Shown: positions 1-64,000 of the stretch, piece after piece | How the letters are laid out: each line of letters starts with the position of its first letter | Numbering within the stretch: position 1 is the first letter of the stretch | From: Escherichia phage EscoHU1 | Direction: 5' to 3' (one strand) | Length of the DNA stretch: 64,000 nt | Sequence record: NC_133119.1 | Program-made: the position numbers and the translations under genes | The notes under the pieces: model-generated | Told to the model about the DNA's origin: nothing | Database searches by the model: none | What the model saw: the letters and a program-made list of their open reading frames with translations, nothing else

Positions 1-5
1 CAAGA

Positions 6-209
6 ATGAAAAACGTAAAACATCTTAAGTATCGCTTAATTTACAACGGACGTATGGAAACAGAAGATCTAGCTCAGCTAGCGATCAATTCAGATGAAGT
101 TACAGTTCGTGCTTTGTCCATCGAGAAGCTGCGTGCTTCTTACGAAAATCGTATTATGGAATTGGAGGAAAAACTTTATGGACTTCTTGAATCAGAATCT
201 AAAAAGTAA
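6..209 (+). CDS. hypothetical protein (may extend upstream of window)
   Basis: 67-aa ORF from the ORF track; overlaps next ORF in another frame; no motif recognised. Confidence 0.3.
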   Translation: MKNVKHLKYRLIYNGRMETEDLAQLAINSDEVTVRALSIEKLRASYENRIMELEEKLYGLLESESKK

Positions 210-372
210 TTTAGAAAATATGCTTATGGAGCAGTGGAATGCTGGGTATAATGCTGGAGTAGCTACCTGTATTGCTGGTTTGGATATGCTTATTAAGCAA
301 GAGAAGGTTCGCCCAGAAGAAGCAATTCTGCTCCAAAATATCATCGAAGGATTCAAGCAAGGAATCGTATAA
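178..372 (+). CDS. hypothetical small protein
   Basis: ATG at 178 preceded by GGAGGA RBS (163-168); stop overlaps ATG of next gene at 372 (translational coupling); trimmed from ORF-track 94..372. Confidence 0.4.
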   Translation: MDFLNQNLKSNLENMLMEQWNAGYNAGVATCIAGLDMLIKQEKVRPEEAILLQNIIEGFKQGIV

Positions 373-1223
373 TGCGTAGACTAATCGTTGTTAGTGGTGC
401 AGGTTTGAGTGTAGATAGTGGTGTTCGTGCTTTCCGTACTGATACTGCTAGTGGGAAATCCTTGTGGGATGAGTACGATCTAGAGGAAGTATGTAGCTTG
501 CCTAACTTTGAAGCTGGCTTCCGTCGCTTCTGTGGTGAAGATGACCCTAACTACTTCAGTGCTCGTTTCCCTGGCATTGATGAAGATGGTAACGATCTGT
601 ATCTCAAGACTCATGAGTTCTACAACATGCGTCGTCAGGAATTACAGACTGTTGAGCCTAACATTGCCCATCTGCGAATTGCAGAATGGTTCCAGCGTTA
701 TGGTGCGGATAGCGTGAAGAACTTCACTACTAACGTTGATGACCTTCTGGAACGTGCTGGTATCCCTCGTGATGAAATCATTCACGCTCACGGGTACTTG
801 AAAGAGGTGATCTATCGTCAGGGTCGCAACCAAATCATCGAAGATGTTGGGTATACTGCGATTGCCCCTGAGGATTACGAATGGGTAAAACCAAACGTAA
901 CATTCTTTGGTGAGACGGCTCCGTGGTATATGGGTCAGATTAACCTGTTTGATACACTTACTAGCAATGATATGGTTATTGTAGTAGGTTGTAGCAACCA
1001 AGTAATCGACTTCAACTGGGAGCTATTTCCTGCTGTATGTCGTGGAACTAAGATGATGGTTGTTAACCCACAAGTTCGTTATGACGAACAGCTTGAGTAT
1101 GAGAAACGTGGTGTTACTGTATGGCGTGCTGGAGCTGCCGAAGTTTTTGGTAACAAACAATTCATTGGCCAAGTTGAAGCTTTTATGGAAGGAACTATTT
1201 ATGCACCAGAAAAGCATAGGTGA
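372..1223 (+). CDS. Sir2 (sirtuin)-family NAD-dependent protein, no Zn-ribbon cysteines
   Basis: 283 aa; sirtuin motifs GAGLSVDSGVRAFR, FTTNVDDLLERAG, IHAHGYL (catalytic His), VTFFGE, MVIVVGCS; CxxC zinc-binding pairs absent. Confidence 0.75.
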   Translation: MRRLIVVSGAGLSVDSGVRAFRTDTASGKSLWDEYDLEEVCSLPNFEAGFRRFCGEDDPNYFSARFPGIDEDGNDLYLKTHEFYNMRRQELQTVEPNIAHLRIAEWFQRYGADSVKNFTTNVDDLLERAGIPRDEIIHAHGYLKEVIYRQGRNQIIEDVGYTAIAPEDYEWVKPNVTFFGETAPWYMGQINLFDTLTSNDMVIVVGCSNQVIDFNWELFPAVCRGTKMMVVNPQVRYDEQLEYEKRGVTVWRAGAAEVFGNKQFIGQVEAFMEGTIYAPEKHR

Positions 1224-1383
1224 TCTTTTAGTATGGCCGGACGGTAGTTGGTGCTACCGTTTCGAATTTGCTACCGATGACTTCTCATGGAAGAGTGATG
1301 ATTTCTGTGTTATCTACGAAGATACAGCAGAATGGAAAGAATTCCTGATTAAGGAGGGAGAATATGGTGAAGAAGATTTTTAA
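1201..1383 (+). CDS. hypothetical small protein
   Basis: internal ATG of ORF-track 1060..1383 chosen to avoid long overlap; weak GGAAGG RBS. Confidence 0.35.
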   Translation: MHQKSIGDLLVWPDGSWCYRFEFATDDFSWKSDDFCVIYEDTAEWKEFLIKEGEYGEEDF

Positions 1384-1549
1384 GGGTATCTGGAAAGGTC
1401 TAGTATGGTTTGTCAACCTAATTGGTGTGATTACCATTTATTCTCTGTTCCTATCTGTTATATGGGGTAAAGGTGAACTGAAGGTTCCAGTTCCTTTTAC
1501 TGATGAAGTTAAAGTCTGGACGTGGGATGCTACTGGTGGAAATAAGTAA
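1364..1549 (+). CDS. small membrane protein
   Basis: 61 aa; strong RBS AAGGAGGGAG before ATG; hydrophobic helix LVWFVNLIGVITIYSLFLSVIW. Confidence 0.5.
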   Translation: MVKKIFKGIWKGLVWFVNLIGVITIYSLFLSVIWGKGELKVPVPFTDEVKVWTWDATGGNK

Positions 1550-2042
1550 TACTCCTGTGATTTTCCTGGATATTGATGGGGTGCTCAATTCGAGCATCTC
1601 TCACCATCATGCCCCAGATAATGAAAAGCTGTTCTTTGGCAGTGATTGGGTTTATAAACCATTACTCCAGGCTTTTCAGAACTTCCTTAAACCTTCTCCA
1701 ATAATGATTGTTGGGGTATCTTCATGGTTTTCTGTACGAAACGAGATGGAGAACGTTCAGATTATGACCGGGCTCGGTTTGATCGATCGTTTCCTTGGTA
1801 CAACAGATTTTACTGGAGGTGGTTTATCTCGAGGTAATTCTGTCTTACGTTTCGTAGAAAAACATAAGCTCAAGCATTGGTGCGTCCTAGATGATGCTGG
1901 TGCTATGATGTACCAATTTCCTACTGTTATTGTAAATGGCAGGACTGGAATAAACCTTCAAGATTTAAATGCTATCAGCTATATGCTGGAATTTAGTCCA
2001 GATCTTGAAATGTGTAAGGCTCTTCAGAAACTTAAGGTATAA
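1527..2042 (+). CDS. HAD-superfamily phosphatase-like protein
   Basis: N-terminal VIFLDIDGVLN (HAD motif I DxDG); start uncertain (ATG 1503 or 1527). Confidence 0.5.
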   Translation: MLLVEISNTPVIFLDIDGVLNSSISHHHAPDNEKLFFGSDWVYKPLLQAFQNFLKPSPIMIVGVSSWFSVRNEMENVQIMTGLGLIDRFLGTTDFTGGGLSRGNSVLRFVEKHKLKHWCVLDDAGAMMYQFPTVIVNGRTGINLQDLNAISYMLEFSPDLEMCKALQKLKV

Positions 2043-2044
2043 GC

Positions 2045-2473
2045 ATGTTCAATAATATTTTCATGAAAGAGGTAAATCCTATGCTTCTCAACTTCTGGTG
2101 CTCTCTCCCTAATGGTATGTATAATGAAACCATCAATCTGCTCAAGATTTGGTGTGAGAATAACGATATCTTCTTATCCTTTAAAGGCCCGCTAGAGGAA
2201 GCTCCGTGTATTGGAGTTAGCGTGGATTTAGGGGAGGGAGTAGAAGAGATTGTAGACTGGAAAGAACTCGATGAAATGGGTCTGGTTTTTGCCTTGAACC
2301 ATAAGCTGTTTATGCCTGCAAATCACCGTCTTATTGTAAATTATCGCACTGGTGAAGCTCCTGCTTTCCAGGTAAATGAACGTGAGGGCTGGTCATATTC
2401 GCCCGAGGAAGTAAATGAGGGGATTCAGAAACTTCGTCGTTTCGGATATATGATCCCAGGTTTAACTGCTTAA
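2045..2473 (+). CDS. hypothetical protein, tandem paralog 1
   Basis: 142 aa; shares W-x-EL-x2-MGL-x-ALN ... TGE ... PGL pattern with the next ORF. Confidence 0.55.
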   Translation: MFNNIFMKEVNPMLLNFWCSLPNGMYNETINLLKIWCENNDIFLSFKGPLEEAPCIGVSVDLGEGVEEIVDWKELDEMGLVFALNHKLFMPANHRLIVNYRTGEAPAFQVNEREGWSYSPEEVNEGIQKLRRFGYMIPGLTA

Positions 2474-2482
2474 GGAGGCAGA

Positions 2483-2878
2483 ATGGAACAAGTATTTTGG
2501 CGTCAGATAGATCCTAGTTTGGTAGAGCGTGCTGAGGGGCTCCTTGCACGTTGGTTGGGGGTTGACAAGGTTAGTGTAACATTTCCGTTTACTTCTGTAA
2601 CAGACCCTAGTGTAGGTGTCTTTGTGGACGAAAATGAAGATGATGGTTGGGAAGCTGACTGGAATGAATTGTCCAGCATGGGCTTGATTGTTGCCCTCAA
2701 CTTCTCTATATTCCATCCACGTGGCTTAGCCATTACACGTGACCCCGAAACTGGTGAATCCCCTTATCTTTTGCAAGTAGAAGATGATATTTGGGAGTAC
2801 ACCGAAGATATTCTCGAAGAAGCTAAAGGTCAATTAAATCGCATTGGAATCTATGTCCCAGGCCTAAATGATGATTGA
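2483..2878 (+). CDS. hypothetical protein, tandem paralog 2
   Basis: 131 aa; strong RBS AAGGAGG before ATG; paralogous to 2045..2473. Confidence 0.6.
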   Translation: MEQVFWRQIDPSLVERAEGLLARWLGVDKVSVTFPFTSVTDPSVGVFVDENEDDGWEADWNELSSMGLIVALNFSIFHPRGLAITRDPETGESPYLLQVEDDIWEYTEDILEEAKGQLNRIGIYVPGLNDD

Positions 2879-2969
2879 TTTTCATTAGCTCAATCCTGAT
2901 TACCGAGTCAAAATGACTCGGTTTTCTCTGTGCTCAAGGACACTGATAGCACCTTCGGAAAAATTTTAC

Positions 2970-2998
2970 TTGCAGGATGCTCAAAATCTTGATATAAT
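2970..2998 (+). promoter_or_regulatory. sigma70-type early promoter (TTGCAG-17-TATAAT)
   Basis: -35 at 2970-2975, 17-bp spacer, -10 at 2993-2998, AT-rich downstream. Confidence 0.6.
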
Positions 2999-3494
2999 AT
3001 TTATATTGAATTGAGAGACATTAGTAAAAATTGATTTTGCTAATTTTTCTTGTTTACAATCCGCAATACGGAACAGTTAGGCTGCCCCATTAAGGGTTGT
3101 TTTAACTATTACTAGTGTTTATACTGCATTAGTTAATTATCAATTAAGTGATCTGCGTACCCTGAATTCGGAAAGGTAAATCCAAACCGTGCATATTTAG
3201 CTCGTTATATAGGCAGAGTTTTATATGGGGGTGCGAACGAAAAGAGCAGCGAATGGTGACACGTCCAGTAGCCACCTACCAATAGGATAGTGAGGGCAAT
3301 CAGAATCGGCTTAGCGGCCAATGACCTAGGTTCTGATCTGGATAAGAGTTAAGAGAGCGCAGCACTGAGGTATGATAACTTATTCATACTGCTTGATGAT
3401 GATTAATGTTTGTGTAAATGGTAGTAATAGTTGTTCTATTCTTCTGAATAGTCCTAAAGAAAGATATCCGAATAACCAACATAGGAGTATTGTT

Positions 3495-6284
3495 GTGTTC
3501 TCAATCCTACAAGGTCACGCAGGATTTTCCAGAGATAAAGCCACTGGCATCTGGAAAGAGATCAAAGTGGAAGATTACACCTTTGCAAAGCGATTCTCTA
3601 AAGAGCATCCAGAAGGTAAACCAGCTTCCATGCCCTTCAAATTTGATGTACTTGAAGAACTTGACCCGCAAAACCTTGCTGAAATGTTACCTATCATGCG
3701 TCGTCTTACCAAAGACCCGCATATTGTAGCTATTCGTGGTAAATGTTTAGCCCCAAAAGATAATGTGCGTCGTACCAGGGGAAACTTTAACGTATCCAAT
3801 CCTAGTCATATTATTGCTATGGACGTGGATGGTATTGTAGATACTGGTGGTTATGACAAGTTTAATCTTGTTGGCATGGCACGTCATATTATTAAGATGT
3901 TGAATAGTATTAGCGAGGATATGTTTCCTCTTGATGCAGGGTTTATTGCCCATGCATCGTCTTCGGCTGGATTAAAACCAGGTATCCGAATGCACTTAAT
4001 GCTAGAATCTAATGTCAAGGTAACGCAGGGACAGTTAAAGTTCTTATTTACATCTATCAATGACAGTAGTAAGCAAAAGTATGGCTTTGATATTGCTGAC
4101 TTAGCTTATTATTCTTCTGTTCAGCTTCACTATTTTGCAGATCCCTTATTTGATGATGGTATAGTCGATCCGTTTAAAGCGGAGAATAAACCACGTCTTG
4201 TATATGTTAAGGGTTCGAAGGTGAATCTACCTAATAACCTAGTTGACTTTGAAACAACTAGAGGTGAGTTTAAAGAAGAGTTCTACTCCTTACTTGATCA
4301 AATTAAAGGCAAGAAGGCTGCATCTGATAAAGTGGAAGAAACCATCAGCGAACTAGAAGAAGCTGAGGATGGAGTGTACCTGCGTATTATCCCAAAACTT
4401 TATCACAGAGCGTTAGAAGATGGTGTTGACTTTACGTGGTTAGAACGTGAGATTAAACCAGCTTTATCTGAGTATATTGCGACTAAAGATAATAGTCGTA
4501 ATATTCAAGATTACTTTAATAACGGTCGTAAGCAGGCTCTCAAAGCCTTTGTAAATAACTCCAAACGTGAGATTCCACCAAACTTAAAAGGTGTACCATT
4601 AAAACGTCTAGACACAGATTCTCCACCAGAAGTTCCGTACCTGAAAATTAACATTGTACCCCCAAAAGGACATTTAACATTTGTTAAGGCAAGTCTTGGT
4701 ACGGGTAAAACTACAGCAGTAACTAAGTGGCTAGATGCAGGTGTTCTTCCAGGAAACTTTATTGCAATCACAAATACTAGGGCACTTGTATCTTCTAACG
4801 CGAAGAAATTCGGTGCTGGTCAGTATGATAAGTCAGTTGATATGCTGAACTTCAAACGTGGTGCCATTGATCGTATGTCTTCAACTATTCACTCTATCCA
4901 TAAGTTCAAGAGCTTTGTGGGTCAGATTGATACGATCTTTATTGATGAATGTGACGCAGTAATGAATGATCTGTTATTCGCTCCGGTTGTTAAAAACCGT
5001 CGTGAATGTATTCAGGTTCTTCGTGATATCCTTATTACTGCTAAAACTGTTATCTTATCCGATGGTGATATCAGTGCAGAAACGATTGAAGCCTATGGTT
5101 CTTTGATTGATTTTGATAAACCAGTCGCATTTTATAATCACCACCGTAAAATGCTGGCGAAAGCTCATGCTTATGAATTCCCTGATGAATCCAGTATTTG
5201 GGTTGCACTTCAAACATCTTTAGAGATGGGGGAGAAATCAATCCTAGTATCTGACTGTGGCCCGGATGAACTGAATGAGAAGGGAATGGCATTACGTCGT
5301 AATACTGGTGCGTTAGTTAAAGAAATTCACTCAAACTCTACGTCTGATGTAGATATCCGACGTATTCTGGATTATACAACTAATGAGCTAATTGATCAAC
5401 AGATTGATTGTTTATTATGTAGTCCATCTGTAACGAGTGGTGTTGACTTTAACTATTTTGATAACGTATTCGTAATCACTAGAACCTCAAACCAAGCGCC
5501 AAACATGCGTTTTCAAGCAATCAGGCGCGACCGTGGTGCTCAGAACATTTATTATTTTATTGATAAATCTACGAGTGGATTCTCTGCGGGTTCCGAGCAA
5601 TATAATATTGACGAGGGTTGGATTGAGTTAGCTCAGCAACTGTACGCACGCCGTCGTGAGCTGGAATCTAGAAACTATACCAGTACTTTGCGTTATTATC
5701 TTCTCGATCAAGGTGCAACTATTGATATCTTCAGTGAAAGCTGGGGGACTATCGAAGGTGCAGGCAAAGAGTATACAGAAGAGCGAATCAAAGCTATTCT
5801 GCACTCAACTCCTGAATATTGCGCACCACGTCATGCAGATGCCTATGAAGCCAAGTTACTTCTGGTTCGCTATTATCATCTGGATTCTATTAAAGATGTA
5901 ACAGTGGAACACGTTGAACAGTATATCAAGGATAAACCGAATGATAGAGCTGCATTTTTCCATAAGATGCACGAGATGTTCTGGGAAGATATCAAGAAGT
6001 GTTCAAACGTAACAATCAAACCTTTTATTGAAGCTCTTAAGAATAAGAAGAAGGATTTCTTCCTTAAGACAGGTCAGAGTGCTAACCCAAAATATGCTCG
6101 TATGTATCTTGGCATGATGGGTATCGGTAAAGATCTGGATACGGAAAAGATTGTGGACTGGTACAGAACTTACTGTAAGATCGAATGTATGCCGATTCCA
6201 GTTAAGTTTATGACAGATGAAGAACGTCAGATGCATGAGGAAGCTCTTGCTGAATTGGGAGCTAGAAATGACAGTGAAGAATAA
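3495..6284 (+). CDS. large replication protein: N-terminal primase-like region plus helicase-type ATPase (origin-binding-protein-like)
   Basis: ORF-track 3372..6284; likely GTG start at 3495 after AGGAG (3484-3488); Walker A SLGTGKTT, DExD-like IFIDECD; N-terminal AMDVDG / AHASSSAG. Confidence 0.7.
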   Translation: MFSILQGHAGFSRDKATGIWKEIKVEDYTFAKRFSKEHPEGKPASMPFKFDVLEELDPQNLAEMLPIMRRLTKDPHIVAIRGKCLAPKDNVRRTRGNFNVSNPSHIIAMDVDGIVDTGGYDKFNLVGMARHIIKMLNSISEDMFPLDAGFIAHASSSAGLKPGIRMHLMLESNVKVTQGQLKFLFTSINDSSKQKYGFDIADLAYYSSVQLHYFADPLFDDGIVDPFKAENKPRLVYVKGSKVNLPNNLVDFETTRGEFKEEFYSLLDQIKGKKAASDKVEETISELEEAEDGVYLRIIPKLYHRALEDGVDFTWLEREIKPALSEYIATKDNSRNIQDYFNNGRKQALKAFVNNSKREIPPNLKGVPLKRLDTDSPPEVPYLKINIVPPKGHLTFVKASLGTGKTTAVTKWLDAGVLPGNFIAITNTRALVSSNAKKFGAGQYDKSVDMLNFKRGAIDRMSSTIHSIHKFKSFVGQIDTIFIDECDAVMNDLLFAPVVKNRRECIQVLRDILITAKTVILSDGDISAETIEAYGSLIDFDKPVAFYNHHRKMLAKAHAYEFPDESSIWVALQTSLEMGEKSILVSDCGPDELNEKGMALRRNTGALVKEIHSNSTSDVDIRRILDYTTNELIDQQIDCLLCSPSVTSGVDFNYFDNVFVITRTSNQAPNMRFQAIRRDRGAQNIYYFIDKSTSGFSAGSEQYNIDEGWIELAQQLYARRRELESRNYTSTLRYYLLDQGATIDIFSESWGTIEGAGKEYTEERIKAILHSTPEYCAPRHADAYEAKLLLVRYYHLDSIKDVTVEHVEQYIKDKPNDRAAFFHKMHEMFWEDIKKCSNVTIKPFIEALKNKKKDFFLKTGQSANPKYARMYLGMMGIGKDLDTEKIVDWYRTYCKIECMPIPVKFMTDEERQMHEEALAELGARNDSEE

Positions 6285-6501
6285 AAAGTGGGAGACAAGG
6301 AAGTTTCCCGTAAAAGAACGTAAAACTTCTGTTTACGATACTGCGGAGAAACTATGTAGGGTTGTACCACCTCGTCTCGCTGGTATCCCTAATGTCTCCA
6401 TATGGTTACTTAAACAACGGAAGACTCGTGTGTCTCTTCGCATTGGCTTTGAGTTAGATAAAGTCTATGCTGAGCTTGCTTCTTTGCTCAAAGAATCGTA
6501 A
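6268..6501 (+). CDS. hypothetical small basic protein
   Basis: internal ATG of ORF-track 6217..6501; overlaps stop of upstream gene by 17 nt; K/R rich. Confidence 0.4.
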   Translation: MTVKNKKWETRKFPVKERKTSVYDTAEKLCRVVPPRLAGIPNVSIWLLKQRKTRVSLRIGFELDKVYAELASLLKES

Positions 6502-6509
6502 AAATTTAT

Positions 6510-6538
6510 TTGCTTTCAGGAAAAATTTTCTGTATAAT
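6510..6538 (+). promoter_or_regulatory. sigma70-type early promoter (TTGCTT-17-TGTATAAT)
   Basis: -35 6510-6515, extended -10 TGT+TATAAT 6531-6538, followed by AAATTTGAGAGAGG leader. Confidence 0.65.
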
Positions 6539-6569
6539 AGATTCATAAATTTGAGAGAGGAGTTTAAAT

Positions 6570-7274
6570 ATGGCTGGTTCTCGTAGAAAGAAACTTATTC
6601 ATGAAATCCCTGATGAAACCTTTAAAAAGGTTATTGAACATCTGGAGAATGGTGGTACTAAGAAAGCAGCATGTGAAATGCTCGGTGTTTCTTCTAACCC
6701 AACTATGGAACGAATGATCGAAGAATGGAGAGATCGTCAGGTTCAGGTTGCGGAAATGAAAAAGAAGAAGCGCGGAACACTGATTGAAGGTGTTGAGCTT
6801 GCAAACGTAATTGAACAGTATCTTTCTGGTGATTCTTTTGAAGAAATCGCCGATCGTAACTATCGTTCTGTAGCGATGATTAAATCTGTTCTGGAACGTT
6901 ATGGTGCTCTGCTTCGCTTAAACGATATTGTTGATCCATTGAATCCTCCGTTGATTCCTGATGATGCAATGGCAGAAGAATTTGAAGTTGGTGAACTTGT
7001 TTGGGTTCCTGGCTACCAGTGTATTGGTGAAATCAAGAAAGCAATGACTAATCCAGTTGGTTGTTATCGTGTTTGGTTGTTATCAGAAGGTAAACAACAG
7101 AACGTTCACTATATGCACTACGAATTAGCTTCTGTTAAACATCTGGAAAAGCTGGGAGTTGATGTTAAAGCTCTAGGCTTTAAGTGGAGTCGTGAAGAAG
7201 TTATCACATTGGTTAATGAAGCTGTTAAAGCTGCCTTGAAACTCGATAAAGAGAAAGGAAAACGCCGTGAGTAA
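6570..7274 (+). CDS. putative DNA-binding protein (N-terminal helix-turn-helix-like)
   Basis: 234 aa; N-terminal GGTKKAACEMLGVS resembles an HTH; good RBS GAGAGGAG. Confidence 0.6.
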   Translation: MAGSRRKKLIHEIPDETFKKVIEHLENGGTKKAACEMLGVSSNPTMERMIEEWRDRQVQVAEMKKKKRGTLIEGVELANVIEQYLSGDSFEEIADRNYRSVAMIKSVLERYGALLRLNDIVDPLNPPLIPDDAMAEEFEVGELVWVPGYQCIGEIKKAMTNPVGCYRVWLLSEGKQQNVHYMHYELASVKHLEKLGVDVKALGFKWSREEVITLVNEAVKAALKLDKEKGKRRE

Positions 7275-7521
7275 ACTAACTGATCTGTTAAAAGCTGGAG
7301 ACGTAAAATATCTCCAGCGAGATAGCTGGGAAAATAATGCCTATTCTACCACTATTATCAAAGTAGATGTTGATAATAATGACATCATAGAATTTACTTG
7401 GTGGTGGTCTAAAGATGGGCGTACTAAACTCACGCTAGACGATGCATCGTGGAAAACCACTGAGCTAACTCTAGACGAAGCTCTGGCCGACGATTGGGAG
7501 ATCGTTGAACTAGATGTGTAG
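7267..7521 (+). CDS. hypothetical protein
   Basis: 84 aa; start overlaps upstream stop (coupled). Confidence 0.5.
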   Translation: MSKLTDLLKAGDVKYLQRDSWENNAYSTTIIKVDVDNNDIIEFTWWWSKDGRTKLTLDDASWKTTELTLDEALADDWEIVELDV

Positions 7522-7541
7522 CAGTTACTGAAAAATTTCAG

Positions 7542-7570
7542 TTGCTTAATCCTGTAATTCTTGATATAAT
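7542..7570 (+). promoter_or_regulatory. sigma70-type early promoter (TTGCTT-17-TATAAT)
   Basis: -35 7542-7547, -10 7565-7570. Confidence 0.65.
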
Positions 7571-7628
7571 ATTCTCATAGTTTGAAAGAACTATTCTGTT
7601 TAATTCTTAATTAAGGAAATCGAAAAAT

Positions 7629-8039
7629 ATGACTACTCCAACTCAGTGGACTGATGAACTGTTCGAAAAAATGTCTTCCGACTACGTTGCTCGTATGGAG
7701 CAATTCCCAGAAGATGAGCGTCCGGGCGTTAGCATGGAAATTGTTAGCGAAATTGCTCAGGAAAATGGTGTAACTCCGAACGGTTTCCGTATGAAGCTGA
7801 CCAAAGCAGGTCTGTATATCAAGAAAGCTGCTGGCTCTACTTCTAAATCAAGCGCATCTACTGGAGAAAAAGCTTCTGGTGGTTCTCGTACTTCCAAAGC
7901 TCAGGCTCACTCCGATCTTCGCTCTGCATTCTCTGATGCTGGCTTAGCACCGGACTTCCTGGACGACACGATCATCGACAAGCTGACCGGTAAAGCAGCT
8001 GCTCATCTGGCAGAAGCTATCAGAGCTATTACTAAGTAA
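7629..8039 (+). CDS. hypothetical protein, probably abundant early protein
   Basis: 136 aa; codon usage biased toward CTG/CGT/GGT/GCT; directly downstream of a strong promoter. Confidence 0.6.
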   Translation: MTTPTQWTDELFEKMSSDYVARMEQFPEDERPGVSMEIVSEIAQENGVTPNGFRMKLTKAGLYIKKAAGSTSKSSASTGEKASGGSRTSKAQAHSDLRSAFSDAGLAPDFLDDTIIDKLTGKAAAHLAEAIRAITK

Positions 8040-8075
8040 TTCTTAGATAAATCCACCAACACAAGGAATACAGTT

Positions 8076-8372
8076 ATGAATAAAGCTGAAATTATTGCTC
8101 AATGCGAAAAATTTGGTGAGTTTTATCTTCATTACGAAAAACTTCGTCAGAAAGGAACCACGTACCTTCAGGGTACTATGGAATTTGATCCAGCTCAGGA
8201 TAAATACCTGGCTGAGCGTATTAAACGTGAGCGCATCCGTAAGCCGAAAGAAGATGAAATCCTCGTTTTCTCTCGTACTAATGATAGCTTCCGTTTCATT
8301 CCTGTTGCGAAAGTTCGCCGTGTGACGAGCCTCCAGTCAGAGTTAGATCGTGCTTCTCCAGTAGGCCGATAA
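8076..8372 (+). CDS. hypothetical protein
   Basis: 98 aa; followed by a terminator. Confidence 0.55.
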   Translation: MNKAEIIAQCEKFGEFYLHYEKLRQKGTTYLQGTMEFDPAQDKYLAERIKRERIRKPKEDEILVFSRTNDSFRFIPVAKVRRVTSLQSELDRASPVGR

Positions 8373-8382
8373 GAAACCAATT

Positions 8383-8407
8383 AGCCCCTATATGGGGCTT
8401 TTTGTGT
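8383..8407 (+). terminator. rho-independent terminator
   Basis: hairpin AGCCCC-TATAT-GGGGCT followed by TTTTTGTG. Confidence 0.65.
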
Positions 8408-8422
8408 ATTTGGGATATGTAA

Positions 8423-8731
8423 ATGAGCGATCAAGTAAATCAAAACTATGAAGGACACGTTGACGACCAGTCCATCATGCTTTGGGAGAAGGAGGGGGAA
8501 CAAGTAAGACTAACCGTATCTGAATTTCGTGGGAATCTATACATGGGAATTCGTTACTGGCTCCAAGATATTACTGGAGAGTGGTTTCCAACGAAATCCG
8601 GCTTCTCTTTTCCTTATACCCTAGAAACTACATCACAGCTATTCTACGCTTTTACGCAAATCCTCAGCGAATCTGAGGTCTTGCATGAAGTACAGAAACG
8701 AGCTGAAGAACTCAAAGCCAAGAATGCCTAG
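8423..8731 (+). CDS. hypothetical protein
   Basis: 102 aa ORF. Confidence 0.55.
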   Translation: MSDQVNQNYEGHVDDQSIMLWEKEGEQVRLTVSEFRGNLYMGIRYWLQDITGEWFPTKSGFSFPYTLETTSQLFYAFTQILSESEVLHEVQKRAEELKAKNA

Positions 8732-8758
8732 TTCTTGGCTTTTTCTTTATAAATGTAC

Positions 8759-8787
8759 TTGCTTTCGACTCAGTTTTCATATATAAT
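8759..8787 (+). promoter_or_regulatory. sigma70-type early promoter (TTGCTT-17-TATAAT)
   Basis: -35 8759-8764, -10 8782-8787, downstream TATATAAATTGATGAGAGGA leader. Confidence 0.65.
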
Positions 8788-8816
8788 ATTTATATAAATT
8801 GATGAGAGGATCAATT

Positions 8817-9017
8817 ATGGCAATGACAATAACACTTCCAAAGATTCAAGCAAAACTTAATTTGCTCTCCATAGCAAGAATCAATTACCAGGATAGTATC
8901 GGCACTCCAAACCAGAAAGCGTACAAAGATGCGTGGTTGAAAGAAGCTGCTGATTTAGCTGGTATGGCTGCGCAGTATAGTAAAGAACTCAAAATGGAAA
9001 TCGCAGATGATGAATAA
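8817..9017 (+). CDS. hypothetical small protein
   Basis: ATG 8817 with GAGGAT RBS 7 nt upstream; trimmed from ORF-track 8799..9017. Confidence 0.5.
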   Translation: MAMTITLPKIQAKLNLLSIARINYQDSIGTPNQKAYKDAWLKEAADLAGMAAQYSKELKMEIADDE

Positions 9018-9981
9018 TGTAAAAGACTTTATTAAACGTTGTCAAGAAGCGTACTACCAGGGAATGAGTCTTATTTCCGATGAAGAATATGATCGTCTGA
9101 TTAAAAGATTCCCACTAGAGGAAGAAATCGGACCGAAAGGTGATATCCCTCATTTGTATCGTATGTATTCTTTGCAGAAAGTCTATTACGATCGTGGTGA
9201 TAAAGCTCCATTCAACCCACTTGGTCAGGTTGAAACTGATAAGTTAGATGGTTGTGCGATTTCTCTATTATATATTAATGGTGAGTTTGTTCAAGCGTTA
9301 ACTCGTGGTAACGGTATTCTAGGGAATGATGTAACGCATAATGTTAAAATGCTGAACATCCCCAAAACTATTTCCCAAAAAGTACCAACTCAAATCACTG
9401 GTGAAGTTCTCATTACTAAAGAAGTAGAGAACAAACGTAACTATGCTTCTGGTGCTATTAACCTGAAAGATAGTGATGATTTCATGCAACGTATTGGTGA
9501 AGGTGGTTTAATCTTCGTTGCATATGGTATCCAGTGTTCAGCGGAAACAGTCGGTATTACAGAAGCCTATTTAAAAGATATGCTTTGGCTAGAGAATGAG
9601 AACTTCTTGACAGTTATTAATGTTCGTTCCTTCTTTAAATGGATTCCGACAGATGGTAAAGTTGTTCGCATTAACGACAACAATAAATTCTTCCGTGAAG
9701 GTTGGACTAATAAATTTCCTCGTGGTGCATTTGCTATTAAAGAGGATGAAGAAGGCGAAATTACCACACTTGTTAAAGTTGAATGGCAAGTAGGGGCTTC
9801 TGGTAAAGTAACTCCAGTTGGTTATTTCGAACCGGTGATTATTGATGATGCCACAATCGTTAAAGCAACTCTTAATAACGTTGATTATATTAACGCTCTC
9901 GATTTAGAGATCGGTTGCCAGATTCGAGTGATTCGTGCTGGTGGTGTAATCCCTTGTATAGTAGAGCGAGTATACGACTAA
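9007..9981 (+). CDS. NAD-dependent DNA ligase, N-terminal part (adenylation/OB region)
   Basis: 324 aa; adenylation motif KLDG (TDKLDGCAIS); ends before Zn-finger/HhH/BRCT part encoded by next ORF. Confidence 0.85.
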   Translation: MMNNVKDFIKRCQEAYYQGMSLISDEEYDRLIKRFPLEEEIGPKGDIPHLYRMYSLQKVYYDRGDKAPFNPLGQVETDKLDGCAISLLYINGEFVQALTRGNGILGNDVTHNVKMLNIPKTISQKVPTQITGEVLITKEVENKRNYASGAINLKDSDDFMQRIGEGGLIFVAYGIQCSAETVGITEAYLKDMLWLENENFLTVINVRSFFKWIPTDGKVVRINDNNKFFREGWTNKFPRGAFAIKEDEEGEITTLVKVEWQVGASGKVTPVGYFEPVIIDDATIVKATLNNVDYINALDLEIGCQIRVIRAGGVIPCIVERVYD

Positions 9982-10031
9982 TTCGTAACCCTTTGCTACC
10001 CGTTTACCATGTCGGAATTATAAAGTGGTTA

Positions 10032-10060
10032 TTGACATTTTCGCCGCTTAGGTATATACT
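10032..10060 (+). promoter_or_regulatory. sigma70-type promoter (TTGACA-17-TATACT) inside ligase spacer
   Basis: -35 10032-10037, -10 10055-10060. Confidence 0.5.
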
Positions 10061-10124
10061 ATTATCATTCAGTTGAGGGATAGAAAGTTATGGCGAGGGT
10101 AAGCAAAGTTAGTTAAAATTGTAG

Positions 10125-10153
10125 TTGCTAAATGCTTAAATACTTGCTATAAT
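10125..10153 (+). promoter_or_regulatory. sigma70-type early promoter (TTGCTA-17-TATAAT)
   Basis: -35 10125-10130, -10 10148-10153, downstream TATATAAATTGATAAGGAAG leader. Confidence 0.65.
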
Positions 10154-10183
10154 ATTTATATAAATTGATAAGGAAGAAATTTG

Positions 10184-10963
10184 ATGAAAATCGAAATTCC
10201 AACACAATGTCCCTCTTGTGGTTCTAAGCTAGATCTTGTCAACGGGCAATTATTCTGTAGGAATAAGTCCAACTGTCCAGCGCAATCAAGTAAGTTAATC
10301 GAGAACTTCTGCACAAAAATGAAGTTAAAGGGCTTTGGCCCGAAAACTATTGAGAAGCTGGAACTGACTAAGATCTCAGAACTGTTTTACCTGACCGAAG
10401 AAGATTTGGTCGGAGCTGTGGGTAGCAAGGTTGCCGCTAAGTTGATTAGCGAGTTAAATACTAAGGTTCGCGGAGACATTGACTTTGGTTCGGTTCTCGG
10501 TTCTTTAGGAATTCCTCTTATTGGAGAGGTTGCAGCAAAGAAACTGTCCCAAAATTGCACTAGCTTCCACGATGTGAAGGCTGACGGCAAGGCTGGAGAA
10601 AATTACAAAACCTGGCTAAATTCCCCACAAGGCAAGGATGTTATTGAATTACCATGGAAATTCTCAACTGGTATTCGAGGTACTAAAGCTGATATCATCA
10701 TTACGGATGATTTAGTTGCCCAGCCAAATGGAATCACGATCTGTATTACCGGATCTTTGCAAGATTTTGCAAATCGAACGGATGCAACAAACTATTTAGA
10801 AAGTCTAGGATATACGGTTAAGAAATCCGTTACCAAAGACGTCAAATACCTAATCTGTGAGGATGAATCAAAACGTTCTTCCTCATCTTATAAGAAAGCC
10901 GAAACGAATGGGATAGAAATCCTGTCGATTAAAGAACTATTGGAGAAAAATAATAATGTCTAA
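10184..10963 (+). CDS. NAD-dependent DNA ligase, C-terminal part (Zn finger, HhH, BRCT-like)
   Basis: CPSCGSKLDL...CRNKSNCPAQ zinc-finger motif; ATG 10184 with AAGGAAG RBS. Confidence 0.8.
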   Translation: MKIEIPTQCPSCGSKLDLVNGQLFCRNKSNCPAQSSKLIENFCTKMKLKGFGPKTIEKLELTKISELFYLTEEDLVGAVGSKVAAKLISELNTKVRGDIDFGSVLGSLGIPLIGEVAAKKLSQNCTSFHDVKADGKAGENYKTWLNSPQGKDVIELPWKFSTGIRGTKADIIITDDLVAQPNGITICITGSLQDFANRTDATNYLESLGYTVKKSVTKDVKYLICEDESKRSSSSYKKAETNGIEILSIKELLEKNNNV

Positions 10964-11723
10964 ACTGAACTGGAACGTAGAAGGTGTAACCGAGTCTCTG
11001 AAAGCAAAAGCCACTGCTCTGGGTGTTGCTGTAATCTCTCAAGAACAAGTAGCTGCTATCGCTGCTGAACTGGCTACCGAGACTGGTAAAGACGTTACCG
11101 CTCGCTCTGTTGGCTCTAAGCTGCGTAAAGAAGGTTTCGAAGTACAGAAAGCTAACGAAGTACAGAAATCCCCGTGGACTCCTGAGCAGGAAGCTGAACT
11201 AGTTGATTTCCTGAACGCTCATGCTGGTCAGTATACTTACGCTGAAATCGCTGCTGCTGTAGCTGGTGGTCAGTTCGGTGCTAAGCAGGTACAGGGTAAG
11301 ATCCTGAGTCTGGAAATGACCACTTCTGTTAAGCCAACTGAAAAAGCTGCTGCTGTTCGTTCCTTCACTCCGGACGAAGAAACTGACTTCGTTAATCAGG
11401 TTGTTGCTGGTGCTACTATTGAAGCTATCGCTGCTCACTTCGGTCGCAATATTAAGCAGATCCGTGGTAAAGCTCTGAGCCTGCTTCGTGAAGGTCGTAT
11501 CGCTGCTATGCCGGTACAGGAAACTTCAAGTGCTAAAACTCGTGAAGATCTGTTAGAAGGTCTGGATCTGGCTAACATGACTGTTGCTGAGATCGCTGAG
11601 AAAACTGGTAAGTCTGAGCGCGGTGTTAAGTCTATGCTGTCTCGTCGTGGTCTGGTTGCTAAGGACTATGATGGTGCCGCTAAGCGTGCTAAACTGGATG
11701 CAAAAGCTGCGGCTGCTGAATAA
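10956..11723 (+). CDS. hypothetical abundant protein with internal repeats (possible DNA-binding protein)
   Basis: 255 aa; about five copies of a K/R-x-x-G-K-x-L-S-L-like motif; strongly biased codon usage. Confidence 0.65.
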   Translation: MSKLNWNVEGVTESLKAKATALGVAVISQEQVAAIAAELATETGKDVTARSVGSKLRKEGFEVQKANEVQKSPWTPEQEAELVDFLNAHAGQYTYAEIAAAVAGGQFGAKQVQGKILSLEMTTSVKPTEKAAAVRSFTPDEETDFVNQVVAGATIEAIAAHFGRNIKQIRGKALSLLREGRIAAMPVQETSSAKTREDLLEGLDLANMTVAEIAEKTGKSERGVKSMLSRRGLVAKDYDGAAKRAKLDAKAAAAE

Positions 11724-11740
11724 TCTGGTAAATTAAACCT

Positions 11741-11775
11741 AAGGGGAGGGGGCTATGCTCCTTCCCCTTTTTGCA
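11741..11775 (+). terminator. rho-independent terminator
   Basis: GC-rich hairpin AAGGGGAGG...CCTTCCCC followed by TTTTT. Confidence 0.55.
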
Positions 11776-11805
11776 TTTAGAAGGCACGAAAGCGTGCAAA
11801 GGAGA

Positions 11806-13278
11806 ATGACCTTGTTTAACGTGCAAGCTGTAGTGTTGAAGATGCTTCTCGCTTCTGAACAGAAGCAAATAGCATTGGAAACATTCTCAAAACTGCATAA
11901 AGATCATTTTAATGACGCTTTCTCCTCAATTTACCAAGCCGTCCAGAATTATTATAAGAAATATAACGCAATGCCGTCCATTGACGCACTGATGCTTGAG
12001 GCCAATAGGAACGCCCGCCTTTCTCAAGCTCTTGTCGTCTTAGCTAACACTCAAATTCCAGAAGTGAGCATGGAACAGGCGCTTGAAGTCCTAGAAGCCG
12101 AATATACACAGGATCTATTCCTGAAACTTCTAGAAACAGACGTGCTTCAAGATTTAACAATGCTGGATCAGGGAGAAATTCTCAACCGAGTTGCCTCCCT
12201 TCACTTAAAATTAGAAGAGAAAGTAACGAATACTGGAAAGGTATTCAACGCAGACACAATGCGTATTTTCCAGAGAGAAGAAGATACCAAACTGAACTTG
12301 ATCGCTCTTGGTATTTGTAATGAGTTCGACGCTCAAATTGGTTTAGCTCGCACAGAAACGTTACTGCTTGGTGGTTGGCGTGGTACTGGTAAATCCATTA
12401 TCTGTTCAAACATACAGGTTCAGCAATATTTGAATGGAGACATTGCTCCATACTTCTCAATTGAGATGAAAGAGCACGAAGTGTTTAGACGTAATCTGGC
12501 TATGTTAGCTGGAGTATCTGCATTAGCAATGCGTAATAACACTCTTGAAGGTGCTGCTCTGTTGAGATTAGCCAGAACTAGGGCTAGGATGTTTAATGGG
12601 GGTGAAGAGCTTTTCGATAACTTCGTTAAGCAATACACTATGGCTAAAATGAGTGACTTCTATGATATGGAAAGTAAACTCCTTGAAGGCTATGAGCTTC
12701 ACACTCCTATGATCATCGTTTACGATCCTGAACTGTCTATTACGACGGTTGACGTAGAATTAAATAAACTAGTTGCTAAATATGGTGATAAGGTTACTGT
12801 AGCTCTTCTAGACTATATTAACCAAACAAGACTTCCAGATTCAAAGACCATTGATATGTATGACTGGAAAGAACAGATGGTTGTTAGTTCATCTTTCAAA
12901 TCTATCTGCCAGAAACATAACGTGGCTGGTGTTGCCCCTTACCAGATTGACCAAGATGGTAGAACGCGTATGTCTAAAGGGATTCTTGATTCCGCAGATA
13001 TGGCTGCTAATCTTAATGCTGCAAAAGCTGATAACGGTCAAGGTGCTATTATGTTTGACTTCGTTAAGACTCGTTCCTCTGATAGCGTGAAGTTTATGCC
13101 TAAGATGAACTGGGAAACTCTGCGAATGGATAACACTACCAACCTAGCAATGGAAGATATTGCGCAAATGGAAGCTGAGTTCGTTATTCCGATTGAAAAG
13201 GATAAACCAGCTCAACCTAAACGTGCTAAGAAAGACAAAGCTGAAAATTCAACAGGTGAACAGGCCAGCGATATATGA
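11806..13278 (+). CDS. DnaB-like replicative helicase
   Basis: Walker A GGWRGTGKS; ORF-track ATG at 11755 lies in the terminator loop, so start moved to ATG 11806. Confidence 0.75.
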   Translation: MTLFNVQAVVLKMLLASEQKQIALETFSKLHKDHFNDAFSSIYQAVQNYYKKYNAMPSIDALMLEANRNARLSQALVVLANTQIPEVSMEQALEVLEAEYTQDLFLKLLETDVLQDLTMLDQGEILNRVASLHLKLEEKVTNTGKVFNADTMRIFQREEDTKLNLIALGICNEFDAQIGLARTETLLLGGWRGTGKSIICSNIQVQQYLNGDIAPYFSIEMKEHEVFRRNLAMLAGVSALAMRNNTLEGAALLRLARTRARMFNGGEELFDNFVKQYTMAKMSDFYDMESKLLEGYELHTPMIIVYDPELSITTVDVELNKLVAKYGDKVTVALLDYINQTRLPDSKTIDMYDWKEQMVVSSSFKSICQKHNVAGVAPYQIDQDGRTRMSKGILDSADMAANLNAAKADNGQGAIMFDFVKTRSSDSVKFMPKMNWETLRMDNTTNLAMEDIAQMEAEFVIPIEKDKPAQPKRAKKDKAENSTGEQASDI

Positions 13279-14165
13279 GTAGAATAACAGAACTACTTGA
13301 TCTGAAAGGCATTGAATACAAAGACACAGGTGGGGACATCCTCATCTGTTGTCTCAATCCAGATCATGATGATAAACATCCAAGCTTGCGTATTGATCCT
13401 GAATCAGGTATTATGCATTGCTTGAGCTGTGGCTTCGGTAGAGGAATACCGAGCATTTACCATTATTTTAATGAGACTCAGTACAGACAGTCACCAAGAT
13501 TGTCACAAGTACGTAAAAAGATTTCAGAGATTAGGAATGGATCTACGAATCTTGCAATTCCTGAATCTGCTTACCTTTTCGAAGGTGATTTCCGAGGTAT
13601 CAGTTCTAAGACCTTGAAGAAATATTTTGCTTTCCAACATCAAGCAGACTGGGAAGGCAGAATTGTATTCCCAATAACAGATGCTGTTGGACGCAATATC
13701 CTATTTCTGGGACGTTCTATAAACAGTTCTGCCCCTCCTAAATACTTAGTAAAACCAAAACAAGTTTCACCACCGATTTTCCCTGTACGATATAATACAC
13801 CAGTTCTTGTTCTAGTTGAAGGTATCTTTGATATGTTAAATCTAGAAGATAACGGTGTGGATTATGCTTCTTGCTGCTTTGGTACACATCAGTTTACATC
13901 TGATAACATTGCTGATAAGTTCAGTCCTTACATTATTGCTGGAGTAAGAGTAGTTGTTATCTTGCTAGATAATGATGCCTCTGGTAATAAAGCTGCCCAA
14001 GCACTAGCGAAGCTAATTCGTACAAAAACACGTTTAACACCTGTAGTTGGTAACTTCCTTCTTCCAGAAGGCAAAGACCCAGGTGACTTAAATAAAGAAG
14101 AGATCGATATGTTGGCTCAACGTATTGAAATTTTAGTTGCCGAATCGCTCAAAGATTTGGTATAA
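13275..14165 (+). CDS. DnaG-like DNA primase (zinc-binding + TOPRIM)
   Basis: CCLNPDHDDKHPS...HCLSCG zinc motif; TOPRIM-like VLVEGIFDM and ILLDNDASG; start overlaps helicase stop. Confidence 0.8.
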   Translation: MSRITELLDLKGIEYKDTGGDILICCLNPDHDDKHPSLRIDPESGIMHCLSCGFGRGIPSIYHYFNETQYRQSPRLSQVRKKISEIRNGSTNLAIPESAYLFEGDFRGISSKTLKKYFAFQHQADWEGRIVFPITDAVGRNILFLGRSINSSAPPKYLVKPKQVSPPIFPVRYNTPVLVLVEGIFDMLNLEDNGVDYASCCFGTHQFTSDNIADKFSPYIIAGVRVVVILLDNDASGNKAAQALAKLIRTKTRLTPVVGNFLLPEGKDPGDLNKEEIDMLAQRIEILVAESLKDLV

Positions 14166-14227
14166 TATATTGGTAAGTTAGAGAAGAAACACTGAAGTTA
14201 TACTTACTTACCAAAAGGAGACTAAAT

Positions 14228-16795
14228 TTGAAAATTGCAGTAGTTGATAAAGCTCTAAATAACACTCGTTATGATAAACACTTCCAGCTCTATGGTGAGG
14301 AAGTCGATGTATTCCACATGTGTAACGAGAAGTTATCTGGCCGTTTGCTGAAAAAGCATATTACAATCGGAACTCCAGATAACCCGTTCGATCCGAACGA
14401 TTACGATTTTGTTGTGCTAGTTGGTGCTGAACCTTTCCTGTATTTCGCAGGTAAGAAAGGTATTGGTGATTATACTGGTAAACGTGTAGAGCATGGCGGC
14501 TATGCCAACTGGATTGCAAGTATTAGTCCAGCTCAGTTACACTTTAAACCTGAAATGAAACCAGTTTTCGATGCAACTGTAGAAAGTATTCACGATATTA
14601 TTAATGGTCGTGAGAAGATTGCAAAAGCTGGTGATTATCGTCCCATTACTGATCCAGATGAAGCGGAAGAATACATTAAGATGGTGTATAACATGGTTAT
14701 CGGACCTATCGCATTCGACTCCGAAACCTCAGCTTTATACGCTCGTGATGGTTATCTGCTTGGTGTTTCTATGTCTCACCAAGAGTATCAGGGTGTTTAT
14801 ATTGACTCTGACAGCATCACCGAAGTAGCTGTACATTATCTCCAGAAAATTCTGGATAGCAAGAATCATCAGATCGTTTTCCATAACTTGAAGTTCGATA
14901 TGCACTTTTACTCCTATCATCTAGGACTCTCCTTTGAGAAAGCACATAAAGAGCGTAGACTTCATGATACCATGTTACAACACTATGTTCTCGATGAACG
15001 TCGTGGTACTCACGGCTTGAAATCTCTGGCTATGAAGTATACTGACATGGGCGATTACGACTTTGAACTGGATAAGTTCAAGGATGATTATTGCAAGGCA
15101 CATAAGATCAAAAAAGAGGATTTCAGCTATGATCTGATTCCATTTGATATTATGTGGCCATATGCTGCAAAGGATACCGATGCTACTCTGCGTCTGCATA
15201 ACTTCTTCTTATCGAAAATTGAGAAGAATGAAAAACTTTGCAGTCTATACTATGATGTTCTAATGCCTGGTTGTGTATTCCTGCAACGTGTTGAAGATCG
15301 TGGTGTACCGATTTCTGTTGATCGCTTGAAAGAAGCTCAGTATCAATTAACTCATAACCTGAACAAGGCTCGTGAGAAGCTGTATACTTATCCAGAAGTC
15401 GTTCAGCTAGAGAAAGATCAGAATGAAGCGTTTAACCCGAACTCTGTTAAGCAACTTCGTGTTCTTCTGTTTGATTATGTTGGTTTGACTCCAACAGGTA
15501 AACTGACGGATACAGGTGCAGATTCTACAAACGCAGAAGCTCTGAACGAACTAGCTACTCAGCACCCGATTGCTAAAACTCTGCTAGAGATTCGTAAGCT
15601 GACTAAGCTGATCTCTACTTATGTTGAGAAGATTCTTCTGAGCATCGATGCAGATGGTTGCATTCGTACTGGCTTCCACGAACACATGACTACTTCTGGT
15701 CGTCTGAGTTCTTCTGGTAAGCTGAACCTGCAACAGTTACCACGTGATGAATCTATTATCAAGGGTTGTGTAGTAGCTCCTCCTGGATATCGTGTAATCG
15801 CATGGGACTTAACAACTGCGGAAGTTTATTACGCTGCTGTACTGTCTGGTGACAGAAACATGCAACAAGTATTTATCAACATGAAGAATGAGCCGGATAA
15901 ATACCCTGACTTCCACTCAAACATCGCACACATGGTATTTAAACTGACCTGTGAACCACGTGATGTTAAAAAGCTGTTCCCAGCTCTGCGTCAGGCTGCT
16001 AAGGCAATTACCTTCGGTATTCTGTATGGTTCTGGCCCAGCGAAAGTAGCTCATTCTGTTAACGAAGCTCTTCTGGAACAGGCTGCTAAGACAGGCGAAC
16101 CGTTTGTTGAATGTACCGTTGCAGATGCTAAGGACTATATCGAAACTTACTTCGGTCAGTTCCCTCAGCTTAAGCGTTGGATTGATAAGTGCCACGATCA
16201 GATCAAGAACTTTGGATTCATCTATAGTCACTTTGGTCGTAAGCGTCGTCTGCACAACATCCATTCCGAAGATCGTGGTGTTCAGGGTGAAGAAATCCGT
16301 TCTGGATTTAACGCAATCATTCAGTCTGCATCTTCTGATAGCCTGTTGTTAGGTGCTATTGATGCTGATGAAGAAATCCTGTCACTGGGTCTAGGAAAAG
16401 AGATGAAGATCGTCATGTTGGTTCACGACTCCGTGGTTGCCATTGTACGTGAAGATCTGATCGATCAGTATAACGAGATTCTGATTCGTAGCATCCAGAA
16501 GGATCGTGGTATTAGTATCCCTGGCTGCCCAATCGGTATTGATTCTGATTCTGAGAAAGGTGGTTCTCGTGACTACTCTTGTGGTAAGATGAAGAAACAG
16601 CACCCATCAATCGCTTGTATTGATGATGATGAGTATACTCGTTATGTTAAGGGTGTATTACTCGATGCAGATTTCGAGTATAAGAAGTTAGCTGCAATGG
16701 ATAAAGAGCATCCAGACCACAGCAAGTACAAGGATGATAAGTTTATTGCTGTATGTAAAGATCTGGATAATGTGAAAAGGATTTTAGGTGCTTGA
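14228..16795 (+). CDS. family A DNA polymerase with 3'-5' exonuclease domain
   Basis: 855 aa; exo motif FDSETSALY; Pol A motif B RQAAKAITFGILYGSG; TTG start after AAGGAGA RBS. Confidence 0.9.
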   Translation: MKIAVVDKALNNTRYDKHFQLYGEEVDVFHMCNEKLSGRLLKKHITIGTPDNPFDPNDYDFVVLVGAEPFLYFAGKKGIGDYTGKRVEHGGYANWIASISPAQLHFKPEMKPVFDATVESIHDIINGREKIAKAGDYRPITDPDEAEEYIKMVYNMVIGPIAFDSETSALYARDGYLLGVSMSHQEYQGVYIDSDSITEVAVHYLQKILDSKNHQIVFHNLKFDMHFYSYHLGLSFEKAHKERRLHDTMLQHYVLDERRGTHGLKSLAMKYTDMGDYDFELDKFKDDYCKAHKIKKEDFSYDLIPFDIMWPYAAKDTDATLRLHNFFLSKIEKNEKLCSLYYDVLMPGCVFLQRVEDRGVPISVDRLKEAQYQLTHNLNKAREKLYTYPEVVQLEKDQNEAFNPNSVKQLRVLLFDYVGLTPTGKLTDTGADSTNAEALNELATQHPIAKTLLEIRKLTKLISTYVEKILLSIDADGCIRTGFHEHMTTSGRLSSSGKLNLQQLPRDESIIKGCVVAPPGYRVIAWDLTTAEVYYAAVLSGDRNMQQVFINMKNEPDKYPDFHSNIAHMVFKLTCEPRDVKKLFPALRQAAKAITFGILYGSGPAKVAHSVNEALLEQAAKTGEPFVECTVADAKDYIETYFGQFPQLKRWIDKCHDQIKNFGFIYSHFGRKRRLHNIHSEDRGVQGEEIRSGFNAIIQSASSDSLLLGAIDADEEILSLGLGKEMKIVMLVHDSVVAIVREDLIDQYNEILIRSIQKDRGISIPGCPIGIDSDSEKGGSRDYSCGKMKKQHPSIACIDDDEYTRYVKGVLLDADFEYKKLAAMDKEHPDHSKYKDDKFIAVCKDLDNVKRILGA

Positions 16796-17285
16796 TTTCA
16801 AATTGCCCGTATATGCTTTACGGGCGTTTGTATCAATTGAGCAGGAAGGTGATTATTCCATAATTACAACAAGGTATAATAAATATGTGTTAGATAACAG
16901 GGAGTTGCCTGGCACATTCTCTCAACGTAGGTTAGCCTTATTTGAGAAGCGGAAAGAATTACCTTATAAGCTCTATCCTATTCGTGGTAGAATATCAATG
17001 TTGTCCCAATTAGTTGGGTCAAAGCGTAGCCAGTTCATAGATTCTGATGGAAATCTCATTAACTGGAAGAAAACTACGTTCTATGATGTTATCACATCTA
17101 AAGTTCTGCATTCTGCAAGAATTTATAATGGAAAGTATCAATGCTATGTGGCTAAAGTCCCGTATCCATTCGTGCTATCCTATGTTCCAGCTTATATAAG
17201 CTATATTCTGGTAAATAATAGCCCTGTTATTTATCAAGTCCATCAAGAGGAGCCTGAAATTCCTAGACTTAGAATAAAATTATGA
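16788..17285 (+). CDS. doubtful ORF / hypothetical protein
   Basis: 165-aa ORF-track ORF; GTG start lies inside polymerase and its hairpin; AT-rich; no motif. Confidence 0.25.
   Translation: MLDFKLPVYALRAFVSIEQEGDYSIITTRYNKYVLDNRELPGTFSQRRLALFEKRKELPYKLYPIRGRISMLSQLVGSKRSQFIDSDGNLINWKKTTFYDVITSKVLHSARIYNGKYQCYVAKVPYPFVLSYVPAYISYILVNNSPVIYQVHQEEPEIPRLRIKL
16803..16830 (+). terminator. terminator-like hairpin after polymerase gene
   Basis: GCCCGTA-TATGCTT-TACGGGC followed by GTTTGTAT. Confidence 0.45.
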
Positions 17286-18634
17286 AGGTTGTTATATCTA
17301 ATAAAGCCTATTTCAAGCCCGATGATGAACTCTGGGATTACTGTAGTAAACAAACCACTTATCACATCGAGACAATGACTAGTAAATACCCTATTATGTA
17401 TAAGAATAGTGGTGTTGTTGCTAAAGAGATTAAGTGGATTCCCATTACGCGTCTAGATTTACTAGATGCTAAGGGAGTAAAATACGAATTAGTTGACAAA
17501 CGCACGTTAGCTCCGGTAGAAATACCAGAACCTCAGTTCAAGCTACGTGAGGAAGATCAGCTTCCTATATATGAAGAGTGCGATGATACTTGTATTATCA
17601 ATGGTAAGCCTGGATTTGGTAAAACTATCCTAGCTCTAGCTCTTGCATATAAGTTTGGCCAGAAAACTCTGGTAATCTGCACTAACACATCCATTCGTGA
17701 AATGTGGGCTGCAGAAGTTCGTAAATGGTTTGGATTCGAGCCGGGTATTATAGGTTCTGGAAAGTATAACATTGATCCACCAATCGTGGTCAGTAATATA
17801 CAAACAGTGAACAAACATGCGAATAATCTTTCTAAGGTATTCGGTACTGTTATAGTTGATGAAGTTCACCACTGTGTAGCTACAACTTTCACTAATTTCC
17901 TAGAGATCTCATGTGCTCGCTACAAGATCGGTCTATCAGGTACATTAAAACGTAAAGATGGGCTACAAGTTATGTTCAAAGACTTCTTTGGATATAAGAT
18001 CTTTAGTCCTCCGGTTAATAATACTGTTCCACCCACAATCCATAGGTACTCCGTGCCTGTAGAATTATCAGGAAACCAGAACGTACCGTGGGCACTACGT
18101 GCTAATGATGTATATAATCATCCTGAATATCGGGAAACTATTATAAACCTAGCACATTTATATGTGTCTATGGGGCATAAGGTTCTCTTTGTAAGTGATA
18201 GGACGGAACTAATCCAAACAATATTAGAAGCTCTCGCACAACGTGGTGTTACAACCTATGAGATTATAGGTGCAACTCCTTTGGATGACCGATTGAGAAT
18301 CCAGAAAGATGTAGCGGAGGGCGGACCCTGTGTGCTTGCAGCAGCTCAGAGTATCTTCTCAGAAGGTATTTCTCTTAACGAGCTGTCTTGTTTAATAATG
18401 GGAAGTCTCATTAATAATGAATCTCTCATAGAACAGTTAGCAGGCCGCGTTCAACGTATTGTTGACGGAAAGCTAGATCCGATTGTTGTAGATTTAATTA
18501 TGAAAGGAGGTACTGGTTTAAGACAGGCTTCTGGACGTATGGCCGTGTATCGCAATAATGCGTGGAAAACTATTACTATGACTCCGGAGAAAGCAGTACA
18601 ATTAGCTAAAATTGCATTTGGCAACTGCTCATAA
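17282..18634 (+). CDS. SF2 ATP-dependent DNA helicase (T5 D10-like)
   Basis: 450 aa; Walker A GKPGFGKT; DExH box VDEVHH. Confidence 0.8.
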   Translation: MKVVISNKAYFKPDDELWDYCSKQTTYHIETMTSKYPIMYKNSGVVAKEIKWIPITRLDLLDAKGVKYELVDKRTLAPVEIPEPQFKLREEDQLPIYEECDDTCIINGKPGFGKTILALALAYKFGQKTLVICTNTSIREMWAAEVRKWFGFEPGIIGSGKYNIDPPIVVSNIQTVNKHANNLSKVFGTVIVDEVHHCVATTFTNFLEISCARYKIGLSGTLKRKDGLQVMFKDFFGYKIFSPPVNNTVPPTIHRYSVPVELSGNQNVPWALRANDVYNHPEYRETIINLAHLYVSMGHKVLFVSDRTELIQTILEALAQRGVTTYEIIGATPLDDRLRIQKDVAEGGPCVLAAAQSIFSEGISLNELSCLIMGSLINNESLIEQLAGRVQRIVDGKLDPIVVDLIMKGGTGLRQASGRMAVYRNNAWKTITMTPEKAVQLAKIAFGNCS

Positions 18635-18646
18635 TTATTGTATAAT
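18618..18646 (+). promoter_or_regulatory. sigma70-type promoter (TTGGCA-17-TATAAT)
   Basis: -35 18618-18623, -10 18641-18646, downstream ACATAAATTTGAGAGAG. Confidence 0.5.
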
Positions 18647-18717
18647 ATACACATAAATTTGAGAGAGAAAGTTTCGGATTGATAAGAAAGTCCGAAGCAG
18701 AAAAATAAAAATTGTAC

Positions 18718-18747
18718 TTGTCAAATCCTCCCGATTTAATGTATAAT
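18718..18747 (+). promoter_or_regulatory. sigma70-type early promoter (TTGTCA-18-TATAAT)
   Basis: -35 18718-18723, -10 18742-18747, downstream ACATAAATTGATGAGAGAC. Confidence 0.6.
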
Positions 18748-18774
18748 ATATACATAAATTGATGAGAGACAAAA

Positions 18775-19137
18775 ATGAAATTCTTTGATTACGAGAGAAT
18801 TTACCTCTTAGCTAGAGGAAACTCCGACCTGATTGTCAAGCTATTTAATAGAATGCTTGCAGAGCCTGATGCTCACCAGTTACTGGTCGGTTCTTCATTC
18901 ATCTTGAATGAATCAACTATTGTTGATAACCCTTACAAATTGTCTAATAGACAACTGGCAGAATATCTAGGAATTCTAAGTCTACGAAATTATGCCGAAT
19001 ATAAGTTTACAAACGATCCGAGTTTGGACATGCAATATGTCCCCATATGGATACCACGTTCTGTAATCGACACTAACCCACTAATTGCAATCAATAAATC
19101 GAAGATAATCTTTAAAGAGGAAATAAAATATGGCTAA
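18775..19137 (+). CDS. hypothetical protein
   Basis: 120 aa ORF downstream of tandem promoters. Confidence 0.55.
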   Translation: MKFFDYERIYLLARGNSDLIVKLFNRMLAEPDAHQLLVGSSFILNESTIVDNPYKLSNRQLAEYLGILSLRNYAEYKFTNDPSLDMQYVPIWIPRSVIDTNPLIAINKSKIIFKEEIKYG

Positions 19138-19903
19138 GTCTTGGGGCGAAACTACTGGCGGTTCTAACGATAAAATCGACTTCCTGAAATTCAACAACGG
19201 TGTAACTCGTGTTCGTATCGTTTCTGGTGTTCTTCCACGTTATGTCTACTGGCTGACTAACAAAGATGGTAATGCAGCTCCGTTTGAGTGCCTGCGTTTC
19301 AACCGTACTAAAGAGAGCTTCGTTCGCGGTAAAGCTGACCCGATTCACGAAATGGGCTTCTTCGAGAAAGAGCTGGACAAAGATGGTAATCGTGTTCCGC
19401 TGAAACCGAAGAAAAACTACATCGCTTTCGTTATCGACCGTTCTGATAACAAACTGAAAGTTATGGAAGTTAAAGCTACGATCCTGAAAGGCATCCAGTC
19501 TATCATGAAGCAGCTGAAACTGTCCGACCCGTTCGATATCGATATTTCTATCGAAAAGAAAGGTAAAGGCTTCGATACTGAGTACGATGTACAGCAGATC
19601 GCAGCAATGCAGTTCCAGATGGCTCTGAAAGATCCTACTAGCGCAGAAGCTAAACTGCACGCCGCAGATGCCGATATCCTCGGTGAAGCTATGTGTGATG
19701 ATACTGGTGAGTTCATCAAGTTTGAAAAAGTTCCTTCTCTGGAAGAAACCTACCCGGTTCCGTCCTACGAAGAGCAGAAAGAAGCTATTCTCGCCTTCAT
19801 GGAAGGTCGTGAGAAGCAAGACGGCGGTGACGCTAAGTCTGGTGGTGATGCTGGTTCTCAGAAAGGCATCGACGCTGAAGCTGCTAGCGATCTGGACGAC
19901 TAA
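19130..19903 (+). CDS. putative DNA-binding protein (SSB-like, acidic C-terminal tail)
   Basis: 257 aa; highly biased codon usage; C-terminus ...GIDAEAASDLDD. Confidence 0.6.
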   Translation: MAKSWGETTGGSNDKIDFLKFNNGVTRVRIVSGVLPRYVYWLTNKDGNAAPFECLRFNRTKESFVRGKADPIHEMGFFEKELDKDGNRVPLKPKKNYIAFVIDRSDNKLKVMEVKATILKGIQSIMKQLKLSDPFDIDISIEKKGKGFDTEYDVQQIAAMQFQMALKDPTSAEAKLHAADADILGEAMCDDTGEFIKFEKVPSLEETYPVPSYEEQKEAILAFMEGREKQDGGDAKSGGDAGSQKGIDAEAASDLDD

Positions 19904-19912
19904 TAAACCAAG

Positions 19913-19940
19913 GGGAGCTACGGCTCCCTTTCTTTTTAAC
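19913..19940 (+). terminator. rho-independent terminator
   Basis: GGGGAGC-TACG-GCTCCC followed by TTTCTTTTT. Confidence 0.65.
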
Positions 19941-19942
19941 TT

Positions 19943-20920
19943 ATGAGAATACTATTTAGTGCTGATCATCATATCAAATTAGGACAAGATAAAGTTCCAA
20001 AGGAATGGCAGAAGCGTCGCTTCCTGATGCTAGGAGAACGGTTAAATGACATATTCCATAATCATAACTGTGATCTGCATATTGCTGGTGGTGATATTCT
20101 TGATGTTGCCGACCCATCGTCGGAAGAAATAGAACTTCTTGAACAGTTCATGTCAAGACTTGACCATTCAGGCAAGATCTTCACTGGGAACCATGAAATG
20201 TTAACTAAAACTATTTCATGTCTGTATCATTATGCAGGAGTTATTAATAAAGTAACAAACGGAAATTGGGAAGTCATTACTAAACCATATCGTTCTCCTG
20301 AATTTGATATTATCCCTTATGATGAAATCCACAAACCAAAGTGGAAACCATCTGAGTCAAAACTATGTTTCACGCATGTTCGTGGTGAAATCCCTCCACA
20401 TGTAAAACCAGAGATTGATCTAACGAGGTATAACTGTTATGACACTGTAATTGCTGGCGATTTACATTCTTATACTAATAGTCAAACTGTTGGTTCTACT
20501 AGACTTCTTTATCCAGGATCTCCATTAACTACATCGTTCCATAGAGAACGAACAAAAGGTACAAATGGTTGTTTTATCATTGATACCGACACATTAAAAG
20601 TAGAATGGATTGAACTTGGTGACTTACCACAACTGATTCGTAAAACAATCGGAGTTGGTGAGGAAATGGAGCCTAGTGACTATGACCGTGTAATTTATGA
20701 AGTCACTGGTGACGTCGTTCAGTTAAAGTCTATTAAAGATTCTGATCTCTTAGATAAAAAGATTAACCATCGAGTTACTAAAGATGCTAAGTTAAATCTT
20801 GTTGATCTTGATATGTTAGGCGAGCTTGAGCTTTACTTCCGTGAAGTTGAAAAGCTGTCTCAAGACGACATTGATAGAATCTTGGCTAGAGCTGCTAAAT
20901 ATGTCAAAGATTATAATTAA
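19943..20920 (+). CDS. Mre11/SbcD-like nuclease (T5 D12-like)
   Basis: 325 aa; calcineurin-like phosphoesterase motifs LFSADHH, GNHE, AGDLH. Confidence 0.8.
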   Translation: MRILFSADHHIKLGQDKVPKEWQKRRFLMLGERLNDIFHNHNCDLHIAGGDILDVADPSSEEIELLEQFMSRLDHSGKIFTGNHEMLTKTISCLYHYAGVINKVTNGNWEVITKPYRSPEFDIIPYDEIHKPKWKPSESKLCFTHVRGEIPPHVKPEIDLTRYNCYDTVIAGDLHSYTNSQTVGSTRLLYPGSPLTTSFHRERTKGTNGCFIIDTDTLKVEWIELGDLPQLIRKTIGVGEEMEPSDYDRVIYEVTGDVVQLKSIKDSDLLDKKINHRVTKDAKLNLVDLDMLGELELYFREVEKLSQDDIDRILARAAKYVKDYN

Positions 20921-22739
20921 GACACTAAAATTCAGCAACGTTATGTCTTACGGTAAGGATATCGTAATTCATTTCGATAAGAATCCAGTTACTCAGTTAA
21001 TCGGAGGAAACGGTCTAGGGAAGTCCACTATTGCTACTGTTATTGAGGAATTGTTTTATAACAAGAACTCACGTGGTATCAAGAAGGACGCCCTATTCTC
21101 TTGGGGTTCTCCGAAGAAAGAGTATGATATGCATGCTTACTTCTCGAAAGATGAAGATGAGTATGAATTGCATAAAGTAGTTAAATCAACTGCTAAGGTT
21201 ACACTGATTAAGAATGGAGAAGATATCAGTGGACACACAGCAACTCAAACGTACAAGATGATTGAAGAGATTATGGGTGGTGACTTCCAAACATTCACTA
21301 AACTAATCTATCAATCTGTTGGTTCCAATCTAGACTTCCTCAAAGCAACTGATGCAACACGTAAAGCTTTTCTTGTTAATCTGTTCAATCAGGAACAGTA
21401 TAAAGAGATGTCAGAAACTATTAAGGCTGATCGTAAAGAAGTGGCAAGTACGTTAAGTAACTTGCAAGGCCAGATGGCCGTAATTACGAAGATCCTCAAT
21501 GGAAAAGGTAATCTCGGAAGTTTACAGGAGCCAGTTGAAGTTCCAGAATTTGATGAAGAACCGTTAGCACAAGAACTTACTGAATCGAAAATTAAGGCGG
21601 CATTAGCCAAGTCACAAGAGGCTAATATTACTAAACTCCGTAATTTGGACAAAGCTGTACAAGTTGCCGAACAATCTTTCGAGCCTTTCAAAAATTTCCC
21701 TGCGCCCACTGACCAATCTGAAGAGATCTCAAGTGTTACGCGTGACTTAACGATTGTTACCTCACGTGCGGGAGAAGTCAAGAAACGTTATCAGAAGTTT
21801 AAGCAAGAGGCTTCAAATACTGAATGTCCTACTTGTGGTACGCATCTTGATACAACTGCTGCTCAAAAAGCAATGGATATGGCTAGAACAGAATATGATC
21901 CTCTGTTTAAAGAGAAACAATCTCTCGAAGCTACATTGGAGCAGTTAAAGAAAGAACAACTCGAGTACGCTGCGTATACTAGAGCTAAGGATGCTTTAGA
22001 TAAGGCAGTAGCAGCTAGAGACGAGTTCAAAAATTCAATGAGTGATGCTTCTTTTGAAGAACTCAATGTGCAGATCCTACAGGTGCAAATCCGACAATTA
22101 GAACAGGAAATCGCTGATGGCCGTTCTAAAGTTGCAATTGCCAAAGAGCATAATGCAAATGTCGAATTAGCCAATGCAAAATATAAAGCGAAACTAGAAC
22201 AGATTGAAAAAGCTGAGGCAGAAATGTCTGAGATAACGTCCAAACTGGATGGAGTATCAGAAGCTGTTGCTGATCTTGATATTCTGATCGCTGCATTGAA
22301 AAATCTGGTAGGATATAAACTAGAGCATAGTGTGAAAGTATTTGAGGAATTGATTAATAAATATCTTTCTATTATGACTGGTGGTAAGTTCGCACTTGGA
22401 TTTGAACTTGATGAAACTAAATTACAAGTAGTAATCTTCAATGATGGAAACCGTACCAGTATGGAAAACTGCTCTACTGGTCAGCAAAGTAGAATTAACC
22501 TAGCAACTCTGTTAGCTATTCGAATGCTGTTAACATCTATTAGTAAAGTTAATATTAATCTTCTGTTCCTTGACGAAGTTATTAGCTTTATTGATACGAA
22601 AGGACTTGATACTCTCGTTGAATTATTAAATGAGGAAGATAGTCTGAATTCTATCATTGTTTCTCATGGGCATACGCATCCATTAGCCCATAAGATTACT
22701 GTCAAAAAAGATGCAGAAGGATTTTCCTACTTAGAATAA
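20901..22739 (+). CDS. Rad50/SbcC-like ATPase (T5 D13-like)
   Basis: N-terminal Walker A GGNGLGKST; central coiled coil with CPTCGT zinc hook; start moved to ATG 20901. Confidence 0.8.
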   Translation: MSKIIIKTLKFSNVMSYGKDIVIHFDKNPVTQLIGGNGLGKSTIATVIEELFYNKNSRGIKKDALFSWGSPKKEYDMHAYFSKDEDEYELHKVVKSTAKVTLIKNGEDISGHTATQTYKMIEEIMGGDFQTFTKLIYQSVGSNLDFLKATDATRKAFLVNLFNQEQYKEMSETIKADRKEVASTLSNLQGQMAVITKILNGKGNLGSLQEPVEVPEFDEEPLAQELTESKIKAALAKSQEANITKLRNLDKAVQVAEQSFEPFKNFPAPTDQSEEISSVTRDLTIVTSRAGEVKKRYQKFKQEASNTECPTCGTHLDTTAAQKAMDMARTEYDPLFKEKQSLEATLEQLKKEQLEYAAYTRAKDALDKAVAARDEFKNSMSDASFEELNVQILQVQIRQLEQEIADGRSKVAIAKEHNANVELANAKYKAKLEQIEKAEAEMSEITSKLDGVSEAVADLDILIAALKNLVGYKLEHSVKVFEELINKYLSIMTGGKFALGFELDETKLQVVIFNDGNRTSMENCSTGQQSRINLATLLAIRMLLTSISKVNINLLFLDEVISFIDTKGLDTLVELLNEEDSLNSIIVSHGHTHPLAHKITVKKDAEGFSYLE

Positions 22740-22742
22740 AAT

Positions 22743-23225
22743 ATGGCCGTAGATAGTAGAGAGAAAGGTAAACGTGGTGAATATCAGGTAAGAGATATAC
22801 TACGTGAACGTACAGGTCTTGAGTGGGAACGTGTTCCAGGTTCTGGTGCTTTTGGCCAGAGCCATGGACTGAAGGGTGACATCTACCTTCCACCACAAAG
22901 CGGACACATTAGTAAATACTGCTTCGAAGTTAAGTGGTATAAAGATGATAACATATCAAGTAATTTATTTAACGTTGGTGAATCCACTCTAGAGAAGTGG
23001 TGGCAGCAGTGTTCCCGTGAAGGTGAACAGATGAACTCCAAACCAGCCTTAATATTCAAGAAAGACAGAGGACAGTGGTTAATTGCTTTGGATAGCTCAG
23101 ACCCTATGGTCGACAACTTAATGAGTCGTACCCATATGGTGTTAAATAAGAAAGACATGGAAATCGTAATCGGGTTATTCGAACCGTGGTTACATCACGC
23201 ATCTGTTGAGGACTTAATTAAATAA
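22743..23225 (+). CDS. PD-(D/E)xK nuclease-like protein (Holliday-junction-resolvase-like)
   Basis: 160 aa; GKRGEYQVRD, GDIYL and FEVK pattern typical of the fold. Confidence 0.55.
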   Translation: MAVDSREKGKRGEYQVRDILRERTGLEWERVPGSGAFGQSHGLKGDIYLPPQSGHISKYCFEVKWYKDDNISSNLFNVGESTLEKWWQQCSREGEQMNSKPALIFKKDRGQWLIALDSSDPMVDNLMSRTHMVLNKKDMEIVIGLFEPWLHHASVEDLIK

Positions 23226-24100
23226 TGAGTAAATCCTGGGGAAAATTTATTGAAGAGGAAGAAGCTGAGCTGGCTTCTCGTCGCAACCTAATGATTGTTG
23301 ATGGAACTAACTTAGGCTTCCGCTTCAAACATAATAATAGTAAGAAACCCTTCGCTTCAAGTTATGTTTCTACAATTCAATCTCTCGCAAAATCCTACTC
23401 AGCTAGAACTACAATCGTTCTCGGTGATAAAGGAAAGTCTGTATTCCGTTTAGAGCATCTTCCTGATTATAAGGGCAACCGTGATGAAAAGTATGCTCAA
23501 CGTACAGAAGAAGAGAAAGCACTAGATGAACAGTTCTTCGAGTATCTTCGTGATGCTTTCGAGTTGTGTGAAACCACATTCCCAACTTTCACTATTCGTG
23601 GTGTAGAAGCAGACGATATGGCAGCTTATATTGTTAAGCTCATTGGTCATTTATATGATCACGTTTGGCTGATCTCTACTGATGGTGACTGGGATACTCT
23701 ATTAACTGATCGAGTTTCTCGCTTCTCCTTCACCACACGTCGTGAGTACCATCTTCGTGATATGTATGAACATCATAACGTTGACGATGTAGATCAGTTT
23801 ATCTCTCTGAAAGCAATTATGGGAGATCTTGGTGATAACATCCGTGGTGTTGAAGGCATCGGTGCAAAACGTGGTTATAATATTATCCGTGAATTTGGTA
23901 ATGTTCTGGATATTATTGATCAACTCCCTCTGCCTGGGAAACAGAAATATATACAGAATCTGAACGCATCGGAGGAGTTGCTTTTCCGAAATCTGATTCT
24001 GGTTGATTTACCGACCTATTGTGTAGATGCTATTGCTGCTGTGGGTCAAGACGTATTAGATAAGTTTACGAAAGATATTTTGGAGATCGCAGGACAATGA
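23225..24100 (+). CDS. D15: flap endonuclease / 5'-3' exonuclease (T5 D15-like)
   Basis: 291 aa; N-terminal MIVDGTNLGFR; size matches the T5 5'-exonuclease. Confidence 0.9.
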   Translation: MSKSWGKFIEEEEAELASRRNLMIVDGTNLGFRFKHNNSKKPFASSYVSTIQSLAKSYSARTTIVLGDKGKSVFRLEHLPDYKGNRDEKYAQRTEEEKALDEQFFEYLRDAFELCETTFPTFTIRGVEADDMAAYIVKLIGHLYDHVWLISTDGDWDTLLTDRVSRFSFTTRREYHLRDMYEHHNVDDVDQFISLKAIMGDLGDNIRGVEGIGAKRGYNIIREFGNVLDIIDQLPLPGKQKYIQNLNASEELLFRNLILVDLPTYCVDAIAAVGQDVLDKFTKDILEIAGQ

Positions 24101-24543
24101 TTAAAATTAAACTAACTCATCCAGATTGCATGCCAAAGATTGGTTCTGATGATGCCGCAGGTATGGATCTGCGTGCATTCTTCGGTACTAACCTTGCAGC
24201 AGATTTACGTGCTATTGCACCAGGCAAATCCCTTATGATTGACACCGGTGTCGCGGTGGAAATTCCGCGAGGTTGGTTTGGTTTGGTAGTTCCTCGCAGC
24301 TCTTTAGGTAAGCGTAAACTGATGATCGCAAATACCGCAGGAGTGATCGATTCAGACTACCGTGGTACTATTAAGATGAACCTTTATAACTATGGTTCTG
24401 AAATGCAAACTCTGGAGAATTTCGAAAGACTTTGTCAGCTAGTGGTACTACCACACTACTCAACCCATCATTTTGAAATTGTTGACGAACTAGAGGAGAC
24501 TGATCGTGGAGAAGGCGGCTTTGGAAGCTCAGGAAGTAAGTAA
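24097..24543 (+). CDS. dut: dUTPase
   Basis: 148 aa; motifs AGMDLRA, GVIDSDYRG, C-terminal RGEGGFGSSG. Confidence 0.85.
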   Translation: MIKIKLTHPDCMPKIGSDDAAGMDLRAFFGTNLAADLRAIAPGKSLMIDTGVAVEIPRGWFGLVVPRSSLGKRKLMIANTAGVIDSDYRGTIKMNLYNYGSEMQTLENFERLCQLVVLPHYSTHHFEIVDELEETDRGEGGFGSSGSK

Positions 24544-24772
24544 TTTTGCTGATCCTAATATGATAGGATCATTTGAACATCCCGCTACGTATCATCATGT
24601 TATGGTAGCAGAACCGGATGTGAATAACGTAGTTCTTAAGGTAGATCGTGAAGGCAATGTAATCCAGTGGGATGAAAAGGCTTTTGTCGAACTATGTAGC
24701 AATTCAGAAGATCCTACTCTTCGAGCTATGTTAGCAGTGTTTAACTTAGGTGTTATTGCAGGTAGCAGATAA
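24506..24772 (+). CDS. hypothetical protein
   Basis: 88 aa; GTG start after GAGGAG RBS (24493-24498). Confidence 0.5.
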   Translation: MEKAALEAQEVSNFADPNMIGSFEHPATYHHVMVAEPDVNNVVLKVDREGNVIQWDEKAFVELCSNSEDPTLRAMLAVFNLGVIAGSR

Positions 24773-24780
24773 TAATAAAC

Positions 24781-24818
24781 CCCAGTGGATTGTCCACTGG
24801 GGTTTTCTTTTATTTAGC
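24781..24818. terminator. bidirectional terminator between convergent early and late modules
   Basis: CCCCAGTGGA-TTGT-CCACTGGGG flanked by A-run upstream and TTTTCTTTT downstream. Confidence 0.7.
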
Positions 24819-26897
24819 AAGAAGTTGTTTTACCAATTCCTTGAGTTCATCAATTTCTTGCTGCTGCTTCTCAACCACTTCGTTAAGCTCGTTAAAAGCA
24901 TTAACTAGCAAAGCGTTTACACCAGCATGAGATACGCCGAGCATACTATCTTCTTTTTGTGGTTCGATCTTATATACTGCCTCTGGAAGAACAGCCTGTA
25001 CATCCTGGGCTATAACACCAGCTTCAATGTTATAGGTAGTATCTTTTTCCTCTTTAAGGGTACTTCTCTTATAATATGTATAGCCTACCAGAGATTTAAC
25101 CTTATCGCGAGCATTCTCAATTTCCTTGAGGTTGGCTTTCATGCGTATGTCAGAAGTACTTACCCATTGACCTGCAGCAGCAGTACCACCACTATCAAAG
25201 CGATATTCAGCACCTTTACAGTATAAGCTAAGCTGTGCACCACCAGCAGCCCATAGCACAGCATCCATACCAGATACCCAATCCACACCCCATTTAACAC
25301 TTTTCCATATAGCGTACGCTGCATCCGTAGCTTCATGCTCTACTAGCACTCCACAAGGTCTATCTCTCCAAGCAGTAAATGCCCCTCCTTTAATAGTACC
25401 ACCTACTAAGCTTCCAGCACCACCATCTGCTATACCCATACTTTTGAAGGTAGCTCGATCCCGTATTGGATCAGCTATTAAACCAAATGCCCCATGTACT
25501 TGTTGCCAAACACCCCAAGTACCACTATCCATTGTACGTGTGCAGATAGAACTTTTCCAAGCACCTGTAAATAACGTAGCCCTTTGAGTTCTATAATTTG
25601 GATCAGGGTGGACCAAAGTTTCTAGAAAGAACCAAGCATCTTCTAATCCTGGGATTTGTTGGAAAGGGCGTACGCCTACAATATTAGAGCCAGGAGAAGG
25701 AGGAACTGTTAAGGTTGAATTAAAGTCTATACTGTCAATATTAAAACCTCCTGGATATCTTCCAGATATAGACTGTAGCAAGCCCCACTCACTTAATTCT
25801 AGATTTCTTCTAGCCTGAGCAGCTGAATTAGCCCCGGTACCTCCACTAGCTATTCCTAGCGGTATTTCCTGATTAGTTTCTAGATTGTAAGCTCCCCAAA
25901 CCCCATCTGCTATTCTAAATATCTTCTTAGCATCAGGACTACTCATTCTAGTATCTAGGGCAGTCTGACTAAATCTATTAATACCAAATTTAGTTTTAGC
26001 CCCTTCTATAGAATTAGCCCCTGTACCACCATTAGCAACTGGTACAGTAGACTGTGAATTGAATTGCTCTTGCCAACCTTTCCAATTACCAGTACCATCC
26101 AGAACGTTAGTCCAAGTACTTCCAGATAATCCAGTGGCTTTTAACATACCATACTGAGCAGCACCATTAATATCCACACCATGGCAATGGAAGTTATATG
26201 TCCACCATCCTTCAGTAACTGGAGGAATATGTGTAACACCATCTCCAGAAGAGTAGTATCCACTTTGTCCAGCGATTGCGATATAATTTAGAACATTCTC
26301 CCCATTAGGTATTACTTCAGCTAAGGCGCCAACTGGAACATTAAGATTTTTTCTTGCAGCTTTTGGAGTAGTTCCTCCAGTACCACCAAATGCAACTTTT
26401 AATGCTTGTACAGCCGCAGTAGAACTCTCAATTAAACCAAAATCTCCGCTATCATATATAAATAAAGAATATTTCTCATTGGGAGATACAATAAAAGTTC
26501 CATTACTCTGCTGACGAAGGCGTTCAACTTGTAAGGCCTTCTTAGCACCATCTAATGTAGTAGCACCAGTACCACCTTGAGAAATTTTAATAGCTTTAGT
26601 AAGTGCATTTAATTCTGTAATATCGTTATTAGCACCTTTAGCAGCTTTAGTATTTAAAGTAGTATTAATACCACCTAACGCAGTGTTGATATTACCAATT
26701 GATTCGTTAATACTATTGATAGATGCATCGGTAGCAGCTTTATCAGTATTATACTTTGAAATTTGTAGATATTTAGAAGTTAGCACAACAGCACCAGCTT
26801 CTCCGTCAATAGAGAAAACGCCGGCAACCGCGGCGTCTCTATTAACTACAACATAGGGGGCCATAGCCCCACTTTTTGGCATTAAATTACGTGACAT
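24810..26897 (-). CDS. L-shaped tail fibre protein B (LtfB-like) with C-terminal intramolecular chaperone domain
   Basis: 695 aa; repeated GGTGA fibre motifs; C-terminal SDIRMKANLKEIE...GVIAQDVQ chaperone-type domain. Confidence 0.75.
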   Translation of the reverse strand: MSRNLMPKSGAMAPYVVVNRDAAVAGVFSIDGEAGAVVLTSKYLQISKYNTDKAATDASINSINESIGNINTALGGINTTLNTKAAKGANNDITELNALTKAIKISQGGTGATTLDGAKKALQVERLRQQSNGTFIVSPNEKYSLFIYDSGDFGLIESSTAAVQALKVAFGGTGGTTPKAARKNLNVPVGALAEVIPNGENVLNYIAIAGQSGYYSSGDGVTHIPPVTEGWWTYNFHCHGVDINGAAQYGMLKATGLSGSTWTNVLDGTGNWKGWQEQFNSQSTVPVANGGTGANSIEGAKTKFGINRFSQTALDTRMSSPDAKKIFRIADGVWGAYNLETNQEIPLGIASGGTGANSAAQARRNLELSEWGLLQSISGRYPGGFNIDSIDFNSTLTVPPSPGSNIVGVRPFQQIPGLEDAWFFLETLVHPDPNYRTQRATLFTGAWKSSICTRTMDSGTWGVWQQVHGAFGLIADPIRDRATFKSMGIADGGAGSLVGGTIKGGAFTAWRDRPCGVLVEHEATDAAYAIWKSVKWGVDWVSGMDAVLWAAGGAQLSLYCKGAEYRFDSGGTAAAGQWVSTSDIRMKANLKEIENARDKVKSLVGYTYYKRSTLKEEKDTTYNIEAGVIAQDVQAVLPEAVYKIEPQKEDSMLGVSHAGVNALLVNAFNELNEVVEKQQQEIDELKELVKQLLAK

Positions 26898-26939
26898 TAA
26901 CTAGTACCTTTATAAGGGGGCTAGGCCCCTACTGTATTA

Positions 26940-29900
26940 TCATAGTGACGTTAAAGATGTAACAGCTTGCTTAAGTTGTTCTAACTCTTGCTCCAGTTTA
27001 TTCATCTTATTACCCATATAAACCATTGCACACGCCATATCTGTTAGAATAACATTACTATCAAGAGCAAGTGTGTCATCATTTCTGTCAGTTTCAATCT
27101 GGCGATCAATGTATTCCTCACCATTTTCATCAACCCCGATCACATCCTCAAATACTGGTGAACCTGGGACAAGTTTCACATATTGCGGATCGATTTTTAA
27201 CAGGTCTTGAGCTATCAGGCCAAAACGCTGAATATCAGATCCATTGTATTTGAACATCGTTGGCAACCATTGCATTACTCGATCATAACTTTCCTTTCCA
27301 TCTGTGTAAACAATTTCTTTCTTTAAGTCACGATCAGATGTTGGGTTTTTTGCAAAGTCATAACCAACCCCCCACATATCTCCGGGCGAGTTTGCCCATG
27401 TTGAGAAAGTACCATTTACGTTAAACTCAAATCCTCTATGTTTATCGTTATCACCTAACAGCTTGAGTATTGTCCTGGACCATCCTTGGGCACCAGGGGA
27501 TAACATACCAATTGCGAAACGTATGTTATAACCATTTGGGGTTGAAGTACCCCCAGCAACTACCGGACTAAATGACCCGTCGTTATTTACAGTGGAGATA
27601 GTGTTATAAGGAATTGCATTTCCTGATTGTGATGCTTCTATACCCCATCCATGATTATTGTAAAGAGCACCTGCATTGACCGCCCTGGTTTGTAAGTAAC
27701 CTTGCGGATAGAAATCAAAATCAGTACCATCAATTCCAGGACTATAAACTCTTAGGCGATGACATTTAATCTTGTCTGAACCAGATCTAACAGCCCCGGA
27801 TAATGACATATCATTATACCAGTTATACCTAGTAAAGTTAGCCCAATCATCCAAAGGAACACTAGCCCCGGCATAAAGTTGGAGATTGTTTTGCTCACCC
27901 CCTTCCATTGTAAAACTATAATTAGCACCAATTTTTATTTTCTGAGCACTAAATTGACCATTTTCGTCAAATTGGTAGAAAGCTGTTTTATCGGCGGTTG
28001 AGTTTGTAGTCCTTATTGTTGTTTTCGCTACACCAGATTGAAGTTCGTTGTAAATAGAGGAATACGAAATTAAGTTTCTAGAAGCATCGTGGTTCCTCAT
28101 ATAAAACAGCCCAGAATTGAATCCATTATATAAGCTAGCGGCAACCTGAGCAAAGGTAGGTGTATTAACTTCGCCTAATTCTATGTTAGCCCTTGCATCT
28201 GCTGCATTCGTCGCCCCTGTACCACCATTATTAATAGCTAGAATTCCTTGGGTATCATTATTTAAATCAGGCTTATTTGCAGAACCGTATAGAATATTAG
28301 TATGGATAGTAGGATTTTCACCATCTAATTGATTATCATTTATAGTCCCGACAAAAACAATACCACTAGAGTATTGGGGGCAAATAAATGAGTGAGTATC
28401 CGCAGTTTTAGAATAAAATCCTGCAGAATACGATGGTAGTCCACCTATTCCTGTGTCATTTCTATAGTAGCCAGAACCAAAAGCTCTCATAGCTTTAAAA
28501 AGAGATACTAAATCAGGCTCGTTTAAAGTGAGTCCTGCACCACCTAAGCCAAAAGCACCACGAAGTAAAACCTCACCATTAATGCCATCCCAAACATTCT
28601 TAGTAACAACGTTACCTAGAGAAATATTACCACTCTCGTCTGGGCGAATAGTTCCGTTAACCATTGCTACATAAGGAAGTTTAATAGCTCCGGTATCATC
28701 AGCAGGACCAATTCCATTCACAGTAGTGATATAGGGAATTTGCTCTTTAATTGCGCCAGCATCTTCCTCTCCCTTAGTTGGAGCGCGGAATGCTTGCCCT
28801 TGCATCATATCTGGTAAACGGAACGTCGTAGATCCATCACCAGTGGAGAAGTAAAGAGTTGCACCAGCTTGCCATTGTTCTTCAGTAACAGAAGGGATTA
28901 AGCCAGCCTCAATAGCTTCCCAAGTATCTGGATAATCTACACGAAGAACTTCACGACCATCAGCAGGAAGAACACCAGGGTAGCCAACACCTGAATCTTT
29001 ATCATAAGGGAACCAAGTAACTTCACCCAGCCATAAAGAGGGGTTACCCCCAGGAAGAGTAATCTGTACGTTACCTGCGTCATCTGCATGAACGTTATTG
29101 ATTGATACGAGTTTCTGTTCAATTTCTACTAATTCTAGGACAGGAGCCTCAGCAGTACCAGCAACCTTATACCAACCATATTTTGAATCAGTTTGGTTCC
29201 AGACTAGAATCTTTTCACCCAGAACACGATTTGCAACATCTGCATCAGCTTCTGCTTTTGTCTTATAAACTTTGATGAAACCAGATATATCTTCTTTATC
29301 CAGCTTGCTATCTACAATCTGAGCTGCGCGATCGGCTTCAGCCTTAGCACGATTTGCCTCAGTAGTAGCATCTACAGCCTTATCTCCTGCTTCTACAGCA
29401 GAACCAGCCGCATTAGTTTCTGATTCTTTAGCATTTAATTCTGATTGTTTAGCGGAAGCAGCATGTTCTCCAGCAGTTGTAGCAGCAGCTTCTGCACCTG
29501 CTTTTGCTGTTTCAGCACCAGTCTTAGCAGTTTCTGCAGCTGTCTGAGCTTGTTGAGCCGCAGTTTTAGCTTGTTCGGCAAGTCTACGACTGGTCTCCGC
29601 ATTTTGAGCAGCTAATTCAGCAGAATTCCTGAATCCTTTAGATTCTTCCGCCGATGTAGCGGATGCTTCAGCACTCTTTTGTGACAGACCAGCTTGTCTC
29701 TCAGCTTCCGCAGCAGATTCCGCAGATTGAGTTGCAGATGTTTCAGAAGAAGTAGCATAAATTGCAGCTAGGTTCTCCGAGTCCTTAGCATTTGTTTCAG
29801 ATTCTTTTGCTGCAATTTCGGAATCTTTTGCTGCCGCAGCAGAAGCAGCAGAGGCTTCTACAGCAGCAGTTAATTCACTAGCAGTAATAGAACTAATAGA

Positions 29901-30002
29901 ATTACCTAAAACTACTGTATATTTAGGATACTTACTAGCAGTAGTTGTAGTGTCATCTATGTTCAGAATCTGCTGTACAATAATTTTAGTTTTAAGTGCC
30001 AT
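26940..30002 (-). CDS. L-shaped tail fibre protein A (LtfA / pb1-like) with C-terminal intramolecular chaperone domain
   Basis: 1020 aa; Ala/Glu-rich N-terminal coiled region; C-terminal SDRDLKKEIVYTD...GLIAQDL. Confidence 0.8.
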   Translation of the reverse strand: MALKTKIIVQQILNIDDTTTTASKYPKYTVVLGNSISSITASELTAAVEASAASAAAAKDSEIAAKESETNAKDSENLAAIYATSSETSATQSAESAAEAERQAGLSQKSAEASATSAEESKGFRNSAELAAQNAETSRRLAEQAKTAAQQAQTAAETAKTGAETAKAGAEAAATTAGEHAASAKQSELNAKESETNAAGSAVEAGDKAVDATTEANRAKAEADRAAQIVDSKLDKEDISGFIKVYKTKAEADADVANRVLGEKILVWNQTDSKYGWYKVAGTAEAPVLELVEIEQKLVSINNVHADDAGNVQITLPGGNPSLWLGEVTWFPYDKDSGVGYPGVLPADGREVLRVDYPDTWEAIEAGLIPSVTEEQWQAGATLYFSTGDGSTTFRLPDMMQGQAFRAPTKGEEDAGAIKEQIPYITTVNGIGPADDTGAIKLPYVAMVNGTIRPDESGNISLGNVVTKNVWDGINGEVLLRGAFGLGGAGLTLNEPDLVSLFKAMRAFGSGYYRNDTGIGGLPSYSAGFYSKTADTHSFICPQYSSGIVFVGTINDNQLDGENPTIHTNILYGSANKPDLNNDTQGILAINNGGTGATNAADARANIELGEVNTPTFAQVAASLYNGFNSGLFYMRNHDASRNLISYSSIYNELQSGVAKTTIRTTNSTADKTAFYQFDENGQFSAQKIKIGANYSFTMEGGEQNNLQLYAGASVPLDDWANFTRYNWYNDMSLSGAVRSGSDKIKCHRLRVYSPGIDGTDFDFYPQGYLQTRAVNAGALYNNHGWGIEASQSGNAIPYNTISTVNNDGSFSPVVAGGTSTPNGYNIRFAIGMLSPGAQGWSRTILKLLGDNDKHRGFEFNVNGTFSTWANSPGDMWGVGYDFAKNPTSDRDLKKEIVYTDGKESYDRVMQWLPTMFKYNGSDIQRFGLIAQDLLKIDPQYVKLVPGSPVFEDVIGVDENGEEYIDRQIETDRNDDTLALDSNVILTDMACAMVYMGNKMNKLEQELEQLKQAVTSLTSL

Positions 30003-30424
30003 TATTGAGTTACTCCATCGCTGATGTATACTTTACCTTCCATAATACGGAAAGAACTGACTTCAGAGCCAATTACATCACGAGTCATTAGGATATCATA
30101 ATAACCAGCAAAACGTTGTCTTGGGTTATACTTATCACGTTCTTTAGATGCTTTTTCACCAATATTAGTAACGTCTGCAACGGAAAGACTAATTGCAGCA
30201 GCACCTTGAGCAGCATCAATAACACGAGTTTTAAAGTTAGCTAGAACCTCGGCGTTCTCATCTAAACTAGATTTAATAGTTCCTCGGAGTGAATACCCCG
30301 TCAAATTAACAGGAACTTCTGTTGGTGGATATACACTATCATCAACATCCATAAATTGCATGATAAGACCATAAGGTACTTTTTCATCAACAACAATATC
30401 AATAACTCGGTTTTCTGTACTCAT
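30002..30424 (-). CDS. tail collar protein (T5 p132-like)
   Basis: 140 aa; position between pb4-like and fibre genes; stop overlaps fibre start. Confidence 0.6.
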
Positions 30425-30429
30425 TATAA

Positions 30430-32487
30430 TTACCTTATATGGATATACCCACTATTTAGGTCTATCTTCATCTTGTAGTATGCTTCAGGATTCCCTGATA
30501 ATGCAGCATTTCTATCGTAGATTATATTAACACCGATTTGCGATAAGAAGGCATTTCCTGCCACAATCTTATCCGCAGTAACAGTTCCATTAACAATCAT
30601 ATTGCCATGAAGAACCATTGCAGGGTTAATCCATCCAGCCCCGTTCCATTGACGGGTAAATGCTGTTTGTGGAGCATTACTGTTAAATTGTGTTAGAACA
30701 TCGTATTTAACCGGAGGTTTTCCAAAGTTATTTTGAAAGAATGCATTAGCCTGTCCATCATCCCAACCACCTAATCCAGGAATACCCATGGAGTACATCC
30801 CAGGACCACGCTGTCCATCATGTCCTATAGTACCTTCAGTACCACTCCACTGAACTACATCAGACCAGCTAGTACCTTCAAGAAGTTTGTTAGTAACTGG
30901 ATCAAGTGTACCTGTAGTCGCATAGATATTTTGTGTCATATCTGTACGGTTAGGTGGAGTTTTTGACCAACCAGGAGGCGGATAATCTTGTTCTAGCGGT
31001 TTGGCCGGTAAAGATGTTGCTAACTTATAAACAAATACTGTTTGTTTACCTTGTAAACCAGTCCCAATATCTACGTCACCATTTGGCGTTCCAATTACTA
31101 CACCACTAGAGATACGCAGAGTAGTACCATCATAACGTATCCATTGTGTAGCATTACCAATGTCTAATTTAGCTTTGGCAGAGGTATTATCCATACCCAT
31201 CCAAATACCAGAGTTATTATCTCCCCAAGATTTACCTTGAGTGTAAATTGCTGGATTATCTTTACCAGACAAGTTAGTCATAATAAAGTTTGCAGCATTA
31301 ATATCTCTAGTAATTACTTTACCATCAACGTTAACCACACGATTTATAGGATCGAAAGAGATAGGTGCTTTTCCTTCTTCATCTAGCAGACCAATGTTAA
31401 TAGCACCAGTAGCTGCATCAATTAAGAATGTCTGTCTCCAGATTTCTCCATCTTTCATACTACCCTTAATAAAGGCGTAGTTAACATCAATACCCGTCTC
31501 ATTGACAAAGCTATTGTCTAGGGGAGTATCTTCATTCAGAATAAATGTTACAGGAGCTGATTCTGTTATATCTTGTTTGTTTGGTCCCCAGGCAATTGAT
31601 GATACCTTAAAAGTATGGTCAACTTTCCATGGGAATGATATAATCGTTGCAGCTCTAGCAGCGCCCACGTTTATCTTTTGAGCTTTAGCCCATCCGGTTT
31701 TAGCGTATTCCTCGGAGTTTATATAAGTAACCAAGAACTCACGAACGTTAGCACCAGCACCACGTTCCCAGTTCCACTCAATTCTAACATCATATCGTTC
31801 TTTACCATCAGCAATTCGTGCAGCTTTAAAAACAATATCGATAGGTGCAGTAGGAGGAACAAAGTTATAGGCTACAGTTAGAATATTAGGGAACTCATAG
31901 TATCCAGAAGAATCAACTGTAATACCATCAGGCATAGTTACTTGACCAGATATTCTGATCTTATAATCTCCGATAGGAACTCCACCAAATTTAATAGTAG
32001 AACCTAAAGCCCCAATGTAATACTTAGTCCAAGGACTATCTTCAGTAGCTGTACTTTTCAACTCAATAGTACAGTAACTTGCTTCACCAGTTGTTTCCAC
32101 AACAACTATCGGTGCGCCTACCCCAACATCCACGGGTTCTGACTCAGATCTTGCTGTAACAATTATTGGCTTCTCTTTTGTTTTAAAGTTAGTTTCATTA
32201 GAGAGGTTAATACCAATTTTTGCATTTAAAAGTTCTGAGTCAATAATTGAGTCATAAAAAGCTCCCTGAACCTGATAGGTAGTTGAGGGAGTTAAATTAT
32301 TGATCATAACAAAGAAAGTGTCGATTCCAGTGAAATCTCTTCTATCCACTTCTTCGCCAAGTTTAAGCCAGAATGATCTACCGATAACATCGTAGTCGGT
32401 ATAGATAGAATGCTGGATATACGCCATCGTATATCCAGTCATAATACTATTTAAGACCATCTTGGCTGGTGCATTATTCGAAATCAT
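30430..32487 (-). CDS. central tail fibre protein (T5 pb4-like)
   Basis: 685 aa; size and position match T5 pb4. Confidence 0.7.
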
Positions 32488-35337
32488 TTAAATAGATGCC
32501 CAATCCACAGATTGCTCGCCATTATCACCTTCTGCTCTTATACGGAAGCGTAACTTCCTATTAATACCCAGAGCATCCTCGTTATGAAGAGCGTAGTCTG
32601 CCTTATTGTATATCAGTAGATAATCGTAGACATACTGATCTTCAATTCGTACACTTCTTAATAAACGATCTAGGTTATCGTAGATTTCGAGAGTGTAGAA
32701 GATTCCATCAATGATATCTTCTTCTGGAATTCTATCCCAGGCCAACTTAACATCTGGTCCCACAAACTCCGATGCATCTCCTGAGGCTGTATTAGTAACC
32801 CTGAAGTTACTAACGACGCTTAAGTTTTTAGCAGAGTTAAGTTCTACCGATAATGTTACAGGAGAACTTCGTCTACCATTAATATCTACAGCTCTAATCT
32901 CAAAGACTGCTAAACCAGCAGGTTCTCCAATAATTTCTTGGATCATTCGTAGATTTGGATTAGTTTCTAGTTGCTGTACGATATAAGGATCAGCATGTCC
33001 TGAGTGAACGATGGAGTAATAAACAACATTATTAGTTAAGCTAGGAAACCAAGATAACTCACCATTCTTACCAATAGATCCTACTTGTCCACCCGGTGTT
33101 GGTGTATACATAAAGTCTCTAGGAGGCAGTACGTTATTACTAACATCAGGAATATCGTTACCACTATTATCAACCTGCTCGGAGTTAATGAATACATCCT
33201 CACCATACTCTTGCAGTGTAATATTAATCTTACCTTCTCTAGAGTTTTCAACTTCATCAACTAGGAAGTATTTCTTATCCCAACCATAACGATCATATGT
33301 AAAAGCAATCGGATCGTTAGGCTCAATGCCTATGAAATGATATGGTAATGAGAATGTGAGAGTTCGTGAGTAACGAGACTTTTTCAGTTCTCTATCTGCA
33401 AAGCTACGTGCAGTATAGTAGTTAGTAATGTTTGCAAAAGAAAGCTGAAGTTTTTTATCTAACCCTTTATCTTGTTCTTTAAATATAGAGTTAAAGAATG
33501 TAATGGAGTTAGTTTTCCAGCTTAATGCGGGATCTAATATAGAGGCTTGTACTGAGTTGAATTTATTTCTACCAGTAGTATCTGATAGCTCCAGATCACC
33601 ATAGGTATCTAAGAAGTCAATCTCCAATGGAGTACTCGAGAACTTCTCAACAGTTATTCTATACTGGCCAGATAAGTTGTTGATAGCACCACCATAAGAC
33701 TCTATTAATCCCTGCACGTTTTTAAATACTGACTCAGAGGTATCGAGAATAGTATTCATTTGAACTATTTGTCTATTCTCTCCTACAGCATCAGTCCAAC
33801 CAACGTATCTCCAATAGGGTTGCCAAGAAACCTGGTAGGATTCATCAATGATATCCAGAATAGCTGCTTCTTGAATTAATTGCTGGAGAGGGAACTGATC
33901 AATAGTGATATTAGCACCGTAGCGGTCAGAGGTTAGGTAGTCCAGAGTTTGCCAGATACCATTTAAGCTAGTCTTATCAGCAGTTACTCTACCATCTGAA
34001 TGATAGATCTTAATCTTCTTACCTTGAACTTCAGCGCTAACTTCTGGAATTTCTGTTCTGTTTTCATTAATAGTAAAGCGAACAATAGCATAAGCAGTAT
34101 CTAACAGTTTATAACGAGAGTCCCAGTATTCCGGTCCATTCTCATTCATGTTCTGTAGATAGAAACCTTTCTCTTTTGCAATGTTAACTAGAACATCAGC
34201 AGCAGATTGATCAGCCTTACCATGATAAGTCCAGATACGGATATCTCCATTACCATCATTATACTTATATTCCTGTCCATGAACAGAAGGTTCAGAGCTT
34301 GGTTGACCAGAAGCAATACGTTGCATGGTATCACCAGCTACTTTCTTAGTACCAAAGCAAGTACGAGACTTACTATCATTAGGATCAATACAGATCATTG
34401 GTACATCACCAAAGTAGAAATCTAGGAATCCATCAATCTCACCCTCACAGAAGGCGTACACTACATATACGATATTAGGGTTATGCAGTTCAGTATCTGC
34501 AAATACTGGGATTCCAGGAATTTTCTGAACTCCATATACTACTGGCAGGAATTTAGCAGCTAAGTTAAAATCAAGATCTACTTCCTTAGTTACAGTCTCA
34601 TAGTATTTCTTTAGACTATAGCTTCTAGAAAGACCAAATAACTTTTTCTTAGATTGTAACTTATAACGTTCTTCCTGAACCTGATACTTAGCAAGAATAG
34701 AAATACTCTTGTTAGCGTGGAAGAACCCGTAGTCTTCTTGATATTCAGGTCGCTTAGCACCATTAGACGGAACTAATTGGCCGGCAACAATCTCAAGCCC
34801 TCTATGGTCAGCATCATCTGTGAAACGTCCATTTACTCTATCAAAGTCATAGAATTGGTTTGAACAGTTCCATGTAATAACGGATGTACTAACTCCGGAA
34901 GTACCAATGTTATCCTTAATACCACCACCAGTAATTTTACCACGGAAGTAAAGTAAAGGACCATTAGTGTCTGGATCTACAGGAAGAATGTTACCTTCTT
35001 CATCAATAACCGCTTGATGGATTGAAATAGATCTATCTAGGAAGGATACACCATTTTGGACTAGTTTTAATACTTCATCCTCAGCAGTACCTGTGATAGT
35101 AAAAGAAAGGCTACCAATGGAAAGTTTTCTATTTTGTTTATGTGTTGTTATAGACTTAACTTTACCGGATGTGTAAAGAATACCATTATAAATTACATCC
35201 CTAAAATAGTCTGTAAGATAAATGTACGCAGAACTTGATCCGGTAGAGCTTGGCAATTCAAGAGTAATAAGGCATGCAGTTTTTATTTTATTATTGGTTC
35301 TTAGATACTCTCTTGCACTGTCAAGAATTTTCTTCAT
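32488..35337 (-). CDS. baseplate hub protein (T5 pb3-like)
   Basis: 949 aa; size and position match T5 pb3. Confidence 0.8.
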   Translation of the reverse strand: MKKILDSAREYLRTNNKIKTACLITLELPSSTGSSSAYIYLTDYFRDVIYNGILYTSGKVKSITTHKQNRKLSIGSLSFTITGTAEDEVLKLVQNGVSFLDRSISIHQAVIDEEGNILPVDPDTNGPLLYFRGKITGGGIKDNIGTSGVSTSVITWNCSNQFYDFDRVNGRFTDDADHRGLEIVAGQLVPSNGAKRPEYQEDYGFFHANKSISILAKYQVQEERYKLQSKKKLFGLSRSYSLKKYYETVTKEVDLDFNLAAKFLPVVYGVQKIPGIPVFADTELHNPNIVYVVYAFCEGEIDGFLDFYFGDVPMICIDPNDSKSRTCFGTKKVAGDTMQRIASGQPSSEPSVHGQEYKYNDGNGDIRIWTYHGKADQSAADVLVNIAKEKGFYLQNMNENGPEYWDSRYKLLDTAYAIVRFTINENRTEIPEVSAEVQGKKIKIYHSDGRVTADKTSLNGIWQTLDYLTSDRYGANITIDQFPLQQLIQEAAILDIIDESYQVSWQPYWRYVGWTDAVGENRQIVQMNTILDTSESVFKNVQGLIESYGGAINNLSGQYRITVEKFSSTPLEIDFLDTYGDLELSDTTGRNKFNSVQASILDPALSWKTNSITFFNSIFKEQDKGLDKKLQLSFANITNYYTARSFADRELKKSRYSRTLTFSLPYHFIGIEPNDPIAFTYDRYGWDKKYFLVDEVENSREGKINITLQEYGEDVFINSEQVDNSGNDIPDVSNNVLPPRDFMYTPTPGGQVGSIGKNGELSWFPSLTNNVVYYSIVHSGHADPYIVQQLETNPNLRMIQEIIGEPAGLAVFEIRAVDINGRRSSPVTLSVELNSAKNLSVVSNFRVTNTASGDASEFVGPDVKLAWDRIPEEDIIDGIFYTLEIYDNLDRLLRSVRIEDQYVYDYLLIYNKADYALHNEDALGINRKLRFRIRAEGDNGEQSVDWASI

Positions 35338-35948
35338 AGACTTTCCCTCAAGGAAAGTGAAATACCAGTATATGTACCATTGCTATTTAACGTAGAGCCG
35401 AAGCTGTCTCCGTTCATTAATTTAGTTCTAAATAGAATACCATTAAATACCGGTTTCTCACTACCCGTAGTAGTAATGAATAGATCAGGGTAAACACTTA
35501 TATTCCAAGTATTTCCTGCTGTGTTGATAGAGGTGATTTTGTACACTTTTGGATGGTTGGACAATTTAAATAAATCACCTGGTTTAGGCAGTCCACGAAG
35601 TGTACCCTTAGTGTCCATAATAACTGTTGAACCTTTTTGTCCAGCAGGAATATTTACAGCACTAGTATCACCATGAACTCGGAAAGCTTCATATTGTGGT
35701 AATAACACATCAATATAGCTACCTGTTCTTTTATAATCTAGAATGAATGAGTCTAATTTAGCAAATTCATCTGGGAATAATTCTGGATAAGAGATATTAA
35801 TACCCCAATATTGAGCAGACACCTTAACCTCCCTAACTTTACCATTAGGTAATTCATCACGAATCATAGGGTCATTGTCTACTAAGTTAACGCTTTCAAA
35901 ACCTAACCCTGATAGCTCTGGGTTCGTGTATGGGTCTGGTAGTCTCAT
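35334..35948 (-). CDS. distal tail protein (T5 pb9-like)
   Basis: 204 aa; size and position match T5 pb9. Confidence 0.7.
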   Translation of the reverse strand: MRLPDPYTNPELSGLGFESVNLVDNDPMIRDELPNGKVREVKVSAQYWGINISYPELFPDEFAKLDSFILDYKRTGSYIDVLLPQYEAFRVHGDTSAVNIPAGQKGSTVIMDTKGTLRGLPKPGDLFKLSNHPKVYKITSINTAGNTWNISVYPDLFITTTGSEKPVFNGILFRTKLMNGDSFGSTLNSNGTYTGISLSLRESL

Positions 35949-35974
35949 AGTTAATTTCTCCTCTTAATAACAAT

Positions 35975-36003
35975 ATTATAATAGTATTGGAAAATTTTAT
36001 CAA
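35975..36003 (-). promoter_or_regulatory. sigma70-like promoter on minus strand upstream of pb9-like gene
   Basis: minus-strand TTGATA (plus 35998-36003), 17-bp spacer, TATAAT (plus 35975-35980). Confidence 0.45.
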
Positions 36004-36020
36004 GAAATTTTTATTTTTCC

Positions 36021-36052
36021 ATAAAGAAAAGGAGGACATAAAGTCCTCCTCC
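36021..36052 (-). terminator. rho-independent terminator after tape-measure gene
   Basis: minus-strand GGAGGAC-TTTAT-GTCCTCC followed by TTTTCTTTAT. Confidence 0.6.
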
Positions 36053-36056
36053 AGTA

Positions 36057-39000
36057 TTAAGAATTACCAAGTGATTTCAGGGTGGTTCCATTCTCATTAA
36101 GAGCCTGTTCCACGGCATCCCTGAAAGCAGCACTGTTGCTCGAAGCAAAGTCTCGGAAGCTAGCCGCATCCATCGTACTAATGTTCAACACAATAGGTCT
36201 ACCCGATGTACCCTTTGAAGATCCTTTGAGTTCATCAGTAGGAGTAGCCTTCATCGGAACCATAGGAGTGATTACTTCGGTACCATGCTCACCCATCTGG
36301 TAACTAACTCCAGGATACATATTACCACCTTCTGCACGAGGTACGAAAGAGTTAGCATTACCAATCCCTTGATCTCCTCGAATATAAGAAAGTTCGCCTG
36401 CATTAGCCGACATAGAAACGTCTACGTTCTTCTGGCGCTCTCCAAGAGTTAAGTAACCAGCTGTCTCAGCACCAGAGTCTCCAATAGAAGACATACCAGA
36501 TGCAGAGGATGCTTGAGCAAGAGCCATAGCACCTGCTAAACCAGCCGCAACCATCAGAGGAATAGAGAATGGATACGGAACAGCTGTTGCTGCTTGCATC
36601 ACCGCTACTGCTGTCTGGATAATGATTTGCTTCTTAGCTGCATCTTGCTGGATCTTGAGCTTTTCAGCCTCTAACTTCTTGATCTTAGCTTTGGATTGCT
36701 CAGATTTACCATCACGTTTCTGTTCTGCTGCAATAGCTGCATCAATAGCACTTACCTGTTGACCAACACTATACTGAATCATTGAAGACACAGTTTGCAT
36801 ACCAGCCGCTACTAGAGAAGTGGTATCCAGAGATCCTTGTGAGAACTGGATCATAGCGTTAGTTAGGTTACCCATGCTTTGTGCTACAGCGGTTGCTTCG
36901 GAGTTCAGTTCAGACAGCTTAGAAATAGCCTGGTCATAGGACGCCATTCTATTCTGCATATCCATATTTGCTTTATCATCTCCTTCCAGTCCAGTTGTTG
37001 GAGTGTAAACACCACCAACAGAAGAAGTGACTTGCTGCTGCATCTGAGCATCACGTTGCATCTTGAGCTGTGCTAGAGCTGCCGAAGTTTCTTGGATCTT
37101 ACGCTTGTACTCTTCCTGAGCTTGTGCATTTCCTTTTGTAATTTCCAGTAAACTTTGGTACAGAGCTTGCTGTTCAGTTAGTCTCTGAGATTCCCCAGTA
37201 ACGTTTCTGCTAGTCTGTGAAATATTGAGAGCTCTTTCACGTCCAGAAGCCATTTCCCTCTGCTGATCCTGACGGAACTTCCAGATTTCACGTTCAATCT
37301 GTGCCTGAGCACGTCTTGATTGTTCTGCTTCTTTCTGTTTATCTGCCTGTTTAGTATACCATGCGTACTTCTCTTTCTCGACAGTCAGTTCAAGATTCAA
37401 CTGAGCTAAACGATATTGAGTATCCGTCATAGTACGATTATTCAGGAGAGCAATTTCACGATCAACACCAAGAATCTTATCCGTATAGTCCTTAACCTTC
37501 TTCTGAGCTTCCATACCCTGGTTAGTAACTTTGATACGTTCTAACTGAATCTTAGCTATCTCATTCTCGATTGCTTTGTTACCTTTGTTAGTTTCTAGGA
37601 CACGCTTAAGAGCTGCTTCCTGTTCTTCTAACTGTTGGATTTCCAGACGTCTACCAGCTTCCTGTGCTTTCTCCTTGTCCTTAGTCTGGTTATACACTTC
37701 GGCAATCTTCTGCTGAACTTCTAACTGATTCTTAGTCTCATTACCAGTTAATTTTACATATCCAGCAAGAGCTTGTGAAGCAGTCTTCATCTCACTAAGA
37801 GTATTATATCCTAAGTTCAGACTCTTAACATACTCATCAGCATTTTTACCAGTACCAGCAGAAAGAGACTCAATAGTCTTAATCGTATCTGATAGAGATG
37901 CACTAGTTTTAGCCGCAGTATTAGTATTCTGAGCAATGTTCTGGATATCGTTAGCTAAGTCACTAGCAGTTTTCTTAGCCTGGTCATATGCTTTCTGCTG
38001 TTCTGTCAATCCTTTCAGAGTTGCAGAGTTAAAGTCATAAACCGCATCAGGATCATTCATATCCTTCTGCAGATTAATCTGCTTCTGGAATTCTGGATTA
38101 GCCTTAGCAGCTGCAGCACCAGCAGCTTGATATGCAGATTTCCATGCACCTAAGTTATCGGTTGAATCAGTAACTTCCTTATCCAAACGTTCTACTTGGA
38201 GTGCCATAGCCGCAGTTTCAGCTACGAACTTCTTATTTTCTTCTGAAGCACCAAGAGCAGCAGCACTTACCGGAACACCTTGAGCCACAGAACGAATTGC
38301 ACCTGCAGTAAAGAAGTCAGCCTGTTCCATACGCTTGTCTAGATCAGCTTTTAACTTATTACGCTTTTCCAGAGATTCTTTATACATATCAAGAGCTTTA
38401 TTATACCCTTCCTCAGAAGCGGAAAGACTTAAAGCTACAGCACCAACGTTAGTTGGGTCAATCTGACGGTTAGTTTCTTCCTGTGCTCTAGCAGCAGAAG
38501 CTGAGATAGATGCTTGAGAAGTATAGAATACTGCGTTGATAGAATCAATTACCGGCCCTAAATACTTAGCAGCAGCCTGTTGAACCTTTCTTAGGGCAGC
38601 ATCAGCATTAGCAGCAAACTGTTCCCATGGAGTTGCACGAAGTACGTCATCCAAGTAGCCGAAACGTTTAGTAGATTCAGCGATTACTGCGTTAGCATAT
38701 GCTTGTTGCTTTTGGAAAGTGGAAAGACTATTGACGTTATACGTAATACCTGTGTTAGCAGCATTTAACTGTTTAACGTAGTCAGCGTAAGCATCATTAA
38801 GACGAATAGTAACACCAAGTTCGTCCAGAAGTTCGATTTCTTGTTTAGATACACCCTTGATTACACGGTTAAGTGCATCAGTCATATCAACACCAAGAAC
38901 AGCAGCAGCACGACGAGCTACTAGACCAAATTTATTAAGTTGTTCAGCATCGAATCCATATGCAGAAGCAGAGGATGCTTGTCTCATTGCTTCTTCGAAG

Positions 39001-39737
39001 GAGATTGCATAACCAGCAGCCTCTTGTAGAGATCTAGCTAGAGTTTGTACCGGAGTACCTGTTTGAGTACCAACAATAGTACCAAACTTCTCAAGACGGT
39101 TTAACTGGTCACCCATCTTAAGTTGTTCGAATGCAGATTGTAGAACGAACACGTTAGATGCGATAGCAGCGTACATAAGAGGTAAACCACCACCCACTTT
39201 AGCCATAGCTGCAAAGTCACGAGTTGCACCACGTGCTGAACCAGAAGTATTACCAATTGCACGACTAGCACGTCCTGCAGCGGTAGTTGTATCATTAAAG
39301 CCTCTAGCAGTATTACCTAGTGCTCGGTTAGTATCATATAATCTATCTTGAACTTTTTCAGTTGCAGCAGCTACATCGTTACCCATCGCCTTAACAGATT
39401 TACCAACGTGTGTAAATCCAGACTCTAGCTTATCGGATACCTCGATCATAGCAATAGCAAGGTCATCTAACTTAGCACCAATACTATCCATAGATTTGGT
39501 GATACCAGTCATGCCTCTACTAGCCTGCATTTTAGTTAGACTTTTAGCTGCTCTATCCGCCGCCCTCTCAATGGAGTAAAGAGTTTTGGGCATTTTTCCT
39601 AACTGCTCATTAGTCAGTTCGGAAGCGGCAGCAGCATTTTCTAACGCATCGGAAACGTTCTCAATAGATTTTGCAGTACGGGTTGCCCCTTTCTGCTTTA
39701 CATCTATAAGTAGTTCTCGTATTAGCTTATCAGTCAT
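36057..39737 (-). CDS. tail tape measure protein (T5 pb2-like)
   Basis: 1226 aa; long coiled-coil-rich protein; position upstream of pb9-like gene. Confidence 0.85.
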   Translation of the reverse strand: MTDKLIRELLIDVKQKGATRTAKSIENVSDALENAAAASELTNEQLGKMPKTLYSIERAADRAAKSLTKMQASRGMTGITKSMDSIGAKLDDLAIAMIEVSDKLESGFTHVGKSVKAMGNDVAAATEKVQDRLYDTNRALGNTARGFNDTTTAAGRASRAIGNTSGSARGATRDFAAMAKVGGGLPLMYAAIASNVFVLQSAFEQLKMGDQLNRLEKFGTIVGTQTGTPVQTLARSLQEAAGYAISFEEAMRQASSASAYGFDAEQLNKFGLVARRAAAVLGVDMTDALNRVIKGVSKQEIELLDELGVTIRLNDAYADYVKQLNAANTGITYNVNSLSTFQKQQAYANAVIAESTKRFGYLDDVLRATPWEQFAANADAALRKVQQAAAKYLGPVIDSINAVFYTSQASISASAARAQEETNRQIDPTNVGAVALSLSASEEGYNKALDMYKESLEKRNKLKADLDKRMEQADFFTAGAIRSVAQGVPVSAAALGASEENKKFVAETAAMALQVERLDKEVTDSTDNLGAWKSAYQAAGAAAAKANPEFQKQINLQKDMNDPDAVYDFNSATLKGLTEQQKAYDQAKKTASDLANDIQNIAQNTNTAAKTSASLSDTIKTIESLSAGTGKNADEYVKSLNLGYNTLSEMKTASQALAGYVKLTGNETKNQLEVQQKIAEVYNQTKDKEKAQEAGRRLEIQQLEEQEAALKRVLETNKGNKAIENEIAKIQLERIKVTNQGMEAQKKVKDYTDKILGVDREIALLNNRTMTDTQYRLAQLNLELTVEKEKYAWYTKQADKQKEAEQSRRAQAQIEREIWKFRQDQQREMASGRERALNISQTSRNVTGESQRLTEQQALYQSLLEITKGNAQAQEEYKRKIQETSAALAQLKMQRDAQMQQQVTSSVGGVYTPTTGLEGDDKANMDMQNRMASYDQAISKLSELNSEATAVAQSMGNLTNAMIQFSQGSLDTTSLVAAGMQTVSSMIQYSVGQQVSAIDAAIAAEQKRDGKSEQSKAKIKKLEAEKLKIQQDAAKKQIIIQTAVAVMQAATAVPYPFSIPLMVAAGLAGAMALAQASSASGMSSIGDSGAETAGYLTLGERQKNVDVSMSANAGELSYIRGDQGIGNANSFVPRAEGGNMYPGVSYQMGEHGTEVITPMVPMKATPTDELKGSSKGTSGRPIVLNISTMDAASFRDFASSNSAAFRDAVEQALNENGTTLKSLGNS

Positions 39738-39751
39738 TTATTTTTCCCAAT

Positions 39752-39782
39752 AAAAAAGGCTCTGGGCAAATCACCCAGAGCC
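39752..39782 (-). terminator. rho-independent terminator directly upstream of tape-measure start
   Basis: minus-strand GGCTCTGGG-TGATTTG-CCCAGAGCC followed by TTTTTT, ~15 nt before the start codon. Confidence 0.6.
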
Positions 39783-39817
39783 AAGCCTCATCGTGGAACG
39801 CCCATTGGAGGAAACTT

Positions 39818-40186
39818 TTACTGAGCTCGAGATCTAGCATGTGGTTTAATGTTCGGGGTACGACCATTAGGTTTACTATGCTTCTCGGCTCTCTTACGAG
39901 CTGCATCTACAGCTTTCGAATCAAATATATTGATGATGTGTAGAACAAACTCTTTCTCTATAGGATCAGTAATCCCATAGATATCAAATAAAACACCTAG
40001 TGCACTTTTGTCTTTTCCTATAAAGATAGGAAAGTCACCTGGTATGAAACAGTCAATAAGACTATTATAAATATTCATACTAGTAGATACAATAGGTGGA
40101 AAATCTTCGAGTTCAACAGGCATTGCCTTAGGATCAGGTTCAATACCTAGAGACTCGCAAAGCATTAAATATTGTTGTTTTGTCAT
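39818..40186 (-). CDS. hypothetical protein (possible tail assembly chaperone)
   Basis: 122 aa; position between tube-side genes and tape measure. Confidence 0.45.
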   Translation of the reverse strand: MTKQQYLMLCESLGIEPDPKAMPVELEDFPPIVSTSMNIYNSLIDCFIPGDFPIFIGKDKSALGVLFDIYGITDPIEKEFVLHIINIFDSKAVDAARKRAEKHSKPNGRTPNIKPHARSRAQ

Positions 40187-40247
40187 TTTAGATGCTGAGG
40201 ATTTAATGCATTTATCTGCAAAATCGGCAACAGCATCTAGTAACTGC

Positions 40248-40652
40248 TTACGCTTTTGAGCTACGAAAAGTGTCTAAGTGGAACACTGTCTGGTTGATCC
40301 AAGAATCAAACGCAGCAGAGTTCTGCATAAGCATGATAGCGTTATCGCGACTAAACGGAACTTCAGTAGTAGGATCAGCTTCAGTTTCGATAAGCATCAG
40401 CTTCTCAACATCTCCAATCGTCAAGCCAGTCCAGCCAGCAATTGCAGTATCAACGAAAGCTTCAATAAACTTATCATCGTCCTGAACCTGAATCATAGTA
40501 CCGTTAACCCACTCATCACGCTTAGCGGAAGAGATAACACGCTTAGATGCAGCACGAGACATGTAGTTCAGTTGCAGCTTGAAGTTAGGCATACCTGGGT
40601 AAGCCAGCTCAATAGTACGAGTTTCAAGGGTAATATCTTTTAAATTGATCAT
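40248..40652 (-). CDS. hypothetical protein (possible tail assembly chaperone)
   Basis: 134 aa; start overlaps upstream gene stop. Confidence 0.45.
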   Translation of the reverse strand: MINLKDITLETRTIELAYPGMPNFKLQLNYMSRAASKRVISSAKRDEWVNGTMIQVQDDDKFIEAFVDTAIAGWTGLTIGDVEKLMLIETEADPTTEVPFSRDNAIMLMQNSAAFDSWINQTVFHLDTFRSSKA

Positions 40653-41548
40653 TTCTTTATTTCTCCAAAGAAGTCGATTCTTACCGGATCAGAGTCTGCA
40701 GTAGGGATTACATCCCATTCAACTCTGTATATATCCGAGAATTGTAGGCGTTTTGTTATACGTGCTGAAGGAAAGTCAATCGAAATATGTTCATTTCGGA
40801 TGGTTAATGGTATGTCAGTTTCGGGTTCAATATTATAAAACATATCACCAGCAAATCGCTTAGTGTAGTAAAATGCAATTGTTGCCGAAGCATTCATTTC
40901 ATTAACATAAGCTCTCTTATTATTATATATTTTGTTTATGTCAAATACGCTTTTATCTTCTCTCCAAGAACATTGTTGCTGGAATGACATAGAAGCGGAT
41001 AAAAGAGCTGGTAAAACATTACTGTTGGTAGATACTCTAGGAGGACTATATGACATAACTTCACCCTGAACAATAGAACCAGCAGGAGTAAAAGTAGACA
41101 CCTCAGAGAACTTACCAGATTCAATTCCTACGTTTAGGATAGGAACGCTTTTGTCTATAGAAAAGTCTACAGTAGATACATAGCAATTCTCAAAGTACAC
41201 ACAGTTATTATCTTTATTAACTATGTATATATTAAACATTGTTGGCTCAATATTTGTACTATAAAGTGGTAGTAAGAATGTGTTACCCTCTCGGTCAAAG
41301 CCCATCCACTCAAAGAAGTTAGCTTCAGTAAGGGTATTACTAAAATTTATAGCCAGCGATATTGAAGATGGAGTTTGTGCATTAATAATAGAGTCAGCAT
41401 AGTTGGTTCTACGATGGATAGTCCTACGAAGAGTTTTAAATTCCTCATAGGACGTATTGATATCGTAATTTGACAGGGCATCAAAATGATAAGCCCTGCC
41501 ATCATACTCAACTATAACTTTTGACTCCCTCATTAGAGAGTAGTACAT
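40649..41548 (-). CDS. tail protein (T5 p140-like)
   Basis: 299 aa; size and position relative to tube protein gene. Confidence 0.55.
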   Translation of the reverse strand: MYYSLMRESKVIVEYDGRAYHFDALSNYDINTSYEEFKTLRRTIHRRTNYADSIINAQTPSSISLAINFSNTLTEANFFEWMGFDREGNTFLLPLYSTNIEPTMFNIYIVNKDNNCVYFENCYVSTVDFSIDKSVPILNVGIESGKFSEVSTFTPAGSIVQGEVMSYSPPRVSTNSNVLPALLSASMSFQQQCSWREDKSVFDINKIYNNKRAYVNEMNASATIAFYYTKRFAGDMFYNIEPETDIPLTIRNEHISIDFPSARITKRLQFSDIYRVEWDVIPTADSDPVRIDFFGEIKK

Positions 41549-41552
41549 TTAA

Positions 41553-42962
41553 TTAGCCACCAGAAGCAGTAACTGTAATGCTCTTAGTACCTTCTACACC
41601 AGAACCATCTTTAGCTACGGCTTTCACAGTAACTGCACCAGTCTTAGAAGCATCAGCGGTCAGTAAACCAGAAGTTGCATCAATAGTAGCAGCAGTACCG
41701 GAGGAAATAGACCAAGTTACTTCCTTATTAGTAGCTTCAGCAGGCAAAACATCTACAGTCATCTGAAGAGTTGCACTATTATCAACGGAAGCTGCATCAC
41801 CCGCGGATTTAACAGTAATACCTGTTACCTTAACCGGAGCTGCTTTACCACCGTCACCAGTTGCAATCAGATTTGCAATAGTAGTTTTGGTGTACTTATT
41901 AGAGAAACCAAGATAACCTTCATCACCAGTATCCAGATCAGTAGGAATTGCTTTGAACTCTACAGAAGTACCAAGTACATCGTCAGTCTCAATAGTTGGG
42001 ATGTTAACGTGAGCTTGCTTAGCAACTAGAACAGCAGCTGGGCGCTCATCATCATATTCACCACCAAGTACTAGAGCGATTTCGAAGCGGTTAACTACTT
42101 TAAGGGTCTTAATCAGATCTTTATACAGATCCATAGAACCTAGAGCTTTATCGTTAAGATAAGCAGTCAGAGAACCAGTTAACTCGAATGCACCAGTAAA
42201 TGAACCGATTGGGATGTTAACGCGGGACATGACGTTCGGAGTCAGATAGGTGATGTTGTTGTTGATTGTAAAGCTACCACCAGTGATCGGAATGTCATAC
42301 GCCTTACCAGTATCCATATCCTTAATTTTGAGGATAGTCAGTTTGTTCTTGATGTAAGAACCCTGGATAGTCATGTAAGTTTCATCATCAATACCTACAG
42401 TATCAGGATCAAATGGAGCAGCATCCAGAGGGATCAGCTGGTTACCATTACCTGACCAAGTTACACGACCTATATCTTCGATATCAACGTTTACTTCAGC
42501 CTGGTTGATCTGGCAGGAATCGATATAACTCCAGGCTTTATCAGTAAGGATGTAAATGTGCAGCATTGCCAGTTCGTGGTATGCGTTATCCTTAAAGTTA
42601 ACCATGAAGTTAGTTTCGTTAGTGTGTGCACCTGTATCACCATCTAGGTTGATAGGCTTACCACTAGAAAGAGCATGCCACAGCATGTAGTCCGGAACGA
42701 TCTGCTTACTAGTAGTCTTATCTAAGTAAGGTAGGATGTAAGTAGAGAAACTCCACTCAGCTGCGTTCAGGGAGTCGTTGAAACGTTTTGAACCACGAGT
42801 TGGACGCGGACCAGCTTCGTTAACAGTAATATCGGTTGAGTTACTGTCCTGACCCCAAGAAATATCATCTTGAACTAGAATCTCTTGCGTGTTGGTCTTA
42901 TCGTGACCAGTCTTAACCGTAGACACGAAGATTCGAGTATTACGTAATAGTTGTAAAGACAT
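41553..42962 (-). CDS. major tail tube protein with C-terminal Ig-like domain (T5 pb6-like)
   Basis: 469 aa; C-terminal ~90 aa Ig-like region (VTGITVKSAGDAASV...VTVKAVAKDGSG). Confidence 0.8.
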   Translation of the reverse strand: MSLQLLRNTRIFVSTVKTGHDKTNTQEILVQDDISWGQDSNSTDITVNEAGPRPTRGSKRFNDSLNAAEWSFSTYILPYLDKTTSKQIVPDYMLWHALSSGKPINLDGDTGAHTNETNFMVNFKDNAYHELAMLHIYILTDKAWSYIDSCQINQAEVNVDIEDIGRVTWSGNGNQLIPLDAAPFDPDTVGIDDETYMTIQGSYIKNKLTILKIKDMDTGKAYDIPITGGSFTINNNITYLTPNVMSRVNIPIGSFTGAFELTGSLTAYLNDKALGSMDLYKDLIKTLKVVNRFEIALVLGGEYDDERPAAVLVAKQAHVNIPTIETDDVLGTSVEFKAIPTDLDTGDEGYLGFSNKYTKTTIANLIATGDGGKAAPVKVTGITVKSAGDAASVDNSATLQMTVDVLPAEATNKEVTWSISSGTAATIDATSGLLTADASKTGAVTVKAVAKDGSGVEGTKSITVTASGG

Positions 42963-42988
42963 TTATTTATATTCTCCTAATCTGTAAC

Positions 42989-43474
42989 TTATCTGCGAAG
43001 TGCCCTACGAGGTGGCTGATACCTCACTGTTACATTTATTTCCGCTAAACCATATGGGGCCAGTAGACCCTCATCTGTAGCTACTGAGGTGATGCTCATA
43101 TCAGTTGCCTCACATGGGAAGGTCGATCCATTAGGTTTACTAACAGTATATTCTAAATTTCCACCTGTGTCAATGACGGTTTTTATGTCAGCTACGAGTT
43201 TTTCAAGTTGCTCTTGAATATCTGTTTTCTCTTTGTCATACACGAGGATTGGAAGTTCTAAAAACATCCACTGTTGGCCTGAAGGAAGATACTGCCCAGT
43301 TTCATTTCCGATATGAACTGCCACGAAAGGAAATTCTCGGATTTCCTCGAATTTATAAGTTTGACGAGAAACGTTTCCATAAAGGTTATTGAAATACTCG
43401 TCAGGTTGTGAACCATCCATTTGTGTGGCGATTCGGTCAACCACTGCTTGTGCAATACTTGTTCTGTGATCCAT
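42989..43474 (-). CDS. tail terminator protein (T5 p142-like)
   Basis: 161 aa; position in head-tail joining block. Confidence 0.55.
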   Translation of the reverse strand: MDHRTSIAQAVVDRIATQMDGSQPDEYFNNLYGNVSRQTYKFEEIREFPFVAVHIGNETGQYLPSGQQWMFLELPILVYDKEKTDIQEQLEKLVADIKTVIDTGGNLEYTVSKPNGSTFPCEATDMSITSVATDEGLLAPYGLAEINVTVRYQPPRRALRR

Positions 43475-43477
43475 TTA

Positions 43478-44245
43478 TTAGGTTCCTTGATTAACCTTGA
43501 TTTTATATCTAGAGTGAATCAGGTCTCTTGCAGCTTTTGCGATTGCTTCCCCGATAAGTTTTTGAGGGTTTCGAGCGCCAGGGTAAGGTCGTAGAGAAAG
43601 TCTTCGATATGTAGAAACTGCGGGGTTGAACACAGAGTAAGGACGAACCATATAGTTATATGTCACATTCAGCTCTGGAGCACCTTTACTAGTTTCTGCA
43701 TCACGTAACATAACGTCTTTAATCTTTAAGGAGTTAGCAAAGCGACCAGTTCTGAACTTCAGAGGTGCTCCTGCTTTTTTCATATCCTTGATTAAATATT
43801 CCTTAGCAACTATCTCAAGAATAGCACGCATGTTACTATTCGATACGAAACGACCGGAAGCACCTGTTACTGCACCAGAATAGCCATCTTCAGTATCTCT
43901 AGGATCTCCAAAGTTTACCTGAACTCTACCGGTAGAACGTTTTTTACCAACAGCAGAACGTTTGCCTGTGGTTGCTTGAATTAGATTCTCTAGAGCGCCT
44001 AAATCACCAGAAAGATCTAAGTTAGAAGAAACAGCCTTCAATATAGATGCTGTCCTAACATTTAATAAGTCTTGTGATACTGGTTTTGAGAATTTGAAAG
44101 ATACCTGTGCAACTGTACCATCTCTTGTAGGATCTTTCAAACCTGTCTCAACTGTATATACAACAGTGTTCTTATTATTCTCAGATCGTCCTGCAGTATC
44201 TAGCTGCTCTTTAATAATTTGTCTAGCTAGATCAGAAAGAGCCAT
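43478..44245 (-). CDS. tail completion protein (T5 p143-like)
   Basis: 255 aa; position. Confidence 0.55.
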   Translation of the reverse strand: MALSDLARQIIKEQLDTAGRSENNKNTVVYTVETGLKDPTRDGTVAQVSFKFSKPVSQDLLNVRTASILKAVSSNLDLSGDLGALENLIQATTGKRSAVGKKRSTGRVQVNFGDPRDTEDGYSGAVTGASGRFVSNSNMRAILEIVAKEYLIKDMKKAGAPLKFRTGRFANSLKIKDVMLRDAETSKGAPELNVTYNYMVRPYSVFNPAVSTYRRLSLRPYPGARNPQKLIGEAIAKAARDLIHSRYKIKVNQGT

Positions 44246-44757
44246 TATACTCTCCTGTAGACTTCGATGATTGTACGAATATGCTCTGGAATACCAGACT
44301 TAGTATTGTTAAACGTAACTGTCTCACCACCAATAGTCTTGGCTTGACGATAATCTTGCTTATGCCAGTGATCTACTAACAGACATGCTGCCAGTTTAAG
44401 ATCTTCAGGCATTGGATTGAAACCACCTTGAGTATACTCTACATCCATATATCCTTCAGGAGGATTAAACTTAAGGAGAATAACACCATCAGGATACAGT
44501 TTAAACTGTTCCGGGTCTATTTCATTCTCGTTAATAGTCATCTTTGTAATAGATGTGGCTGAGGGAGAACTCAGGAAATATTTCCTACGGCTAGGTTTTG
44601 TAGTGATTAATTGATCTACCGCATCTGCATCGTCCATACCTAGAAGGCTTGTAATCAGCGTATTGGCAGCTTTAATCATCATCTCAACCTGAGTTTCCAT
44701 ATCAGGTCGCTTTGCATTAGCATATAGTCTGTAGTCTTCAACAGTGATGATTTGCAT
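44245..44757 (-). CDS. head completion protein (T5 p144-like)
   Basis: 170 aa; position immediately after capsid gene. Confidence 0.55.
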   Translation of the reverse strand: MQIITVEDYRLYANAKRPDMETQVEMMIKAANTLITSLLGMDDADAVDQLITTKPSRRKYFLSSPSATSITKMTINENEIDPEQFKLYPDGVILLKFNPPEGYMDVEYTQGGFNPMPEDLKLAACLLVDHWHKQDYRQAKTIGGETVTFNNTKSGIPEHIRTIIEVYRRV

Positions 44758-44771
44758 TTATTTTTCCCAAT

Positions 44772-44796
44772 AAAAAAGGAGAGCCGAAGCTCTCCT
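44772..44796 (-). terminator. rho-independent terminator after major capsid gene
   Basis: minus-strand GGAGAGC-TTCG-GCTCTCC followed by TTTTTT. Confidence 0.65.
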
Positions 44797-44816
44797 TATC
44801 GGCTGAAAAGCCTGTA

Positions 44817-46193
44817 TTAAGATGCAGCGTAAGCACCAGATACAACGCCGTTTTCGAAGTAACGTTGCAGGTTAACACGCTGGGTAACGTAGTATGCGTC
44901 ACGCTGTTTGCCAGCTTGGCGCTCGCGTTCAACAGTAACGGCACGCTGACGCGGCATTACGAAGTTATCTTTATAAACAATAACTGCGAATTCAGCGGAA
45001 GCAGCTTTAGCTGGGAAGTACTCAGAAACTACAACCGGCAGACCGTAAATACGACCAACCTGACCCTGCAGTTTAACAGCATCGTTACCAACCTGGGCAA
45101 CATCCTGCCATTCTTCATCTTCCAGCAGATCGTAGTAAGCATCCATAGATACGATCAGTACCAGTTTGCTCAGTTTCAGACCGTGACGGCCCAGTTTACG
45201 ACGCAGCTTGGAGATAGTCTTAGCAGTTACCAGAACAGAACCGTCAGCTTTAGCTTCGGTAACAACCTTAGCACCATCATCAGCAGCCAGTTTCAGCAGA
45301 CCCTTAGGCTGACCAGTACCATTACCGGACATGAAAGCTTCTTCGATAGAAACAGCGTGTGCTTCGATCAGACGCTTACGCAGCAGAGGCAGCAGGGAGA
45401 AGATTGCATCTTCTTCAGTTTCATCAGTGATGAAGGATTTAGCAGCCAGCTTGTAAGTTTTGAAGCTGATTTCAGTTAGTTGACCTTTAACTTCGTCACC
45501 AACAGTTTCGTCAGTACCGAATTTGGAAGCATCTACCCAAGTAGCACGACCAGCTTCTGGTTCAACGAGCATAGTAAGGATTTTGCTGGACATTGGCAGT
45601 TCATCGAACAGTGCACCAACTACCAGTTCCTTCTGCAGGTCACGGATAATACGGGTAGAGAAGATAGTTTCGTATGCTTCGCTAGACATGGAAACGGAAG
45701 AAGAACCGTTAACAGCTTTAACGTGAGCCTTACCATGTTCAGTTTCGAATACGTCTTTCTCCATCATATAAGACAGAAGAACCAGTTTCTCAACCTCATC
45801 TTCGAAAGCATCCTGAGTGCCATAAAGAGCTTTAGCTACGCTATCACCAACGAAGGAACGACCTTCACGAGCTGCCAACAGAGACTTGATTTCGTCCTGA
45901 AGACCAACGATGGTTTCCTGTTGCTTTTCTACAGTCTGTGCAAACAGTTCTGCGCTCTTCTTAGACTTCTCATCCAGGTTCTTAACCAGATCCAGAGCTT
46001 CTTCCAGACGCTTACGGTCTTCACCAACAGCTTTAGATACTAGGTCGTTCATACGAGCCAGTTCTTTTTCTTCCTGCTCTTCACGCAGACGCTTAGCTTC
46101 CGCAGCTTTCTGAGCAGCAGTCAGACCTTCCAGAGATTTAGCCAGATCACCCAGACCAAGTTCTTCCTTCAGCTTATTAATATCAATAGTCAT
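44817..46193 (-). CDS. major capsid protein (T5 pb8-like, HK97 fold) precursor
   Basis: 458 aa; N-terminal coiled scaffold-like delta domain; strongly biased codon usage; size equals T5 pb8. Confidence 0.9.
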   Translation of the reverse strand: MTIDINKLKEELGLGDLAKSLEGLTAAQKAAEAKRLREEQEEKELARMNDLVSKAVGEDRKRLEEALDLVKNLDEKSKKSAELFAQTVEKQQETIVGLQDEIKSLLAAREGRSFVGDSVAKALYGTQDAFEDEVEKLVLLSYMMEKDVFETEHGKAHVKAVNGSSSVSMSSEAYETIFSTRIIRDLQKELVVGALFDELPMSSKILTMLVEPEAGRATWVDASKFGTDETVGDEVKGQLTEISFKTYKLAAKSFITDETEEDAIFSLLPLLRKRLIEAHAVSIEEAFMSGNGTGQPKGLLKLAADDGAKVVTEAKADGSVLVTAKTISKLRRKLGRHGLKLSKLVLIVSMDAYYDLLEDEEWQDVAQVGNDAVKLQGQVGRIYGLPVVVSEYFPAKAASAEFAVIVYKDNFVMPRQRAVTVERERQAGKQRDAYYVTQRVNLQRYFENGVVSGAYAAS

Positions 46194-46210
46194 TTTTAAA
46201 TAATTCTCCG

Positions 46211-46843
46211 TTATTCTTTAACGTAGCCTAAAGCTATCGCAAGTTTTTCTAGTTCAGAAAGATTACGTTCTTGAGCTGGGACAGCCTTAGAACTTGTTGC
46301 AGTAAAAGATTTGCGCCATTCAGTGTAATCGTGGCCATTCATACTCTTAGCGAGGTTGAACGTTGAGTCCTGATTACAAGGTACAGAAACTACCGAAACT
46401 TCGTATAGTTCTAAATCTTTAATAATAAATATGTCAGTAGCTTCATCCCATTCTGCGTCTAGGCAGCGGAATCCGATACTGAAGGTTTTCAGTACACCGT
46501 TTTTAATTAGTGAGAAGATAGCTGGATCAGAACTTTCATAAATCTCGCATTCAATTTCGAGACCCATTTCAGTAGGGTTAAGATCAATACACTTGCCGAT
46601 TGGACGACGATGGTCGTGGCCGAAAAGAATAATCGGGTTTTTCATGTAGTTAGCAAGTGCATTAGACGTTTTCCATGCCGAAGCAGGAATTACGTCACCA
46701 GCGCGATCTTTACTAATTGTATTAGCGAATCCACGGATTTTTACAACACCCTCTTTGGATTCGCTATCAATAGACTTAATGTAAGCGTCTAAATGAACCG
46801 GTGCTGATTTTAACTTGTTATAGTCAATAGCAGCATTTGTCAT
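46211..46843 (-). CDS. prohead protease (T5 pb11-like)
   Basis: 210 aa; sits between capsid and decoration/portal genes. Confidence 0.8.
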   Translation of the reverse strand: MTNAAIDYNKLKSAPVHLDAYIKSIDSESKEGVVKIRGFANTISKDRAGDVIPASAWKTSNALANYMKNPIILFGHDHRRPIGKCIDLNPTEMGLEIECEIYESSDPAIFSLIKNGVLKTFSIGFRCLDAEWDEATDIFIIKDLELYEVSVVSVPCNQDSTFNLAKSMNGHDYTEWRKSFTATSSKAVPAQERNLSELEKLAIALGYVKE

Positions 46844-46846
46844 TTA

Positions 46847-47329
46847 TTAAGCCCCCGGCGCAGGGTTGATAGTTGTTACACACTCATTAGAAGTAATGGA
46901 AGTAGATTTACTATCCGTTACAACAACTTTGTAAGTACCAGCATCTTCTGCAGCAGCTGTAGCTTTGTTGAAATTAGGGCCAGTAACACCACTTAGTGGA
47001 GAACCGTCTTTAGTCCAAGCATAAGTATATGGTGCAGTACCACCAGTAACTGTTACGCCCAGATTAATTGCTGCACCAGTATCAACAGCTAGAGTTTTAG
47101 CCAGATTCTTTGTGAAAGCTAGAGCCGGAACAACCGGAGCAGTAACTTCGTATGCTTCTTTGAACTTATTCCAAACCTTGCGGTTGGTATGTGCAGTGGT
47201 CATTCCAAACTCTTTACGTAGAGTAGCGTAGTTTGGAACGAACTTGTGTGCTGCAACCGTAGCAAAGAAGATATGAGATTCTGGCAGCTTTTCACCAAAA
47301 ATGGCCTTTAGACCATCATAATCAATCAT
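46847..47329 (-). CDS. capsid decoration protein with Ig-like domain (T5 pb10-like)
   Basis: 160 aa; C-terminal Ig-like segment GVTVTGGTAPYTYAWTKDGS. Confidence 0.7.
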   Translation of the reverse strand: MIDYDGLKAIFGEKLPESHIFFATVAAHKFVPNYATLRKEFGMTTAHTNRKVWNKFKEAYEVTAPVVPALAFTKNLAKTLAVDTGAAINLGVTVTGGTAPYTYAWTKDGSPLSGVTGPNFNKATAAAEDAGTYKVVVTDSKSTSITSNECVTTINPAPGA

Positions 47330-48543
47330 TCTTTATCCCCATCGGCAGTGCCTTGCGGTCTACCACCTTCTTGACCAGATACACCTGTTGCAGAACCAGC
47401 AACGTTAGCAGGAATACGAATCTTATTCATCTGCTCATCATCTAAAGGTTCAAGGTTAAGCTCTTCACGAGCTTCGTTACCAGTCATGATACCGTTATTA
47501 ACCAAAGAGGTTAAATGTTTAGCCTCAGCTTCTTTATCTGGCGTCAGTGCAGCTACTTCCTTAGTATTAGGAGTAACCTTGTAGCCAAAGAAGAAAGTAA
47601 GAGAACTAGTCAGCTTGTTCAGCATAGGAATGATAGTCATGTAATAGAACAATTCGATGTTTGGTCGAATGTTAGCATTATTACCACCATCAAGTAACAC
47701 TTGCGGAACACCAAAGGCAAGACAGATGGATTTATTAAATCCTTCGATATCTTCCTTGAAGTCTAGATCTTTAAAAGAGGATATTTGGGAGTACGGTTTT
47801 GCTTTCATACCACCATCTAGAATCAGGACAGTAGACTGACCCGTACTAGGATTATAATCGAGTTGTAATTCTTCTTGTTTACGCTCACGCAATTTCTTGT
47901 TCAGGATTTCATCCGTCTCAAGAATAAGACCAATCACAGTGCCGTTATCGAGGAACTTCTCTTTAAAGTTAAGCATTTTAGAACGCTTCTCAAGAGAGTC
48001 AATAACTGTAGCAACACGAGATTGTCCAGAAATTTGGGAGTTTGTGCCACACACGTAACTGTTATCCTTTATAAAGATAATCTCATCTACGCGATAGTCT
48101 ATCTGGTTATTAAATATGAATTTTTTGATAAACTTATTGGCATCTGCCTCTACTTGCATTAGTGCAGCAGGGACATGGTAAAGTGCTGTGCCATCCCAAT
48201 AGATGTATGCACAACCCTCAAAAAGTAGGTCAGTGACTACAAGTCTACGGAATGTGCTTATATCCATGAATGGATTAGGTCGTACATTTAAGAGAGTGTC
48301 TAGAGTCTTTGCCTTGACGCCATTAGCGTACGTGACAATATTATATTTATCTCCGACAGTATAAGAACACTCCGCCGCACTATCGATAACCATGTTAGCA
48401 GTTCGGTTGAGAATCTCAATCTTACTGTAGGCTTGTCCAGTGGTAAATGGCTTACGGTTAGTGCGATGACTAACTGGTTCCATGTCTCTTATAATACGTT
48501 GACCCGGATTTAGCTTTTCAGTAATCCAGCTTTTTAAACCCAT
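47326..48543 (-). CDS. portal protein (T5 pb7-like)
   Basis: 405 aa; position between decoration gene and terminase. Confidence 0.85.
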   Translation of the reverse strand: MGLKSWITEKLNPGQRIIRDMEPVSHRTNRKPFTTGQAYSKIEILNRTANMVIDSAAECSYTVGDKYNIVTYANGVKAKTLDTLLNVRPNPFMDISTFRRLVVTDLLFEGCAYIYWDGTALYHVPAALMQVEADANKFIKKFIFNNQIDYRVDEIIFIKDNSYVCGTNSQISGQSRVATVIDSLEKRSKMLNFKEKFLDNGTVIGLILETDEILNKKLRERKQEELQLDYNPSTGQSTVLILDGGMKAKPYSQISSFKDLDFKEDIEGFNKSICLAFGVPQVLLDGGNNANIRPNIELFYYMTIIPMLNKLTSSLTFFFGYKVTPNTKEVAALTPDKEAEAKHLTSLVNNGIMTGNEAREELNLEPLDDEQMNKIRIPANVAGSATGVSGQEGGRPQGTADGDKE

Positions 48544-49067
48544 TATAAGAACCTTGCGAATCCTGATTTAATTTCAGTCTTGACTTGTGTCTTTTCTTGA
48601 GGATTCTGTAGCTTTTCCTTTTGTTTAAGAACCCATACCTTCTGCTTATTAGCAGAGAAAAGGGGAGGTTCTTTAGTGTACACCTTATGTAATAGTTGGT
48701 GATGGTGGACACAAAGGGTAACAGTGTCATCTACTAGCTCATGCCTATATCTTTCATAGAATGCCGTCCTATTTGAGAGGACTGTTTCTTCGTCAGTGAA
48801 ATCCAATTGGAGTTCTTTAGCAAATTTTTTAACTAGTAGAGACACTGTATGGTAATGATGAAGCTCTAATTCTTCACCACAACCACAGATTTCGCAGCGA
48901 TCGGCTTTTTTATATTGACTTTTTATACCGTCTCGCATGAGTGATATAGCATCACGTTTATATTTTACATTTCCTGCCACAGTATTCTCCTCAACTGTAT
49001 GAATATAGTATACATAATCATGTCGAATTTGTAAAGGGGATTTTAAAATGCAGGAATGGGATACCAA
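48543..49067 (-). CDS. HNH endonuclease
   Basis: CEICGCGEELELHHY ... CVHHHQLLHK; stop overlaps portal start; start codon uncertain. Confidence 0.65.
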   Translation of the reverse strand: MVSHSCILKSPLQIRHDYVYYIHTVEENTVAGNVKYKRDAISLMRDGIKSQYKKADRCEICGCGEELELHHYHTVSLLVKKFAKELQLDFTDEETVLSNRTAFYERYRHELVDDTVTLCVHHHQLLHKVYTKEPPLFSANKQKVWVLKQKEKLQNPQEKTQVKTEIKSGFARFL

Positions 49068-49094
49068 CTGAGTAGTATCCCATCCTATACTTAT

Positions 49095-50411
49095 TTATTT
49101 CCCACGGGAAATTGAGTAAATTCCATAACGCAGTGCGTCACAAAGGTGAGAATTCGCATCATGACGTGGTTTTTCACGTGATAATTTCTCTTCGCCTTCC
49201 TGGAAGTCCCACTTGTAGTTCGCTAGGGCGTGGATCAATGAGGTACATGAAGCATCTACGATGATCTTACCTTGCTGGAACAGTGCTTGTAGGCATGCCA
49301 GACCATCTAGGACAGATTTCTTAGCAGGTGCGGAAGCGATTTCATGTTCATATGCTAAGTCCTGACGGAACTGAGCAGCAGCGGAGTCTACAAATATACG
49401 ATCAACATTATAACGATCTATGCAGTGTTGGATATAAGCAGCATGTTGAGCTGTAGTCTTTTCAGCTTGCTGGTACTCTTCCAGAACATAATAGATATCG
49501 GTATCATAGTGATATTTGATAGTAAGAACTGCTGTTGGATCACGATAACCAACGTCGATACCAAGTAAGGTTTCAAATGCTTCATCATCTTTAAAGAAGT
49601 GACGCATACCCTTGAGGTCTTTAACATGCTCGATAGCATTGAAGGTGTCAAAGATCTGACCTTCGAATACAGAGAAGTCAGCCTCATATTCTTGGCGGAA
49701 GTAGTTTTTACTAACAGTACGACGCGCTTCTTCGATATCGTTCAGATCAGCACGTGGGTTATCACGATATGTACCATGAATAGATACCCAGTTAGGTAGC
49801 GTTTCGTTAAATCCTTTCTCATAGAACTCTTTAAACCAGTTACCACCACGAGGTGTGGAAATAAATAGAGCTTTAGAGTTTGGTTTATCTAGGGTAGGAC
49901 GTAACTGAATATCGAAAGCTGCACCACCAACATCGGAAATAGCTGCTTCGTCAAAGATGATGAAGTCATACGAACGACCAACCGCGGAGTCAGCCTGTGC
50001 CGCAGAAGCCAGCTTAAAGAGAGAACCATTCGCTAGTTCAATCTCCTTATCTTTGGCGTTCTCACGTTCAGTCTGTAGCCCATATTTCTTAATAAGACCA
50101 CGAATCTGAGACCAACCGATGTTAGCCAGTGAGTAGTTAGGTGCAACTACTAGCACCTTCACATTAGGCTCCAGAAGCTTCAGGAACCCAAGTGTATATG
50201 CGATGAATGACTTACCTACACGACGTGATACACATGCGGTCACGAAACGGTGTCTTGGGTCTTCCAACGCATTAATAATTGCAATTTGAGGGGCATTAGG
50301 TGTAATTCCCTCTTGTGCTAGGATGCTAGAGACTGGTAGACGAAAGAATCGTTTGTCAATACCAAAGTCAATAACATCTGTGGTGTTAATATAGTCTCTA
50401 GAGACTTTCAT
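49095..50411 (-). CDS. terL: terminase large subunit
   Basis: 438 aa; Walker A-like VSRRVGKS; C-terminal nuclease-type region. Confidence 0.9.
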   Translation of the reverse strand: MKVSRDYINTTDVIDFGIDKRFFRLPVSSILAQEGITPNAPQIAIINALEDPRHRFVTACVSRRVGKSFIAYTLGFLKLLEPNVKVLVVAPNYSLANIGWSQIRGLIKKYGLQTERENAKDKEIELANGSLFKLASAAQADSAVGRSYDFIIFDEAAISDVGGAAFDIQLRPTLDKPNSKALFISTPRGGNWFKEFYEKGFNETLPNWVSIHGTYRDNPRADLNDIEEARRTVSKNYFRQEYEADFSVFEGQIFDTFNAIEHVKDLKGMRHFFKDDEAFETLLGIDVGYRDPTAVLTIKYHYDTDIYYVLEEYQQAEKTTAQHAAYIQHCIDRYNVDRIFVDSAAAQFRQDLAYEHEIASAPAKKSVLDGLACLQALFQQGKIIVDASCTSLIHALANYKWDFQEGEEKLSREKPRHDANSHLCDALRYGIYSISRGK

Positions 50412-50893
50412 TATCTCTTACCTCCTCCTGCTAGAGCGGTAATAAGATTCATATAGTTTTCGTCACCACTTCCAGCAATAATATTATTCTGAATGTTAGT
50501 CTGGTTAGCCGGAGTACGGGCTGCTGCCTTCACTTTCTCCAGTTCTACCATCATTTTCATTTCTTCCATTTTCATCTTGTGCGCCTTCCAGAGAATATCC
50601 ATGATATCCTGGTCAGAACCCATGCCAGTTTCTTCAAGTTCTTCTAGCTTACGCTTGATAACTTCATCAAGAACCCCAAACAAACGGTCACGATTACGGA
50701 AGCCGCTTTCCATAAAGATATCGTTAAGATAGTTTTTAACTTCCCCACGATTCATTATATCACGGAATGCAATCTCGGACATCCCAAGACTACGAGCAGC
50801 GGCAGGAACATCACTACCGCACTGTAAATAGGCCTCAATAACATCCATGCCTTCGGGAGACATGAGATCGGGAACTAATACATCATTTGCCAT
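50411..50893 (-). CDS. putative terminase small subunit (HTH)
   Basis: 160 aa; N-terminal HTH-like [20 protein letters not shown]; immediately upstream of terL. Confidence 0.5.
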
Positions 50894-50903
50894 ATATCCT
50901 CCT

Positions 50904-52685
50904 TTAGGTTAGGCGTTGAACTGTTACACGTAGTCTTGGTAAGAAGATAGCAGCTGCTTCTGCAGCATGAATGATAACACCCAACTCAACATTACCATTA
51001 CCAAGGTTTTTTACTGTATAAATATACCCATTTCTACGAAAGGCCATCTCATCAGGCCTACTAGCCCACGTTTGGGTATAACTGTAGGAAGTTGTACTAT
51101 GATATGGTACTAGATATCCAGGAGGCAGGGTAAGAATCTGATGGAATACACCATCACCAGCTGTATAACTTTGTTGACGTCTACCTTGTACCTGCCAAGC
51201 ACTACCACCATAAGTACGTACAGGCATACCAGCAGTATTAAGATTACCCATAATAACTTCAGTAGTTAATATAACAGTAGAGTGAGCATTTGGTAATCCC
51301 AACCAAACTGTAGCCAAAGGTGTGTAGAAGTCACCAGCACCAGGGTAGGATGGAGTTATATCGTCCCCTACATAAGTACTTGCAACGTTGCCTGGGAATA
51401 ACCTGAGTGGTACAGTACTAGGACTCCACACAGGTCCATGTTCATTACCAATGGAGTTGGTATTAGTATCTACATACCATTGTTTACCTACACCAAATTT
51501 ATATAGGCTAATTTGAGAAGCTGCACCCCCATAGTTAACGGGTGACCACAACCCACCGTTACTAGAGCCAATAAATTCACATCGTGCAGTATTATCACCG
51601 AAAACTCCGGTATACGCGGCGTTATTACCAACATACTCCATATCAGGGCGATAGCCTAAGTTTCCGAAAGCATTCTGGTTAATAAATTTATAGCCTGTAT
51701 TTGGTAAACTAACACCTTTAATAGTAAAGTTAGATGGAGATATTAGGATATCTGAACCGGTAAATGGATTACCAGAAACCCCCATACTACCATTAGAATA
51801 GCGCAGATTTAGCACATACCAAATAACCTTAGTTGGAGTAACGTTATACCAGTCCTGTACATATACCTTTCTAGCAGACTGAGCAGCCATATTAGAAGTA
51901 GAACCTCTACAAACATATATTTTTTCTGGATATGCAGGAGATTGGTAAAGAACGTTTACGTTATCTGGTAGTACGCCTTTCTTACCTGCAAAGCCACGAA
52001 TATTGGAACTACAAACGTAAAACCAATCATGGCCTCTACCAGCAGAACCAACAGGCGCTTGCCAGTTAGGTTCCCAATAATCGGCGTTACCACCATCTAT
52101 AGGAACTGTAGATACGCCCGTTGGAAAGCCCATTAATCCCCAGGCTCTGGAAATAGCTTCCCCTGCAGAAACACCACCAGGTCTAAAGATCTGGAAACCG
52201 GAAGATTGTAGTAAAGTACCCCCAGTTCCTTGCCTAGCAATAGATTCCTCATGACCCAGGCTACCATTATAAATATAAGTACCGTGAGCTAAACTATCAC
52301 CGATTGCAAAAGCAGATGTTATAGCCAGTTCAGCACCAGCACGTGGTTGATCTTCGAAGAATGTTAAGAACTGGCCAACCTGAGATTGTGTACCATTCAG
52401 AAATCCACGATGAGTACCGTTAATCTCAATAGCAGTTAATATAACTCTACCAGGATCATTGGATTTAATGTTTATAATATCCCAAGGCATCTGAGTAACA
52501 AAATACCCATTGCCTGCATCACCTAGAGCGGCCTCGTAAGTCCCATCAACCAGGACGAAAGGCATATCTGAGTGAAAGATACTATTAGTATTTGGAGAGT
52601 AGTGTTCACCAGTATCACCACCATTAGCAGCGTTTAGAGATAATACAGTTTTACCATCACTAAATTTTCCTGCGAAAAAACTCAT
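50904..52685 (-). CDS. receptor-binding protein (T5 pb5-like)
   Basis: 593 aa; N-terminal MSFFAGKF...GGDT; Gly/Asn-rich; adjacent divergent lipoprotein gene as for T5 oad/llp. Confidence 0.7.
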
Positions 52686-52710
52686 ACAATCTCCTTCTTT
52701 AAAAATGTAT

Positions 52711-52739
52711 TTGCTTAGATCCCTCTATTTTGCTATAAT
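52711..52739 (+). promoter_or_regulatory. sigma70-type early promoter (TTGCTT-17-TATAAT) for lipoprotein gene
   Basis: -35 52711-52716, -10 52734-52739, leader TTTATAAATTAAACAGAGGAACG. Confidence 0.65.
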
Positions 52740-52768
52740 ATATTTATAAATTAAACAGAGGAACGATT

Positions 52769-53035
52769 ATGAAAAAGTTACTAGCTATCGTAGTTGCAGC
52801 AGTAGTGTTGACGGGTTGTGTACCAGCTCCCGAGACATTTTGTAAGGCATATGTGAAGTCTTATGGTCATGTTGGTGAAGAACACTATGCTTTAGATATT
52901 CGAGAAGCACGTACTGTGGGCTACCGATTCCCTAAAACTCAGTTACGCACTAAGTTTGGGTGGTGGGATTTGTCACAGTTTGATCTCAAATATGGCGATT
53001 GCAAATTTAAATTAGAACAATCTGGTCACTTGTAA
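52769..53035 (+). CDS. llp: lipoprotein (T5 Llp-like, receptor-blocking)
   Basis: 88 aa; signal peptide with lipobox LTGC; divergent from receptor-binding protein gene. Confidence 0.7.
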   Translation: MKKLLAIVVAAVVLTGCVPAPETFCKAYVKSYGHVGEEHYALDIREARTVGYRFPKTQLRTKFGWWDLSQFDLKYGDCKFKLEQSGHL

Positions 53036-53109
53036 TTAGTATAAAGTAAAAAGATCTCGAAGTAAACAAAAATTTTTATTTCTGGGATGAGGTACAGGTA
53101 GCAAACACA

Positions 53110-53424
53110 ATGCAAGATGAAGAAAAGTCCTTTCAGGAACCTGTTAACTTTGAAATAGATCCCAGGACTAAAGCAATACATGATGCAATTAACGAAATCA
53201 TTCAAGACGTCATAGAAGATACAATAGAAGACGTGATGGGAACATCCTTCTTAATAGAAGAATCCGGCTTCGATGAAGTAATGGATCTTATCGGGACAGT
53301 CATAATGGTTCGTGCAATTGCTAGGATATTCCAAATACCAGGACTACAGGAGAAGCAAAGAGATGTCAGACGACAACAGAAGAAAGAACAGACGCGGGGA
53401 AGTGTACGAAAGTTGGATAAATAG
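53110..53424 (+). CDS. hypothetical acidic protein
   Basis: 104 aa ORF; acidic N-terminal half. Confidence 0.4.
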   Translation: MQDEEKSFQEPVNFEIDPRTKAIHDAINEIIQDVIEDTIEDVMGTSFLIEESGFDEVMDLIGTVIMVRAIARIFQIPGLQEKQRDVRRQQKKEQTRGSVRKLDK

Positions 53425-53497
53425 TTTCGGATTCGGGACTGTGTTATTCTTTATCTTTGTACTCTTTTGGTTAGCAGCTATGGCGGGGTGGTTATAA
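53363..53497 (+). CDS. small membrane peptide
   Basis: 44 aa; AGGAG RBS 53349-53353; hydrophobic C-terminal helix; stop overlaps next ATG (TAATG). Confidence 0.35.
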   Translation: MSDDNRRKNRRGEVYESWINSFGFGTVLFFIFVLFWLAAMAGWL

Positions 53498-53601
53498 TGG
53501 AAGTATTAATTATTGCTTTACTAGTTGTGGTAATTATCGGACAGTGCATTCTAGATAACCACTTAGCTCGTATAGAACGTAAGCTGCGGGGAGACAAATA
53601 A
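53497..53601 (+). CDS. small membrane peptide
   Basis: 34 aa MEVLIIALLVVVIIGQ...; RBS GGGGTGG; TAATG overlaps at both ends; not in ORF track (<60 aa). Confidence 0.35.
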   Translation: MEVLIIALLVVVIIGQCILDNHLARIERKLRGDK

Positions 53602-53795
53602 TGGATTGGCTAGGACTTATTACACTTGTAGTATGGCTTATCTGGATTGTTGGATATATGACGTCACATCGTAATCGTATACAGCGGCTAGAGGATAAAG
53701 TCACCCAAATGAATATTAATATGGATAAGTTACTGGACTCCCAACGTAATGATCGGGCACGTATTCACCAACTTGAGAGGGAATTAGATGTTTAG
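53601..53795 (+). CDS. small membrane protein with charged C-terminal helix
   Basis: 64 aa; N-terminal helix LGLITLVVWLIWIVGY; RBS GCGGGGAG. Confidence 0.45.
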   Translation: MDWLGLITLVVWLIWIVGYMTSHRNRIQRLEDKVTQMNINMDKLLDSQRNDRARIHQLERELDV

Positions 53796-54033
53796 CTTTG
53801 TAGCTATCTTCATTATCGGGGTACTTGCGGGAATCTTCGGAACACTCGGGGCTATTAATAAGCATCGTGAATATGTTGCGGGAGTATCGCGGGAGCTTTC
53901 GGAAAGGGAGCGGAGGTTTGCGGAGAAACGGGAGGAGTTTGAGCGAGAGTGGTCGGATGGATCTCGGGCGTCGCGGAGGAGATTTCGTATGTCAGAATCG
54001 GGAGATAAGCCAGTAGACCGGTGTTCCTCCTAA
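53788..54033 (+). CDS. small membrane protein
   Basis: 81 aa; N-terminal helix FVAIFIIGVLAGIFGTLGAI; RBS GAGAGGGA. Confidence 0.45.
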   Translation: MFSFVAIFIIGVLAGIFGTLGAINKHREYVAGVSRELSERERRFAEKREEFEREWSDGSRASRRRFRMSESGDKPVDRCSS

Positions 54034-54147
54034 GTTAGCGCTAATTACCAATTCTCGAAATCTCATAAGATTACACATGAAGGCGTGCCCAGAGGTTCCC
54101 TAGATGAGAATGAGTCTCATTACCGCCCCGGTACTTAGCAAGCTAAT

Positions 54148-54191
54148 AGTCACACCATGTTATCATTACACAGTGTGACTATTTTATTTTT
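54148..54191 (+). terminator. terminator-like hairpin between convergent genes
   Basis: AGTCACAC ... GTGTGACT (8-bp stem, 17-nt loop) followed by ATTTTATTTTT. Confidence 0.45.
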
Positions 54192-54196
54192 AATTG

Positions 54197-54931
54197 TTAG
54201 GCAACTTTTAATTTATCAATGAATTGTTGCGGCGTGGTACTATATTCCGCGCGTTCTTCCTCGGTCATACCTTCCCAACACATTTTTAAACGTTCGGCTA
54301 GGAATTGATAATCGTTATCATCATCTAACGATTCATCAATAAAGGTTTCACCGATCAATGTTACCCCGATTGATAGGATATCGTTAACGGCTTGAGCGTC
54401 CAGCGTTTTAAATCCAGCATTTGCCGCCGCCGATAATACACCTTTATGATCATCAATCATTGTAAAATCAGCGTTCGGGTATAGCTGTTTAAACAGTTCA
54501 AAGTAATAAGATTTATATACAGCGTCTTTGCTGTGGTATATTTCGCTAACCTTATCCGCATCAAAGTATTTATGCAAAGTATCGCGGGAAAATACGCGAA
54601 TATTACTATTTCCGCGCCCTCTTAGACTTTGTTTACGCAAGAAATAATAATCAGATTTACCCATTAAGCGAGCGGTACAAATAAGGTTTAAGGTATTGGG
54701 ATCATTCATACATTGGCGCATATATTCAACCAATGGTAATAAGGAATCCTGCATAATTAATTCATGTTTGCAGGCTTCGCGGGAATACTTAACTAAATCT
54801 AAATTCCCGTTATCGTCAAAGCAAGGCGCTACACGATGGAAAGAATTTATAATCGTTCCGTCTAAATCCCAAATCATAACGCGGGAAATATGCGGGAAAG
54901 TGTGGGTAATATTCATGTTGACTTGATTCAT
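54197..54931 (-). CDS. dmp: HAD-family 5'-deoxyribonucleotidase (T5 Dmp-like)
   Basis: 244 aa; HAD motif I MIWDLDGTI; position next to A1-like gene. Confidence 0.7.
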   Translation of the reverse strand: MNQVNMNITHTFPHISRVMIWDLDGTIINSFHRVAPCFDDNGNLDLVKYSREACKHELIMQDSLLPLVEYMRQCMNDPNTLNLICTARLMGKSDYYFLRKQSLRGRGNSNIRVFSRDTLHKYFDADKVSEIYHSKDAVYKSYYFELFKQLYPNADFTMIDDHKGVLSAAANAGFKTLDAQAVNDILSIGVTLIGETFIDESLDDDNDYQFLAERLKMCWEGMTEEERAEYSTTPQQFIDKLKVA

Positions 54932-55018
54932 TTGTTACATTCTCCATTTAAGGGATTTAGGTTAATTCAATCTTGCCAGCTAATTATATTAGATTAGCTG
55001 GCAATGTTCAATTAACTA

Positions 55019-55411
55019 TTAGAACGCCAGACCAAAAGCGAGAGCATCGGCGATAAAGCTAAGATCTTCACCATGTACACTAGAGCGAATCCCCGCGCAA
55101 GTGTAAACCATCGCGCTAGCTTCGGGATTGCAAACCGGACACGGCTTAACAACCGCAAACGCTAGACCGGATTTAAGCGCATCAATAATAATTGTTTGCA
55201 CTGTCAAAGTATCAGCGTAAACGCCTTTTGCTTTTGTATGGCTTGCCACTTTGCCGGTATCATAAGCAAAGGTAGTAACCTGCAAAGCGTCGTTATAATT
55301 CAGCAAATCAAAATTAACTTGCCCCGCTTCGACGTGGTAACGTTCGCCATTAGAATAAACTAGAACGATGGAAGAAGTAGCACGATCAAAAGGAATGTTT
55401 TGGTTTTTCAT
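55019..55411 (-). CDS. hypothetical protein
   Basis: 130 aa ORF in pre-early-type leftward operon. Confidence 0.5.
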   Translation of the reverse strand: MKNQNIPFDRATSSIVLVYSNGERYHVEAGQVNFDLLNYNDALQVTTFAYDTGKVASHTKAKGVYADTLTVQTIIIDALKSGLAFAVVKPCPVCNPEASAMVYTCAGIRSSVHGEDLSFIADALAFGLAF

Positions 55412-55445
55412 GTTTATGACTCCAGATTATTTATATTTACGGGAT

Positions 55446-55724
55446 TTATTGAAAAAATACGTTTAAAGATAAATCAATTTTACGAAAGTATGTTTCGTCG
55501 CCGTCTTTCCTTTCTTGATTAAGGTAATCGCCTGTCATTACCTGAATAGAATCTTTTCCGAAAAAGATCATATTTTCGCCAATATTACTATCCCATACGG
55601 CATACATTCCCGCGTACATCCCACGGGTAACTAAATAAACGAAACTATCAAAAGACATTTCAGACCATGCAATATCTTCTAAACAATTGCTATCGGGGAT
55701 AGATATATTAATTTTACTAGCCAT
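55446..55724 (-). CDS. hypothetical protein
   Basis: 92 aa ORF. Confidence 0.5.
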   Translation of the reverse strand: MASKINISIPDSNCLEDIAWSEMSFDSFVYLVTRGMYAGMYAVWDSNIGENMIFFGKDSIQVMTGDYLNQERKDGDETYFRKIDLSLNVFFQ

Positions 55725-55776
55725 TTAATAAACCTTTTATTAATGGCGGTATATTTCAACCGCCGATTAAATTTAA

Positions 55777-57441
55777 TTATGCAAAGAATTTACCGTTTTT
55801 GAAATCAATCAAAGTACGTTGCCCGTTTGCATAGGTAATTAAATGCGTTTGCGTCCAGCTTGACGCGCCCACGTTGTAACCCATATCAAGCGACCCCGCC
55901 ACGCCAGCGGTATAAACGCCGCCGTAAATGCTAGCCGTATGAGTATGACCAGTGTTAAGGCGTCCAAGTTTCTTAAACTGCTTAGGATTGCCCCGACTGC
56001 CGTTAATGCCATTGTGACCATGTACGCCGCACTCAATGCCAGCGATTTTAAATGACTGGTCAGTAGTCAGGAAAATAGCGTTAAATTCGCAACCTGCAAC
56101 GTTTCTAAGCGCGTAATCTAGCACGTTAAAGGTATCATCCTTTTCAGCAATAGCGGCGTAAATCGCAGCGTTTAGACGGTGATACAATTCCGCGTTTGCG
56201 GGATCGTCTTTAATGTTAGCGTTACGATCATCAAGCCAGCGTGAAAGAGCTAAATCATGGTTAGATTCCACAATGATTGTTTGAGAGAAATCACGCTCCA
56301 TTGATTCTAATACGCGTCCAGTATCGATAAGATCATCAATAACTTTATCACGTCCTGCGGCGTACTGTTTAGCAAGGAATACACCACTAGCGCGGTTGTG
56401 ATGGTTGCGCGATGTAAAATCATGCACATCATGAATAAACTGATATTTAGGCTTGAGAATATCAAGCAAGCTGTTTTCACTAGCCCATGATGCAACGGCG
56501 CAATCATCATCTAATTTTTCGGCGTGAATATCGCCATATTGCAAGCCTAGAACATGATCGGACGTTTTATAACATCCGGTAGGAGTAGCGCAAACATTCA
56601 AATCATAGAACATTCCGCTTTCATCCATTGTTTCAAGCTGGCGAACGAAAAATTCTCCGTCGTCGTCGAACTCCACCAGCAAAGCGCCGAAATTATGCAG
56701 AGCCTCAGCTTTTTGACCTGCTTTCTGCTGAATGTAGTTTTTAAGCGTAGCCGTTCCGGTTGAATACATACGGCGCACTACTTCACCTTTTAACGCTGGC
56801 ACACTTTCAGCGGTGATTTTAGCGTGACCTATTGCCAGCCCTTCAATATTTAAAGCCGTGGCGGTTTCTGCGAATCCTGAAAGCGGATAATCTGCCGTTG
56901 GTAAAACGTTAATTTCAGCCATGAAAGCAAAGCGGCGGTTATTCAGGAAAACATTTTTATCGCAGATATATTTATCAAATGCGGGATCGTATTTGATTCC
57001 TTCTGCACCTTCCCCGTTCTGGAATCCATTTTTATTATAAATGAATTTACTAATCAGCAATTCAGCACCGATATATTCAGCAAATTTTTCCAGACTTGCT
57101 AAAAAGTTTTTATGCGGGAAAGTATTATTTTGAATCGACGTTAGAATAAAACGGCGACCGGATTTAACTTCCCATTGTTCAACGGTACTAGAAACAATTC
57201 CCGCCGCTTCGGGGCGATCATCATTTTTAATCGCCTTTTCAGCTTTTGCCGCTTTCGGTTTCGCTGGCTTGTTTGCTTCCAGCCAATCACAAATCGCGGT
57301 TGAATGTTTCGGCGTATCATAAACAGCTTTTGAAATATCGTCGCAAACTTCCAATTTAGTAGCGCGTAAACGCTTACCGTAGAAATTAAAATCAGCGGCC
57401 ATTTTCAAAATTTGAGCTTGTTTTTCTGCGGAAATATTCAT
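55777..57441 (-). CDS. A1: A1-like pre-early protein (metallophosphoesterase-type)
   Basis: 554 aa; calcineurin-like phosphoesterase motifs (GDIHAE, GNHD, GHTHTAS); size matches T5 A1. Confidence 0.8.
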   Translation of the reverse strand: MNISAEKQAQILKMAADFNFYGKRLRATKLEVCDDISKAVYDTPKHSTAICDWLEANKPAKPKAAKAEKAIKNDDRPEAAGIVSSTVEQWEVKSGRRFILTSIQNNTFPHKNFLASLEKFAEYIGAELLISKFIYNKNGFQNGEGAEGIKYDPAFDKYICDKNVFLNNRRFAFMAEINVLPTADYPLSGFAETATALNIEGLAIGHAKITAESVPALKGEVVRRMYSTGTATLKNYIQQKAGQKAEALHNFGALLVEFDDDGEFFVRQLETMDESGMFYDLNVCATPTGCYKTSDHVLGLQYGDIHAEKLDDDCAVASWASENSLLDILKPKYQFIHDVHDFTSRNHHNRASGVFLAKQYAAGRDKVIDDLIDTGRVLESMERDFSQTIIVESNHDLALSRWLDDRNANIKDDPANAELYHRLNAAIYAAIAEKDDTFNVLDYALRNVAGCEFNAIFLTTDQSFKIAGIECGVHGHNGINGSRGNPKQFKKLGRLNTGHTHTASIYGGVYTAGVAGSLDMGYNVGASSWTQTHLITYANGQRTLIDFKNGKFFA

Positions 57442-57549
57442 AACTAAATCAACTCCTATAAAGGGATAAATATTAATACTGGCAATATTGCCAAATATAA
57501 CGCCTTGCCTGAAGTGAGGACAATTTAAAAGGCGTTATAATTTGCAATA

Positions 57550-57795
57550 TTATTCTAGAATTGGCATAAGACTAGAACTAAACCCGCAACTAATAGCCAG
57601 CGTTAAAAATATAATCGCCAGATATTTTTGTTTATTAGCTTGACGTTTAAACATATCAGCGGCATAAGCTGAATTAATGCCGATAATAGAGATTATATAT
57701 TTGCCGTAATTAAATATAAATATAGCGGCAACTATAAATAAACCTAAAATAAACGCTTCACTAGGAAAGAAAATCATTTTAATAACTCCGGTCAA
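57550..57795 (-). CDS. small membrane protein
   Basis: 81 aa with two hydrophobic helices. Confidence 0.45.
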   Translation of the reverse strand: MTGVIKMIFFPSEAFILGLFIVAAIFIFNYGKYIISIIGINSAYAADMFKRQANKQKYLAIIFLTLAISCGFSSSLMPILE

Positions 57796-57806
57796 AGGGA
57801 AATTAT

Positions 57807-57826
57807 AGCGGGGAATATTCCCCGCT
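57807..57826 (-). terminator. intercistronic hairpin (possible attenuator)
   Basis: AGCGGGGA-ATAT-TCCCCGCT; same stem sequence recurs at 61089-61109. Confidence 0.4.
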
Positions 57827-57835
57827 AATTAAAAT

Positions 57836-58252
57836 TTATTCACCTGCGGCCTGTTTCACTTCCTCCGCTACGCCTAACAATTGCGCCACGGCTTCCAGCG
57901 TTTCCAGTTTTGCACTTTCCAGACTTGCCAGATCATCAGCGTCTTTAATAACGCCAGCATCAATGGCATGTTTAGCCATAACGCGCACATAGTGAGCTTT
58001 ACGGACACTAGACCCGCCGCCAACTTTACGCGGTTTATCGCTTTTCTGGTACGCTTTTGCGCTTGTCAGTTTAGAACGTACAGACACCGGACTAGCAGCG
58101 CCAACGGCGGCGGCAATTTCTTTTAAGCCGTCACTATTCGCAAACTCAATCCCGCTTTTAGCGACCATTTCAGAATACATAGAAACAGCCTTTTCGGTGT
58201 TTTCTTCGTTCCAAGAAAATTTTGCGGTTTTTTCGGTTTTAACGTTAGACAT
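57836..58252 (-). CDS. putative A2-like pre-early DNA-binding protein
   Basis: 138 aa; assigned by position upstream of A1-like gene and size only. Confidence 0.45.
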   Translation of the reverse strand: MSNVKTEKTAKFSWNEENTEKAVSMYSEMVAKSGIEFANSDGLKEIAAAVGAASPVSVRSKLTSAKAYQKSDKPRKVGGGSSVRKAHYVRVMAKHAIDAGVIKDADDLASLESAKLETLEAVAQLLGVAEEVKQAAGE

Positions 58253-58352
58253 AATTTAATACTCCATTCAATTATTAATTAAGGGATTATGATTAACTAA
58301 TGTTAATCCATATATTCCCCATATTTCAGGGGAATATAAAAGTAACACTAAT

Positions 58353-58604
58353 TTATGCTATGGCTTGCCATTTATCATCTTTCTGAATGACCTTTACAAC
58401 GTCGCCAGATTTAACACGGACGTTATAAATCGGCTTGCCGTTGTTGCTACGTTCCGTTTCCGCGTAAACCGCTTCGATTTTATCGAAAGGATCAAGCGCC
58501 GCACCTTTGATACGTTCGGCTTTTCCGGTTAATTCATCAGTTTTAGTTACAAAAGGAATGAAAACAGATTGACCTACTTTCGGCGCGGTAATAACGTTTT
58601 GCAT
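58353..58604 (-). CDS. hypothetical protein
   Basis: 83 aa; first gene of leftward operon. Confidence 0.45.
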   Translation of the reverse strand: MQNVITAPKVGQSVFIPFVTKTDELTGKAERIKGAALDPFDKIEAVYAETERSNNGKPIYNVRVKSGDVVKVIQKDDKWQAIA

Positions 58605-59377
58605 TTTTAATACTCCGGTTTATTGGGGATTATTCCACAATAGCGCCTCGATACTTTGAAACGCTATTAGATTATAATCCGCTAGGAGTTAGCCTAAACA
58701 TTACCGTTATCCAAATTTTTAAAGAGCAGTTACTACGGGGAACATCTTAAAACCTATCGGCTAGCGTGTCAAGCGTTTTTTAAACTTTTTTCGATTTGAT
58801 GTGAGTTATATAAATCAATCATTATATTACGCCACACCATTTCCAGCCCTTGTTGCTTGCCTTTCTTGTATTGCTTGAATCTGTATTTTACAGATCGTTG
58901 CGCTACTGTCAACAAATTTTTTGTTCTGCTATCCAGTGGGCTAGCAGGTTTCGCACTAATCACTAAAGCGTTTTTTGATTTGATCATTATCGTCGATTCC
59001 TTATATTATATAAGTTTACCGCCGATAGGCTTTAAGATATTCCCTAATTTTTAAAGAGCATGGCGGTAAACTTCCCCGCCGTTGTAGTCTGGCCTTTCGT
59101 TTCCGTCTTGCCGTCCTACGAGATAAATAATAGGTTATTCCCGAAAATGGCGCAAGCATATTTTTGTAAAGAAACGTAAAGAAAACCACTACTCGCAAAC
59201 GTCCAGCGGCGCACTAAATTTAATGAAACGGGCGCGCGAATAACACCAAAACAACCATTTTAGCAAGTAATTTTTTCATTTATATTTGCTTTGCCCTACT
59301 TGACAAAATCTAAAATCCTCGTGGTGAGGTTTTCTCGGTGTACCCCTTATGATTGCCTATCTTTTCCTTTGAGGCGC

Positions 59378-59404
59378 TTAGAATCGCTTACAGAGCGTTT
59401 TAGA
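59378..59404 (+). repeat. 27-bp direct repeat, copy 1 (TTAGAATCGCTTACAGAGCGTTTTAGA)
   Basis: 24/27 identical to 63154-63180. Confidence 0.7.
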
Positions 59405-59620
59405 CCCTGTTAATAACTTATACAAAAAGCAAAAATGAAATTTAATGAATTATCCACTTGATTTTTCAAAAAAGTATTTTCTGCTGTTATTTTTCATTGA
59501 CAAATAAGTTTAGGCGTGTATCAGACCCTTAGCAGACTAACAATCGCTAGGATGATAATCACGCTGGTGGATTGTAACAGCCGAAACAGTTAGCAGACTA
59601 TTAATACTCTAAAAACCTAT

Positions 59621-59650
59621 TAGCCAACTAACTATTTCATATTATATAAT
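59621..59650 (+). promoter_or_regulatory. candidate rightward promoter (TAGCCA-18-TATAAT)
   Basis: -10 TATAAT 59645-59650 with AT-rich downstream leader; weak -35. Confidence 0.35.
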
Positions 59651-59721
59651 ATACTTATAAATTAAAGAGAAATAATAACTATAAGAAACTATCGGCTAAG
59701 TGAGAACCACTATCATTTAGG

Positions 59722-59742
59722 TTATTCACAAAGTTATCCACA
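59722..59742 (+). promoter_or_regulatory. pair of DnaA boxes (TTATTCACA, TTATCCACA)
   Basis: 9-mers at 59722-59730 and 59734-59742 match TTATNCACA. Confidence 0.6.
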
Positions 59743-59782
59743 GCACAAAATAACTTGACGCAATAGGCGACGTTTTGGCGAC

Positions 59783-59829
59783 TTATCCACAGACTTATGT
59801 ACAGGTTATCCTACTGTATAAATATACAG
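59783..59829 (+). repeat. 47-bp inverted repeat, left copy (DnaA box + SOS-box-like palindrome)
   Basis: 41/47 identical to reverse complement of 63213-63259; begins with TTATCCACA 59783-59791. Confidence 0.7.
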
Positions 59830-59830
59830 G
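59811..59830. promoter_or_regulatory. LexA (SOS) box-like palindrome CTGTATAAATATACAG
   Basis: CTGT-N8-ACAG with AT-rich centre; matches E. coli LexA consensus TACTGTATATATATACAGTA at 17/20. Confidence 0.55.
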
Positions 59831-60017
59831 GTAGAATGGTAGCAGTAACAACCGCAATCAAATTTAAGCGGCCTAAAACGCGTTCTAAGCGGTTTTTCAG
59901 CATTACCCCTTATTATAATAAAGCCTTGTGTACGCTTACAGAGAGCTAGAAATAGAAAACGCGCGGTTAGCACAAAAATAGGCAGTAGGCAAGGAATAAA
60001 AAACCTTTTCTTTTTTC

Positions 60018-60047
60018 TTGCCCCTAGCGAACAAATATCTATATCAT
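60018..60047 (+). promoter_or_regulatory. candidate promoter for rightward operon (TTGCCC-18-TATCAT)
   Basis: -35 60018-60023, -10 60042-60047, ~30 nt before RBS GAGGGAG. Confidence 0.35.
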
Positions 60048-60078
60048 TCACTCACCGATTAACGAGGGAGACAAAGAA

Positions 60079-61080
60079 ATGTCTACTGTAAGAATTGCAG
60101 TACCAACAAACGCAACTATTATTAAAGGTAGTTTGCGCAACCTGCTAGATGGTAGTAGTGCGGCAAGTATTCAGCACACCGCCGCAATGGTTGAAAAAAT
60201 TCACGAGGATATTTTAGATAATAATGATACTCATTATTCAGTCGATGATTTCACGCTATTACTAGACCAGACAAGGGCGCTAGTAATTTTCAACCGTGAT
60301 TATCACATTTTCCGTAATAGTCGTGGAACTGATATTGATTTTATCATTGTTGGTTATAGTGAGTCTCATAATGGTTACATTGCGCGATTATATAACGTGC
60401 AAGAAAAAGAGCAGGTAACAGCAACAAAAGTAAATAGTATCAGGCTTGATAGTGTCGGGTCGTTATTAAATAGTATCTGGCGCGAATTATCGTCAAGCTA
60501 TAAAGGCGCGGATAGTGACGCAATCGAAACAACTGGCGTATTGTGTTTTGAACGCGCTAGCGGTAACATGTTGATTCCTGACGATTATTTAGGGTACGGG
60601 AATGAATCAAACGTTGCAAACGCTGGATTTACATTAAAACCGCTTGACAACGTAGCAAAACAGGCTGTAGAATCTCAAACTTCAAGCGCAAATGCGCAAA
60701 CTACTGAAAATAAAGGAAATATTATGTCTAAAGTATCTTCTATCGTTGCTGCTAATAAATCCGCCGTTGTAAACGCTGCTAAATTGGAAGCGGGTAAAAT
60801 TGCACTGACTCAAATCACAAAAGTAGCGGCGAAAAAAGCGCCGTTTATGATTAAAGGGTATATTGATACGCCGATTGGTCGCGTAGTGATCGCTAACCTG
60901 CTGAGTGTAGCGGTTGACCAGTACGCCCCGACTAATGCGAAAGCGAAAGCGGTAGCAGGCGCGGCAATGGAAGCGGCAATGTTGGAAATGGTACAGAGTT
61001 TCAATATTGCGGAAATGATCGATGAAATGGTAAAAGGTATTGACATTTCTACTTTTACCAATAACACCGAAAGCGAGTAA
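60079..61080 (+). CDS. hypothetical protein
   Basis: 333 aa; RBS GAGGGAG; Ala/Lys-rich C-terminal half; no enzymatic motif. Confidence 0.55.
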   Translation: MSTVRIAVPTNATIIKGSLRNLLDGSSAASIQHTAAMVEKIHEDILDNNDTHYSVDDFTLLLDQTRALVIFNRDYHIFRNSRGTDIDFIIVGYSESHNGYIARLYNVQEKEQVTATKVNSIRLDSVGSLLNSIWRELSSSYKGADSDAIETTGVLCFERASGNMLIPDDYLGYGNESNVANAGFTLKPLDNVAKQAVESQTSSANAQTTENKGNIMSKVSSIVAANKSAVVNAAKLEAGKIALTQITKVAAKKAPFMIKGYIDTPIGRVVIANLLSVAVDQYAPTNAKAKAVAGAAMEAAMLEMVQSFNIAEMIDEMVKGIDISTFTNNTESE

Positions 61081-61088
61081 TAATAACT

Positions 61089-61120
61089 AGCGGGGATTAT
61101 TTCCCCGCTTTACTATTTCC
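61089..61120 (+). terminator. rho-independent terminator / attenuator
   Basis: AGCGGGGA-TTATT-TCCCCGCT followed by TTACTATTT. Confidence 0.55.
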
Positions 61121-61145
61121 CTGCTAATTAATAGGAGACTAATTA

Positions 61146-61640
61146 ATGTCAGAAGAAAAATATGGCTTTTCGCTAGAAAGTGTGAATGAAGCTAAACACG
61201 ATATGATCGTTTTAGTTGATTGTCATACTGGTTATTGCGGGGAGGGCTGGACGGAAGAACATTTTGTTCCCGCTGGCTGTGATCTGGATGCTTTCGCAAA
61301 CGAACACGCATATGATAATGCTTCTCGTTTCGGTAGCGATGGGGAAGAAGATGAAGAAACAGGGGAATGGATTGAAAATGATAATGTATATGCGAGTCTT
61401 TATCATTATCAATTGAGTAAGTCCGGTACTTATGTAAATGGCGGCGATCCTATTAATATCGTTATGAAACTAATTATTAAACACGGTGGCGCGGAAATAA
61501 TTGGTAACAAGGCGTTATTATACGCAAACCGATTAAAACAGCTTGTTTATATTCCTGATAATTCCCGTTGGGATGAATATGCCGTTTTACAGAAAGAATT
61601 AAAACGCTGTTTCGGCGTGGAAGCATTAGAAATAGTCTAA
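61146..61640 (+). CDS. hypothetical acidic protein
   Basis: 164 aa; acidic patch GSDGEEDEETGEWIEND; RBS TAGGAGA. Confidence 0.55.
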   Translation: MSEEKYGFSLESVNEAKHDMIVLVDCHTGYCGEGWTEEHFVPAGCDLDAFANEHAYDNASRFGSDGEEDEETGEWIENDNVYASLYHYQLSKSGTYVNGGDPINIVMKLIIKHGGAEIIGNKALLYANRLKQLVYIPDNSRWDEYAVLQKELKRCFGVEALEIV

Positions 61641-61749
61641 TGTAAAGTTTTGTAAAGGTCGCTTTAATCGGCGGCCTTTTTTGTTATAATGCCTTTACAC
61701 CGAAACGGTGGATTGAAAATTTTCCCAAAATTTTTTGGAGGCGTTAAAA

Positions 61750-61980
61750 ATGGTTGCTTTCTCTTCTTCTGACTCTCTTTTCACTGGTAAAGGTTGGGTA
61801 TCTAATCGCTGGATCATTGATCAAATGGTTTCGGAATTTGGGATAGGTAAAACTTATGTTACTATTCAGGCGCTTTATGATAATGATCAGATTGACCAGC
61901 AAACCGCCGGATTTTTGCTGGACACGTTGAAATCAGAACATTGCACCAAAAAGCAAGCGGCAAAAATCGTTTTAATGTAA
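61750..61980 (+). CDS. hypothetical small protein
   Basis: ATG 61750 after GGAGG RBS; trimmed from ORF-track 61735..61980 (TTG). Confidence 0.45.
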   Translation: MVAFSSSDSLFTGKGWVSNRWIIDQMVSEFGIGKTYVTIQALYDNDQIDQQTAGFLLDTLKSEHCTKKQAAKIVLM

Positions 61981-62033
61981 TTAATAACGGGGCGTTACTT
62001 TCGCCCCTCATTCCCTAACTAGGAGTTAAGCAA

Positions 62034-62246
62034 ATGTTAAAGAATGTTTCCCTTGCCCGTTCTAAAGGTTTTAAGCTGGTGGATGTTAACACGTTCGAGC
62101 GTCCAGATTGTAAAATCGAATATGTAGCACGCAACAAAAACGCTTTCCGTGTTACAGAAAAGAAATTTGACAAGCGCGGAAATTTGGTAGCCGAAACGGT
62201 TAAACACTTTGCCACCTTTTACGCTGCGTTTCGTGGGGTGTTATGA
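62034..62246 (+). CDS. hypothetical small protein
   Basis: 70 aa; RBS TAGGAG. Confidence 0.5.
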   Translation: MLKNVSLARSKGFKLVDVNTFERPDCKIEYVARNKNAFRVTEKKFDKRGNLVAETVKHFATFYAAFRGVL

Positions 62247-62344
62247 GATCCTTATATATTGCTCTAGCGTTTGCTACCGTTGGCGTTGTATGTTCCGTCG
62301 CCGCATTTGTTTTAAAAATGTACCTGATATTTTCCCAGCTTTAG
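62243..62344 (+). CDS. small hydrophobic peptide
   Basis: 33 aa MRSLYIALAFATVGVVCSVAAFVLKMYLIFSQL; ATGA overlap with upstream stop; not in ORF track. Confidence 0.3.
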   Translation: MRSLYIALAFATVGVVCSVAAFVLKMYLIFSQL

Positions 62345-62355
62345 GAGCTTGACAA

Positions 62356-62703
62356 ATGGTTATTTACGAGGGCAATCGTTTTGTTGCTAATTGCCGTCCG
62401 GCATTATTAGCAAACTATTTAAATCAGCTTTCACCAGTTTATAAAGGTGTGGTTAATATCTATGAAGGCAAAGCACATTATAAAATTTCTGCCGTTGTCG
62501 CTCGCGAGCTTGCCTTTCAGTTTCTTACTTTTAACTCATGCGATATTCAGGTTATGGGTGAGTCATTAGTAGCAGAAAATGAAAATGAATTTATTGACAT
62601 TTTCCGCAAAGTATGTACCGAGCGCCTGATTATGAAAGGCGCATATATTCAATCAACCGCTGATAGTATTGAAACAGCGTTTCGAAAAATTGCATATGAA
62701 TAG
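62356..62703 (+). CDS. hypothetical protein
   Basis: 115 aa; RBS TAGGAGC. Confidence 0.5.
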   Translation: MVIYEGNRFVANCRPALLANYLNQLSPVYKGVVNIYEGKAHYKISAVVARELAFQFLTFNSCDIQVMGESLVAENENEFIDIFRKVCTERLIMKGAYIQSTADSIETAFRKIAYE

Positions 62704-62742
62704 CTGGTGGCGTAAAACGCAAAGTCACAAATCTAATAATAC

Positions 62743-62772
62743 CGCTGGGAAACATTCCCAGCGTTTACGATT
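62743..62772 (+). terminator. terminator-like hairpin
   Basis: CGCTGGGA-AACA-TCCCAGCG followed by TTTACGATTT. Confidence 0.45.
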
Positions 62773-62826
62773 TGGTAATGGCTTCACAATGATATTGATA
62801 ATCATTCTCATTCTAGGAGCAATGGC

Positions 62827-63066
62827 ATGGCTGTAAGAATTTTACGATATGTAGAACGTAAAGAAACCGATATTATGCAGCATCATTTAACTGATGCGCA
62901 ATATGCGCAATTTTTAGAAATGCAGAAAAGCGGAGCTAGTACGGCGGCGCTAGGGGCGTGGATCAATTCAGTTTCAATATGTACGCATTTTGATTCATAC
63001 GGATATACGCCAGCCGAAACCGTCCAGATCTTTGACGACTACGAGAAGGAATACATAGCAGACTAA
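62827..63066 (+). CDS. hypothetical small protein
   Basis: 79 aa; RBS TAGGAGCA. Confidence 0.5.
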   Translation: MAVRILRYVERKETDIMQHHLTDAQYAQFLEMQKSGASTAALGAWINSVSICTHFDSYGYTPAETVQIFDDYEKEYIAD

Positions 63067-63072
63067 TAATAA

Positions 63073-63101
63073 CGGGGCGCAACTACCGGCCCCGCCTTTT
63101 C
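63073..63101 (+). terminator. rho-independent terminator at end of rightward operon
   Basis: CGGGGC-10 nt-GCCCCG followed by CCTTTTCT. Confidence 0.5.
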
Positions 63102-63153
63102 TGGCCTTCCTCAAATTTCCCCTTGTAAAATACCTCCTCCAAAAATAAACGCG

Positions 63154-63180
63154 TTAGAATGCGTTACAGAGCGTTTTAGA
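63154..63180 (+). repeat. 27-bp direct repeat, copy 2 (TTAGAATGCGTTACAGAGCGTTTTAGA)
   Basis: 24/27 identical to 59378-59404. Confidence 0.7.
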
Positions 63181-63210
63181 GCTATATTAGAGCTATTCAC
63201 TACACAGGAA

Positions 63211-63230
63211 TACTGTATAAATATACAGTA
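63211..63230. promoter_or_regulatory. LexA (SOS) box-like palindrome TACTGTATAAATATACAGTA
   Basis: 19/20 match to E. coli LexA consensus; core 16-mer identical to 59814-59829. Confidence 0.6.
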
Positions 63231-63259
63231 GAATAACCTGTTGATAAGTCTGTTGATAA
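63213..63259 (-). repeat. 47-bp inverted repeat, right copy (SOS-box-like palindrome + degenerate DnaA boxes)
   Basis: reverse complement is 41/47 identical to 59783-59829; contains TGTTGATAA twice. Confidence 0.7.
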
Positions 63260-63352
63260 CGCCTCAAAATCGCTAGGATTTTGTCAGGTCAAATCGTGCT
63301 GTTAATAAACCTGTGAATAAATTAAATAACAGTGTTTCTCACTTCACTTTGT

Positions 63353-63497
63353 AAATGCGAGTCATTCTCGTTATCATTCGCGTTTCCCTTCCTAAATGCA
63401 AATCATTCTCATTCGTATTCCGGTAGTCAAATGATAACCATTCTCATTCGCATTCAACTTCTCAAATGCGAATCAATCTCATTATCATTCGCATTTT
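63353..63497 (+). repeat. tandem array of four imperfect palindromic units (consensus AAATGCGAATCATTCTCATT-N-CATTCGCATT)
   Basis: units start at 63353, 63394, 63429, 63464 (35-41 bp period); each unit is internally palindromic. Confidence 0.75.
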
Positions 63498-63502
63498 GGC
63501 AG

Positions 63503-63535
63503 GCAGGGCATTTTCATTTTGCCCTGCGCTTTTGT
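63503..63535 (+). terminator. hairpin between repeat arrays
   Basis: GCAGGGC-ATTTTCATTTT-GCCCTGC followed by GCTTTTG. Confidence 0.35.
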
Positions 63536-63757
63536 GCAAATCCGACATTTGCCCCCACGGATTACGTGCCAGCGTGCATGTGCGAATCCGACAATTTTTG
63601 GTAGTGTGCAAATCCGATGGCAAATATTTTTTATATGTGCGAATCCGACAATGAATTTTCCTAAAAACTCCAGCAATCACGAGTGCGGCTCGATTCCTGT
63701 GGAATTAGCTAGAATATGCGCAGAACCGACAAGCGTTAAGGTGTGCGAATCCGACAA
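63533..63757 (+). repeat. six direct copies of a 16-bp motif TGTGCGAATCCGACAA
   Basis: copies at 63533, 63579, 63605, 63636, 63717, 63742, all same orientation, irregular 25-81 bp spacing. Confidence 0.75.
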
Positions 63758-64000
63758 GATTTTTGTGACTTCGATGAGAGGGTGTGTAATTGTGTGAGTT
63801 TGTGGGAGAGTTGATGCAGCGAGAGAAAATTAGAGGAGAAACTGGAGGGTGCAGCTGTGGTGGCGTGAAACGCCTGGTTTGCTGCGTTTTTGGGGATAAT
63901 GTGGGATGTTTTGGGATAATTGGGCATGGAGCGAGATAAAGTGAAATTTTATTAGCAAAATGGGGCAAAATCGCTTGACAAGTGAAAATTCCTGTGGCTC

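Follow-up and report, generated by a model that had tools for sequence, protein, structure and literature searches.

The genome of Escherichia phage EscoHU1 (NC_133119.1) encodes a Sir2-family protein without zinc-binding cysteines at positions 372..1223 (+) of the window, the 64,000-nt stretch of DNA that was analyzed. Judged by its sequence and its structural model, the protein resembles protein deacylases more than ADP-ribosyltransferases. As the best explanation, to which we tentatively give somewhat less than an even chance, we propose that it may function as an accessory CobB-like NAD-dependent protein deacylase early in infection.

Results

A Sir2-family gene in a T5-like phage

The Sir2-like gene is a 283-aa ORF, the ortholog of T5.102 and a member of PHROG 2162, and its ATG start codon and the stop codon of the preceding ORF overlap as TAATG. 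The initial annotation had called the protein sirtuin-like, and profile searches support this assignment. The protein matches the Pfam SIR2 profile PF02146 (E=1.4e-21) with 77.7 bits, above the cutoff of 24, and the PHROG 2162 'Sir2' profile with E=8e-107. Its best sequence match among solved structures is E. coli CobB (1s5p, E=1.7e-16), and the best solved relatives by sequence, namely CobB, Sir2Af1/Af2, SIRT5 and Sir2Tm, are all deacylases. Because of the Pfam, PHROG 2162 and CobB 1s5p scores, the Sir2-family match is, at the sequence level, far above chance. Seven NCBIfam CobB/deacylase models also matched the protein, all of them under their cutoffs, with a top score of 87.7 bits vs 243 (NF001753).

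The gene resides in a phage genome, as had been proposed, given that bases 1-6500 of the window are 98-99% identical to genomes of Epseptimavirus (Demerecviridae, T5-like). These include the genomes of the Salmonella phages fuchur, Stitch and JNwz02, where the gene is annotated as Sir2-like; these copies and T5.102 represent the same gene in the same place and operon as the EscoHU1 copy. A total of 977 phage records contain a homolog, which in many cases carries the label Sir2-like or NAD-dependent deacetylase. When ten longer relatives were scanned with Pfam for informative domain fusions, the additional matches were limited to a second stretch of Sir2 or a WG repeat, and cluster look-ups for ten distant relatives yielded no names.

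The protein is 96-99% identical within Epseptimavirus but only 52% identical to T5's copy, whereas identities of 91-94% to the T5 counterparts are seen for the neighbouring orf6, for the HAD gene and for the origin-binding gene, which belongs to the next operon. This disparity in sequence indicates that T5's genus and Epseptimavirus carry distinct Sir2 alleles. The Sir2-like gene is under purifying selection, with pN/pS values mostly of 0.1-0.4 in close relatives that have synonymous differences. Phage DT57C exhibits a natural deletion of Sir2 and the neighbouring HAD gene, with only a chimeric fragment remaining. Since DT57C has naturally lost the gene, it is dispensable for lytic growth.

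Catalytic and substrate-binding motifs

The sirtuin motifs quoted in the initial annotation (GAGLSVDSGVRAFR, TTNVDDLLERAG, IHAHGYL, FFGE and VVGCS) are all present at the expected positions. Residue invariance was assessed in 48 diverse homologs, down to 56% identity, and cysteines and single columns were surveyed in 121 homologs of at least 53% identity. The Rossmann NAD-binding motifs (GAGxS, xxNxD, GxS and N) and the catalytic His are all kept and invariant in the 48 homologs. In the NAD-binding loop GAGLSVDSGVRAFR (aa 9-22; 396..437, +), read from the sequence, G9, A10, G11, S13, S16, F21 and R22 are invariant in this set, as are N121, D123, H140, F178, F179, E181, G206, S208 and N232 elsewhere in the protein. 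The TTNVDDLLERAG motif at aa 119-130 begins with TTNVD (aa 119-123; 726..740, +), the equivalent of TQNxD, whose residues are also invariant in the 48 homologs; Thr120 takes the place of Gln, and Asn121 and Asp123 are kept. The catalytic residue His140 (789..791, +), the second His of IHAHG in IHAHGYL (aa 137-143), aligns with the His of CobB HMHG and is invariant.

The substrate-binding elements can likewise be followed in the alignment with CobB. The FFGE substrate-binding loop (aa 178-181; 903..914, +) aligns with CobB WFGE. GCSNQVID (aa 206-213; 987..1010, +), which overlaps VVGCS (aa 204-208), aligns with CobB 'GTSGHVYP' as the equivalent of GTS...VxP. Its residues G206, S208, V211 and I212 are invariant in the 48 homologs, and the groove Pro is replaced by Asp or Asn (D213 here, Asn in the consensus). 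FYNMRR (aa 83-88; 618..635, +), which contains Tyr84 and Arg87, aligns with CobB 'FYNARR', and F83, Y84, R87 and R88 are invariant in the same set. Y84/R87 align with CobB Y92/R95, which we take to be equivalent to SIRT5 Y102/R105, the pair by which class III sirtuins bind acidic acyl groups. Because the Tyr84/Arg87 pair is retained, the sequence suggests acidic acyl groups such as succinyl, plus acetyl, as substrates.

Cys41 (492..494, +) is the counterpart of CobB Ala76 by alignment, and position 41 is Cys in 121/121 homologs. The sites mutated in engineered CobB, which were taken from the 6rx* entry titles and mapped via the CobB alignment, are A76, I131 and V187; they align with C41, V122 and V176, respectively. 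Segment lengths define a variable insertion (aa 47-79; 510..608, +) within the helical portion of the small domain; it comprises 33 residues here vs 6 in most distant relatives, is modelled with a pLDDT of 83-86 and is mostly devoid of consensus residues in the 48 homologs. Overall, the phage protein has the His, Asn, Asp, FGE loop and Tyr/Arg pair in common with CobB (PDB 1S5P, 6RXJ-6RXS), a class III deacetylase/desuccinylase. However, it differs from CobB in the absence of the zinc cysteines, the replacement of the TQNID Gln by Thr, of Ala76 by the invariant Cys41 and of VYP by VI(D/N), and a helical module that is longer by about 27 residues.

A zinc-ribbon module without cysteines

The protein contains four cysteines (41, 54, 207 and 223) and no CxxC pair. 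The usual location of the sirtuin CxxC...CxxC corresponds to the segment aa 141-177 (792..902, +) between the catalytic His and FGE, a degenerate zinc-ribbon module that contains no Cys. Thus, the four-cysteine zinc site is absent here, just as the initial annotation had noticed. The zinc segment exhibits no conserved Cys column in the 121 homologs, and because of this, the cysteine loss is, to judge from the alignment, a property of the clade and not an accident of the EscoHU1 copy. Among 147 cluster representatives, Thr at the Gln position of TQNxD tracks missing zinc cysteines (36 vs 7), and Gln at this position tracks the four cysteines (80 vs 8).

The AlphaFold2 model of the protein (pLDDT 88.4, pTM 0.87) adopts a two-domain sirtuin fold. 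The top Foldseek match is CobB with bound acyl-peptide (E=7e-15, TMt 0.83), followed by Sir2Af1, SIRT2, Hst2 and SIRT5, and no defence-type Sir2 is found among the top 50 matches. The fold alignment to CobB has an identity of 25-27%. In the model, the zinc-less module forms a three-stranded sheet (strands 141-150, 153-158 and 172-176) with a pLDDT of 92-95. A zinc ribbon devoid of its four cysteines is therefore predicted by modelling to keep its β-sheet scaffold.

Operon organization

The operon that contains the Sir2-like gene, an accessory early gene, is flanked by nrdD and the replication-origin-binding gene. The gene order is nrdD, small ORFs, Sir2, two small ORFs, HAD, two DUF7415 genes, a terminator and the origin-binding protein. 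Upstream of Sir2, the operon contains two small ORFs (6-209 and 178-372, +; PHROGs 5236 and 5827), which are annotated in fuchur and Stitch. The two small ORFs between Sir2 and HAD (1201-1383 and 1364-1549, +; PHROGs 5116 and 11166) have no Pfam match. They are followed by a gene for a HAD-family phosphatase of the 'Swiss Army Knife RNA repair' type, HAD_SAK_2 (1527..2042, +; PF18143, E=3.2e-19), which is the T5.105 ortholog. HAD_SAK_2 lies downstream of Sir2 in 28/31 Demerecviridae loci, and the other 3/31 carry Sir2 without HAD. The tandem DUF7415 paralogs, orthologs of T5.106 and T5.107 (2045-2473 and 2483-2878, +; PF24187, E=2.6e-35 and 4.2e-28), are present in 31/31 of these loci.

A terminator-like hairpin found in the sequence (2902..2922, +), with a 9-bp stem and then a T-run, probably ends the operon. 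Stitch has an annotated terminator in this intergenic gap as well, though some 100 bases downstream of the hairpin position, and T5 has one behind the equivalent gene. Besides Sir2, the operon has seven ORFs, and a Pfam scan of these and of the gene that follows downstream found HAD_SAK_2, DUF7415 and the origin-binding protein and did not detect a macrodomain, HerA, SLOG, pAgo or TIR. Pfam scanning of the T5-type operon did not detect RNA ligase, 2H or cyclic-phosphodiesterase domains either. The nine scanned neighbours of a Phapecoctavirus homolog contain only DUFs in Pfam, so this lineage gives no clue from context.

NAD-related genes in the same and other lineages

In the phage lineage of EscoHU1, an NAD-dependent DNA ligase is encoded downstream of the Sir2-like gene, at a distance of about 8.6 kb. 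Outside the window, the lineage also harbors a NadR and PnuC pair, for which NAD+ rebuilding has been shown experimentally (PMC13464706). In four other lineages, NAPRTase-family genes are found at a distance of 0.2-7 kb from the homologs, and three of these lineages also have NMNAT-Nudix genes within 8 kb of the sirtuin homolog. A tblastn search of the 64,000-nt window with Nampt and NMNAT-Nudix gave no significant match. Because homologs in other lineages adjoin NAD-reconstitution genes, a link of the Sir2-like protein to the phage NAD economy is plausible. The NAD genes nearby fit an enzyme by which NAD+ is consumed and nicotinamide set free.

Discussion

What reaction would such a sirtuin catalyze in an infected cell? 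We envisage a compact CobB-like sirtuin that would be an active NAD+-dependent enzyme with standard sirtuin chemistry. It would cleave nicotinamide off NAD+ and move the ADP-ribose to the acyl oxygen of an acyl-lysine. Host or phage proteins may thus be deacylated early in infection, with acyl-lysine as the presumed substrate. The deacylase proposal is favored by the nearest sequence and fold relatives, which are all lysine deacylases, by the conservation of catalytic and pocket residues and by purifying selection. It is opposed by the change of the TQNxD Gln to Thr and of the groove Pro to Asp/Asn, by the absence of the zinc cysteines and by scores far under all CobB-type NCBIfam cutoffs. The operon shared with HAD_SAK_2 and the co-deletion of the two genes in DT57C also count against deacylation, as Iyer et al. 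read this pairing as RNA repair. A literature search found no measured activity or experiments for the T5-type Sir2 clade, and the Sir2La literature offered no usable precedent for an active zinc-less deacylase.

The gene, its annotation, the loss of the zinc ligands and the HAD neighbour are all already on record. The Sir2/CobB proteins of the Vibrio phages KVP40, phiSt2 and phiGrn1 were described in 2016 as devoid of zinc ligands and were discussed together with phage Nampt/Nmnat genes (PMC5107563). Related Vibrio phage records match the EscoHU1 protein at 32-35% identity. Nevertheless, the KVP40, phiSt2 and phiGrn1 proteins are distant sequences from T4-like jumbo genomes and have retained an 'INP' proline motif, which the EscoHU1 protein has lost (PMC5107563). 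The pairing of a T5-type sirtuin with a HAD phosphatase was reported by Iyer et al. 2022 with a prediction of RNA repair (PMC9503650), and the EscoHU1 locus has their type 3 arrangement, in which a sirtuin and SAK-HAD occur in a conserved neighbourhood.

According to that prediction, the sirtuin and HAD_SAK_2 would rescue tRNAs cut by host anticodon nucleases, with HAD_SAK_2 processing RNA or ADP-ribose phosphates. We regard RNA-end repair as unlikely for the EscoHU1 protein. The T5-like phage SP15 is the prototype of the sirtuin and SAK-HAD arrangement (PMC9503650 section 3.7.3), and Tpt1/KptA, which removes RNA 2'-phosphate with NAD+, was proposed as a functional analogue (PMC9503650). However, Tpt1/KptA has an unrelated fold of the ADP-ribosyltransferase superfamily, and the analogy derives from gene neighbourhood only. 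The bacterial and T4 pathways of tRNA repair are not known to create a 2'-phosphate, which counts against RNA repair, and a phosphate nucleophile has never been shown for any sirtuin. The position of HAD_SAK_2 in the Sir2 operon, where two small genes separate it from the upstream Sir2, its presence in 28 of the 31 Demerecviridae loci and its loss together with Sir2 in DT57C favor RNA repair, as do the approximately 30 tRNA genes of the close relative fuchur. Yet the HAD link is limited to this one viral family, where shared ancestry explains the synteny and three loci have Sir2 without HAD. In ten other lineage groups, a HAD match occurs at one locus only, and it is weak (E=2e-4) and 3 kb off. 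In terms of chemistry, the invariant Tyr84/Arg87 could bind phosphate as well as carboxylate, and a His-activated ribose hydroxyl could in principle perform a second, Tpt1-like step. The T5-type operon nonetheless contains no RNA ligase, 2H or cyclic-phosphodiesterase domain, and the ligase that adjoins Sir2 in phages of about 145 kb matches ATP-dependent DNA ligase models.

A different function, which we deem quite unlikely, would be that of an ADP-ribosyltransferase, an NADase or an NAD-linked counter-defence factor that reprograms the host or blunts NAD-based immunity by ADP-ribosylating host proteins or by hydrolysing or sequestering NAD+-derived molecules. NAD-reconstitution genes beside the homologs in several lineages are compatible with this function, and the unusually divergent allele (52% vs 91-94%) is of a kind often seen for host-interface genes. 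The initial annotation had suggested, as one possibility, interference with NAD-based immunity, for which we saw no support: no PADLOC model matched at E<=1, a result by which a defence-type Sir2 was rejected, in line with the fold matches. As far as is known, defence-associated Sir2 NADases also lack a zinc ribbon. ThsA, DSR1/2, Sir2-HerA and short pAgo-Sir2 have a Sir2-type NAD-binding domain in common with the EscoHU1 protein, but the latter is a single-domain protein of 283 aa without a sensor or partner domain and has retained both its small domain and the FGE loop that binds peptide. Furthermore, the phage itself has an NAD-dependent DNA ligase, which would run short of NAD+ if an NADase were active without regulation. 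Some sirtuins do ADP-ribosylate, as exemplified by SirTM, whose genomic partners are a macrodomain and GcvH-L/LplA2 (PMC4518038). The earlier generalization that zinc-less sirtuins are usually ADP-ribosyltransferases does not hold, as SirTM, the best studied of the ADP-ribosylating classes, keeps its zinc-coordinating domain and has the catalytic His replaced by Gln137, with a conserved Arg as partner (PMC4518038). The EscoHU1 protein shares the Sir2 fold and a predicted use of NAD+ with SirTM and is otherwise its opposite, with no zinc cysteines and an invariant His140. A SirTM-type ADP-ribosyltransferase was thus rejected, given the catalytic His and the absence of a macrodomain partner among the operon genes scanned.

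The changes of the canonical Gln and Pro and the loss of the zinc cysteines could also be viewed as signs of a catalytically dead or decaying remnant, destabilized by the loss of the zinc site and kept as a binding protein or as neutral cargo, all the more so because the gene is dispensable and DT57C holds only a chimeric fragment. Such decay is highly improbable in our estimation, since the catalytic residues are invariant across 121 homologs from several phage families, homologs persist in 977 phage records, pN/pS in close relatives is mostly well below 1, and the zinc-less module is modelled at high confidence (pLDDT 92-95). The clade may have left protein deacylation and turned its NAD+ chemistry to a non-lysine acidic nucleophile, for example an RNA 2'-phosphate in concert with the HAD protein, or it may serve counter-defence within NAD-reconstitution modules. 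The traits behind this non-deacylase reading are the zinc-less module, Thr in place of Gln, the invariant Cys41, Tyr84/Arg87 and the lost groove proline; we consider it rather improbable as well.

NAD+ is a central battleground between phages and bacteria, in which hosts deplete NAD+ and phages rebuild it via NARP1, NARP2 and NARP3. A conserved sirtuin that is predicted to consume NAD+ occurs in about a thousand phage genomes, often near NAD-rebuilding genes, and because of this wide occurrence and genomic context, its role matters in phage biology. If an RNA 2'-phosphate is the true target, this would be the first demonstration of a sirtuin that works on nucleic acid.

Identity and operon context of the phage sirtuin

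The plus-strand open reading frame (ORF) at 372-1223 is a real gene that encodes a 283-residue protein, and its membership in the Sir2 family is settled by profile matches to Pfam SIR2 (PF02146; 77.7 bits against a cutoff of 24) and, over the full length of the protein, to PHROG 2162, 'Sir2 (NAD-dependent deacetylase)' (E=8e-107). CobB-type NCBIfam models all match the protein far under their own cutoffs, and the PADLOC defence models yield zero matches to it. The initial annotation described a sirtuin that lacks the zinc-binding CxxC pairs, and this observation is correct: each sirtuin motif that it quoted is found in place, and residues 141-177, which separate catalytic His140 from the FGE loop and in which sirtuins usually bear their two CxxC pairs, include no cysteine. 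The four cysteines of the protein are located at positions 41, 54, 207 and 223.

The gene, its family and its zinc-less variant are each already known. Bases 1-6500 of the window share 98-99% identity with many Epseptimavirus genomes (Demerecviridae, T5-like), such as those of Escherichia phage PECP14 and Salmonella phages JNwz02, fuchur and Stitch, and many of these near-identical records label the gene 'Sir2-like protein' or 'NAD-dependent deacetylase of SIR2 family'. In phage T5, the corresponding position is occupied by the ortholog T5.102. Using tblastn, Sir2 homologs were found in 977 phage records, including T5-like phages, ~137-152 kb phages of Escherichia, Klebsiella, Salmonella and Erwinia hosts, ~250 kb Vibrio phages and jumbo phages. 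According to Skliros et al. 2016, vibriophages KVP40, phiSt2 and phiGrn1 encode Sir2/CobB proteins without the zinc ligand; the authors proposed that these proteins deacetylate host Acs and remarked on the presence of the gene in T5 (PMC5107563). A phage sirtuin clade was defined by Iyer et al. 2022 (PMC9503650). The literature searched yielded neither biochemical nor genetic work on the T5-type Sir2 protein. The gene is also carried by GenBank MG065642.1, MG065656.1 and MG065646.1, named 'Campylobacter phage A148', 'C3' and 'D1' with C. jejuni as the host. These host labels look doubtful: A148 is 98.4% identical to the window across 6.5 kb, in line with Salmonella and E. coli T5-like phages, and C3 and D1 show the match pattern of ~137-146-kb enterobacterial phages.

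The Sir2 gene resides in an early replication and nucleotide-metabolism block, flanked by nrdD on one side and the origin-binding protein gene on the other, with an NAD-dependent DNA ligase gene ~8.6 kb downstream. It overlaps both neighbours: its ATG shares bases with the preceding ORF's stop codon (TAATG), and its 3' end extends into the following small ORF. No strong promoter was seen inside the operon, and a terminator-like hairpin with a 9-bp stem is located at 2902-2922; thus, the genes form one unit in the order of orf6 and orf178 (small ORFs at 6-209 and 178-372), Sir2, two small ORFs, a HAD_SAK_2 phosphatase gene (1527-2042, plus strand; PF18143, E=3e-19) and tandem DUF7415 paralogs (2045-2473 and 2483-2878, plus strand). 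The order is identical in T5. Beyond the hairpin, the long intergenic region from 2930 to 3490 contains weak promoter-like sites. The mechanical ORF of the replication-origin-binding protein spans 3372-6284 (plus strand, 970 residues), and relatives have later annotated starts, which map by homology to 3495 (fuchur and Stitch) and to about 3396 (JNwz02).

Zinc-less state and active site

The absence of zinc cysteines is, as judged from alignment, a trait of the clade, since the zinc segment contains no column with a conserved cysteine among 121 homologs of at least 53% identity. A whole-library HMMER search gave 147 cluster representatives at the 50%-identity level; the closest relatives in this set are devoid of the zinc cysteines, whereas more distant ones retain the normal CxxC...CxxC arrangement. 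Cysteine loss is accompanied by G(C/S/A)S in place of GTS and by a change at the Gln position of TQNxD, which is Thr in 36 representatives without cysteines versus 7 with them and Gln in 8 versus 80. One cysteine-bearing relative is encoded on a contig that looks phage-like, with many small ORFs on the same strand, suggesting that phages also carry the wider subfamily, one branch of which lost the cysteines. The AlphaFold2 model is confident (pLDDT 88.4, pTM 0.87) and still shows three strands (pLDDT 92-95) where the zinc module once was, suggesting that the predicted fold is independent of zinc.

The solved structures closest by sequence are E. coli CobB, Sir2Af1/Af2, SIRT5 and Sir2Tm, and those closest by fold are CobB with bound acyl-peptides (TMt 0.83), followed by Sir2Af1, SIRT2, Hst2 and SIRT5. 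These sequence and fold relatives are all lysine deacylases, and no defence-type Sir2 appears in the best 50 fold matches. Across 48 diverse homologs, the NAD loop (G9, A10, G11, S13, S16, F21 and R22), N121, D123, catalytic H140, F178/F179/E181, G206/S208 and N232 are invariant. So are Tyr84 and Arg87, which align to CobB Y92 and R95 and correspond to SIRT5 Y102 and R105, the residues that bind the succinyl-lysine carboxylate. Unlike canonical sirtuins, the protein has Thr120 for Gln, has lost the VxP proline (V211-I212-D213) and, at positions 47-79, carries a variable insertion that adds about 27 residues. It also differs from CobB by Cys41, present in 121/121 homologs and aligned to CobB Ala76, which is among the residues mutated in engineered CobB variants (6rx* entries).

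Dispensability and divergence

The Sir2-HAD module is accessory. The viable T5-like phage DT57C has just a 90-residue ORF annotated 'sir2 (defective)' (3468-3740 of its locus L088; NC_027356.1 46493-46765), a chimera in which Sir2 residues 171-233 are joined in frame to HAD residues 128-168. Therefore, by a natural deletion, DT57C has lost Sir2 and the greater part of the HAD gene along with the two small ORFs between them, and has kept both DUF7415 genes. The Sir2 gene shares only 52% identity with its T5 counterpart (L034 10001-10798), versus 91% for orf6, 92% for HAD, 94% for the origin-binding protein and 69-73% for the DUF7415 genes in the same phage pair. Given the contrast with orf6, HAD and the origin-binding gene, the Sir2 allele looks either replaced or fast-diverging.

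The HAD_SAK_2 gene (ortholog of T5.105; window 1527-2042; 4527-5042 and 5142-5648 in comparison loci L001 and L003) is itself labelled 'Sir2 (NAD-dependent deacetylase)' in the PHROG-based RefSeq annotation of fuchur, T5 and others, and matches phrog_18062, a 92-position profile bearing that label. Its product has a HAD fold without a Sir2 domain, and the mislabel may originate in truncated or chimeric ORFs such as that of DT57C.

Genomic association with NAD+ supply

ORFs were called and clustered in 79 IMG/VR loci with Sir2 homologs, and the loci were sorted into lineages. HAD_SAK_2 lies near Sir2 in 28 of the 31 Demerecviridae loci and DUF7415 in all 31. In the ~145-kb phages (13 loci), Sir2 is followed by an ATP-dependent DNA-ligase-type gene (0.2-2 kb downstream) and preceded by a calcineurin-like phosphoesterase gene (0.2-3 kb upstream) and, in nine loci (L019, L022, L023, L045, L048, L057, L058, L060 and L072), by a NAPRTase-family gene 3-7 kb upstream. 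In three additional lineages of jumbo and other phages (L062, L066, L063-L065, L083, L069 and L071), a NAPRTase-family (Nampt-type) gene lies at 0.2-6.4 kb and an NMNAT-Nudix gene at 2-8 kb. Thus, a NAPRTase-family (Nampt/Namat-type) gene occurs 0.2-7 kb from Sir2 in four independent phage lineages, three of which also have NMNAT-Nudix within 8 kb. These are gene types of NARP pathways, and Nampt with NMNAT-Nudix constitutes the gene content of NARP2 NAD+ reconstitution (10.1101/2024.02.11.579819). In the close relative fuchur, a NadR-like NMN adenylyltransferase and a PnuC-like transporter (gp162/gp161; L085 19165-20899) are encoded ~20 kb from Sir2, beyond the window; NadR and PnuC form the NARP3 NAD+ rebuilding pathway, experimentally validated in phage Bas30 (PMC13464706). 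The Epseptimavirus phage type therefore holds an NAD supply route beside its NAD consumers, Sir2 and the NAD-dependent ligase.

Function of the phage sirtuin

What is the biological function of the T5-type Sir2 protein? Iyer et al. 2022 described three contexts for their phage sirtuin clade, one of which pairs the sirtuin with a Swiss-army-knife HAD and is exemplified by Escherichia phage SP15, and predicted KptA-like removal of RNA 2'-phosphates (PMC9503650). A Tpt1-like RNA-repair role together with the HAD phosphatase would suit the Demerecviridae operon, but it is unlikely, because the HAD association is confined to that family apart from one locus with a weak match (E=2e-4) at a distance of 3 kb, and the cross-lineage link is with NAD+ supply genes. 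An ADP-ribosyltransferase, NADase or counter-defence role is improbable. The initial annotation had raised ADP-ribosyl transfer among other activities and stated as a rule that zinc-less sirtuins usually perform it; this rule fails, since the ADP-ribosylating SirTM class is without the catalytic histidine but has kept a domain that coordinates zinc (Rack et al. 2015, PMC4518038), the reverse of the phage protein. An inactive remnant would accord with the loss in DT57C and is very improbable: pN/pS is mostly 0.1-0.4, on small counts, in close relatives with synonymous differences, and together with the invariant catalytic residues it argues for a predicted working enzyme. The remaining probability belongs to roles other than these and the deacylase.

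The best reading, tentative and with somewhat less than an even chance, is that the protein would be a CobB-like lysine deacylase, dependent on NAD+ but not on zinc, with an accessory role early in infection. Across lineages, the most recurrent association of phage Sir2 is with NAD+ supply genes and not RNA-repair genes; this association leaves the use of NAD+ unspecified and is consistent with an NAD-spending enzyme.

Follow-up and report, generated by a model that had tools for sequence, protein, structure and literature searches.

The two consecutive genes ltfA and ltfB of this phage most probably encode the paired lateral tail-fibre proteins of a T5-like Epseptimavirus, which would assemble into a branched fibre with two self-cleaving chaperones and two tips, a reading to which we assign a probability of roughly 0.82. 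The intact genes, their order and their chaperones are taken from the sequence at hand, while the other parts of the model are carried over by homology from DT57C, T5 and phiEco32. A branched LtfA/LtfB locus of this kind is already known. Both proteins are exact end-to-end matches of the EscoHU1 proteins BDC47590.1 and BDC47589.1, which are named 'L-shaped tail fiber protein A' and 'B', and the present reading equals the existing GenBank annotation of these identical proteins. The phage itself was reportedly described by Yamaki et al. in 2022 (Int J Food Microbiol 372:109680). The branched-fibre model goes back to 2016 (Golomidova et al., PMC4728585), and it is from homology to the DT57C genetics of that work that we infer branching and dual receptor specificity here.

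The sequence-only reading had proposed two consecutive fibre genes of 1020 and 695 aa. The list of open reading frames bears this out: there are exactly two, both on the minus strand and both with an ATG start, separated by a 42-nt gap (Table 1). The collar gene ltfC adjoins ltfA directly upstream on the same strand, so closely that the ltfC stop and the ltfA start share nucleotides (TAATG), and identical copies of the LtfC sequence occur on 48 Epseptimavirus contigs. At the other end, ltfB is the next gene after ltfA in the same orientation and leads into a bidirectional terminator.

Table 1. Coordinates of the genes, protein segments and sequence signals of the lateral tail-fibre locus.
Feature	Position	Strand	Basis
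ltfC, 140-aa collar protein anchoring the lateral fibres to the tail	30002..30424	-	Pfam LtfC PF23926, E 1.9e-15
ltfA, 1020-aa lateral tail fibre protein A, tail-attaching fibre backbone	26940..30002	-	exact match to BDC47590.1
LtfA residues 1-230, N-terminal strands inserting into the LtfC ring, then Ala/Glu-rich trimeric coiled coil	29313..30002	-	
LtfA residues 231-458, phiEco32 gp14 / SU10 gp12-like segment, proposed LtfB dock	28629..29312	-	
LtfA residues 459-611, shaft segment with linker motif NGGTGATNAADARANIELGE at its end	28170..28628	-	
18-nt direct repeat, copy 1, in ltfA, encodes NGGTGA	28213..28230	-	exact repeat
LtfA residues 612-888, distal tip, presumed receptor-binding domain, all-beta in the model	27339..28169	-	
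LtfA chaperone (Peptidase_S74), residues 889-1020 and stop codon	26940..27338	-	Pfam
GC-rich hairpin in the 42-nt ltfA-ltfB spacer	26916..26930	-	
ltfB, 695-aa lateral tail fibre protein B, proposed side branch	24810..26897	-	exact match to BDC47589.1
LtfB residues 1-56, phiEco32 gp15-type N-terminal adaptor, proposed link to LtfA	26730..26897	-	
LtfB residues 57-374, shaft, four GGTG(A/G) linker motifs at 108, 171, 290 and 352	25776..26729	-	
18-nt direct repeat, copy 2, in ltfB, encodes NGGTGA	26017..26034	-	exact repeat
LtfB residues 375-581, distal tip, presumed second receptor-binding domain	25155..25775	-	
LtfB chaperone (Peptidase_S74), residues 582-695 and stop codon	24810..25154	-	Pfam
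Hairpin with perfect 13-bp stem and T-runs on both strands, 4 nt past the ltfB stop	24777..24805	.	

The short spacer between the fibre genes holds a GC-rich hairpin, after which an AAGG ribosome-binding site stands ahead of ltfB. A hairpin is found at the same position in DT57C and in the Salmonella phages EH7 and vB_SalS-SIY1lw (SIY1lw), with different stem sequences. Judged by its stem and T-runs, the hairpin past ltfB is a bidirectional intrinsic terminator that would end both the late (ltf) and the early (dut side) transcription units; T5 carries at this position an annotated 'efficient bidirectional rho-independent transcription terminator'. A promoter scan returned 29 promoter-like sites against 23.6 ± 3.9 in shuffles, and since such sites are not enriched, no promoter is claimed. 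Scans for tRNA genes and Rfam families gave no matches in the window, that is, the whole 64,000-nt stretch of DNA analysed. The two fibre genes also have in common an exact 18-nt direct repeat, whose copies lie in the same codon phase, and recombination between them would yield an in-frame LtfA-LtfB fusion of 998 aa.

The proximal part of LtfA is that of a T5-type lateral fibre. Its first 40 residues are 100% identical to those of DT57C LtfA, and the protein matches the DT57C LtfA structure 8hqz with an E value of 1e-245. In the following segment, residues 223-442 are 42.5% identical to residues 239-461 of phiEco32 gp14, and residues 233-443 match SU10 gp12 (PDB 7z47_D; E 2.7e-44), whereas a direct blastp comparison with T5 Ltf gave no match to residues 231-458. 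Similarity to T5 Ltf returns in the shaft, where residues 459-611 are 29% identical to T5 Ltf 386-589. The AlphaFold2 (AF2) model of residues 580-1020 has a mean pLDDT of 80.4. The best PDB match of the tip model is the C-terminal domain of T5 Ltf (4uw8), and T5 Ltf is likewise the best structural match of tip and chaperone together, but the low global TM-score (0.22-0.25) limits this similarity to a local one. Enzymatic, tailspike-like tips find no support, as LtfA has no Pfam domain except Peptidase_S74 and the fold search with its tip model returned no significant enzyme fold. Homologues of the LtfA tip with ~45% identity are found in phages of roughly 50 kb such as MikeNSara, atuna, slyngel and vojen, and the locus shows the LtfA tip to be reassorted with these phages too.

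LtfB opens with a short adaptor, residues 1-56 being 64% identical to residues 1-52 of phiEco32 gp15. Identity to DT57C LtfB is 92% over the first 40 residues and 58% over residues 1-174, and the LtfB shaft is partially similar to the shaft repeats of phiEco32 gp14 and SU10 gp12. The AF2 model of LtfB has a mean pLDDT of 57.8, with the tip below 50, and a Foldseek search with this low-confidence model gave no match at E below 0.1. The homologue search with the LtfB tip, which scored only the 8000 candidates with the most words in common with the query and so missed full-length relatives such as SIY1lw ORF44, returned 25 matches, none of them over more than 63% of the query. Besides Peptidase_S74, the only Pfam hit in LtfB is a sub-threshold SlyX (19.2 bits against a cut-off of 30). 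When the tips of LtfA and LtfB are compared with each other, similarity is confined to the linker motif and a weak resemblance of the chaperones. Such unrelated tips fit two specificities directed at different ligands. With substantial dS in both comparisons, dN/dS is 0.17 for LtfA against EH7 and 0.10 for LtfB against SIY1lw, values which indicate that both genes are under purifying selection.

Each fibre protein had been expected to end in an endosialidase-type chaperone, and both indeed score above the curated gathering cut-off (22 bits) of the Pfam family Peptidase_S74 (PF13884, chaperone of endosialidase), LtfA with 31.2 bits over residues 889-943 (E 2.6e-7) and LtfB with 54 bits over residues 582-642 (E 2.1e-14). 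The motifs GLIAQDL and GVIAQDV are present as foreseen, at LtfA 928-934 and LtfB 627-633, respectively. The motif SDxRxK, proposed for both proteins, holds for LtfB (SDIRMK, 582-587) but not for LtfA, which reads SDRDLK (889-894). The form common to the two is S-D-x-x-x-K, with the lysine five residues past the serine (S889/K894 in LtfA, S582/K587 in LtfB), and the same Ser/Lys spacing is seen at S1264 of T5 Ltf. Residues S889, D890, R891 and K894 of LtfA are invariant in 61 tip homologues, and S582, D583 and K587 of LtfB are kept in at least 90% of 26 homologues. The fold of the LtfA chaperone is matched by Foldseek with a probability of 1.00 to 4uw8 (T5 Ltf with its chaperone), and also to the MyRF ICA domain 7dc3 (TMt 0.60). 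For the LtfB chaperone there is a sequence match to 6f45_A, 'long tail fiber distal subunit' (E 1.6e-11), and in the AF2 model fragment residues 241-346 reach block-mean pLDDT values of 77-92. The predicted self-cleavage sites lie directly N-terminal to S889 (LtfA) and S582 (LtfB), and cleavage there would leave mature proteins of 888 aa (94.1 kDa) and 581 aa (61.2 kDa).

In the proposed mechanism, LtfA would form a trimer whose three N-termini are inserted into the collar that LtfC makes around the tail tip, and an LtfB trimer would dock through its ~50-residue gp15-type adaptor on the gp14-like segment of LtfA (residues 231-458). With LtfB attached there, each of the three fibres would be branched and carry two different tips. 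The chaperones would aid trimer folding and then cleave themselves off at the two serines, leaving products of ~94 and ~61 kDa. The unrelated tips may then bind different surface glycans reversibly, most likely O-antigens, and such reversible binding would allow the phage to pass the O-antigen layer, so that pb5 could reach BtuB. The pb5/llp pair of this phage shares ~65% identity with its BtuB-type counterpart in DT57C, and BtuB is given as the EscoHU1 receptor in secondary literature. Both the branch and the two specificities are supported by the genetics and cryo-EM of DT57C (PMC4728585; Ayala et al. 2023, PMC10713586). Swapping the C-terminal region of LtfA between DT57C and DT571/2 changes O-antigen specificity, and LtfB provides a separate one (PMC4728585). 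In the cryo-EM work the built part is the LtfA N-terminus only, and LtfB appears as weak density (PMC10713586).

The two proteins could also be joined in series, LtfA forming the proximal and LtfB the distal half of one unbranched, elbowed fibre with one functional tip. The long tail fibre of SU10 is described in this way, as made of a proximal gp12 trimer and a distal gp13 trimer that meet in one elbow (SU10 paper), and the match of LtfA 233-443 to SU10 gp12 favours a similar arrangement here. However, LtfA runs ~430 residues past its gp14-like segment into a tip and a chaperone of its own, and both the invariance of the catalytic residues of that chaperone and the purifying selection on the extension speak against a serial fibre. 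The exchange of O-antigen specificity through the C-terminus of LtfA, separately from LtfB, points the same way (PMC4728585). As SU10 gp12 was built only over residues 1-90, the junction lies outside the built part, and on balance we consider a serial fibre improbable. It seems very improbable that LtfB is a second, separate fibre anchored on LtfC, pb4 or pb3 at the tail tip rather than on LtfA. Low-contour maps of DT57C do contain three weak densities in contact with the tail tip, for which LtfB was the tentative assignment (PMC10713586), but no robust LtfB density was seen on the virion core and the weak density was read as folded-back C-terminal ends (PMC10713586). Direct attachment also sits poorly with the co-distribution, by counts, of the LtfB adaptor and the gp14-like segment, which includes unrelated podoviruses without a T5-type tail tip, and with the lack of similarity of LtfB to any T5 protein (PMC4728585).

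It is scarcely credible that one of the two frames is a decaying or unexpressed remnant, leaving effectively a single fibre protein. The idea draws on the genetic instability of two-gene ltf loci, which often collapse to one gene (Golomidova et al., PMC4728585), and on the in-phase 18-nt repeat in ltfA and ltfB, which could mediate such a collapse. Yet both frames are uninterrupted and have exactly the lengths of the nearest homologues (EH7, 1020 aa; SIY1lw, 695 aa), dN/dS is low at substantial dS, and the ribosome-binding site and the terminator are in place. A pseudogene reading of either frame is rejected on the strength of the intact full-length frames together with the dN/dS values of 0.17 and 0.10.

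The branched two-gene fibre thus retained as the preferred reading is common in its architecture among T5-like phages. A gene of the LtfB type is present in ~143 of the ~459 T5-like records of the phage collection (those with a T5-type Ltf N-terminus), or about a third. The gp14-like dock segment occurs in 149 T5-like and ~91 Kuravirus-type records, the LtfB adaptor in 143 and 91. These near-equal numbers, compared as counts and not record by record, suggest that both phage groups carry dock segment and adaptor as a pair. In the collection, the full-length proteins nearest to those studied here are EH7 LtfA (OR413347; 93.9%) and SIY1lw ORF44 (PP105779; 94.8% to LtfB). LtfA diverges most from its EH7 counterpart at residues 761-800, where identity is 65%. 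The EH7 LtfB (625 aa) matches the LtfB studied here only over residues 1-311, and the SIY1lw LtfA (1117 aa) is 88% identical to LtfA up to residue 612 and 36% identical thereafter. As neither phage has both proteins, the present locus is a different recombinant combination, and the Epseptimavirus backbone around it is 98-99% conserved. These alignments show the tips of LtfA and LtfB reassorting independently among Epseptimavirus phages.

No record of the phage collection searched combines an LtfA tip of the EH7 type with an LtfB tip of the SIY1lw type. It is conceivable, although we regard the joint proposal as unlikely, that this combination enables the phage to infect across genera, both E. 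coli O157:H7 and several Salmonella serovars, and that the in-phase 18-nt NGGTGA repeat acts repeatedly as a recombination site, switching the phage between branched two-tip and fused one-tip fibres. To the biology of these phages nothing is added, the genes being already annotated and the architecture common, and the practical value is limited to phage-host-range engineering, for which the mapped boundaries (collar insert, dock, linker motifs, tips and chaperone cleavage sites) offer candidate points for tip swaps.

Among the named systems, the Kuravirus pairs phiEco32 gp14/gp15 and SU10 gp12/gp13 (PDB 7z47) share individual modules with the present locus. The mid segment of LtfA is 42-45% identical to gp14/gp12, and the N-terminus of gp15 resembles that of LtfB as described above; in blastp, gp15 is also similar to the C-terminal chaperone regions of LtfA and LtfB, whereas gp14 is not. 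Kuraviruses are podoviruses in which an adaptor protein, instead of an LtfC collar, carries the fibre, and the SU10 pair is described by its authors as proximal and distal rather than branched. T5, which was said to have a single ltf gene, does encode one protein of 1396 aa at this position, with neither an ltfB nor a gp14-like dock segment. Its Ltf (pb1; PDB 4uw7/4uw8) has an N-terminal attachment region and coiled coil that are 49% identical over 230 residues (LtfA 1-230 against T5 Ltf 1-215), and like LtfA and LtfB it ends in an intramolecular chaperone with an S-D-x-x-x-K site. The parallel suggested by the sequence-only reading, DT57C, is upheld by alignment, with the same order ltfC-ltfA-ltfB, an identical overlap of ltfC stop and ltfA start, an LtfC of 95% identity, 84.5% identity over LtfA residues 1-458 and a conserved LtfB adaptor. 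In DT57C the gp14-like segment of LtfA spans residues 223-471 and is the proposed contact for LtfB, and the N-terminal part of LtfA has been solved (PDB 8hqz; PMC10713586). Past LtfA residue 440 and LtfB residue 120, identity is down to 10-30% and the distal parts are unrelated, the DT57C proteins are longer (LtfA 1076 against 1020 aa, LtfB 788 against 695 aa), and DT57C is a Tequintavirus while the backbone here is that of an Epseptimavirus. Both DT57C fibre proteins nevertheless end, like those of the present phage, in a Peptidase_S74 chaperone.

Two consecutive fibre ORFs of 1020 and 695 aa lie at the positions assigned to them by the sequence-only reading, with which the ORF table agrees. 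They are separated by 42 nt and are both called tail fibre protein in PHROGs. By exact-sequence look-up in GenBank, LtfA is identical to BDC47590.1 ('L-shaped tail fiber protein A') and LtfB to BDC47589.1 ('L-shaped tail fiber protein B'), both from Escherichia phage EscoHU1 (123,079 bp). Because of these exact matches, the deposited names already state the LtfA/LtfB reading; the observation is confirmed, with a small correction to one motif, and its interpretation supported, yet this is a known feature that already carries an annotation.

Features of the lateral fibre locus
Feature	Coordinates	Strand	Source or remark
ltfA, 1020 aa	26940..30002	-	ORF table; Pfam; PHROGs
ltfB, 695 aa	24810..26897	-	ORF table; Pfam; PHROGs
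LtfC (collar protein), 140 aa	30002..30424	-	ORF table; Pfam; directly upstream of ltfA
Straight-fibre protein pb4, 685 aa	30430..32487	-	ORF table; Pfam; upstream of ltfC
Intrinsic terminator hairpin	24777-24805	both	perfect 13-bp stem, palindromic, T-runs on both strands; 4 nt past ltfB stop
GC-rich hairpin	26916-26930		in ltfA-ltfB spacer 26898-26939, just ahead of ltfB ribosome-binding site

The terminator hairpin sits between ltfB and the convergent 88-aa ORF downstream of dut, and a bidirectional terminator is annotated at the matching position in T5. The spacer hairpin suggests a conserved RNA structure, which may serve, for example, in attenuation, stabilisation or RNA processing. A hairpin with a different stem sequence is also found in this spacer in DT57C and in the Salmonella phages EH7 (OR413347) and vB_SalS-SIY1lw (PP105779; SIY1lw), the sources of the closest full-length relatives of LtfA and LtfB, respectively. 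Both relatives are equal in length to the window proteins (EH7 LtfA, 1020 aa, 93.9% identical; SIY1lw ORF44, 695 aa, 94.8% identical). Against them, the Nei–Gojobori dN/dS is 0.17 for LtfA (dS 0.22) and 0.10 for LtfB (dS 0.33). The full lengths and these ratios rule out that one of the ORFs is a pseudogene, one of the outcomes named beforehand as fatal to the two-fibre reading.

An endosialidase-type chaperone ends both proteins, as had been proposed: Pfam places Peptidase_S74 ('chaperone of endosialidase') at residues 889-943 of LtfA (E 2.6e-7) and 582-642 of LtfB (E 2.1e-14), each over the curated threshold. The quoted motifs GLIAQDL (LtfA 928) and GVIAQDV (LtfB 627) are present. The SDxRxK motif holds for LtfB (SDIRMK) and fails for LtfA (SDRDLK), the shared form being S-D-x-x-x-K, a pattern that also picks out S1264 in T5 Ltf. 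An alignment of 61 LtfA distal-region homologues shows no variation at S889, D890, R891 or K894; across 26 homologues of the LtfB distal region, conservation of S582, D583 and K587 is 90% or higher. In EH7 LtfA (94% identical), SDRDLNK replaces SDRDLKK, so that residue 894, five past the predicted cleavage Ser, is Asn, with Lys one position on; at 894, Lys is invariant in the 61 other homologues. After chaperone removal, the predicted mature proteins would comprise 888 aa (94.1 kDa) for LtfA and 581 aa (61.2 kDa) for LtfB. In a fold search, the AF2 model of LtfA 580-1020 (mean pLDDT 80.4) matched best 4uw8, the chaperone-bearing C-terminal domain of T5 Ltf (probability 1.00, TM only ~0.23); the intramolecular-chaperone domain of MyRF came next (TMt 0.60), and no enzyme fold reached significance. 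The LtfB model is confident in the chaperone part only and its fold search was uninformative; here, the chaperone assignment is supported by sequence similarity (E 1.6e-11) to 6f45_A, a chain titled 'long tail fiber distal subunit'.

The distal regions of LtfA and LtfB share only a 20-residue GGTGA...ARxNLEL linker motif and weak chaperone similarity, and are predicted to be distinct binding modules, which is consistent with two ligands without proving them. How the two proteins join is suggested by a dock in LtfA (residues 231-458) resembling phiEco32 gp14, a region proposed as the LtfB contact by Golomidova et al. (PMC4728585), and by a gp15-type adaptor at the LtfB N-terminus (residues 1-56). 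In the phage collection, 149 T5-like records (≥80% identity) and about 91 Kuravirus-type records have the dock, and 143 and 91 the adaptor; set against 459 records with the generic T5-type Ltf N-terminus, each thus occurs in roughly one T5-like record out of three. Compared in this way, by record counts rather than record by record, dock and adaptor seem to co-occur in both groups of phages, which are unrelated to each other, and this supports a physical interaction.

Such a pair could also make up a single elbowed fibre, one protein proximal and the other distal, as the SU10 paper names the homologous proteins, although only residues 1-90 of gp12 were built there. No structure shows the LtfA-LtfB junction: the SU10 model stops short of the homologous one, and in the DT57C cryo-EM only the LtfA N-terminus was built (PMC10713586). 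A single elbowed fibre is at odds with the complete, conserved tip and chaperone that LtfA has downstream of the dock, and with DT57C genetics, in which the LtfA C-terminus and LtfB were each assigned an O-antigen specificity of their own (PMC4728585). For these reasons the branched fibre ranks first, and the predicted branching with two specificities is supported by DT57C-type modules, dissimilar tips and the DT57C genetics.

Over its first 25 kb, the window is 98–99% identical to Epseptimavirus phages including PECP14, Seabear and Stitch; the fibre locus reaches 82–93% identity to any single phage, with partial coverage. Against EH7, LtfA codons 1-300 are nearly identical (dS ~0) and codons 751-1020 reach a dS of up to ~0.8. 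The LtfB of EH7 and the LtfA of SIY1lw are of different types from those in the window, and relatives of the LtfA tip and chaperone occur at ~45% identity over 98% of the length in ~50-kb phages such as MikeNSara, atuna, slyngel and vojen. Judged from sequence, this mosaicism is the ordinary swapping of fibre-tip modules; Markadamsvirinae lateral fibres are already described in the BASEL paper as one or two (or more) hypervariable proteins. An exact 18-nt direct repeat, TAATGGTGGTACAGGGGC on the coding strand, encodes NGGTGA once in each gene in identical codon phase (28213-28230 in ltfA, 26017-26034 in ltfB). Recombination between the copies would remove 2196 bp and leave an in-frame 998-aa LtfA-LtfB fusion, comparable to the spontaneous fusions reported for DT571/2-ABF.

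SIY1lw has been said to carry no LtfB (PMC12887010); this appears to be an annotation oversight, ORF44 (L001, the SIY1lw record, 5001-7088) beginning with the same adaptor sequence. Some entries with T5-like fibre or backbone sequence are probably contaminants or have mis-assigned hosts: 'Corynebacterium phage CPphiVTCCBPA_418' (PQ773600.1, 41 kb; ~69% for full-length LtfA, 97% for the LtfB N-terminus), 'Campylobacter phage A148' (MG065642.1; backbone 98.5% identical) and protein P0005, labelled 'Brucella melitensis' (82% identical).

The EscoHU1 publication is Yamaki et al. (2022, Int J Food Microbiol 372:109680). Secondary sources name E. coli O157:H7, several Salmonella serovars, Shigella sonnei and Citrobacter freundii as hosts on which the phage plaques, and BtuB as its receptor. 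In agreement, the window encodes at 50904-53035 the receptor-binding protein pb5 (593 aa, minus strand) next to the lipoprotein gene llp (88 aa, plus strand); identity to the BtuB-type pair of DT57C is 64% for pb5 and 66% for llp (~65% as a pair).

Within the dock, the stretch PGVLPADGREVLRVDYPDTWE...GDGSTTFRLPDMMQGQ (LtfA residues ~335-405; window 28800-29000) recurs in DT57C LtfA 609-665, DT57C LtfB 273-329 and phiEco32 gp15 257-308, with weak matches in Burkholderia, Yersinia and Achromobacter phage tail fibres. It resembles the phage tail-collar motif, but Pfam reported no phage tail-collar domain in LtfA at E ≤0.01.

The reference loci of DT57C, T5 and phiEco32 were compared with the window proteins by blastp. 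T5 has a single ltf gene, as stated in the sequence-only reading; its 1396-aa product shares 49% identity with LtfA 1-230 and gave no match to the gp14-like segment. In phiEco32, gp14 239-461 is 42.5% identical to LtfA 223-442 and gp15 64% identical to LtfB 1-56. PDB searches with LtfA retrieved DT57C LtfA (8hqz, E 1e-245) and SU10 gp12 (7z47_D, E 2.7e-44). The suggested alignment to DT57C-like fibres bore out the relationship: LtfA 1-458 is 84.5% identical to DT57C LtfA 1-456, LtfB 1-174 is 58% identical to DT57C LtfB, LtfC is 95% identical, and the overlap of ltfC stop and ltfA start matches base for base. Identity drops to 10–30% past LtfA residue 440 and LtfB residue 120. The anchoring and predicted junction modules are conserved with DT57C, and the presumed receptor-binding tips (LtfA 612-888, LtfB 375-581) differ.

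Follow-up and report, generated by a model that had tools for sequence, protein, structure and literature searches.

The llp-distal end of the EscoHU1 genome

The window, a stretch of 64,000 nucleotides from the genome of Escherichia phage EscoHU1 (NC_133119.1), belongs to a T5-like phage (Epseptimavirus) and shares 98.3% DNA identity with Escherichia phage GreteKellenberger (Bas26). Four short open reading frames, designated here ORF1 to ORF4, were found where the unique part of the genome ends, in the same orientation as llp. The features of this region are the following:

52711–52739, + strand: predicted sigma-70 promoter of the llp unit, read from the sequence as TTGCTT (52711–52716), a 17-nt spacer and TGcTATAAT (-10 hexamer 52734–52739)
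52769–53035, + strand: Llp/Cor-type receptor-blocking lipoprotein gene (llp), 88 aa, lipobox LTGC; PHROG 1119 'Cor superinfection exclusion protein', E 7.6e-23
53110–53424, + strand: acidic ORF of 104 aa, between llp and ORF1; PHROG 16810
53363–53497, + strand: ORF1, 44 aa, orthologue of T5.159; PHROG 8596, E 2.4e-28
53497–53601, + strand: ORF2, 34 aa, orthologue of T5.160; PHROG 6369, E 1.8e-22
53601–53795, + strand: ORF3, 64 aa, counterpart of T5.161; PHROG 5851, E 1.6e-35
53788–54033, + strand: ORF4, 81 aa, orthologue of T5.162; PHROG 6447 'membrane protein', E 3.4e-46
54037–54085, no strand assigned: conserved non-coding block, reaching up to the point where the right terminal repeat is predicted to begin
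54147–54191, + strand: intrinsic-terminator-like hairpin, TAGTCACAC...GTGTGACTA, then TTTTATTTTT, inside the terminal repeat

The lengths and coordinates of the four ORFs agreed with those given in an earlier sequence-only reading of this DNA. In a PHROG profile search each ORF matched its own family over the whole profile, with E values from 1e-22 to 1e-46. These ORFs are almost certainly the orthologues of T5.159, T5.160, T5.161 and T5.162, and genuine genes whose very small products cross the inner membrane once. The sequence-only reading had treated them as unannotated small peptides, which was mistaken: the T5 reference genome carries all four (NC_005859, 110826–111490), each with the remark 'contains single transmembrane domain', and the GenBank record of T5 llp (X75922) already shows an 'orf1'. 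All four are also annotated in Bas26, and many GenBank records of relatives annotate only part of the set. The cluster is thus already known, from the T5 reference annotation, Bas26, the PHROG families and an earlier genome-wide knock-down screen that targeted it.

The T5 genes resemble ORF1–4 in their order, their stop/start overlaps, their single transmembrane helix and their sizes (42–45, 34–35, 63–64 and 81 aa), as well as in their position 3' of oad/llp and their end some 40–50 nt short of the right terminal repeat, which in T5 begins 42 nt past the T5.162 stop. Amino-acid identity over the aligned parts was 82%, 83%, 40% and 72% to T5.159, T5.160, T5.161 and T5.162, respectively. The two phages differ in that ORF3 of EscoHU1 is the Epseptimavirus allele, one of two allelic types with 40–44% identity between them, T5.161 being of the other; in that ORF4 ends in another 14-residue C-terminal tail; and in that T5 does not have the 104-aa ORF. 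In the window, T5, Bas26, Bas33 and 22 IMG/VR loci alike, the genes share the strand of llp and have the RBP/llp module on one side and the dmp end of the terminal repeat on the other.

The product of llp carries the signal peptide MKKLLAIVVAAVVLTGC, and its gene is divergent from the gene of a 593-aa RBP. Its lipobox signal peptide, its family match and its place beside the RBP gene agree with the Llp/Cor family, and its Bas26 counterpart is annotated as a superinfection exclusion protein. The cluster had been described as sitting next to this lipoprotein gene, which holds for the neighborhood but not for direct adjacency, as the 104-aa ORF stands between llp and ORF1 and overlaps ORF1 with its last 62 nt in another frame. 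That ORF is a variable accessory gene, intact in four loci (in one of them with 108 aa and an altered C-terminus), broken in four others and absent from T5-type phages.

A promoter is annotated in T5 at the spot equivalent to the one listed before llp, which was missed by the consensus promoter scan because its -35 hexamer matches at only three of six positions. It is probably the promoter of the entire stretch from llp to ORF4, and no convincing terminator was detected between llp and ORF1. Downstream, the window was aligned with Pantoea phage AAS21, with the right-repeat junction of T5 and with base 1 of the T5 left repeat, which placed the first base of the T5 repeat at about 54086. The hairpin inside the repeat is followed by a U-run, is separated by 6 nt from dmp, a convergent gene, and is kept in T5 and in AAS21; the fold of 54030–54200 had an energy of -42.3 kcal/mol (z = -3.7). 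This hairpin is likely the end of the llp-to-ORF4 transcript. Judged from these signals, ORF1–4 would probably form the distal part of one early unit, running from the strong llp sigma-70 promoter to the hairpin inside the right terminal repeat. This is supported by AAS21, which has no llp and where TTGTCA-N17-TATAAT stands immediately 5' of the ORF1 homologue. A promoter-like site with 10 of 12 matches inside the cluster (53471–53498) speaks against a single llp-to-ORF4 transcript.

Since such a unit lies in the last unique DNA, it would be expressible only after second-step transfer. In Bas33, the homologues bas33_0187–0191 (homology verified by translation) had reads at 20 min and none when infection was arrested after first-step transfer (PMC13250531, Dataset S1). 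The per-gene TPM values alternate implausibly (about 1, 150, 1, 435 and 18), and therefore only transcription at the level of the region, strand aside, was concluded from these data.

Four small membrane proteins with conserved frames and overlaps

Each protein contained one hydrophobic stretch of 17–24 residues (Kyte-Doolittle mean over 17 residues, 2.27–3.23), as in the T5 annotation. Together with the conserved overlaps and the llp neighborhood, this supported the earlier description of translationally coupled, small single-helix membrane proteins. The further statement that a helix is followed by a charged segment was right for ORF2, ORF3 and ORF4 but not for ORF1, where the order is reversed: a basic N-terminus with the charged segment MSDDNRRKNRRGEVYES and the invariant motif RGEVYESWINSFGFGT precedes a membrane helix at the C-terminus (residues 21–44). 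A longer, GTG-started version of ORF1 (53312, 61 aa) was rejected, since the distant homologues all have the short start and no upstream extension.

In ORF2 an N-terminal helix is followed by the invariant motif GQCxLDNHLAxIE and a basic tail. ORF3 has an N-terminal helix, without positive charge at the N-terminus, and about 40 residues of heptad-like charged helix with a conserved QxERELDV at the end. The N-terminal helix of ORF4 runs into a long helix rich in Glu, Arg and Lys, with the invariant motifs AINKHRxY and EFEREWxDGSRASR, and is followed by the 14-residue tail, which exists in alternative versions among relatives; an AlphaFold2 model gave one helix over residues 2–71 (mean pLDDT 71.5). 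A comparison of ORF2 with ORF3 for paralogy gave a hhalign probability of 39%. From the distribution of charges, ORF1 would be anchored by its C-terminus, with its short, basic and highly conserved N-terminal motif in the cytoplasm, and ORF2–4 would be anchored by their N-termini, with their charged helices also cytoplasmic.

The junctions consist of TAATG (1 nt) for both ORF1/ORF2 and ORF2/ORF3, and of an 8-nt overlap, ATGTTTAG, for ORF3/ORF4. Of the TAATG and ATGA links proposed previously, the former was thus found at the first two junctions and the latter at none. A Shine-Dalgarno-like purine-rich motif precedes each of the four starts, and ribosomes probably pass from ORF to ORF through these 1-, 1- and 8-nt stop/start overlaps. 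Across a set of 27 related loci, used for the conservation of frames and overlaps, the overlap was kept at -1 nt for ORF1/2 in 24, at -1 nt for ORF2/3 in 18 and at -8 nt for ORF3/4 in 18; moreover, a -1 nt overlap was again seen in all eight loci lacking ORF3. The NG86 dN/dS ratios were 0.14, 0.18, 0.48 and 0.37 for ORF1 to ORF4. This purifying selection (dN/dS 0.14–0.48) indicates that they are genes and not chance ORFs, and the conserved pattern of ORFs, frames and overlaps is far beyond chance.

The opposite view, that the DNA before the terminal repeat is a non-coding spacer and ORF1–4 in it are chance frames or remnants without function, could draw on their very short length, with two of them under the usual gene-calling cut-offs, on the partial annotation in many records and on the lack of a knock-down phenotype. 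It is extremely improbable: the ratios are well below 1 in the annotated frames, the start/stop overlaps persist even after gene loss, the protein motifs stay unchanged even in AAS21, where identity falls to 49%, and a Rfam scan of 52600–54300 returned no RNA family. The comparative data already refute it.

The four genes are not retained alike among T5-like phages. Of about 447 T5-like records, 446 gave a tblastn match to ORF1, among them AAS21 and phages without llp, and ORF1 is one of the most widely kept small genes in the T5-like phages that infect enterobacteria. ORF3 was absent from 8 of the 27 loci and ORF2 from one, an additional 51-aa paralogue of ORF2 exists in some phages (hhalign probability 94%), and the ORF2–4 chain is variously lost, duplicated or, in AAS21 and Klebsiella phages, swapped for unrelated tiny transmembrane ORFs. 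The gene content of this locus changes by gain and loss, by paralogy, by replacement of alleles and by insertion of homing endonucleases. Within the cluster, ORF1 is the conserved core and ORF2–4 are accessory. Additionally, ORF1 persists in AAS21 and other relatives that have no llp, and so it has no need of Llp; this observation speaks against a direct functional tie of ORF1–4 to Llp. Homologues outside T5-like phages were not found, either for ORF1, ORF3 and ORF4 among 5.8 billion proteins or with an ORF1 profile among 1.84 billion representatives; the sole match from elsewhere was a repetitive eukaryote-like protein and was considered spurious.

Family searches and knock-down data

Nothing above threshold was obtained for ORF1–4 in Pfam, NCBIfam or PADLOC, and the ORF3 profile, when run against PDB sequences, gave only coiled-coil noise. 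Homology to characterized exclusion, holin, spanin or defence proteins was not detected in the PHROG, Pfam, NCBIfam, PADLOC and PDB searches, and exclusion families of the T4 Imm/Sp, P22 SieA and HK97 gp15 type were absent from the PHROG, Pfam, NCBIfam and PADLOC matches. A likeness of ORF1 to the MotB plug (E 0.049) was discarded as compositional and below threshold. ORF3 resembles PspB (PF06667/TIGR02976) in size and architecture, with one helix at the N-terminus and then a short cytoplasmic one of the leucine-zipper-like kind, and matched it weakly (E 0.0035 in Pfam and 0.006 in NCBIfam). This assignment was rejected, as the scores stayed well short of the curated gathering thresholds (17.8 vs. 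25.6 bits in Pfam; 12.5 vs. 51.7 and 16.9 vs. 90 bits in a second search); the hhalign probability was only 23%, over 23 C-terminal residues.

Regarding the phenotype, all four genes were scored 'Not Fit', that is, without fitness cost on knock-down, in a CRISPRi-ART screen of T5 (PMC11879866, source data). This negative result is weak, because the late-region genes T5.151, T5.152 and T5.154 were 'Not Fit' too. T5.159–T5.162 appear to be dispensable in the laboratory. They are unmentioned in the main texts found, and papers on T5 Llp, BF23 and the T5 pre-early genes leave them out. The set of HIDEN-SEQ has no T5-like phage, and no proteomic or ribosome-profiling record of the four proteins was found in the literature, the Bas33 dataset being RNA-seq.

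Possible roles of the cluster in the infected cell

The sequence-only reading had suggested superinfection exclusion, DNA-injection control or envelope remodelling, and a role in superinfection exclusion or in conditioning of the envelope is plausible by analogy. An envelope function is suggested only by context, as the genes lie in the RBP/llp module and point the same way as a known exclusion gene, and by analogy to small membrane proteins that serve exclusion in other phages. The virulent phage T4 has Imm and Sp, small superinfection-exclusion proteins of the inner membrane that are made early, non-essential in the laboratory and present alongside other exclusion functions; their likeness to ORF1–4 is by analogy only, with no sequence or profile similarity detected. 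Tentatively, ORF1–4 may condition the envelope of the infected cell as non-essential accessory factors. They could be the inner-membrane counterpart of the action of Llp at the outer membrane, and might, for example, hinder DNA entry or membrane damage by T5-like phages arriving later. ORF1 would then be a receptor-independent core and ORF2–4 a fast-evolving, exchangeable set; the retention of ORF1 across phages of differing RBP/llp types fits a receptor-independent role. The shared strand with llp and the absence of a convincing terminator after it, the timing in Bas33 and the status as non-essential accessory genes are consistent with the proposals of the sequence-only reading.

A bolder version of the same idea, rather unlikely in our judgement, is that ORF1 (the T5.159 family) might be a universal, receptor-independent inner-membrane immunity factor which would keep the conserved tape-measure/ejection proteins of later-arriving relatives from forming a channel or passing DNA, with ORF2–4 as rapidly evolving specificity or counter-defence modules.

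The main competitor of the envelope-conditioning reading is that ORF1–4 bind or modulate host inner-membrane proteins (transporters, proteases, or sensors of abortive infection or defence) for host takeover or counter-defence and not for exclusion, which is conceivable though doubtful. Single-pass proteins of 30–80 residues, of the AcrZ, MgrB, KdpF and CydX type, act by binding larger membrane proteins; they have no homology to ORF1–4, which are phage-encoded and confined to T5-like phages. The invariant juxtamembrane motifs (RGEVYESWINSFGFGT in ORF1, and those of ORF2 and ORF4 given above) suggest specific protein contacts, fast gene turnover at the locus is typical of arms-race accessory loci, and the absence of a fitness effect on laboratory K-12 is what conditionally useful genes would be expected to give. 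However, there is no likeness to known anti-defence or defence families (none in PADLOC and only sub-threshold matches in Pfam and NCBIfam), and the evidence does not set this reading apart from exclusion.

Two further readings concern lysis. The T5 hol gene is reported to be closely homologous to T4 gpt (PMC12894885). ORF1–4 could regulate when lysis occurs, acting on this class III holin as antiholin-like or holin-accessory partners; in T4 that holin is under the control of the small proteins RI and RIII. ORF3 gave weak, sub-threshold matches to a holin family (PHROG 1296, E 0.023) and to the Rz-like PHROGs 214, 7584 and 739 (E 0.012–0.15). These matches are not significant and reflect a composition of transmembrane helix plus coiled coil; ORF3 is the only one of the four to match a holin family, it is absent in about 30% of relatives, and no similarity to the RI or RIII families was found in PHROGs or Pfam. 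Small bitopic proteins are common lysis regulators, which counts for a lysis role, but the neighbors here are RBP, llp and dmp, with no lysis gene nearby, and the T5 holin and endolysin genes lie in the early region outside the window, far from the cluster. A role in lysis timing is decidedly unlikely. The other reading pairs ORF3 with the Llp lipoprotein as a two-component, spanin-like periplasmic bridge, as might be suggested by the outer-membrane lipoprotein gene upstream, the N-terminal transmembrane helix plus coiled coil of ORF3 and its Rz-like matches. Against it, the part of ORF3 outside the membrane, about 40 residues, is too short for the periplasm (a typical i-spanin has >100); the lack of positive charge at its N-terminus argues against the N-in/C-out topology of an i-spanin, its best Rz-like match reached only E 0.012, and it was lost in 8 of 27 relatives. 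Moreover, Llp has an established, structure-backed function in blocking FhuA (PMC9586334), and T5 is not in the list of spanin-less phages (PMC6139136). This pairing is effectively refuted, its probability being close to nil.

As a finding the cluster adds little. If ORF1–4 are an inner-membrane exclusion or counter-defence module, they would complete the view of how T5-like phages protect the infected cell beyond Llp, and this would matter for combining such phages in therapeutic or biocontrol cocktails. If the immunity role of ORF1 were true, the final kilobase of unique DNA in T5-like genomes would be a dedicated 'infected-cell envelope protection' island, of which Llp would be only the outer-membrane arm.

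Gene order and reading frames before the right terminal repeat

The region was 98.3% identical over 1551 bases to that of Bas26 (Escherichia phage GreteKellenberger; Demerecviridae, Markadamsvirinae, Epseptimavirus), and 355 T5-like phage records matched it at the megablast level. The terminase genes lie before the receptor-binding tail protein (RBP) gene, from which the order is as follows:

50904-52685, minus strand, RBP gene
52711-52739, plus strand, predicted sigma-70 promoter preceding llp, near-consensus with an extended -10 (TTGCTT, 17 nt, TGcTATAAT)
52769-53035, plus strand, Llp/Cor-type lipoprotein (llp; 88 aa), divergent from the RBP gene
53110-53424, plus strand, acidic 104-aa ORF, followed by ORF1-4
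53363-53497, plus strand, ORF1 (44 aa)
53497-53601, plus strand, ORF2 (34 aa)
53601-53795, plus strand, ORF3 (64 aa)
53788-54033, plus strand, ORF4 (81 aa), with a variable tail in its last 14 codons (53989-54033; same place in the compared loci L005-L027)
54037-54191, conserved non-coding block and hairpin (also L005 3992-4160 and L028 2515-2650)
54147-54181, 3' of ORF4, stable hairpin followed by TTTTATTTTT, terminator-like by RNA folding
54197-54931, minus strand, dmp
between dmp and A1, minus strand, two small genes
55777-57441, minus strand, A1

Genes dmp to A1 make up the left part of the terminal repeat of T5. The window therefore ends in the right terminal repeat, and ORF1-4 sit in the last unique DNA as the last genes of that part of the genome. 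They are the already known and annotated, function-unknown genes T5.159-T5.162, here in an Epseptimavirus. In the T5 reference genome (NC_005859), T5.159 (110826-110954), T5.160 (110954-111061), T5.161 (111058-111252) and T5.162 (111245-111490) each carry the note "contains single transmembrane domain", and the group begins directly 3' of llp and stops 42 nt short of the right terminal repeat. In X75922, the GenBank record of T5 llp, the T5.159 sequence already bears the label "orf1", and in the Bas26 record all four ORFs and the 104-aa ORF are annotated as hypothetical proteins. Each ORF had a full-length PHROG match (8596, 6369, 5851 and 6447 for ORF1 to ORF4; E 1e-22 to 1e-46); these families are either without an assigned function or named "membrane protein".

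The sequence-only reading, which had described a chain of coupled small membrane proteins, was correct in this observation, with two small corrections. Its coordinates and lengths agreed with the sequence, and each product contains a single hydrophobic stretch (17-residue Kyte-Doolittle mean 2.27-3.23). The proposed order of a helix followed by a charged segment applies to ORF2, ORF3 and ORF4, but is reversed in ORF1, whose N-terminus is basic and whose C-terminus is the helix. Likewise, the TAATG overlap of 1 nt was found at ORF1/ORF2 and ORF2/ORF3, but the "ATGA" overlap is absent, the ORF3/ORF4 junction being ATGTTTAG, with an 8-nt overlap. The chain had also been placed next to the lipoprotein gene; instead, the 104-aa ORF intervenes, sharing 62 nt with ORF1 in a different frame. 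A purine-rich motif lies 5-10 nt 5' of every ORF1-4 start. The AlphaFold2 model of ORF4 is one continuous helix (residues 2-71) with a disordered tail (mean pLDDT 71.5).

The 104-aa ORF itself is strongly acidic and belongs to PHROG 16810, of unknown function. Among close relatives, it is intact in L001, L008 (there with a changed C-terminus), L009 and L013 and disrupted by frameshifts in L002, L003, L006 and L007, whereas T5-type phages lack it. Two of these loci, L008 and L009, have no llp, and the ORF lies directly 3' of the RBP gene.

Conservation and turnover of the locus

The comparison took in 27 related loci, from GenBank records together with 22 IMG/VR contigs. The same frame was open for every ORF present, and all-pair dN/dS values (Nei-Gojobori) were 0.14, 0.18, 0.48 and 0.37 for ORF1 to ORF4. 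The -1 nt junction of ORF1/ORF2 was kept in 24 loci, while that of ORF2/ORF3 and the -8 nt junction of ORF3/ORF4 were each found in 18; in all eight loci lacking ORF3, the ORF4 start was again overlapped by one base of the ORF2 stop. Invariant motifs were RGEVYESWINSFGFGT in ORF1, GQCxLDNHLAxIE in ORF2, QxERELDV at the C-terminal end of ORF3, and AINKHRxY and EFEREWxDGSRASRxRFR in ORF4. These data reject chance ORFs, a reading left with almost no probability, and establish ORF1-4 as real genes with a conserved translational-coupling geometry; their products are hydrophobic and single-helix. The Rfam scan of the region gave zero family matches.

Searches of 5.8 billion proteins with ORF4, ORF1 and ORF3 returned matches only among T5-like phage proteins, as did the ORF1 profile against 1.84 billion representatives, besides one spurious match. 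Pfam, NCBIfam and PADLOC gave zero above-threshold matches for the ORFs. The sub-threshold matches of ORF3 (PspB, a coiled-coil DUF, Rz-like PHROGs and holin PHROGs) are a product of its composition, a membrane helix joined to a heptad helix; when profiles were compared directly, PspB reached a probability of only 23%, and the PDB search with ORF3 returned coiled-coil noise only.

By its distribution, ORF1 is the core of the cluster, and ORF2-4 are accessory. It was found by tblastn in 446 phage records, essentially all of the 447 matched by the concatenated query, and it persists in divergent relatives regardless of its surroundings: three unrelated tiny hydrophobic ORFs (39, 22 and 42 aa) follow it in Pantoea phage AAS21 and a soluble 110-aa ORF in Enterobacter phage KKP_3711, while in two metagenomic T5-like contigs a single further tiny TM ORF accompanies it or a 27-aa TM ORF lies on its 5' side. 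ORF2 is absent from one of the 27 loci and ORF3, which has two alleles 40-44% identical, from eight; both are individually dispensable in nature. Some T5-like phages, including Bas33, carry an extra 51-aa ORF between ORF1 and ORF2 (L012/L027 2555-2710; Bas33, L033 2999-3154, bas33_0190), a fifth chain member that keeps the 1-nt overlaps. With an hhalign probability of 94%, it is a paralogue of ORF2 (MEWVIIGIFVLLILLFVGLRVIDTSVTQ...RLSRIETLLEERK); the comparison of ORF3 with ORF2 for distant paralogy gave 39%. ORF4 ends in 14 residues that exist in at least two unrelated, equally long versions, MSESGDKPVDRCSS and EFRPEHRFDDPSMR, with a mosaic distribution, besides two shorter variants. The versions do not track the phylogeny of the remaining protein, suggesting that recombination has taken place close to the terminal-repeat boundary.

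In Klebsiella phage vB_Kpl_K7_rec1 (T5-like; L034 3853-4536), the RBP gene and dmp flank a slot that has neither llp nor an ORF1 homologue. It encodes two different proteins, of 74 and 151 aa, in both of which an N-terminal membrane helix precedes a coiled coil; the larger one has a Ser/Cys-rich tail. These varied contents indicate that the slot from the RBP module to the terminal repeat is consistently occupied by small bitopic membrane proteins, whose turnover is high.

Other insertions and replacements were also observed. Several relatives carry HNH/homing endonuclease genes as insertions at the locus (L007/L008 2200-2781; L033 1881-2420), one just 5' of ORF1, whose N-terminus is shortened to MSKNKRGEVY, and that of Bas33 (bas33_0186) between ORF4 and dmp. 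In a metagenomic T5-like contig (L031 3105-3542), a 145-aa non-lipoprotein ORF replaces llp, and behind it come a hydrophobic 27-aa ORF and the homologue of ORF1.

Transcription, genome end and fitness

The llp promoter has an annotated T5 promoter at the equivalent place. No convincing terminator was found between llp and ORF1 by folding and terminator scan: the spacer 53030-53115 folds weakly (z = -1.55), and the single terminator-like site is within chance expectation. Alignment to the first base of the left terminal repeat of T5 placed the repeat boundary at ~54086, 52 nt past the ORF4 stop, and the putative terminator hairpin therefore lies inside the repeat. In AAS21, which lacks llp, a promoter (TTGTCA-N17-TATAAT) is found directly 5' of the ORF1 homologue. 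The simplest model is therefore a single transcript that would start at the llp promoter and end at the hairpin inside the repeat.

A promoter-like site (TTAGCA, 16 nt, TATAAT; 10/12 matches) was also seen at the ORF1/ORF2 junction (53471-53498, plus strand). It might supply ORF2-4 with some independent transcription, or may be due to chance, since such sites in the region do not exceed shuffled expectation. Additionally, a non-coding block of ~50 nt, GCGCTAAT...CTCGAAAT.TCATAAGATTACACATGAAGG.GTG, ends exactly at the T5 terminal-repeat start, and the hairpin TAGTCACAC...GTGTGACTA lies ~60 nt into the repeat; both are kept from T5 to AAS21. The block could be a recognition or cleavage site generating the left genome end, and the hairpin looks like the terminator of the llp-ORF4 transcript.

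Expression data were available for Bas33 (HildyBeyeler, MZ501074, Tequintavirus), in which translation identified bas33_0191, 0189, 0188 and 0187 as ORF1 to ORF4 and bas33_0190 as the additional ORF2 paralogue. By RNA-seq 20 min after infection, bas33_0187-0191 have reads in untreated infections, with TPM of about 1, 150, 1, 435 and 18 for bas33_0191, 0190, 0189, 0188 and 0187, and 127-219 for llp (bas33_0192); under daunorubicin arrest after first-step transfer, bas33_0187-0191 have next to no reads (0-1 read; PMC13250531, Dataset S1). The alternation between about 1 and 150-450 in adjacent genes of 108-246 nt is probably an artefact of assigning reads across adjacent or overlapping short features, and gene-by-gene values in standard RNA-seq tables are untrustworthy for such tiny genes. 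The conclusion is therefore drawn only for the region as a whole: in Bas33 it is transcribed, only after first-step transfer, and is not pre-early.

In the CRISPRi-ART screen of T5, T5.159-T5.162 were all "Not Fit" (fitness -3.86, -3.55, -4.11 and -3.60, respectively; p 0.24-0.9), as were some late-region genes, T5.151, T5.152 and T5.154 (PMC11879866, source data Fig. 6a). Knock-down thus had no measurable cost on the laboratory host in this one screen, a negative result that is weak because those late-region genes scored likewise.

Possible roles of the membrane-protein cassette

The products of this conserved yet dispensable cassette are probably located in the inner membrane, where charge distribution would place the N-terminus of ORF1 and the C-termini of ORF2-4 on the cytoplasmic side. 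As a tentative guess, they may form an inner-membrane arm of infected-cell protection that complements Llp, its core being ORF1, which would act irrespective of the receptor. The retention of ORF1 across differing RBP and llp types and in llp-less phages fits such a receptor-independent role, and also shows that it does not act through Llp. Only slightly less plausible is that ORF1-4 modulate membrane proteins of the host or serve in counter-defence, a reading favoured by the arms-race-like turnover of the locus and by the lack of a phenotype on K-12. Regulation of lysis timing through the T4-t-like T5 holin seems unlikely. A spanin-like pair of ORF3 and Llp is rejected as scarcely credible, given the length, charge topology and gene loss of ORF3, the known function of Llp, and the fact that T5 is not listed among spanin-less phages.

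Follow-up and report, generated by a model that had tools for sequence, protein, structure and literature searches.

In oriC of E. coli, strong R boxes are flanked by weak sites approximately 2 bp away, and the sites are organised in two oppositely oriented arrays. DnaA-box repeats are also the leading cis-acting candidates for the entry pause of phage T5, whose DNA halts after approximately 8% of the genome has entered the cell and then restarts, a question that has been open for decades. In the T5 genome, 'Repeat Region 2' holds a 131-bp IRC-spacer-IRD element, and its inverted counterpart, IRD'-spacer-IRC', is found in 'Repeat Region 3', the candidate injection stop signal (Davison 2020, bioRxiv 10.1101/866236). 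According to the same preprint, the element comprises eight DnaA/DnaA* boxes that are paired with a separation of 3 bp and conserved in 25 T5-like phages, and phage types entirely without IRC/IRD exist as well; the first T5 DnaA boxes are credited there to Heusterspreute et al. 1987. Membrane-bound DnaA was proposed to grip the boxes and thereby to halt DNA entry (Davison 2020). Experimental studies of the role of the DnaA boxes have been described as lacking (Skutel 2023, BF23 paper), and the idea is still cited just as a proposal (PNAS 2026). A second host motif, the SOS box (LexA operator), has the consensus TACTGTATATATATACAGTA (PMC13203515).

The DNA analysed here, referred to as the window, is a stretch of 64,000 nucleotides (64 kb) of Escherichia phage EscoHU1 (NC_133119.1), a T5-like phage (Epseptimavirus; Demerecviridae); the Epseptimavirus genomes of SpoonbillGilly, HMD-P2 and Stitch show 95-96% identity to it. 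In Stitch, the stretch matching the DnaA-box locus is contained in the 9,982-bp annotated terminal repeat, at a distance of ~5.7 kb from its left end (Stitch coordinates); as terminase and receptor-binding genes are located upstream of the repeat, the copy present in the window would be either the repeat at the right-hand end or both repeats collapsed into one. The locus is situated within this long terminal repeat, in the untranslated stretch that separates the A1/A2 operon from the rightward pre-early operon (Table 1). Of the original prediction, the position of the boxes ahead of the rightward operon and their relation to the inverted copies near 63.2 kb were confirmed; these are the DnaA-type boxes of the T5 first-step-transfer (FST) DNA. 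The T5 counterpart of the first gene of this operon, T5.011, is toxic and difficult to clone in E. coli (Annor et al. 2026, bioRxiv 10.64898/2026.04.02.716235).

The EscoHU1 box cluster is Davison's IRC-spacer-IRD/IRD'-spacer-IRC' element and, as such, already known: It occupies the equivalent position, in the part of the terminal repeat that separates the divergent pre-early operons, the length of the inverted repeat is 132 nt (131 bp in T5), the box pairs are separated by 3 bp in both phages, and the identity amounts to ~80%. There is no essential difference, the EscoHU1 element being the homologue in another phage; compared with Davison's description of T5, a fifth, degenerate box is counted here and the IRD end is read as a LexA-type operator. 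New are the interpretation of the palindrome as a LexA-type site, the DnaA-like spectrum of box substitutions, the depth of conservation, and the dispensability of the proximal arm in T5 as deduced from primer positions.

Table 1. Features of the DnaA-box module and its surroundings in the EscoHU1 window (window coordinates).
Feature	Position	Strand	Basis or remark
A1	55777-57441	-	leftward dmp-A1-A2 operon, left of box locus
A2	57836-58252	-	leftward dmp-A1-A2 operon, left of box locus
Proximal arm, homologue of T5 IRC-spacer-IRD ('Repeat Region 2')	59698-59829	+	inverted-repeat search; alignment to T5
Box 1, TTATTCACA	59722-59730	+	fits TTWTNCACA; consensus in 26/30 distinct relatives
Box 2, TTATCCACA, perfect	59734-59742	+	start 12 bp after box 1 (3-bp gap); consensus in 16/30 relatives
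TTGAC(G/A) hexamer in spacer between box pairs	59754-59759	+	kept in both arms of nearly all relatives, including Klebsiella and Erwinia
Box 3, TTATCCACA, perfect	59783-59791	+	start 49 bp after box 2; consensus in 28/30 relatives
Box 4, TTATGTACA	59795-59803	+	1 mismatch to TTWTNCACA; start 12 bp after box 3
Box 5, TTATCCTAC, degenerate half-box	59806-59814	+	start 11 bp after box 4; overlaps palindrome flank
LexA-like palindrome TACTGTATAAATATACAGGG	59812-59831		3 mismatches to TACTGTATATATATACAGTA; core CTGT-N8-ACAG at 59814-59829; end of proximal arm
Probable promoter of rightward operon, TTGCCC-18-TATCAT	60018-60047	+	promoter scan; aligns to AY543070 regulatory feature 6411-6489 upstream of T5.011
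Rightward pre-early operon	60079-63066	+	ORF list, Stitch annotation, Pfam; between the two arms
First ORF of rightward operon, DUF7566 (T5.011 homologue)	60079-61080	+	Pfam; full-length
LexA-like palindrome TACTGTATAAATATACAGTA	63211-63230		1 mismatch to TACTGTATATATATACAGTA; inner end of distal arm
Distal arm, homologue of T5 IRD'-spacer-IRC'	63213-63344	-	inverted-repeat search; T5 counterpart within annotated iss
Distal-arm box TTATTCTAC	63228	-	
Distal-arm box TTATCAACA	63239	-	
Distal-arm box TTATCAACA	63251	-	
Distal-arm box TTATTAACA	63300	-	
Distal-arm box TTATTCACA	63312	-	

The two 132-nt arms are 74% complementary and enclose 3,383 nt. The arm-to-arm alignment (mean column identity of 84%) revealed a common layout, which in both arms consists, in this order, of a leader AGTGAGAA.CACT, boxes 1-2, a spacer with TTGAC(A/G), boxes 3-5 and the terminal palindrome CTGTATA(AA/TT)TATACAG. 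The phasing is likewise shared: Boxes 1 and 2 are 12 bp apart, boxes 3, 4 and 5 follow each other at 12 and 11 bp, and box 3 follows box 2 at 49 bp in either arm; each arm contains two box pairs (59722/59734 and 59783/59795; 63239/63251 and 63300/63312), and the alignments of about 30 relatives per arm are free of gaps between the boxes. Since the palindromes are positioned at the inner arm ends, both box arrays point towards the bracketed operon. The distal-arm counterpart of the spacer hexamer is found at ~63283-63288 on the minus strand. A function of the spacer TTGACA as a -35 element was rejected, as inspection gave no acceptable -10 at a distance of 16-18 bp and none was listed by the promoter scan.

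The proximal cluster is composed of five head-to-tail DnaA-type 9-mers (59722-59814). TTATTCACA and the two perfect TTATCCACA boxes are present on the plus strand exactly where they had been predicted; of the copies with one or two mismatches claimed for 59795-59814, TTATGTACA holds with two, whereas TTATCCTAC has three. The degenerate inverted copies reported at 63239-63259 are real, with TTATCAACA at 63239-63247 and at 63251-63259 on the minus strand, and the set also includes TTATTAACA at 63300 and TTATTCACA at 63312. The number of boxes as such is not elevated: The two proximal TTATCCACA boxes are the only perfect ones in the 64-kb window (0.74 expected, P = 0.17), and five TTWTNCACA sites in the window compare with 5.3 in simulated sequence. 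Their distribution is a different matter, as four of the five TTWTNCACA consensus sites fall within two 132-bp stretches; the same two stretches hold four of the five same-strand pairs at 11-12-bp phasing (0.83 expected; maximum of 4 over 200 simulations). A chance cluster was therefore rejected on the basis of phasing, inverted duplication and conservation, the raw counts being no part of the case.

For the comparison with related phages, 37 loci around A1 homologues from IMG/VR (T5 included) and eight annotated relatives were used. Wherever a T5-like locus had sufficient flanking sequence, both arms were present, and they also occur in Klebsiella (Sugarlandvirus) and Erwinia phages. The identity of the EscoHU1 arms to the T5 copies (locus L035) amounts to 79.6% for the proximal arm (142 nt aligned) and to 90.7% for the distal one (140 nt aligned); box 2 is degenerate in T5 and intact in EscoHU1. 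The position of box 4 is occupied by TTATCCACA in 23 of 30 relatives, whereas that of box 5 matches the consensus in no relative, yet is kept as TTAT(C/T)CTAC. In the profile of boxes 1-4 (236 instances), positions 1, 2, 4, 7, 8 and 9 hardly vary, position 3 is exclusively A (213) or T (23), position 5 is any of the four bases, and position 6 is C in 70% and A in 28% of the instances, with the C-to-A exchange fixed at boxes 2 and 3 of the distal arm. As judged from these alignments, the substitution spectrum mirrors the DnaA consensus TT(A/T)TNCACA with the exception of position 6; the boxes seem to evolve as is expected of DnaA sites across host genera. The commonest variants provide at least one consensus box per pair, so that a strong site usually lies beside a weak one.

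Beyond the close relatives, the module was traced into Vibrio phages, the A1 and A2 of which are only ~33% identical. Three of these phages contain 5 perfect TTATCCACA boxes each in 13-17 kb (0.14-0.20 expected), which are arranged at 50- and 12-bp spacings and adjoin the palindrome; Vibrio phi 3 has 2 perfect TTATCCACA boxes, and the distal copy is the only one found. In Proteus phage Stubb, the recognisable distal copy consists of one perfect box and the palindrome, and the proximal intergenic region yielded the palindrome only, with no boxes found. Shewanella phage 1/40, which served as negative control, has an A1 homologue and is devoid of the T5-type repeat layout, the boxes and the palindrome. 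A search of 2.9 million viral contigs with a composite pattern (box, 22 nt, palindrome) retrieved only contigs of 95-123 kb, and all identified ones were T5-like. A variant module layout was observed in Vibrio phage 70E36-1 (locus L092, 5088-5186, 8192-8335 and 8941), where three LexA-like palindromes are surrounded by DnaA boxes in both orientations.

The original prediction had tentatively placed the equivalent of the T5 injection-stop boxes at 59722-59791, an assignment that did not survive the alignment to T5. The T5 iss is annotated at 9140-10149 (AY543070 misc_feature) and includes the T5 distal arm (9403-9543), whereas the T5 proximal arm (6097-6237) lies outside of it and roughly 3.4 kb before the FST/SST boundary (shear point at ~9.6 kb). 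The predicted locus corresponds to Repeat Region 2 of T5 and it is the distal copy, 63213-63344, that falls in the iss region; as a stop signal the proximal locus was consequently rejected, being ~3.4 kb upstream of iss in the middle of the FST DNA, with the iss position taken by its partner arm. The likeness to the T5 iss is thus confined to the partner arm, which is located in the homologous region and followed by iss-type direct repeats, in contrast to the proximal locus, whose counterpart is missing from a viable T5 mutant. This mutant, ΔLΔR, is without hegG to 017 and forms smaller plaques (Annor et al. 2026). Its deletion primers map to T5 5361-5390 and 9161-9186, which gives a deletion of ~5391-9160; judging from these primer positions, ΔLΔR has lost the whole proximal arm and retained the distal arm. 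By the same reasoning, its viability indicates that the proximal arm is not essential for two-step transfer, and this arm appears to be dispensable in T5. It is accordingly the distal arm that should be mutated, a viable T5 mutant apparently being devoid of the proximal one.

Taken together, the locus probably represents the promoter-proximal, accessory copy of a cis-acting host-factor-binding module of ~132 bp (for DnaA and probably LexA), two inverted copies of which bracket the rightward pre-early operon. The accessory status of the proximal arm is based on the viability of ΔLΔR, on Vibrio phi 3 with its distal-only copy, and on Davison's phage types without IRC/IRD. According to this model, host DnaA would nucleate on the consensus boxes once FST DNA is in the cell and would spread cooperatively to the weaker boxes at a distance of 2-3 bp, as in the oriC arrays, whereas LexA would probably sit on the palindrome, so that both arms would be covered by a stable nucleoprotein complex. 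The universal copy is the distal arm, which is located in the injection-stop region; the proximal arm would be an accessory partner that might either associate with it, the operon in between being looped out, or modulate pre-early events in some other way. The similarity to oriC includes the same-orientation 9-mers at 11-12-bp phasing, the consensus boxes beside weaker ones, and the two arrays facing each other. In contrast to oriC, the EscoHU1 arrays are 3.4 kb apart (oriC: ~100 bp), the arms are without 13-mer unwinding elements or GATC sites, and the proximal arm is, by inference from T5, dispensable.

No other part of the module is conserved as deeply as the palindrome, which recurs in phages ranging from those of E. 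coli to those of Vibrio. A consensus search of the 64-kb window for TACTGTATATATATACAGTA gave 2 matches only, one per arm end (0.00 expected). With a LexA matrix derived from 19 E. coli SOS boxes (one close to the query dropped), on which all scores are approximate, 63211-63230 obtained 25.8 bits and 59812-59831 22.4 bits in comparison with 12.6-23.1 bits for the training boxes; the distal palindrome thus outscores every SOS box of the training set. Two further matches to the matrix, 15378-15397 (16.7 bits) and 48423-48442 (15.3 bits), are within the range of genuine SOS boxes and far from the terminal repeat. A third copy of the palindrome at 51012 was taken as a chance occurrence, since it lies inside a 593-aa ORF and has one half-site only. 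Among the distinct relatives, an intact CTGT-N8-ACAG was counted in 22 of 30 sequences for the proximal arm and in 25 of 29 for the distal arm. The centre of the palindrome switches between AA and TT among phages and between the arms (ATAAATAT versus its reverse complement ATATTTAT), which could reflect symmetric recognition or gene conversion of one inverted arm by the other; Vibrio phages often possess the asymmetric centre ATATCCAT with CTGTAT...ATACAG retained. Intact half-sites, a flipping centre and the Vibrio centre variants would be compatible with recognition of the outer half-sites by a symmetric dimer. A hairpin or cruciform role was discarded, because the single-stranded hairpins are weak (-3.3 and -4.9 kcal/mol) and the central symmetry is broken in the Vibrio variants.

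The palindromes resemble LexA operators in that they deviate from the 20-mer consensus by 1 and 3 mismatches, preserve CTGT-N8-ACAG and reach scores at least equal to those of genuine E. coli boxes on the approximate matrix. They depart from such operators in three respects: No recognisable strong promoter underlies these putative LexA sites, each site is fused to an array of DnaA boxes, and the phage is strictly virulent. LexA, SOS or promoters are not mentioned in Davison's preprint (bioRxiv 10.1101/866236), and a search of the accessible literature retrieved no link between LexA and T5-like phages; relative to that literature, the LexA-type reading of the palindrome is new. As a tentative extension, possible rather than probable, each arm might be a DnaA array fused to a LexA operator, by which T5-like phages would recruit two host DNA-binding proteins at once and the palindrome-bound LexA would help to hold, loop or time the FST DNA. 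If this were true, the pause or the pre-early expression would be tied to the SOS state of the host, which would itself be altered by the A1-driven DNA degradation of T5. LexA is a second host-factor candidate that is easily testable.

Certain features of the module do not fit the preferred host-factor reading well. The absence of a convincing promoter at the palindrome is atypical for a LexA operator, and the conservation of the C6-to-A variants TTATCAACA and TTATTAACA at distal boxes 2 and 3, off the DnaA consensus, could mean that another protein is the true ligand; the 12-bp tandem box units also look like iterons for a phage protein.

In the original prediction, binding of DnaA was also considered to contribute to transcription control. 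A transcriptional operator, with DnaA and/or LexA acting on the promoter of the T5.011 homologue or on a weak inward-facing promoter with its -10 in the palindrome, is an unlikely function of the cluster. The location upstream of the operon and the classical role of LexA boxes as operators would agree with it, but direct control via the boxes is not supported by their position: The T5-annotated gene 011 promoter aligns to 60018-60047, i.e. ~190-300 bp downstream (187 bp from the palindrome, 204-296 bp from the boxes), and this alignment rules out that the boxes overlap the operon promoter. The palindromes themselves overlap weak promoter-like matches only. In the distal arm, TTATCA-16-TATATT (63247-63220) would use box 4 as -35 and have its -10 in the palindrome, and an equivalent TTATGT-16-TATAAA was read by eye in the proximal arm; the hexamers are poor, however, with 9 of 12 positions matched at the distal site and 2-3 of 6 in the proximal -35, and a palindrome whose centre flips among phages is ill-suited to a directional -10. 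A conserved TAGCCA-18-TATAAT (59621-59650) could drive transcripts through the boxes. Finally, the second copy of the module is situated after the last ORF of the operon, where there is nothing downstream to control. No structured RNA was indicated either, as an Rfam scan of 58900-64000 gave nothing better than E = 0.84.

It is distinctly unlikely that the 9-mers and the palindrome are sites for a phage protein, A2 or the A1 nuclease, with the resemblance to host sites due to coincidence or mimicry. Second-step transfer requires both A1 and A2, the latter is predicted to bind DNA, and Davison proposed A1 cleavage at palindromes of this region (bioRxiv 10.1101/866236); the iteron-like 12-bp tandem arrangement of the boxes and the conservation of the non-consensus TTATCAACA/TTATTAACA variants would be in line with such a ligand. 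Nevertheless, the motifs match the host consensus exactly even in Vibrio and Proteus phages with A2 of 33-40% and A1 of 33-42% identity, and this constancy across hosts, set against the divergence of A2, disfavours a phage-protein ligand, which is the main rival reading. Moreover, the box substitutions follow the DnaA degeneracy at positions 3 and 5, the changes in the palindrome spare the LexA half-sites, and Shewanella phage 1/40 combines an A1 homologue with the absence of the module. A DnaA-dependent phage replication origin, superficially suggested by the oriC-like combination of a same-orientation box array with a 21% G+C tract (59600-59700) directly to the left, is highly improbable, given that the T5 origins were mapped near the genome centre (cited in Davison, bioRxiv 10.1101/866236), that replication genes are absent during FST (same preprint), that the T5 mutant without the proximal arm (as deduced from its primers) is viable, that the distal arm has no AT-rich flank (39% G+C), and that zero GATC sites occur within 150 bp of either arm.

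Apart from the host-factor module proper, several sequence elements were observed in its vicinity. A match to the IHF consensus WATCAANNNNTTR is provided by TATCAACAGGTTA at 63234-63246 (minus strand), which extends into distal boxes 4 and 5; an IHF site was rejected, as this sole match needs the TTATCAACA variant that is missing in most relatives at that box. The 100-bp AT-rich tract at 59600-59700 directly left of the proximal arm is highly conserved; its promoter-like TAGCCA-18-TATAAT faces into the boxes, and the tract might be a promoter or prone to unwinding. A 25-27-nt element, TTAGAATCGCTTACAGAGCGTTTTAGA, occurs at 59378-59404, 59870-59894 and 63154-63180: One of the direct repeats is located closely outside the proximal arm and the other shortly ahead of the distal arm, the inverted copy follows immediately on the proximal arm, and the copies form a further repeat layer around the module. 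Past the distal arm, a unit of ~50 nt is present four times (three copies within 63336-63496) and is accompanied by four TGTGCGAATCCGACA-type 21-mers (63533-63762); both are presumably the counterparts of the direct repeats reported in the iss region of T5.
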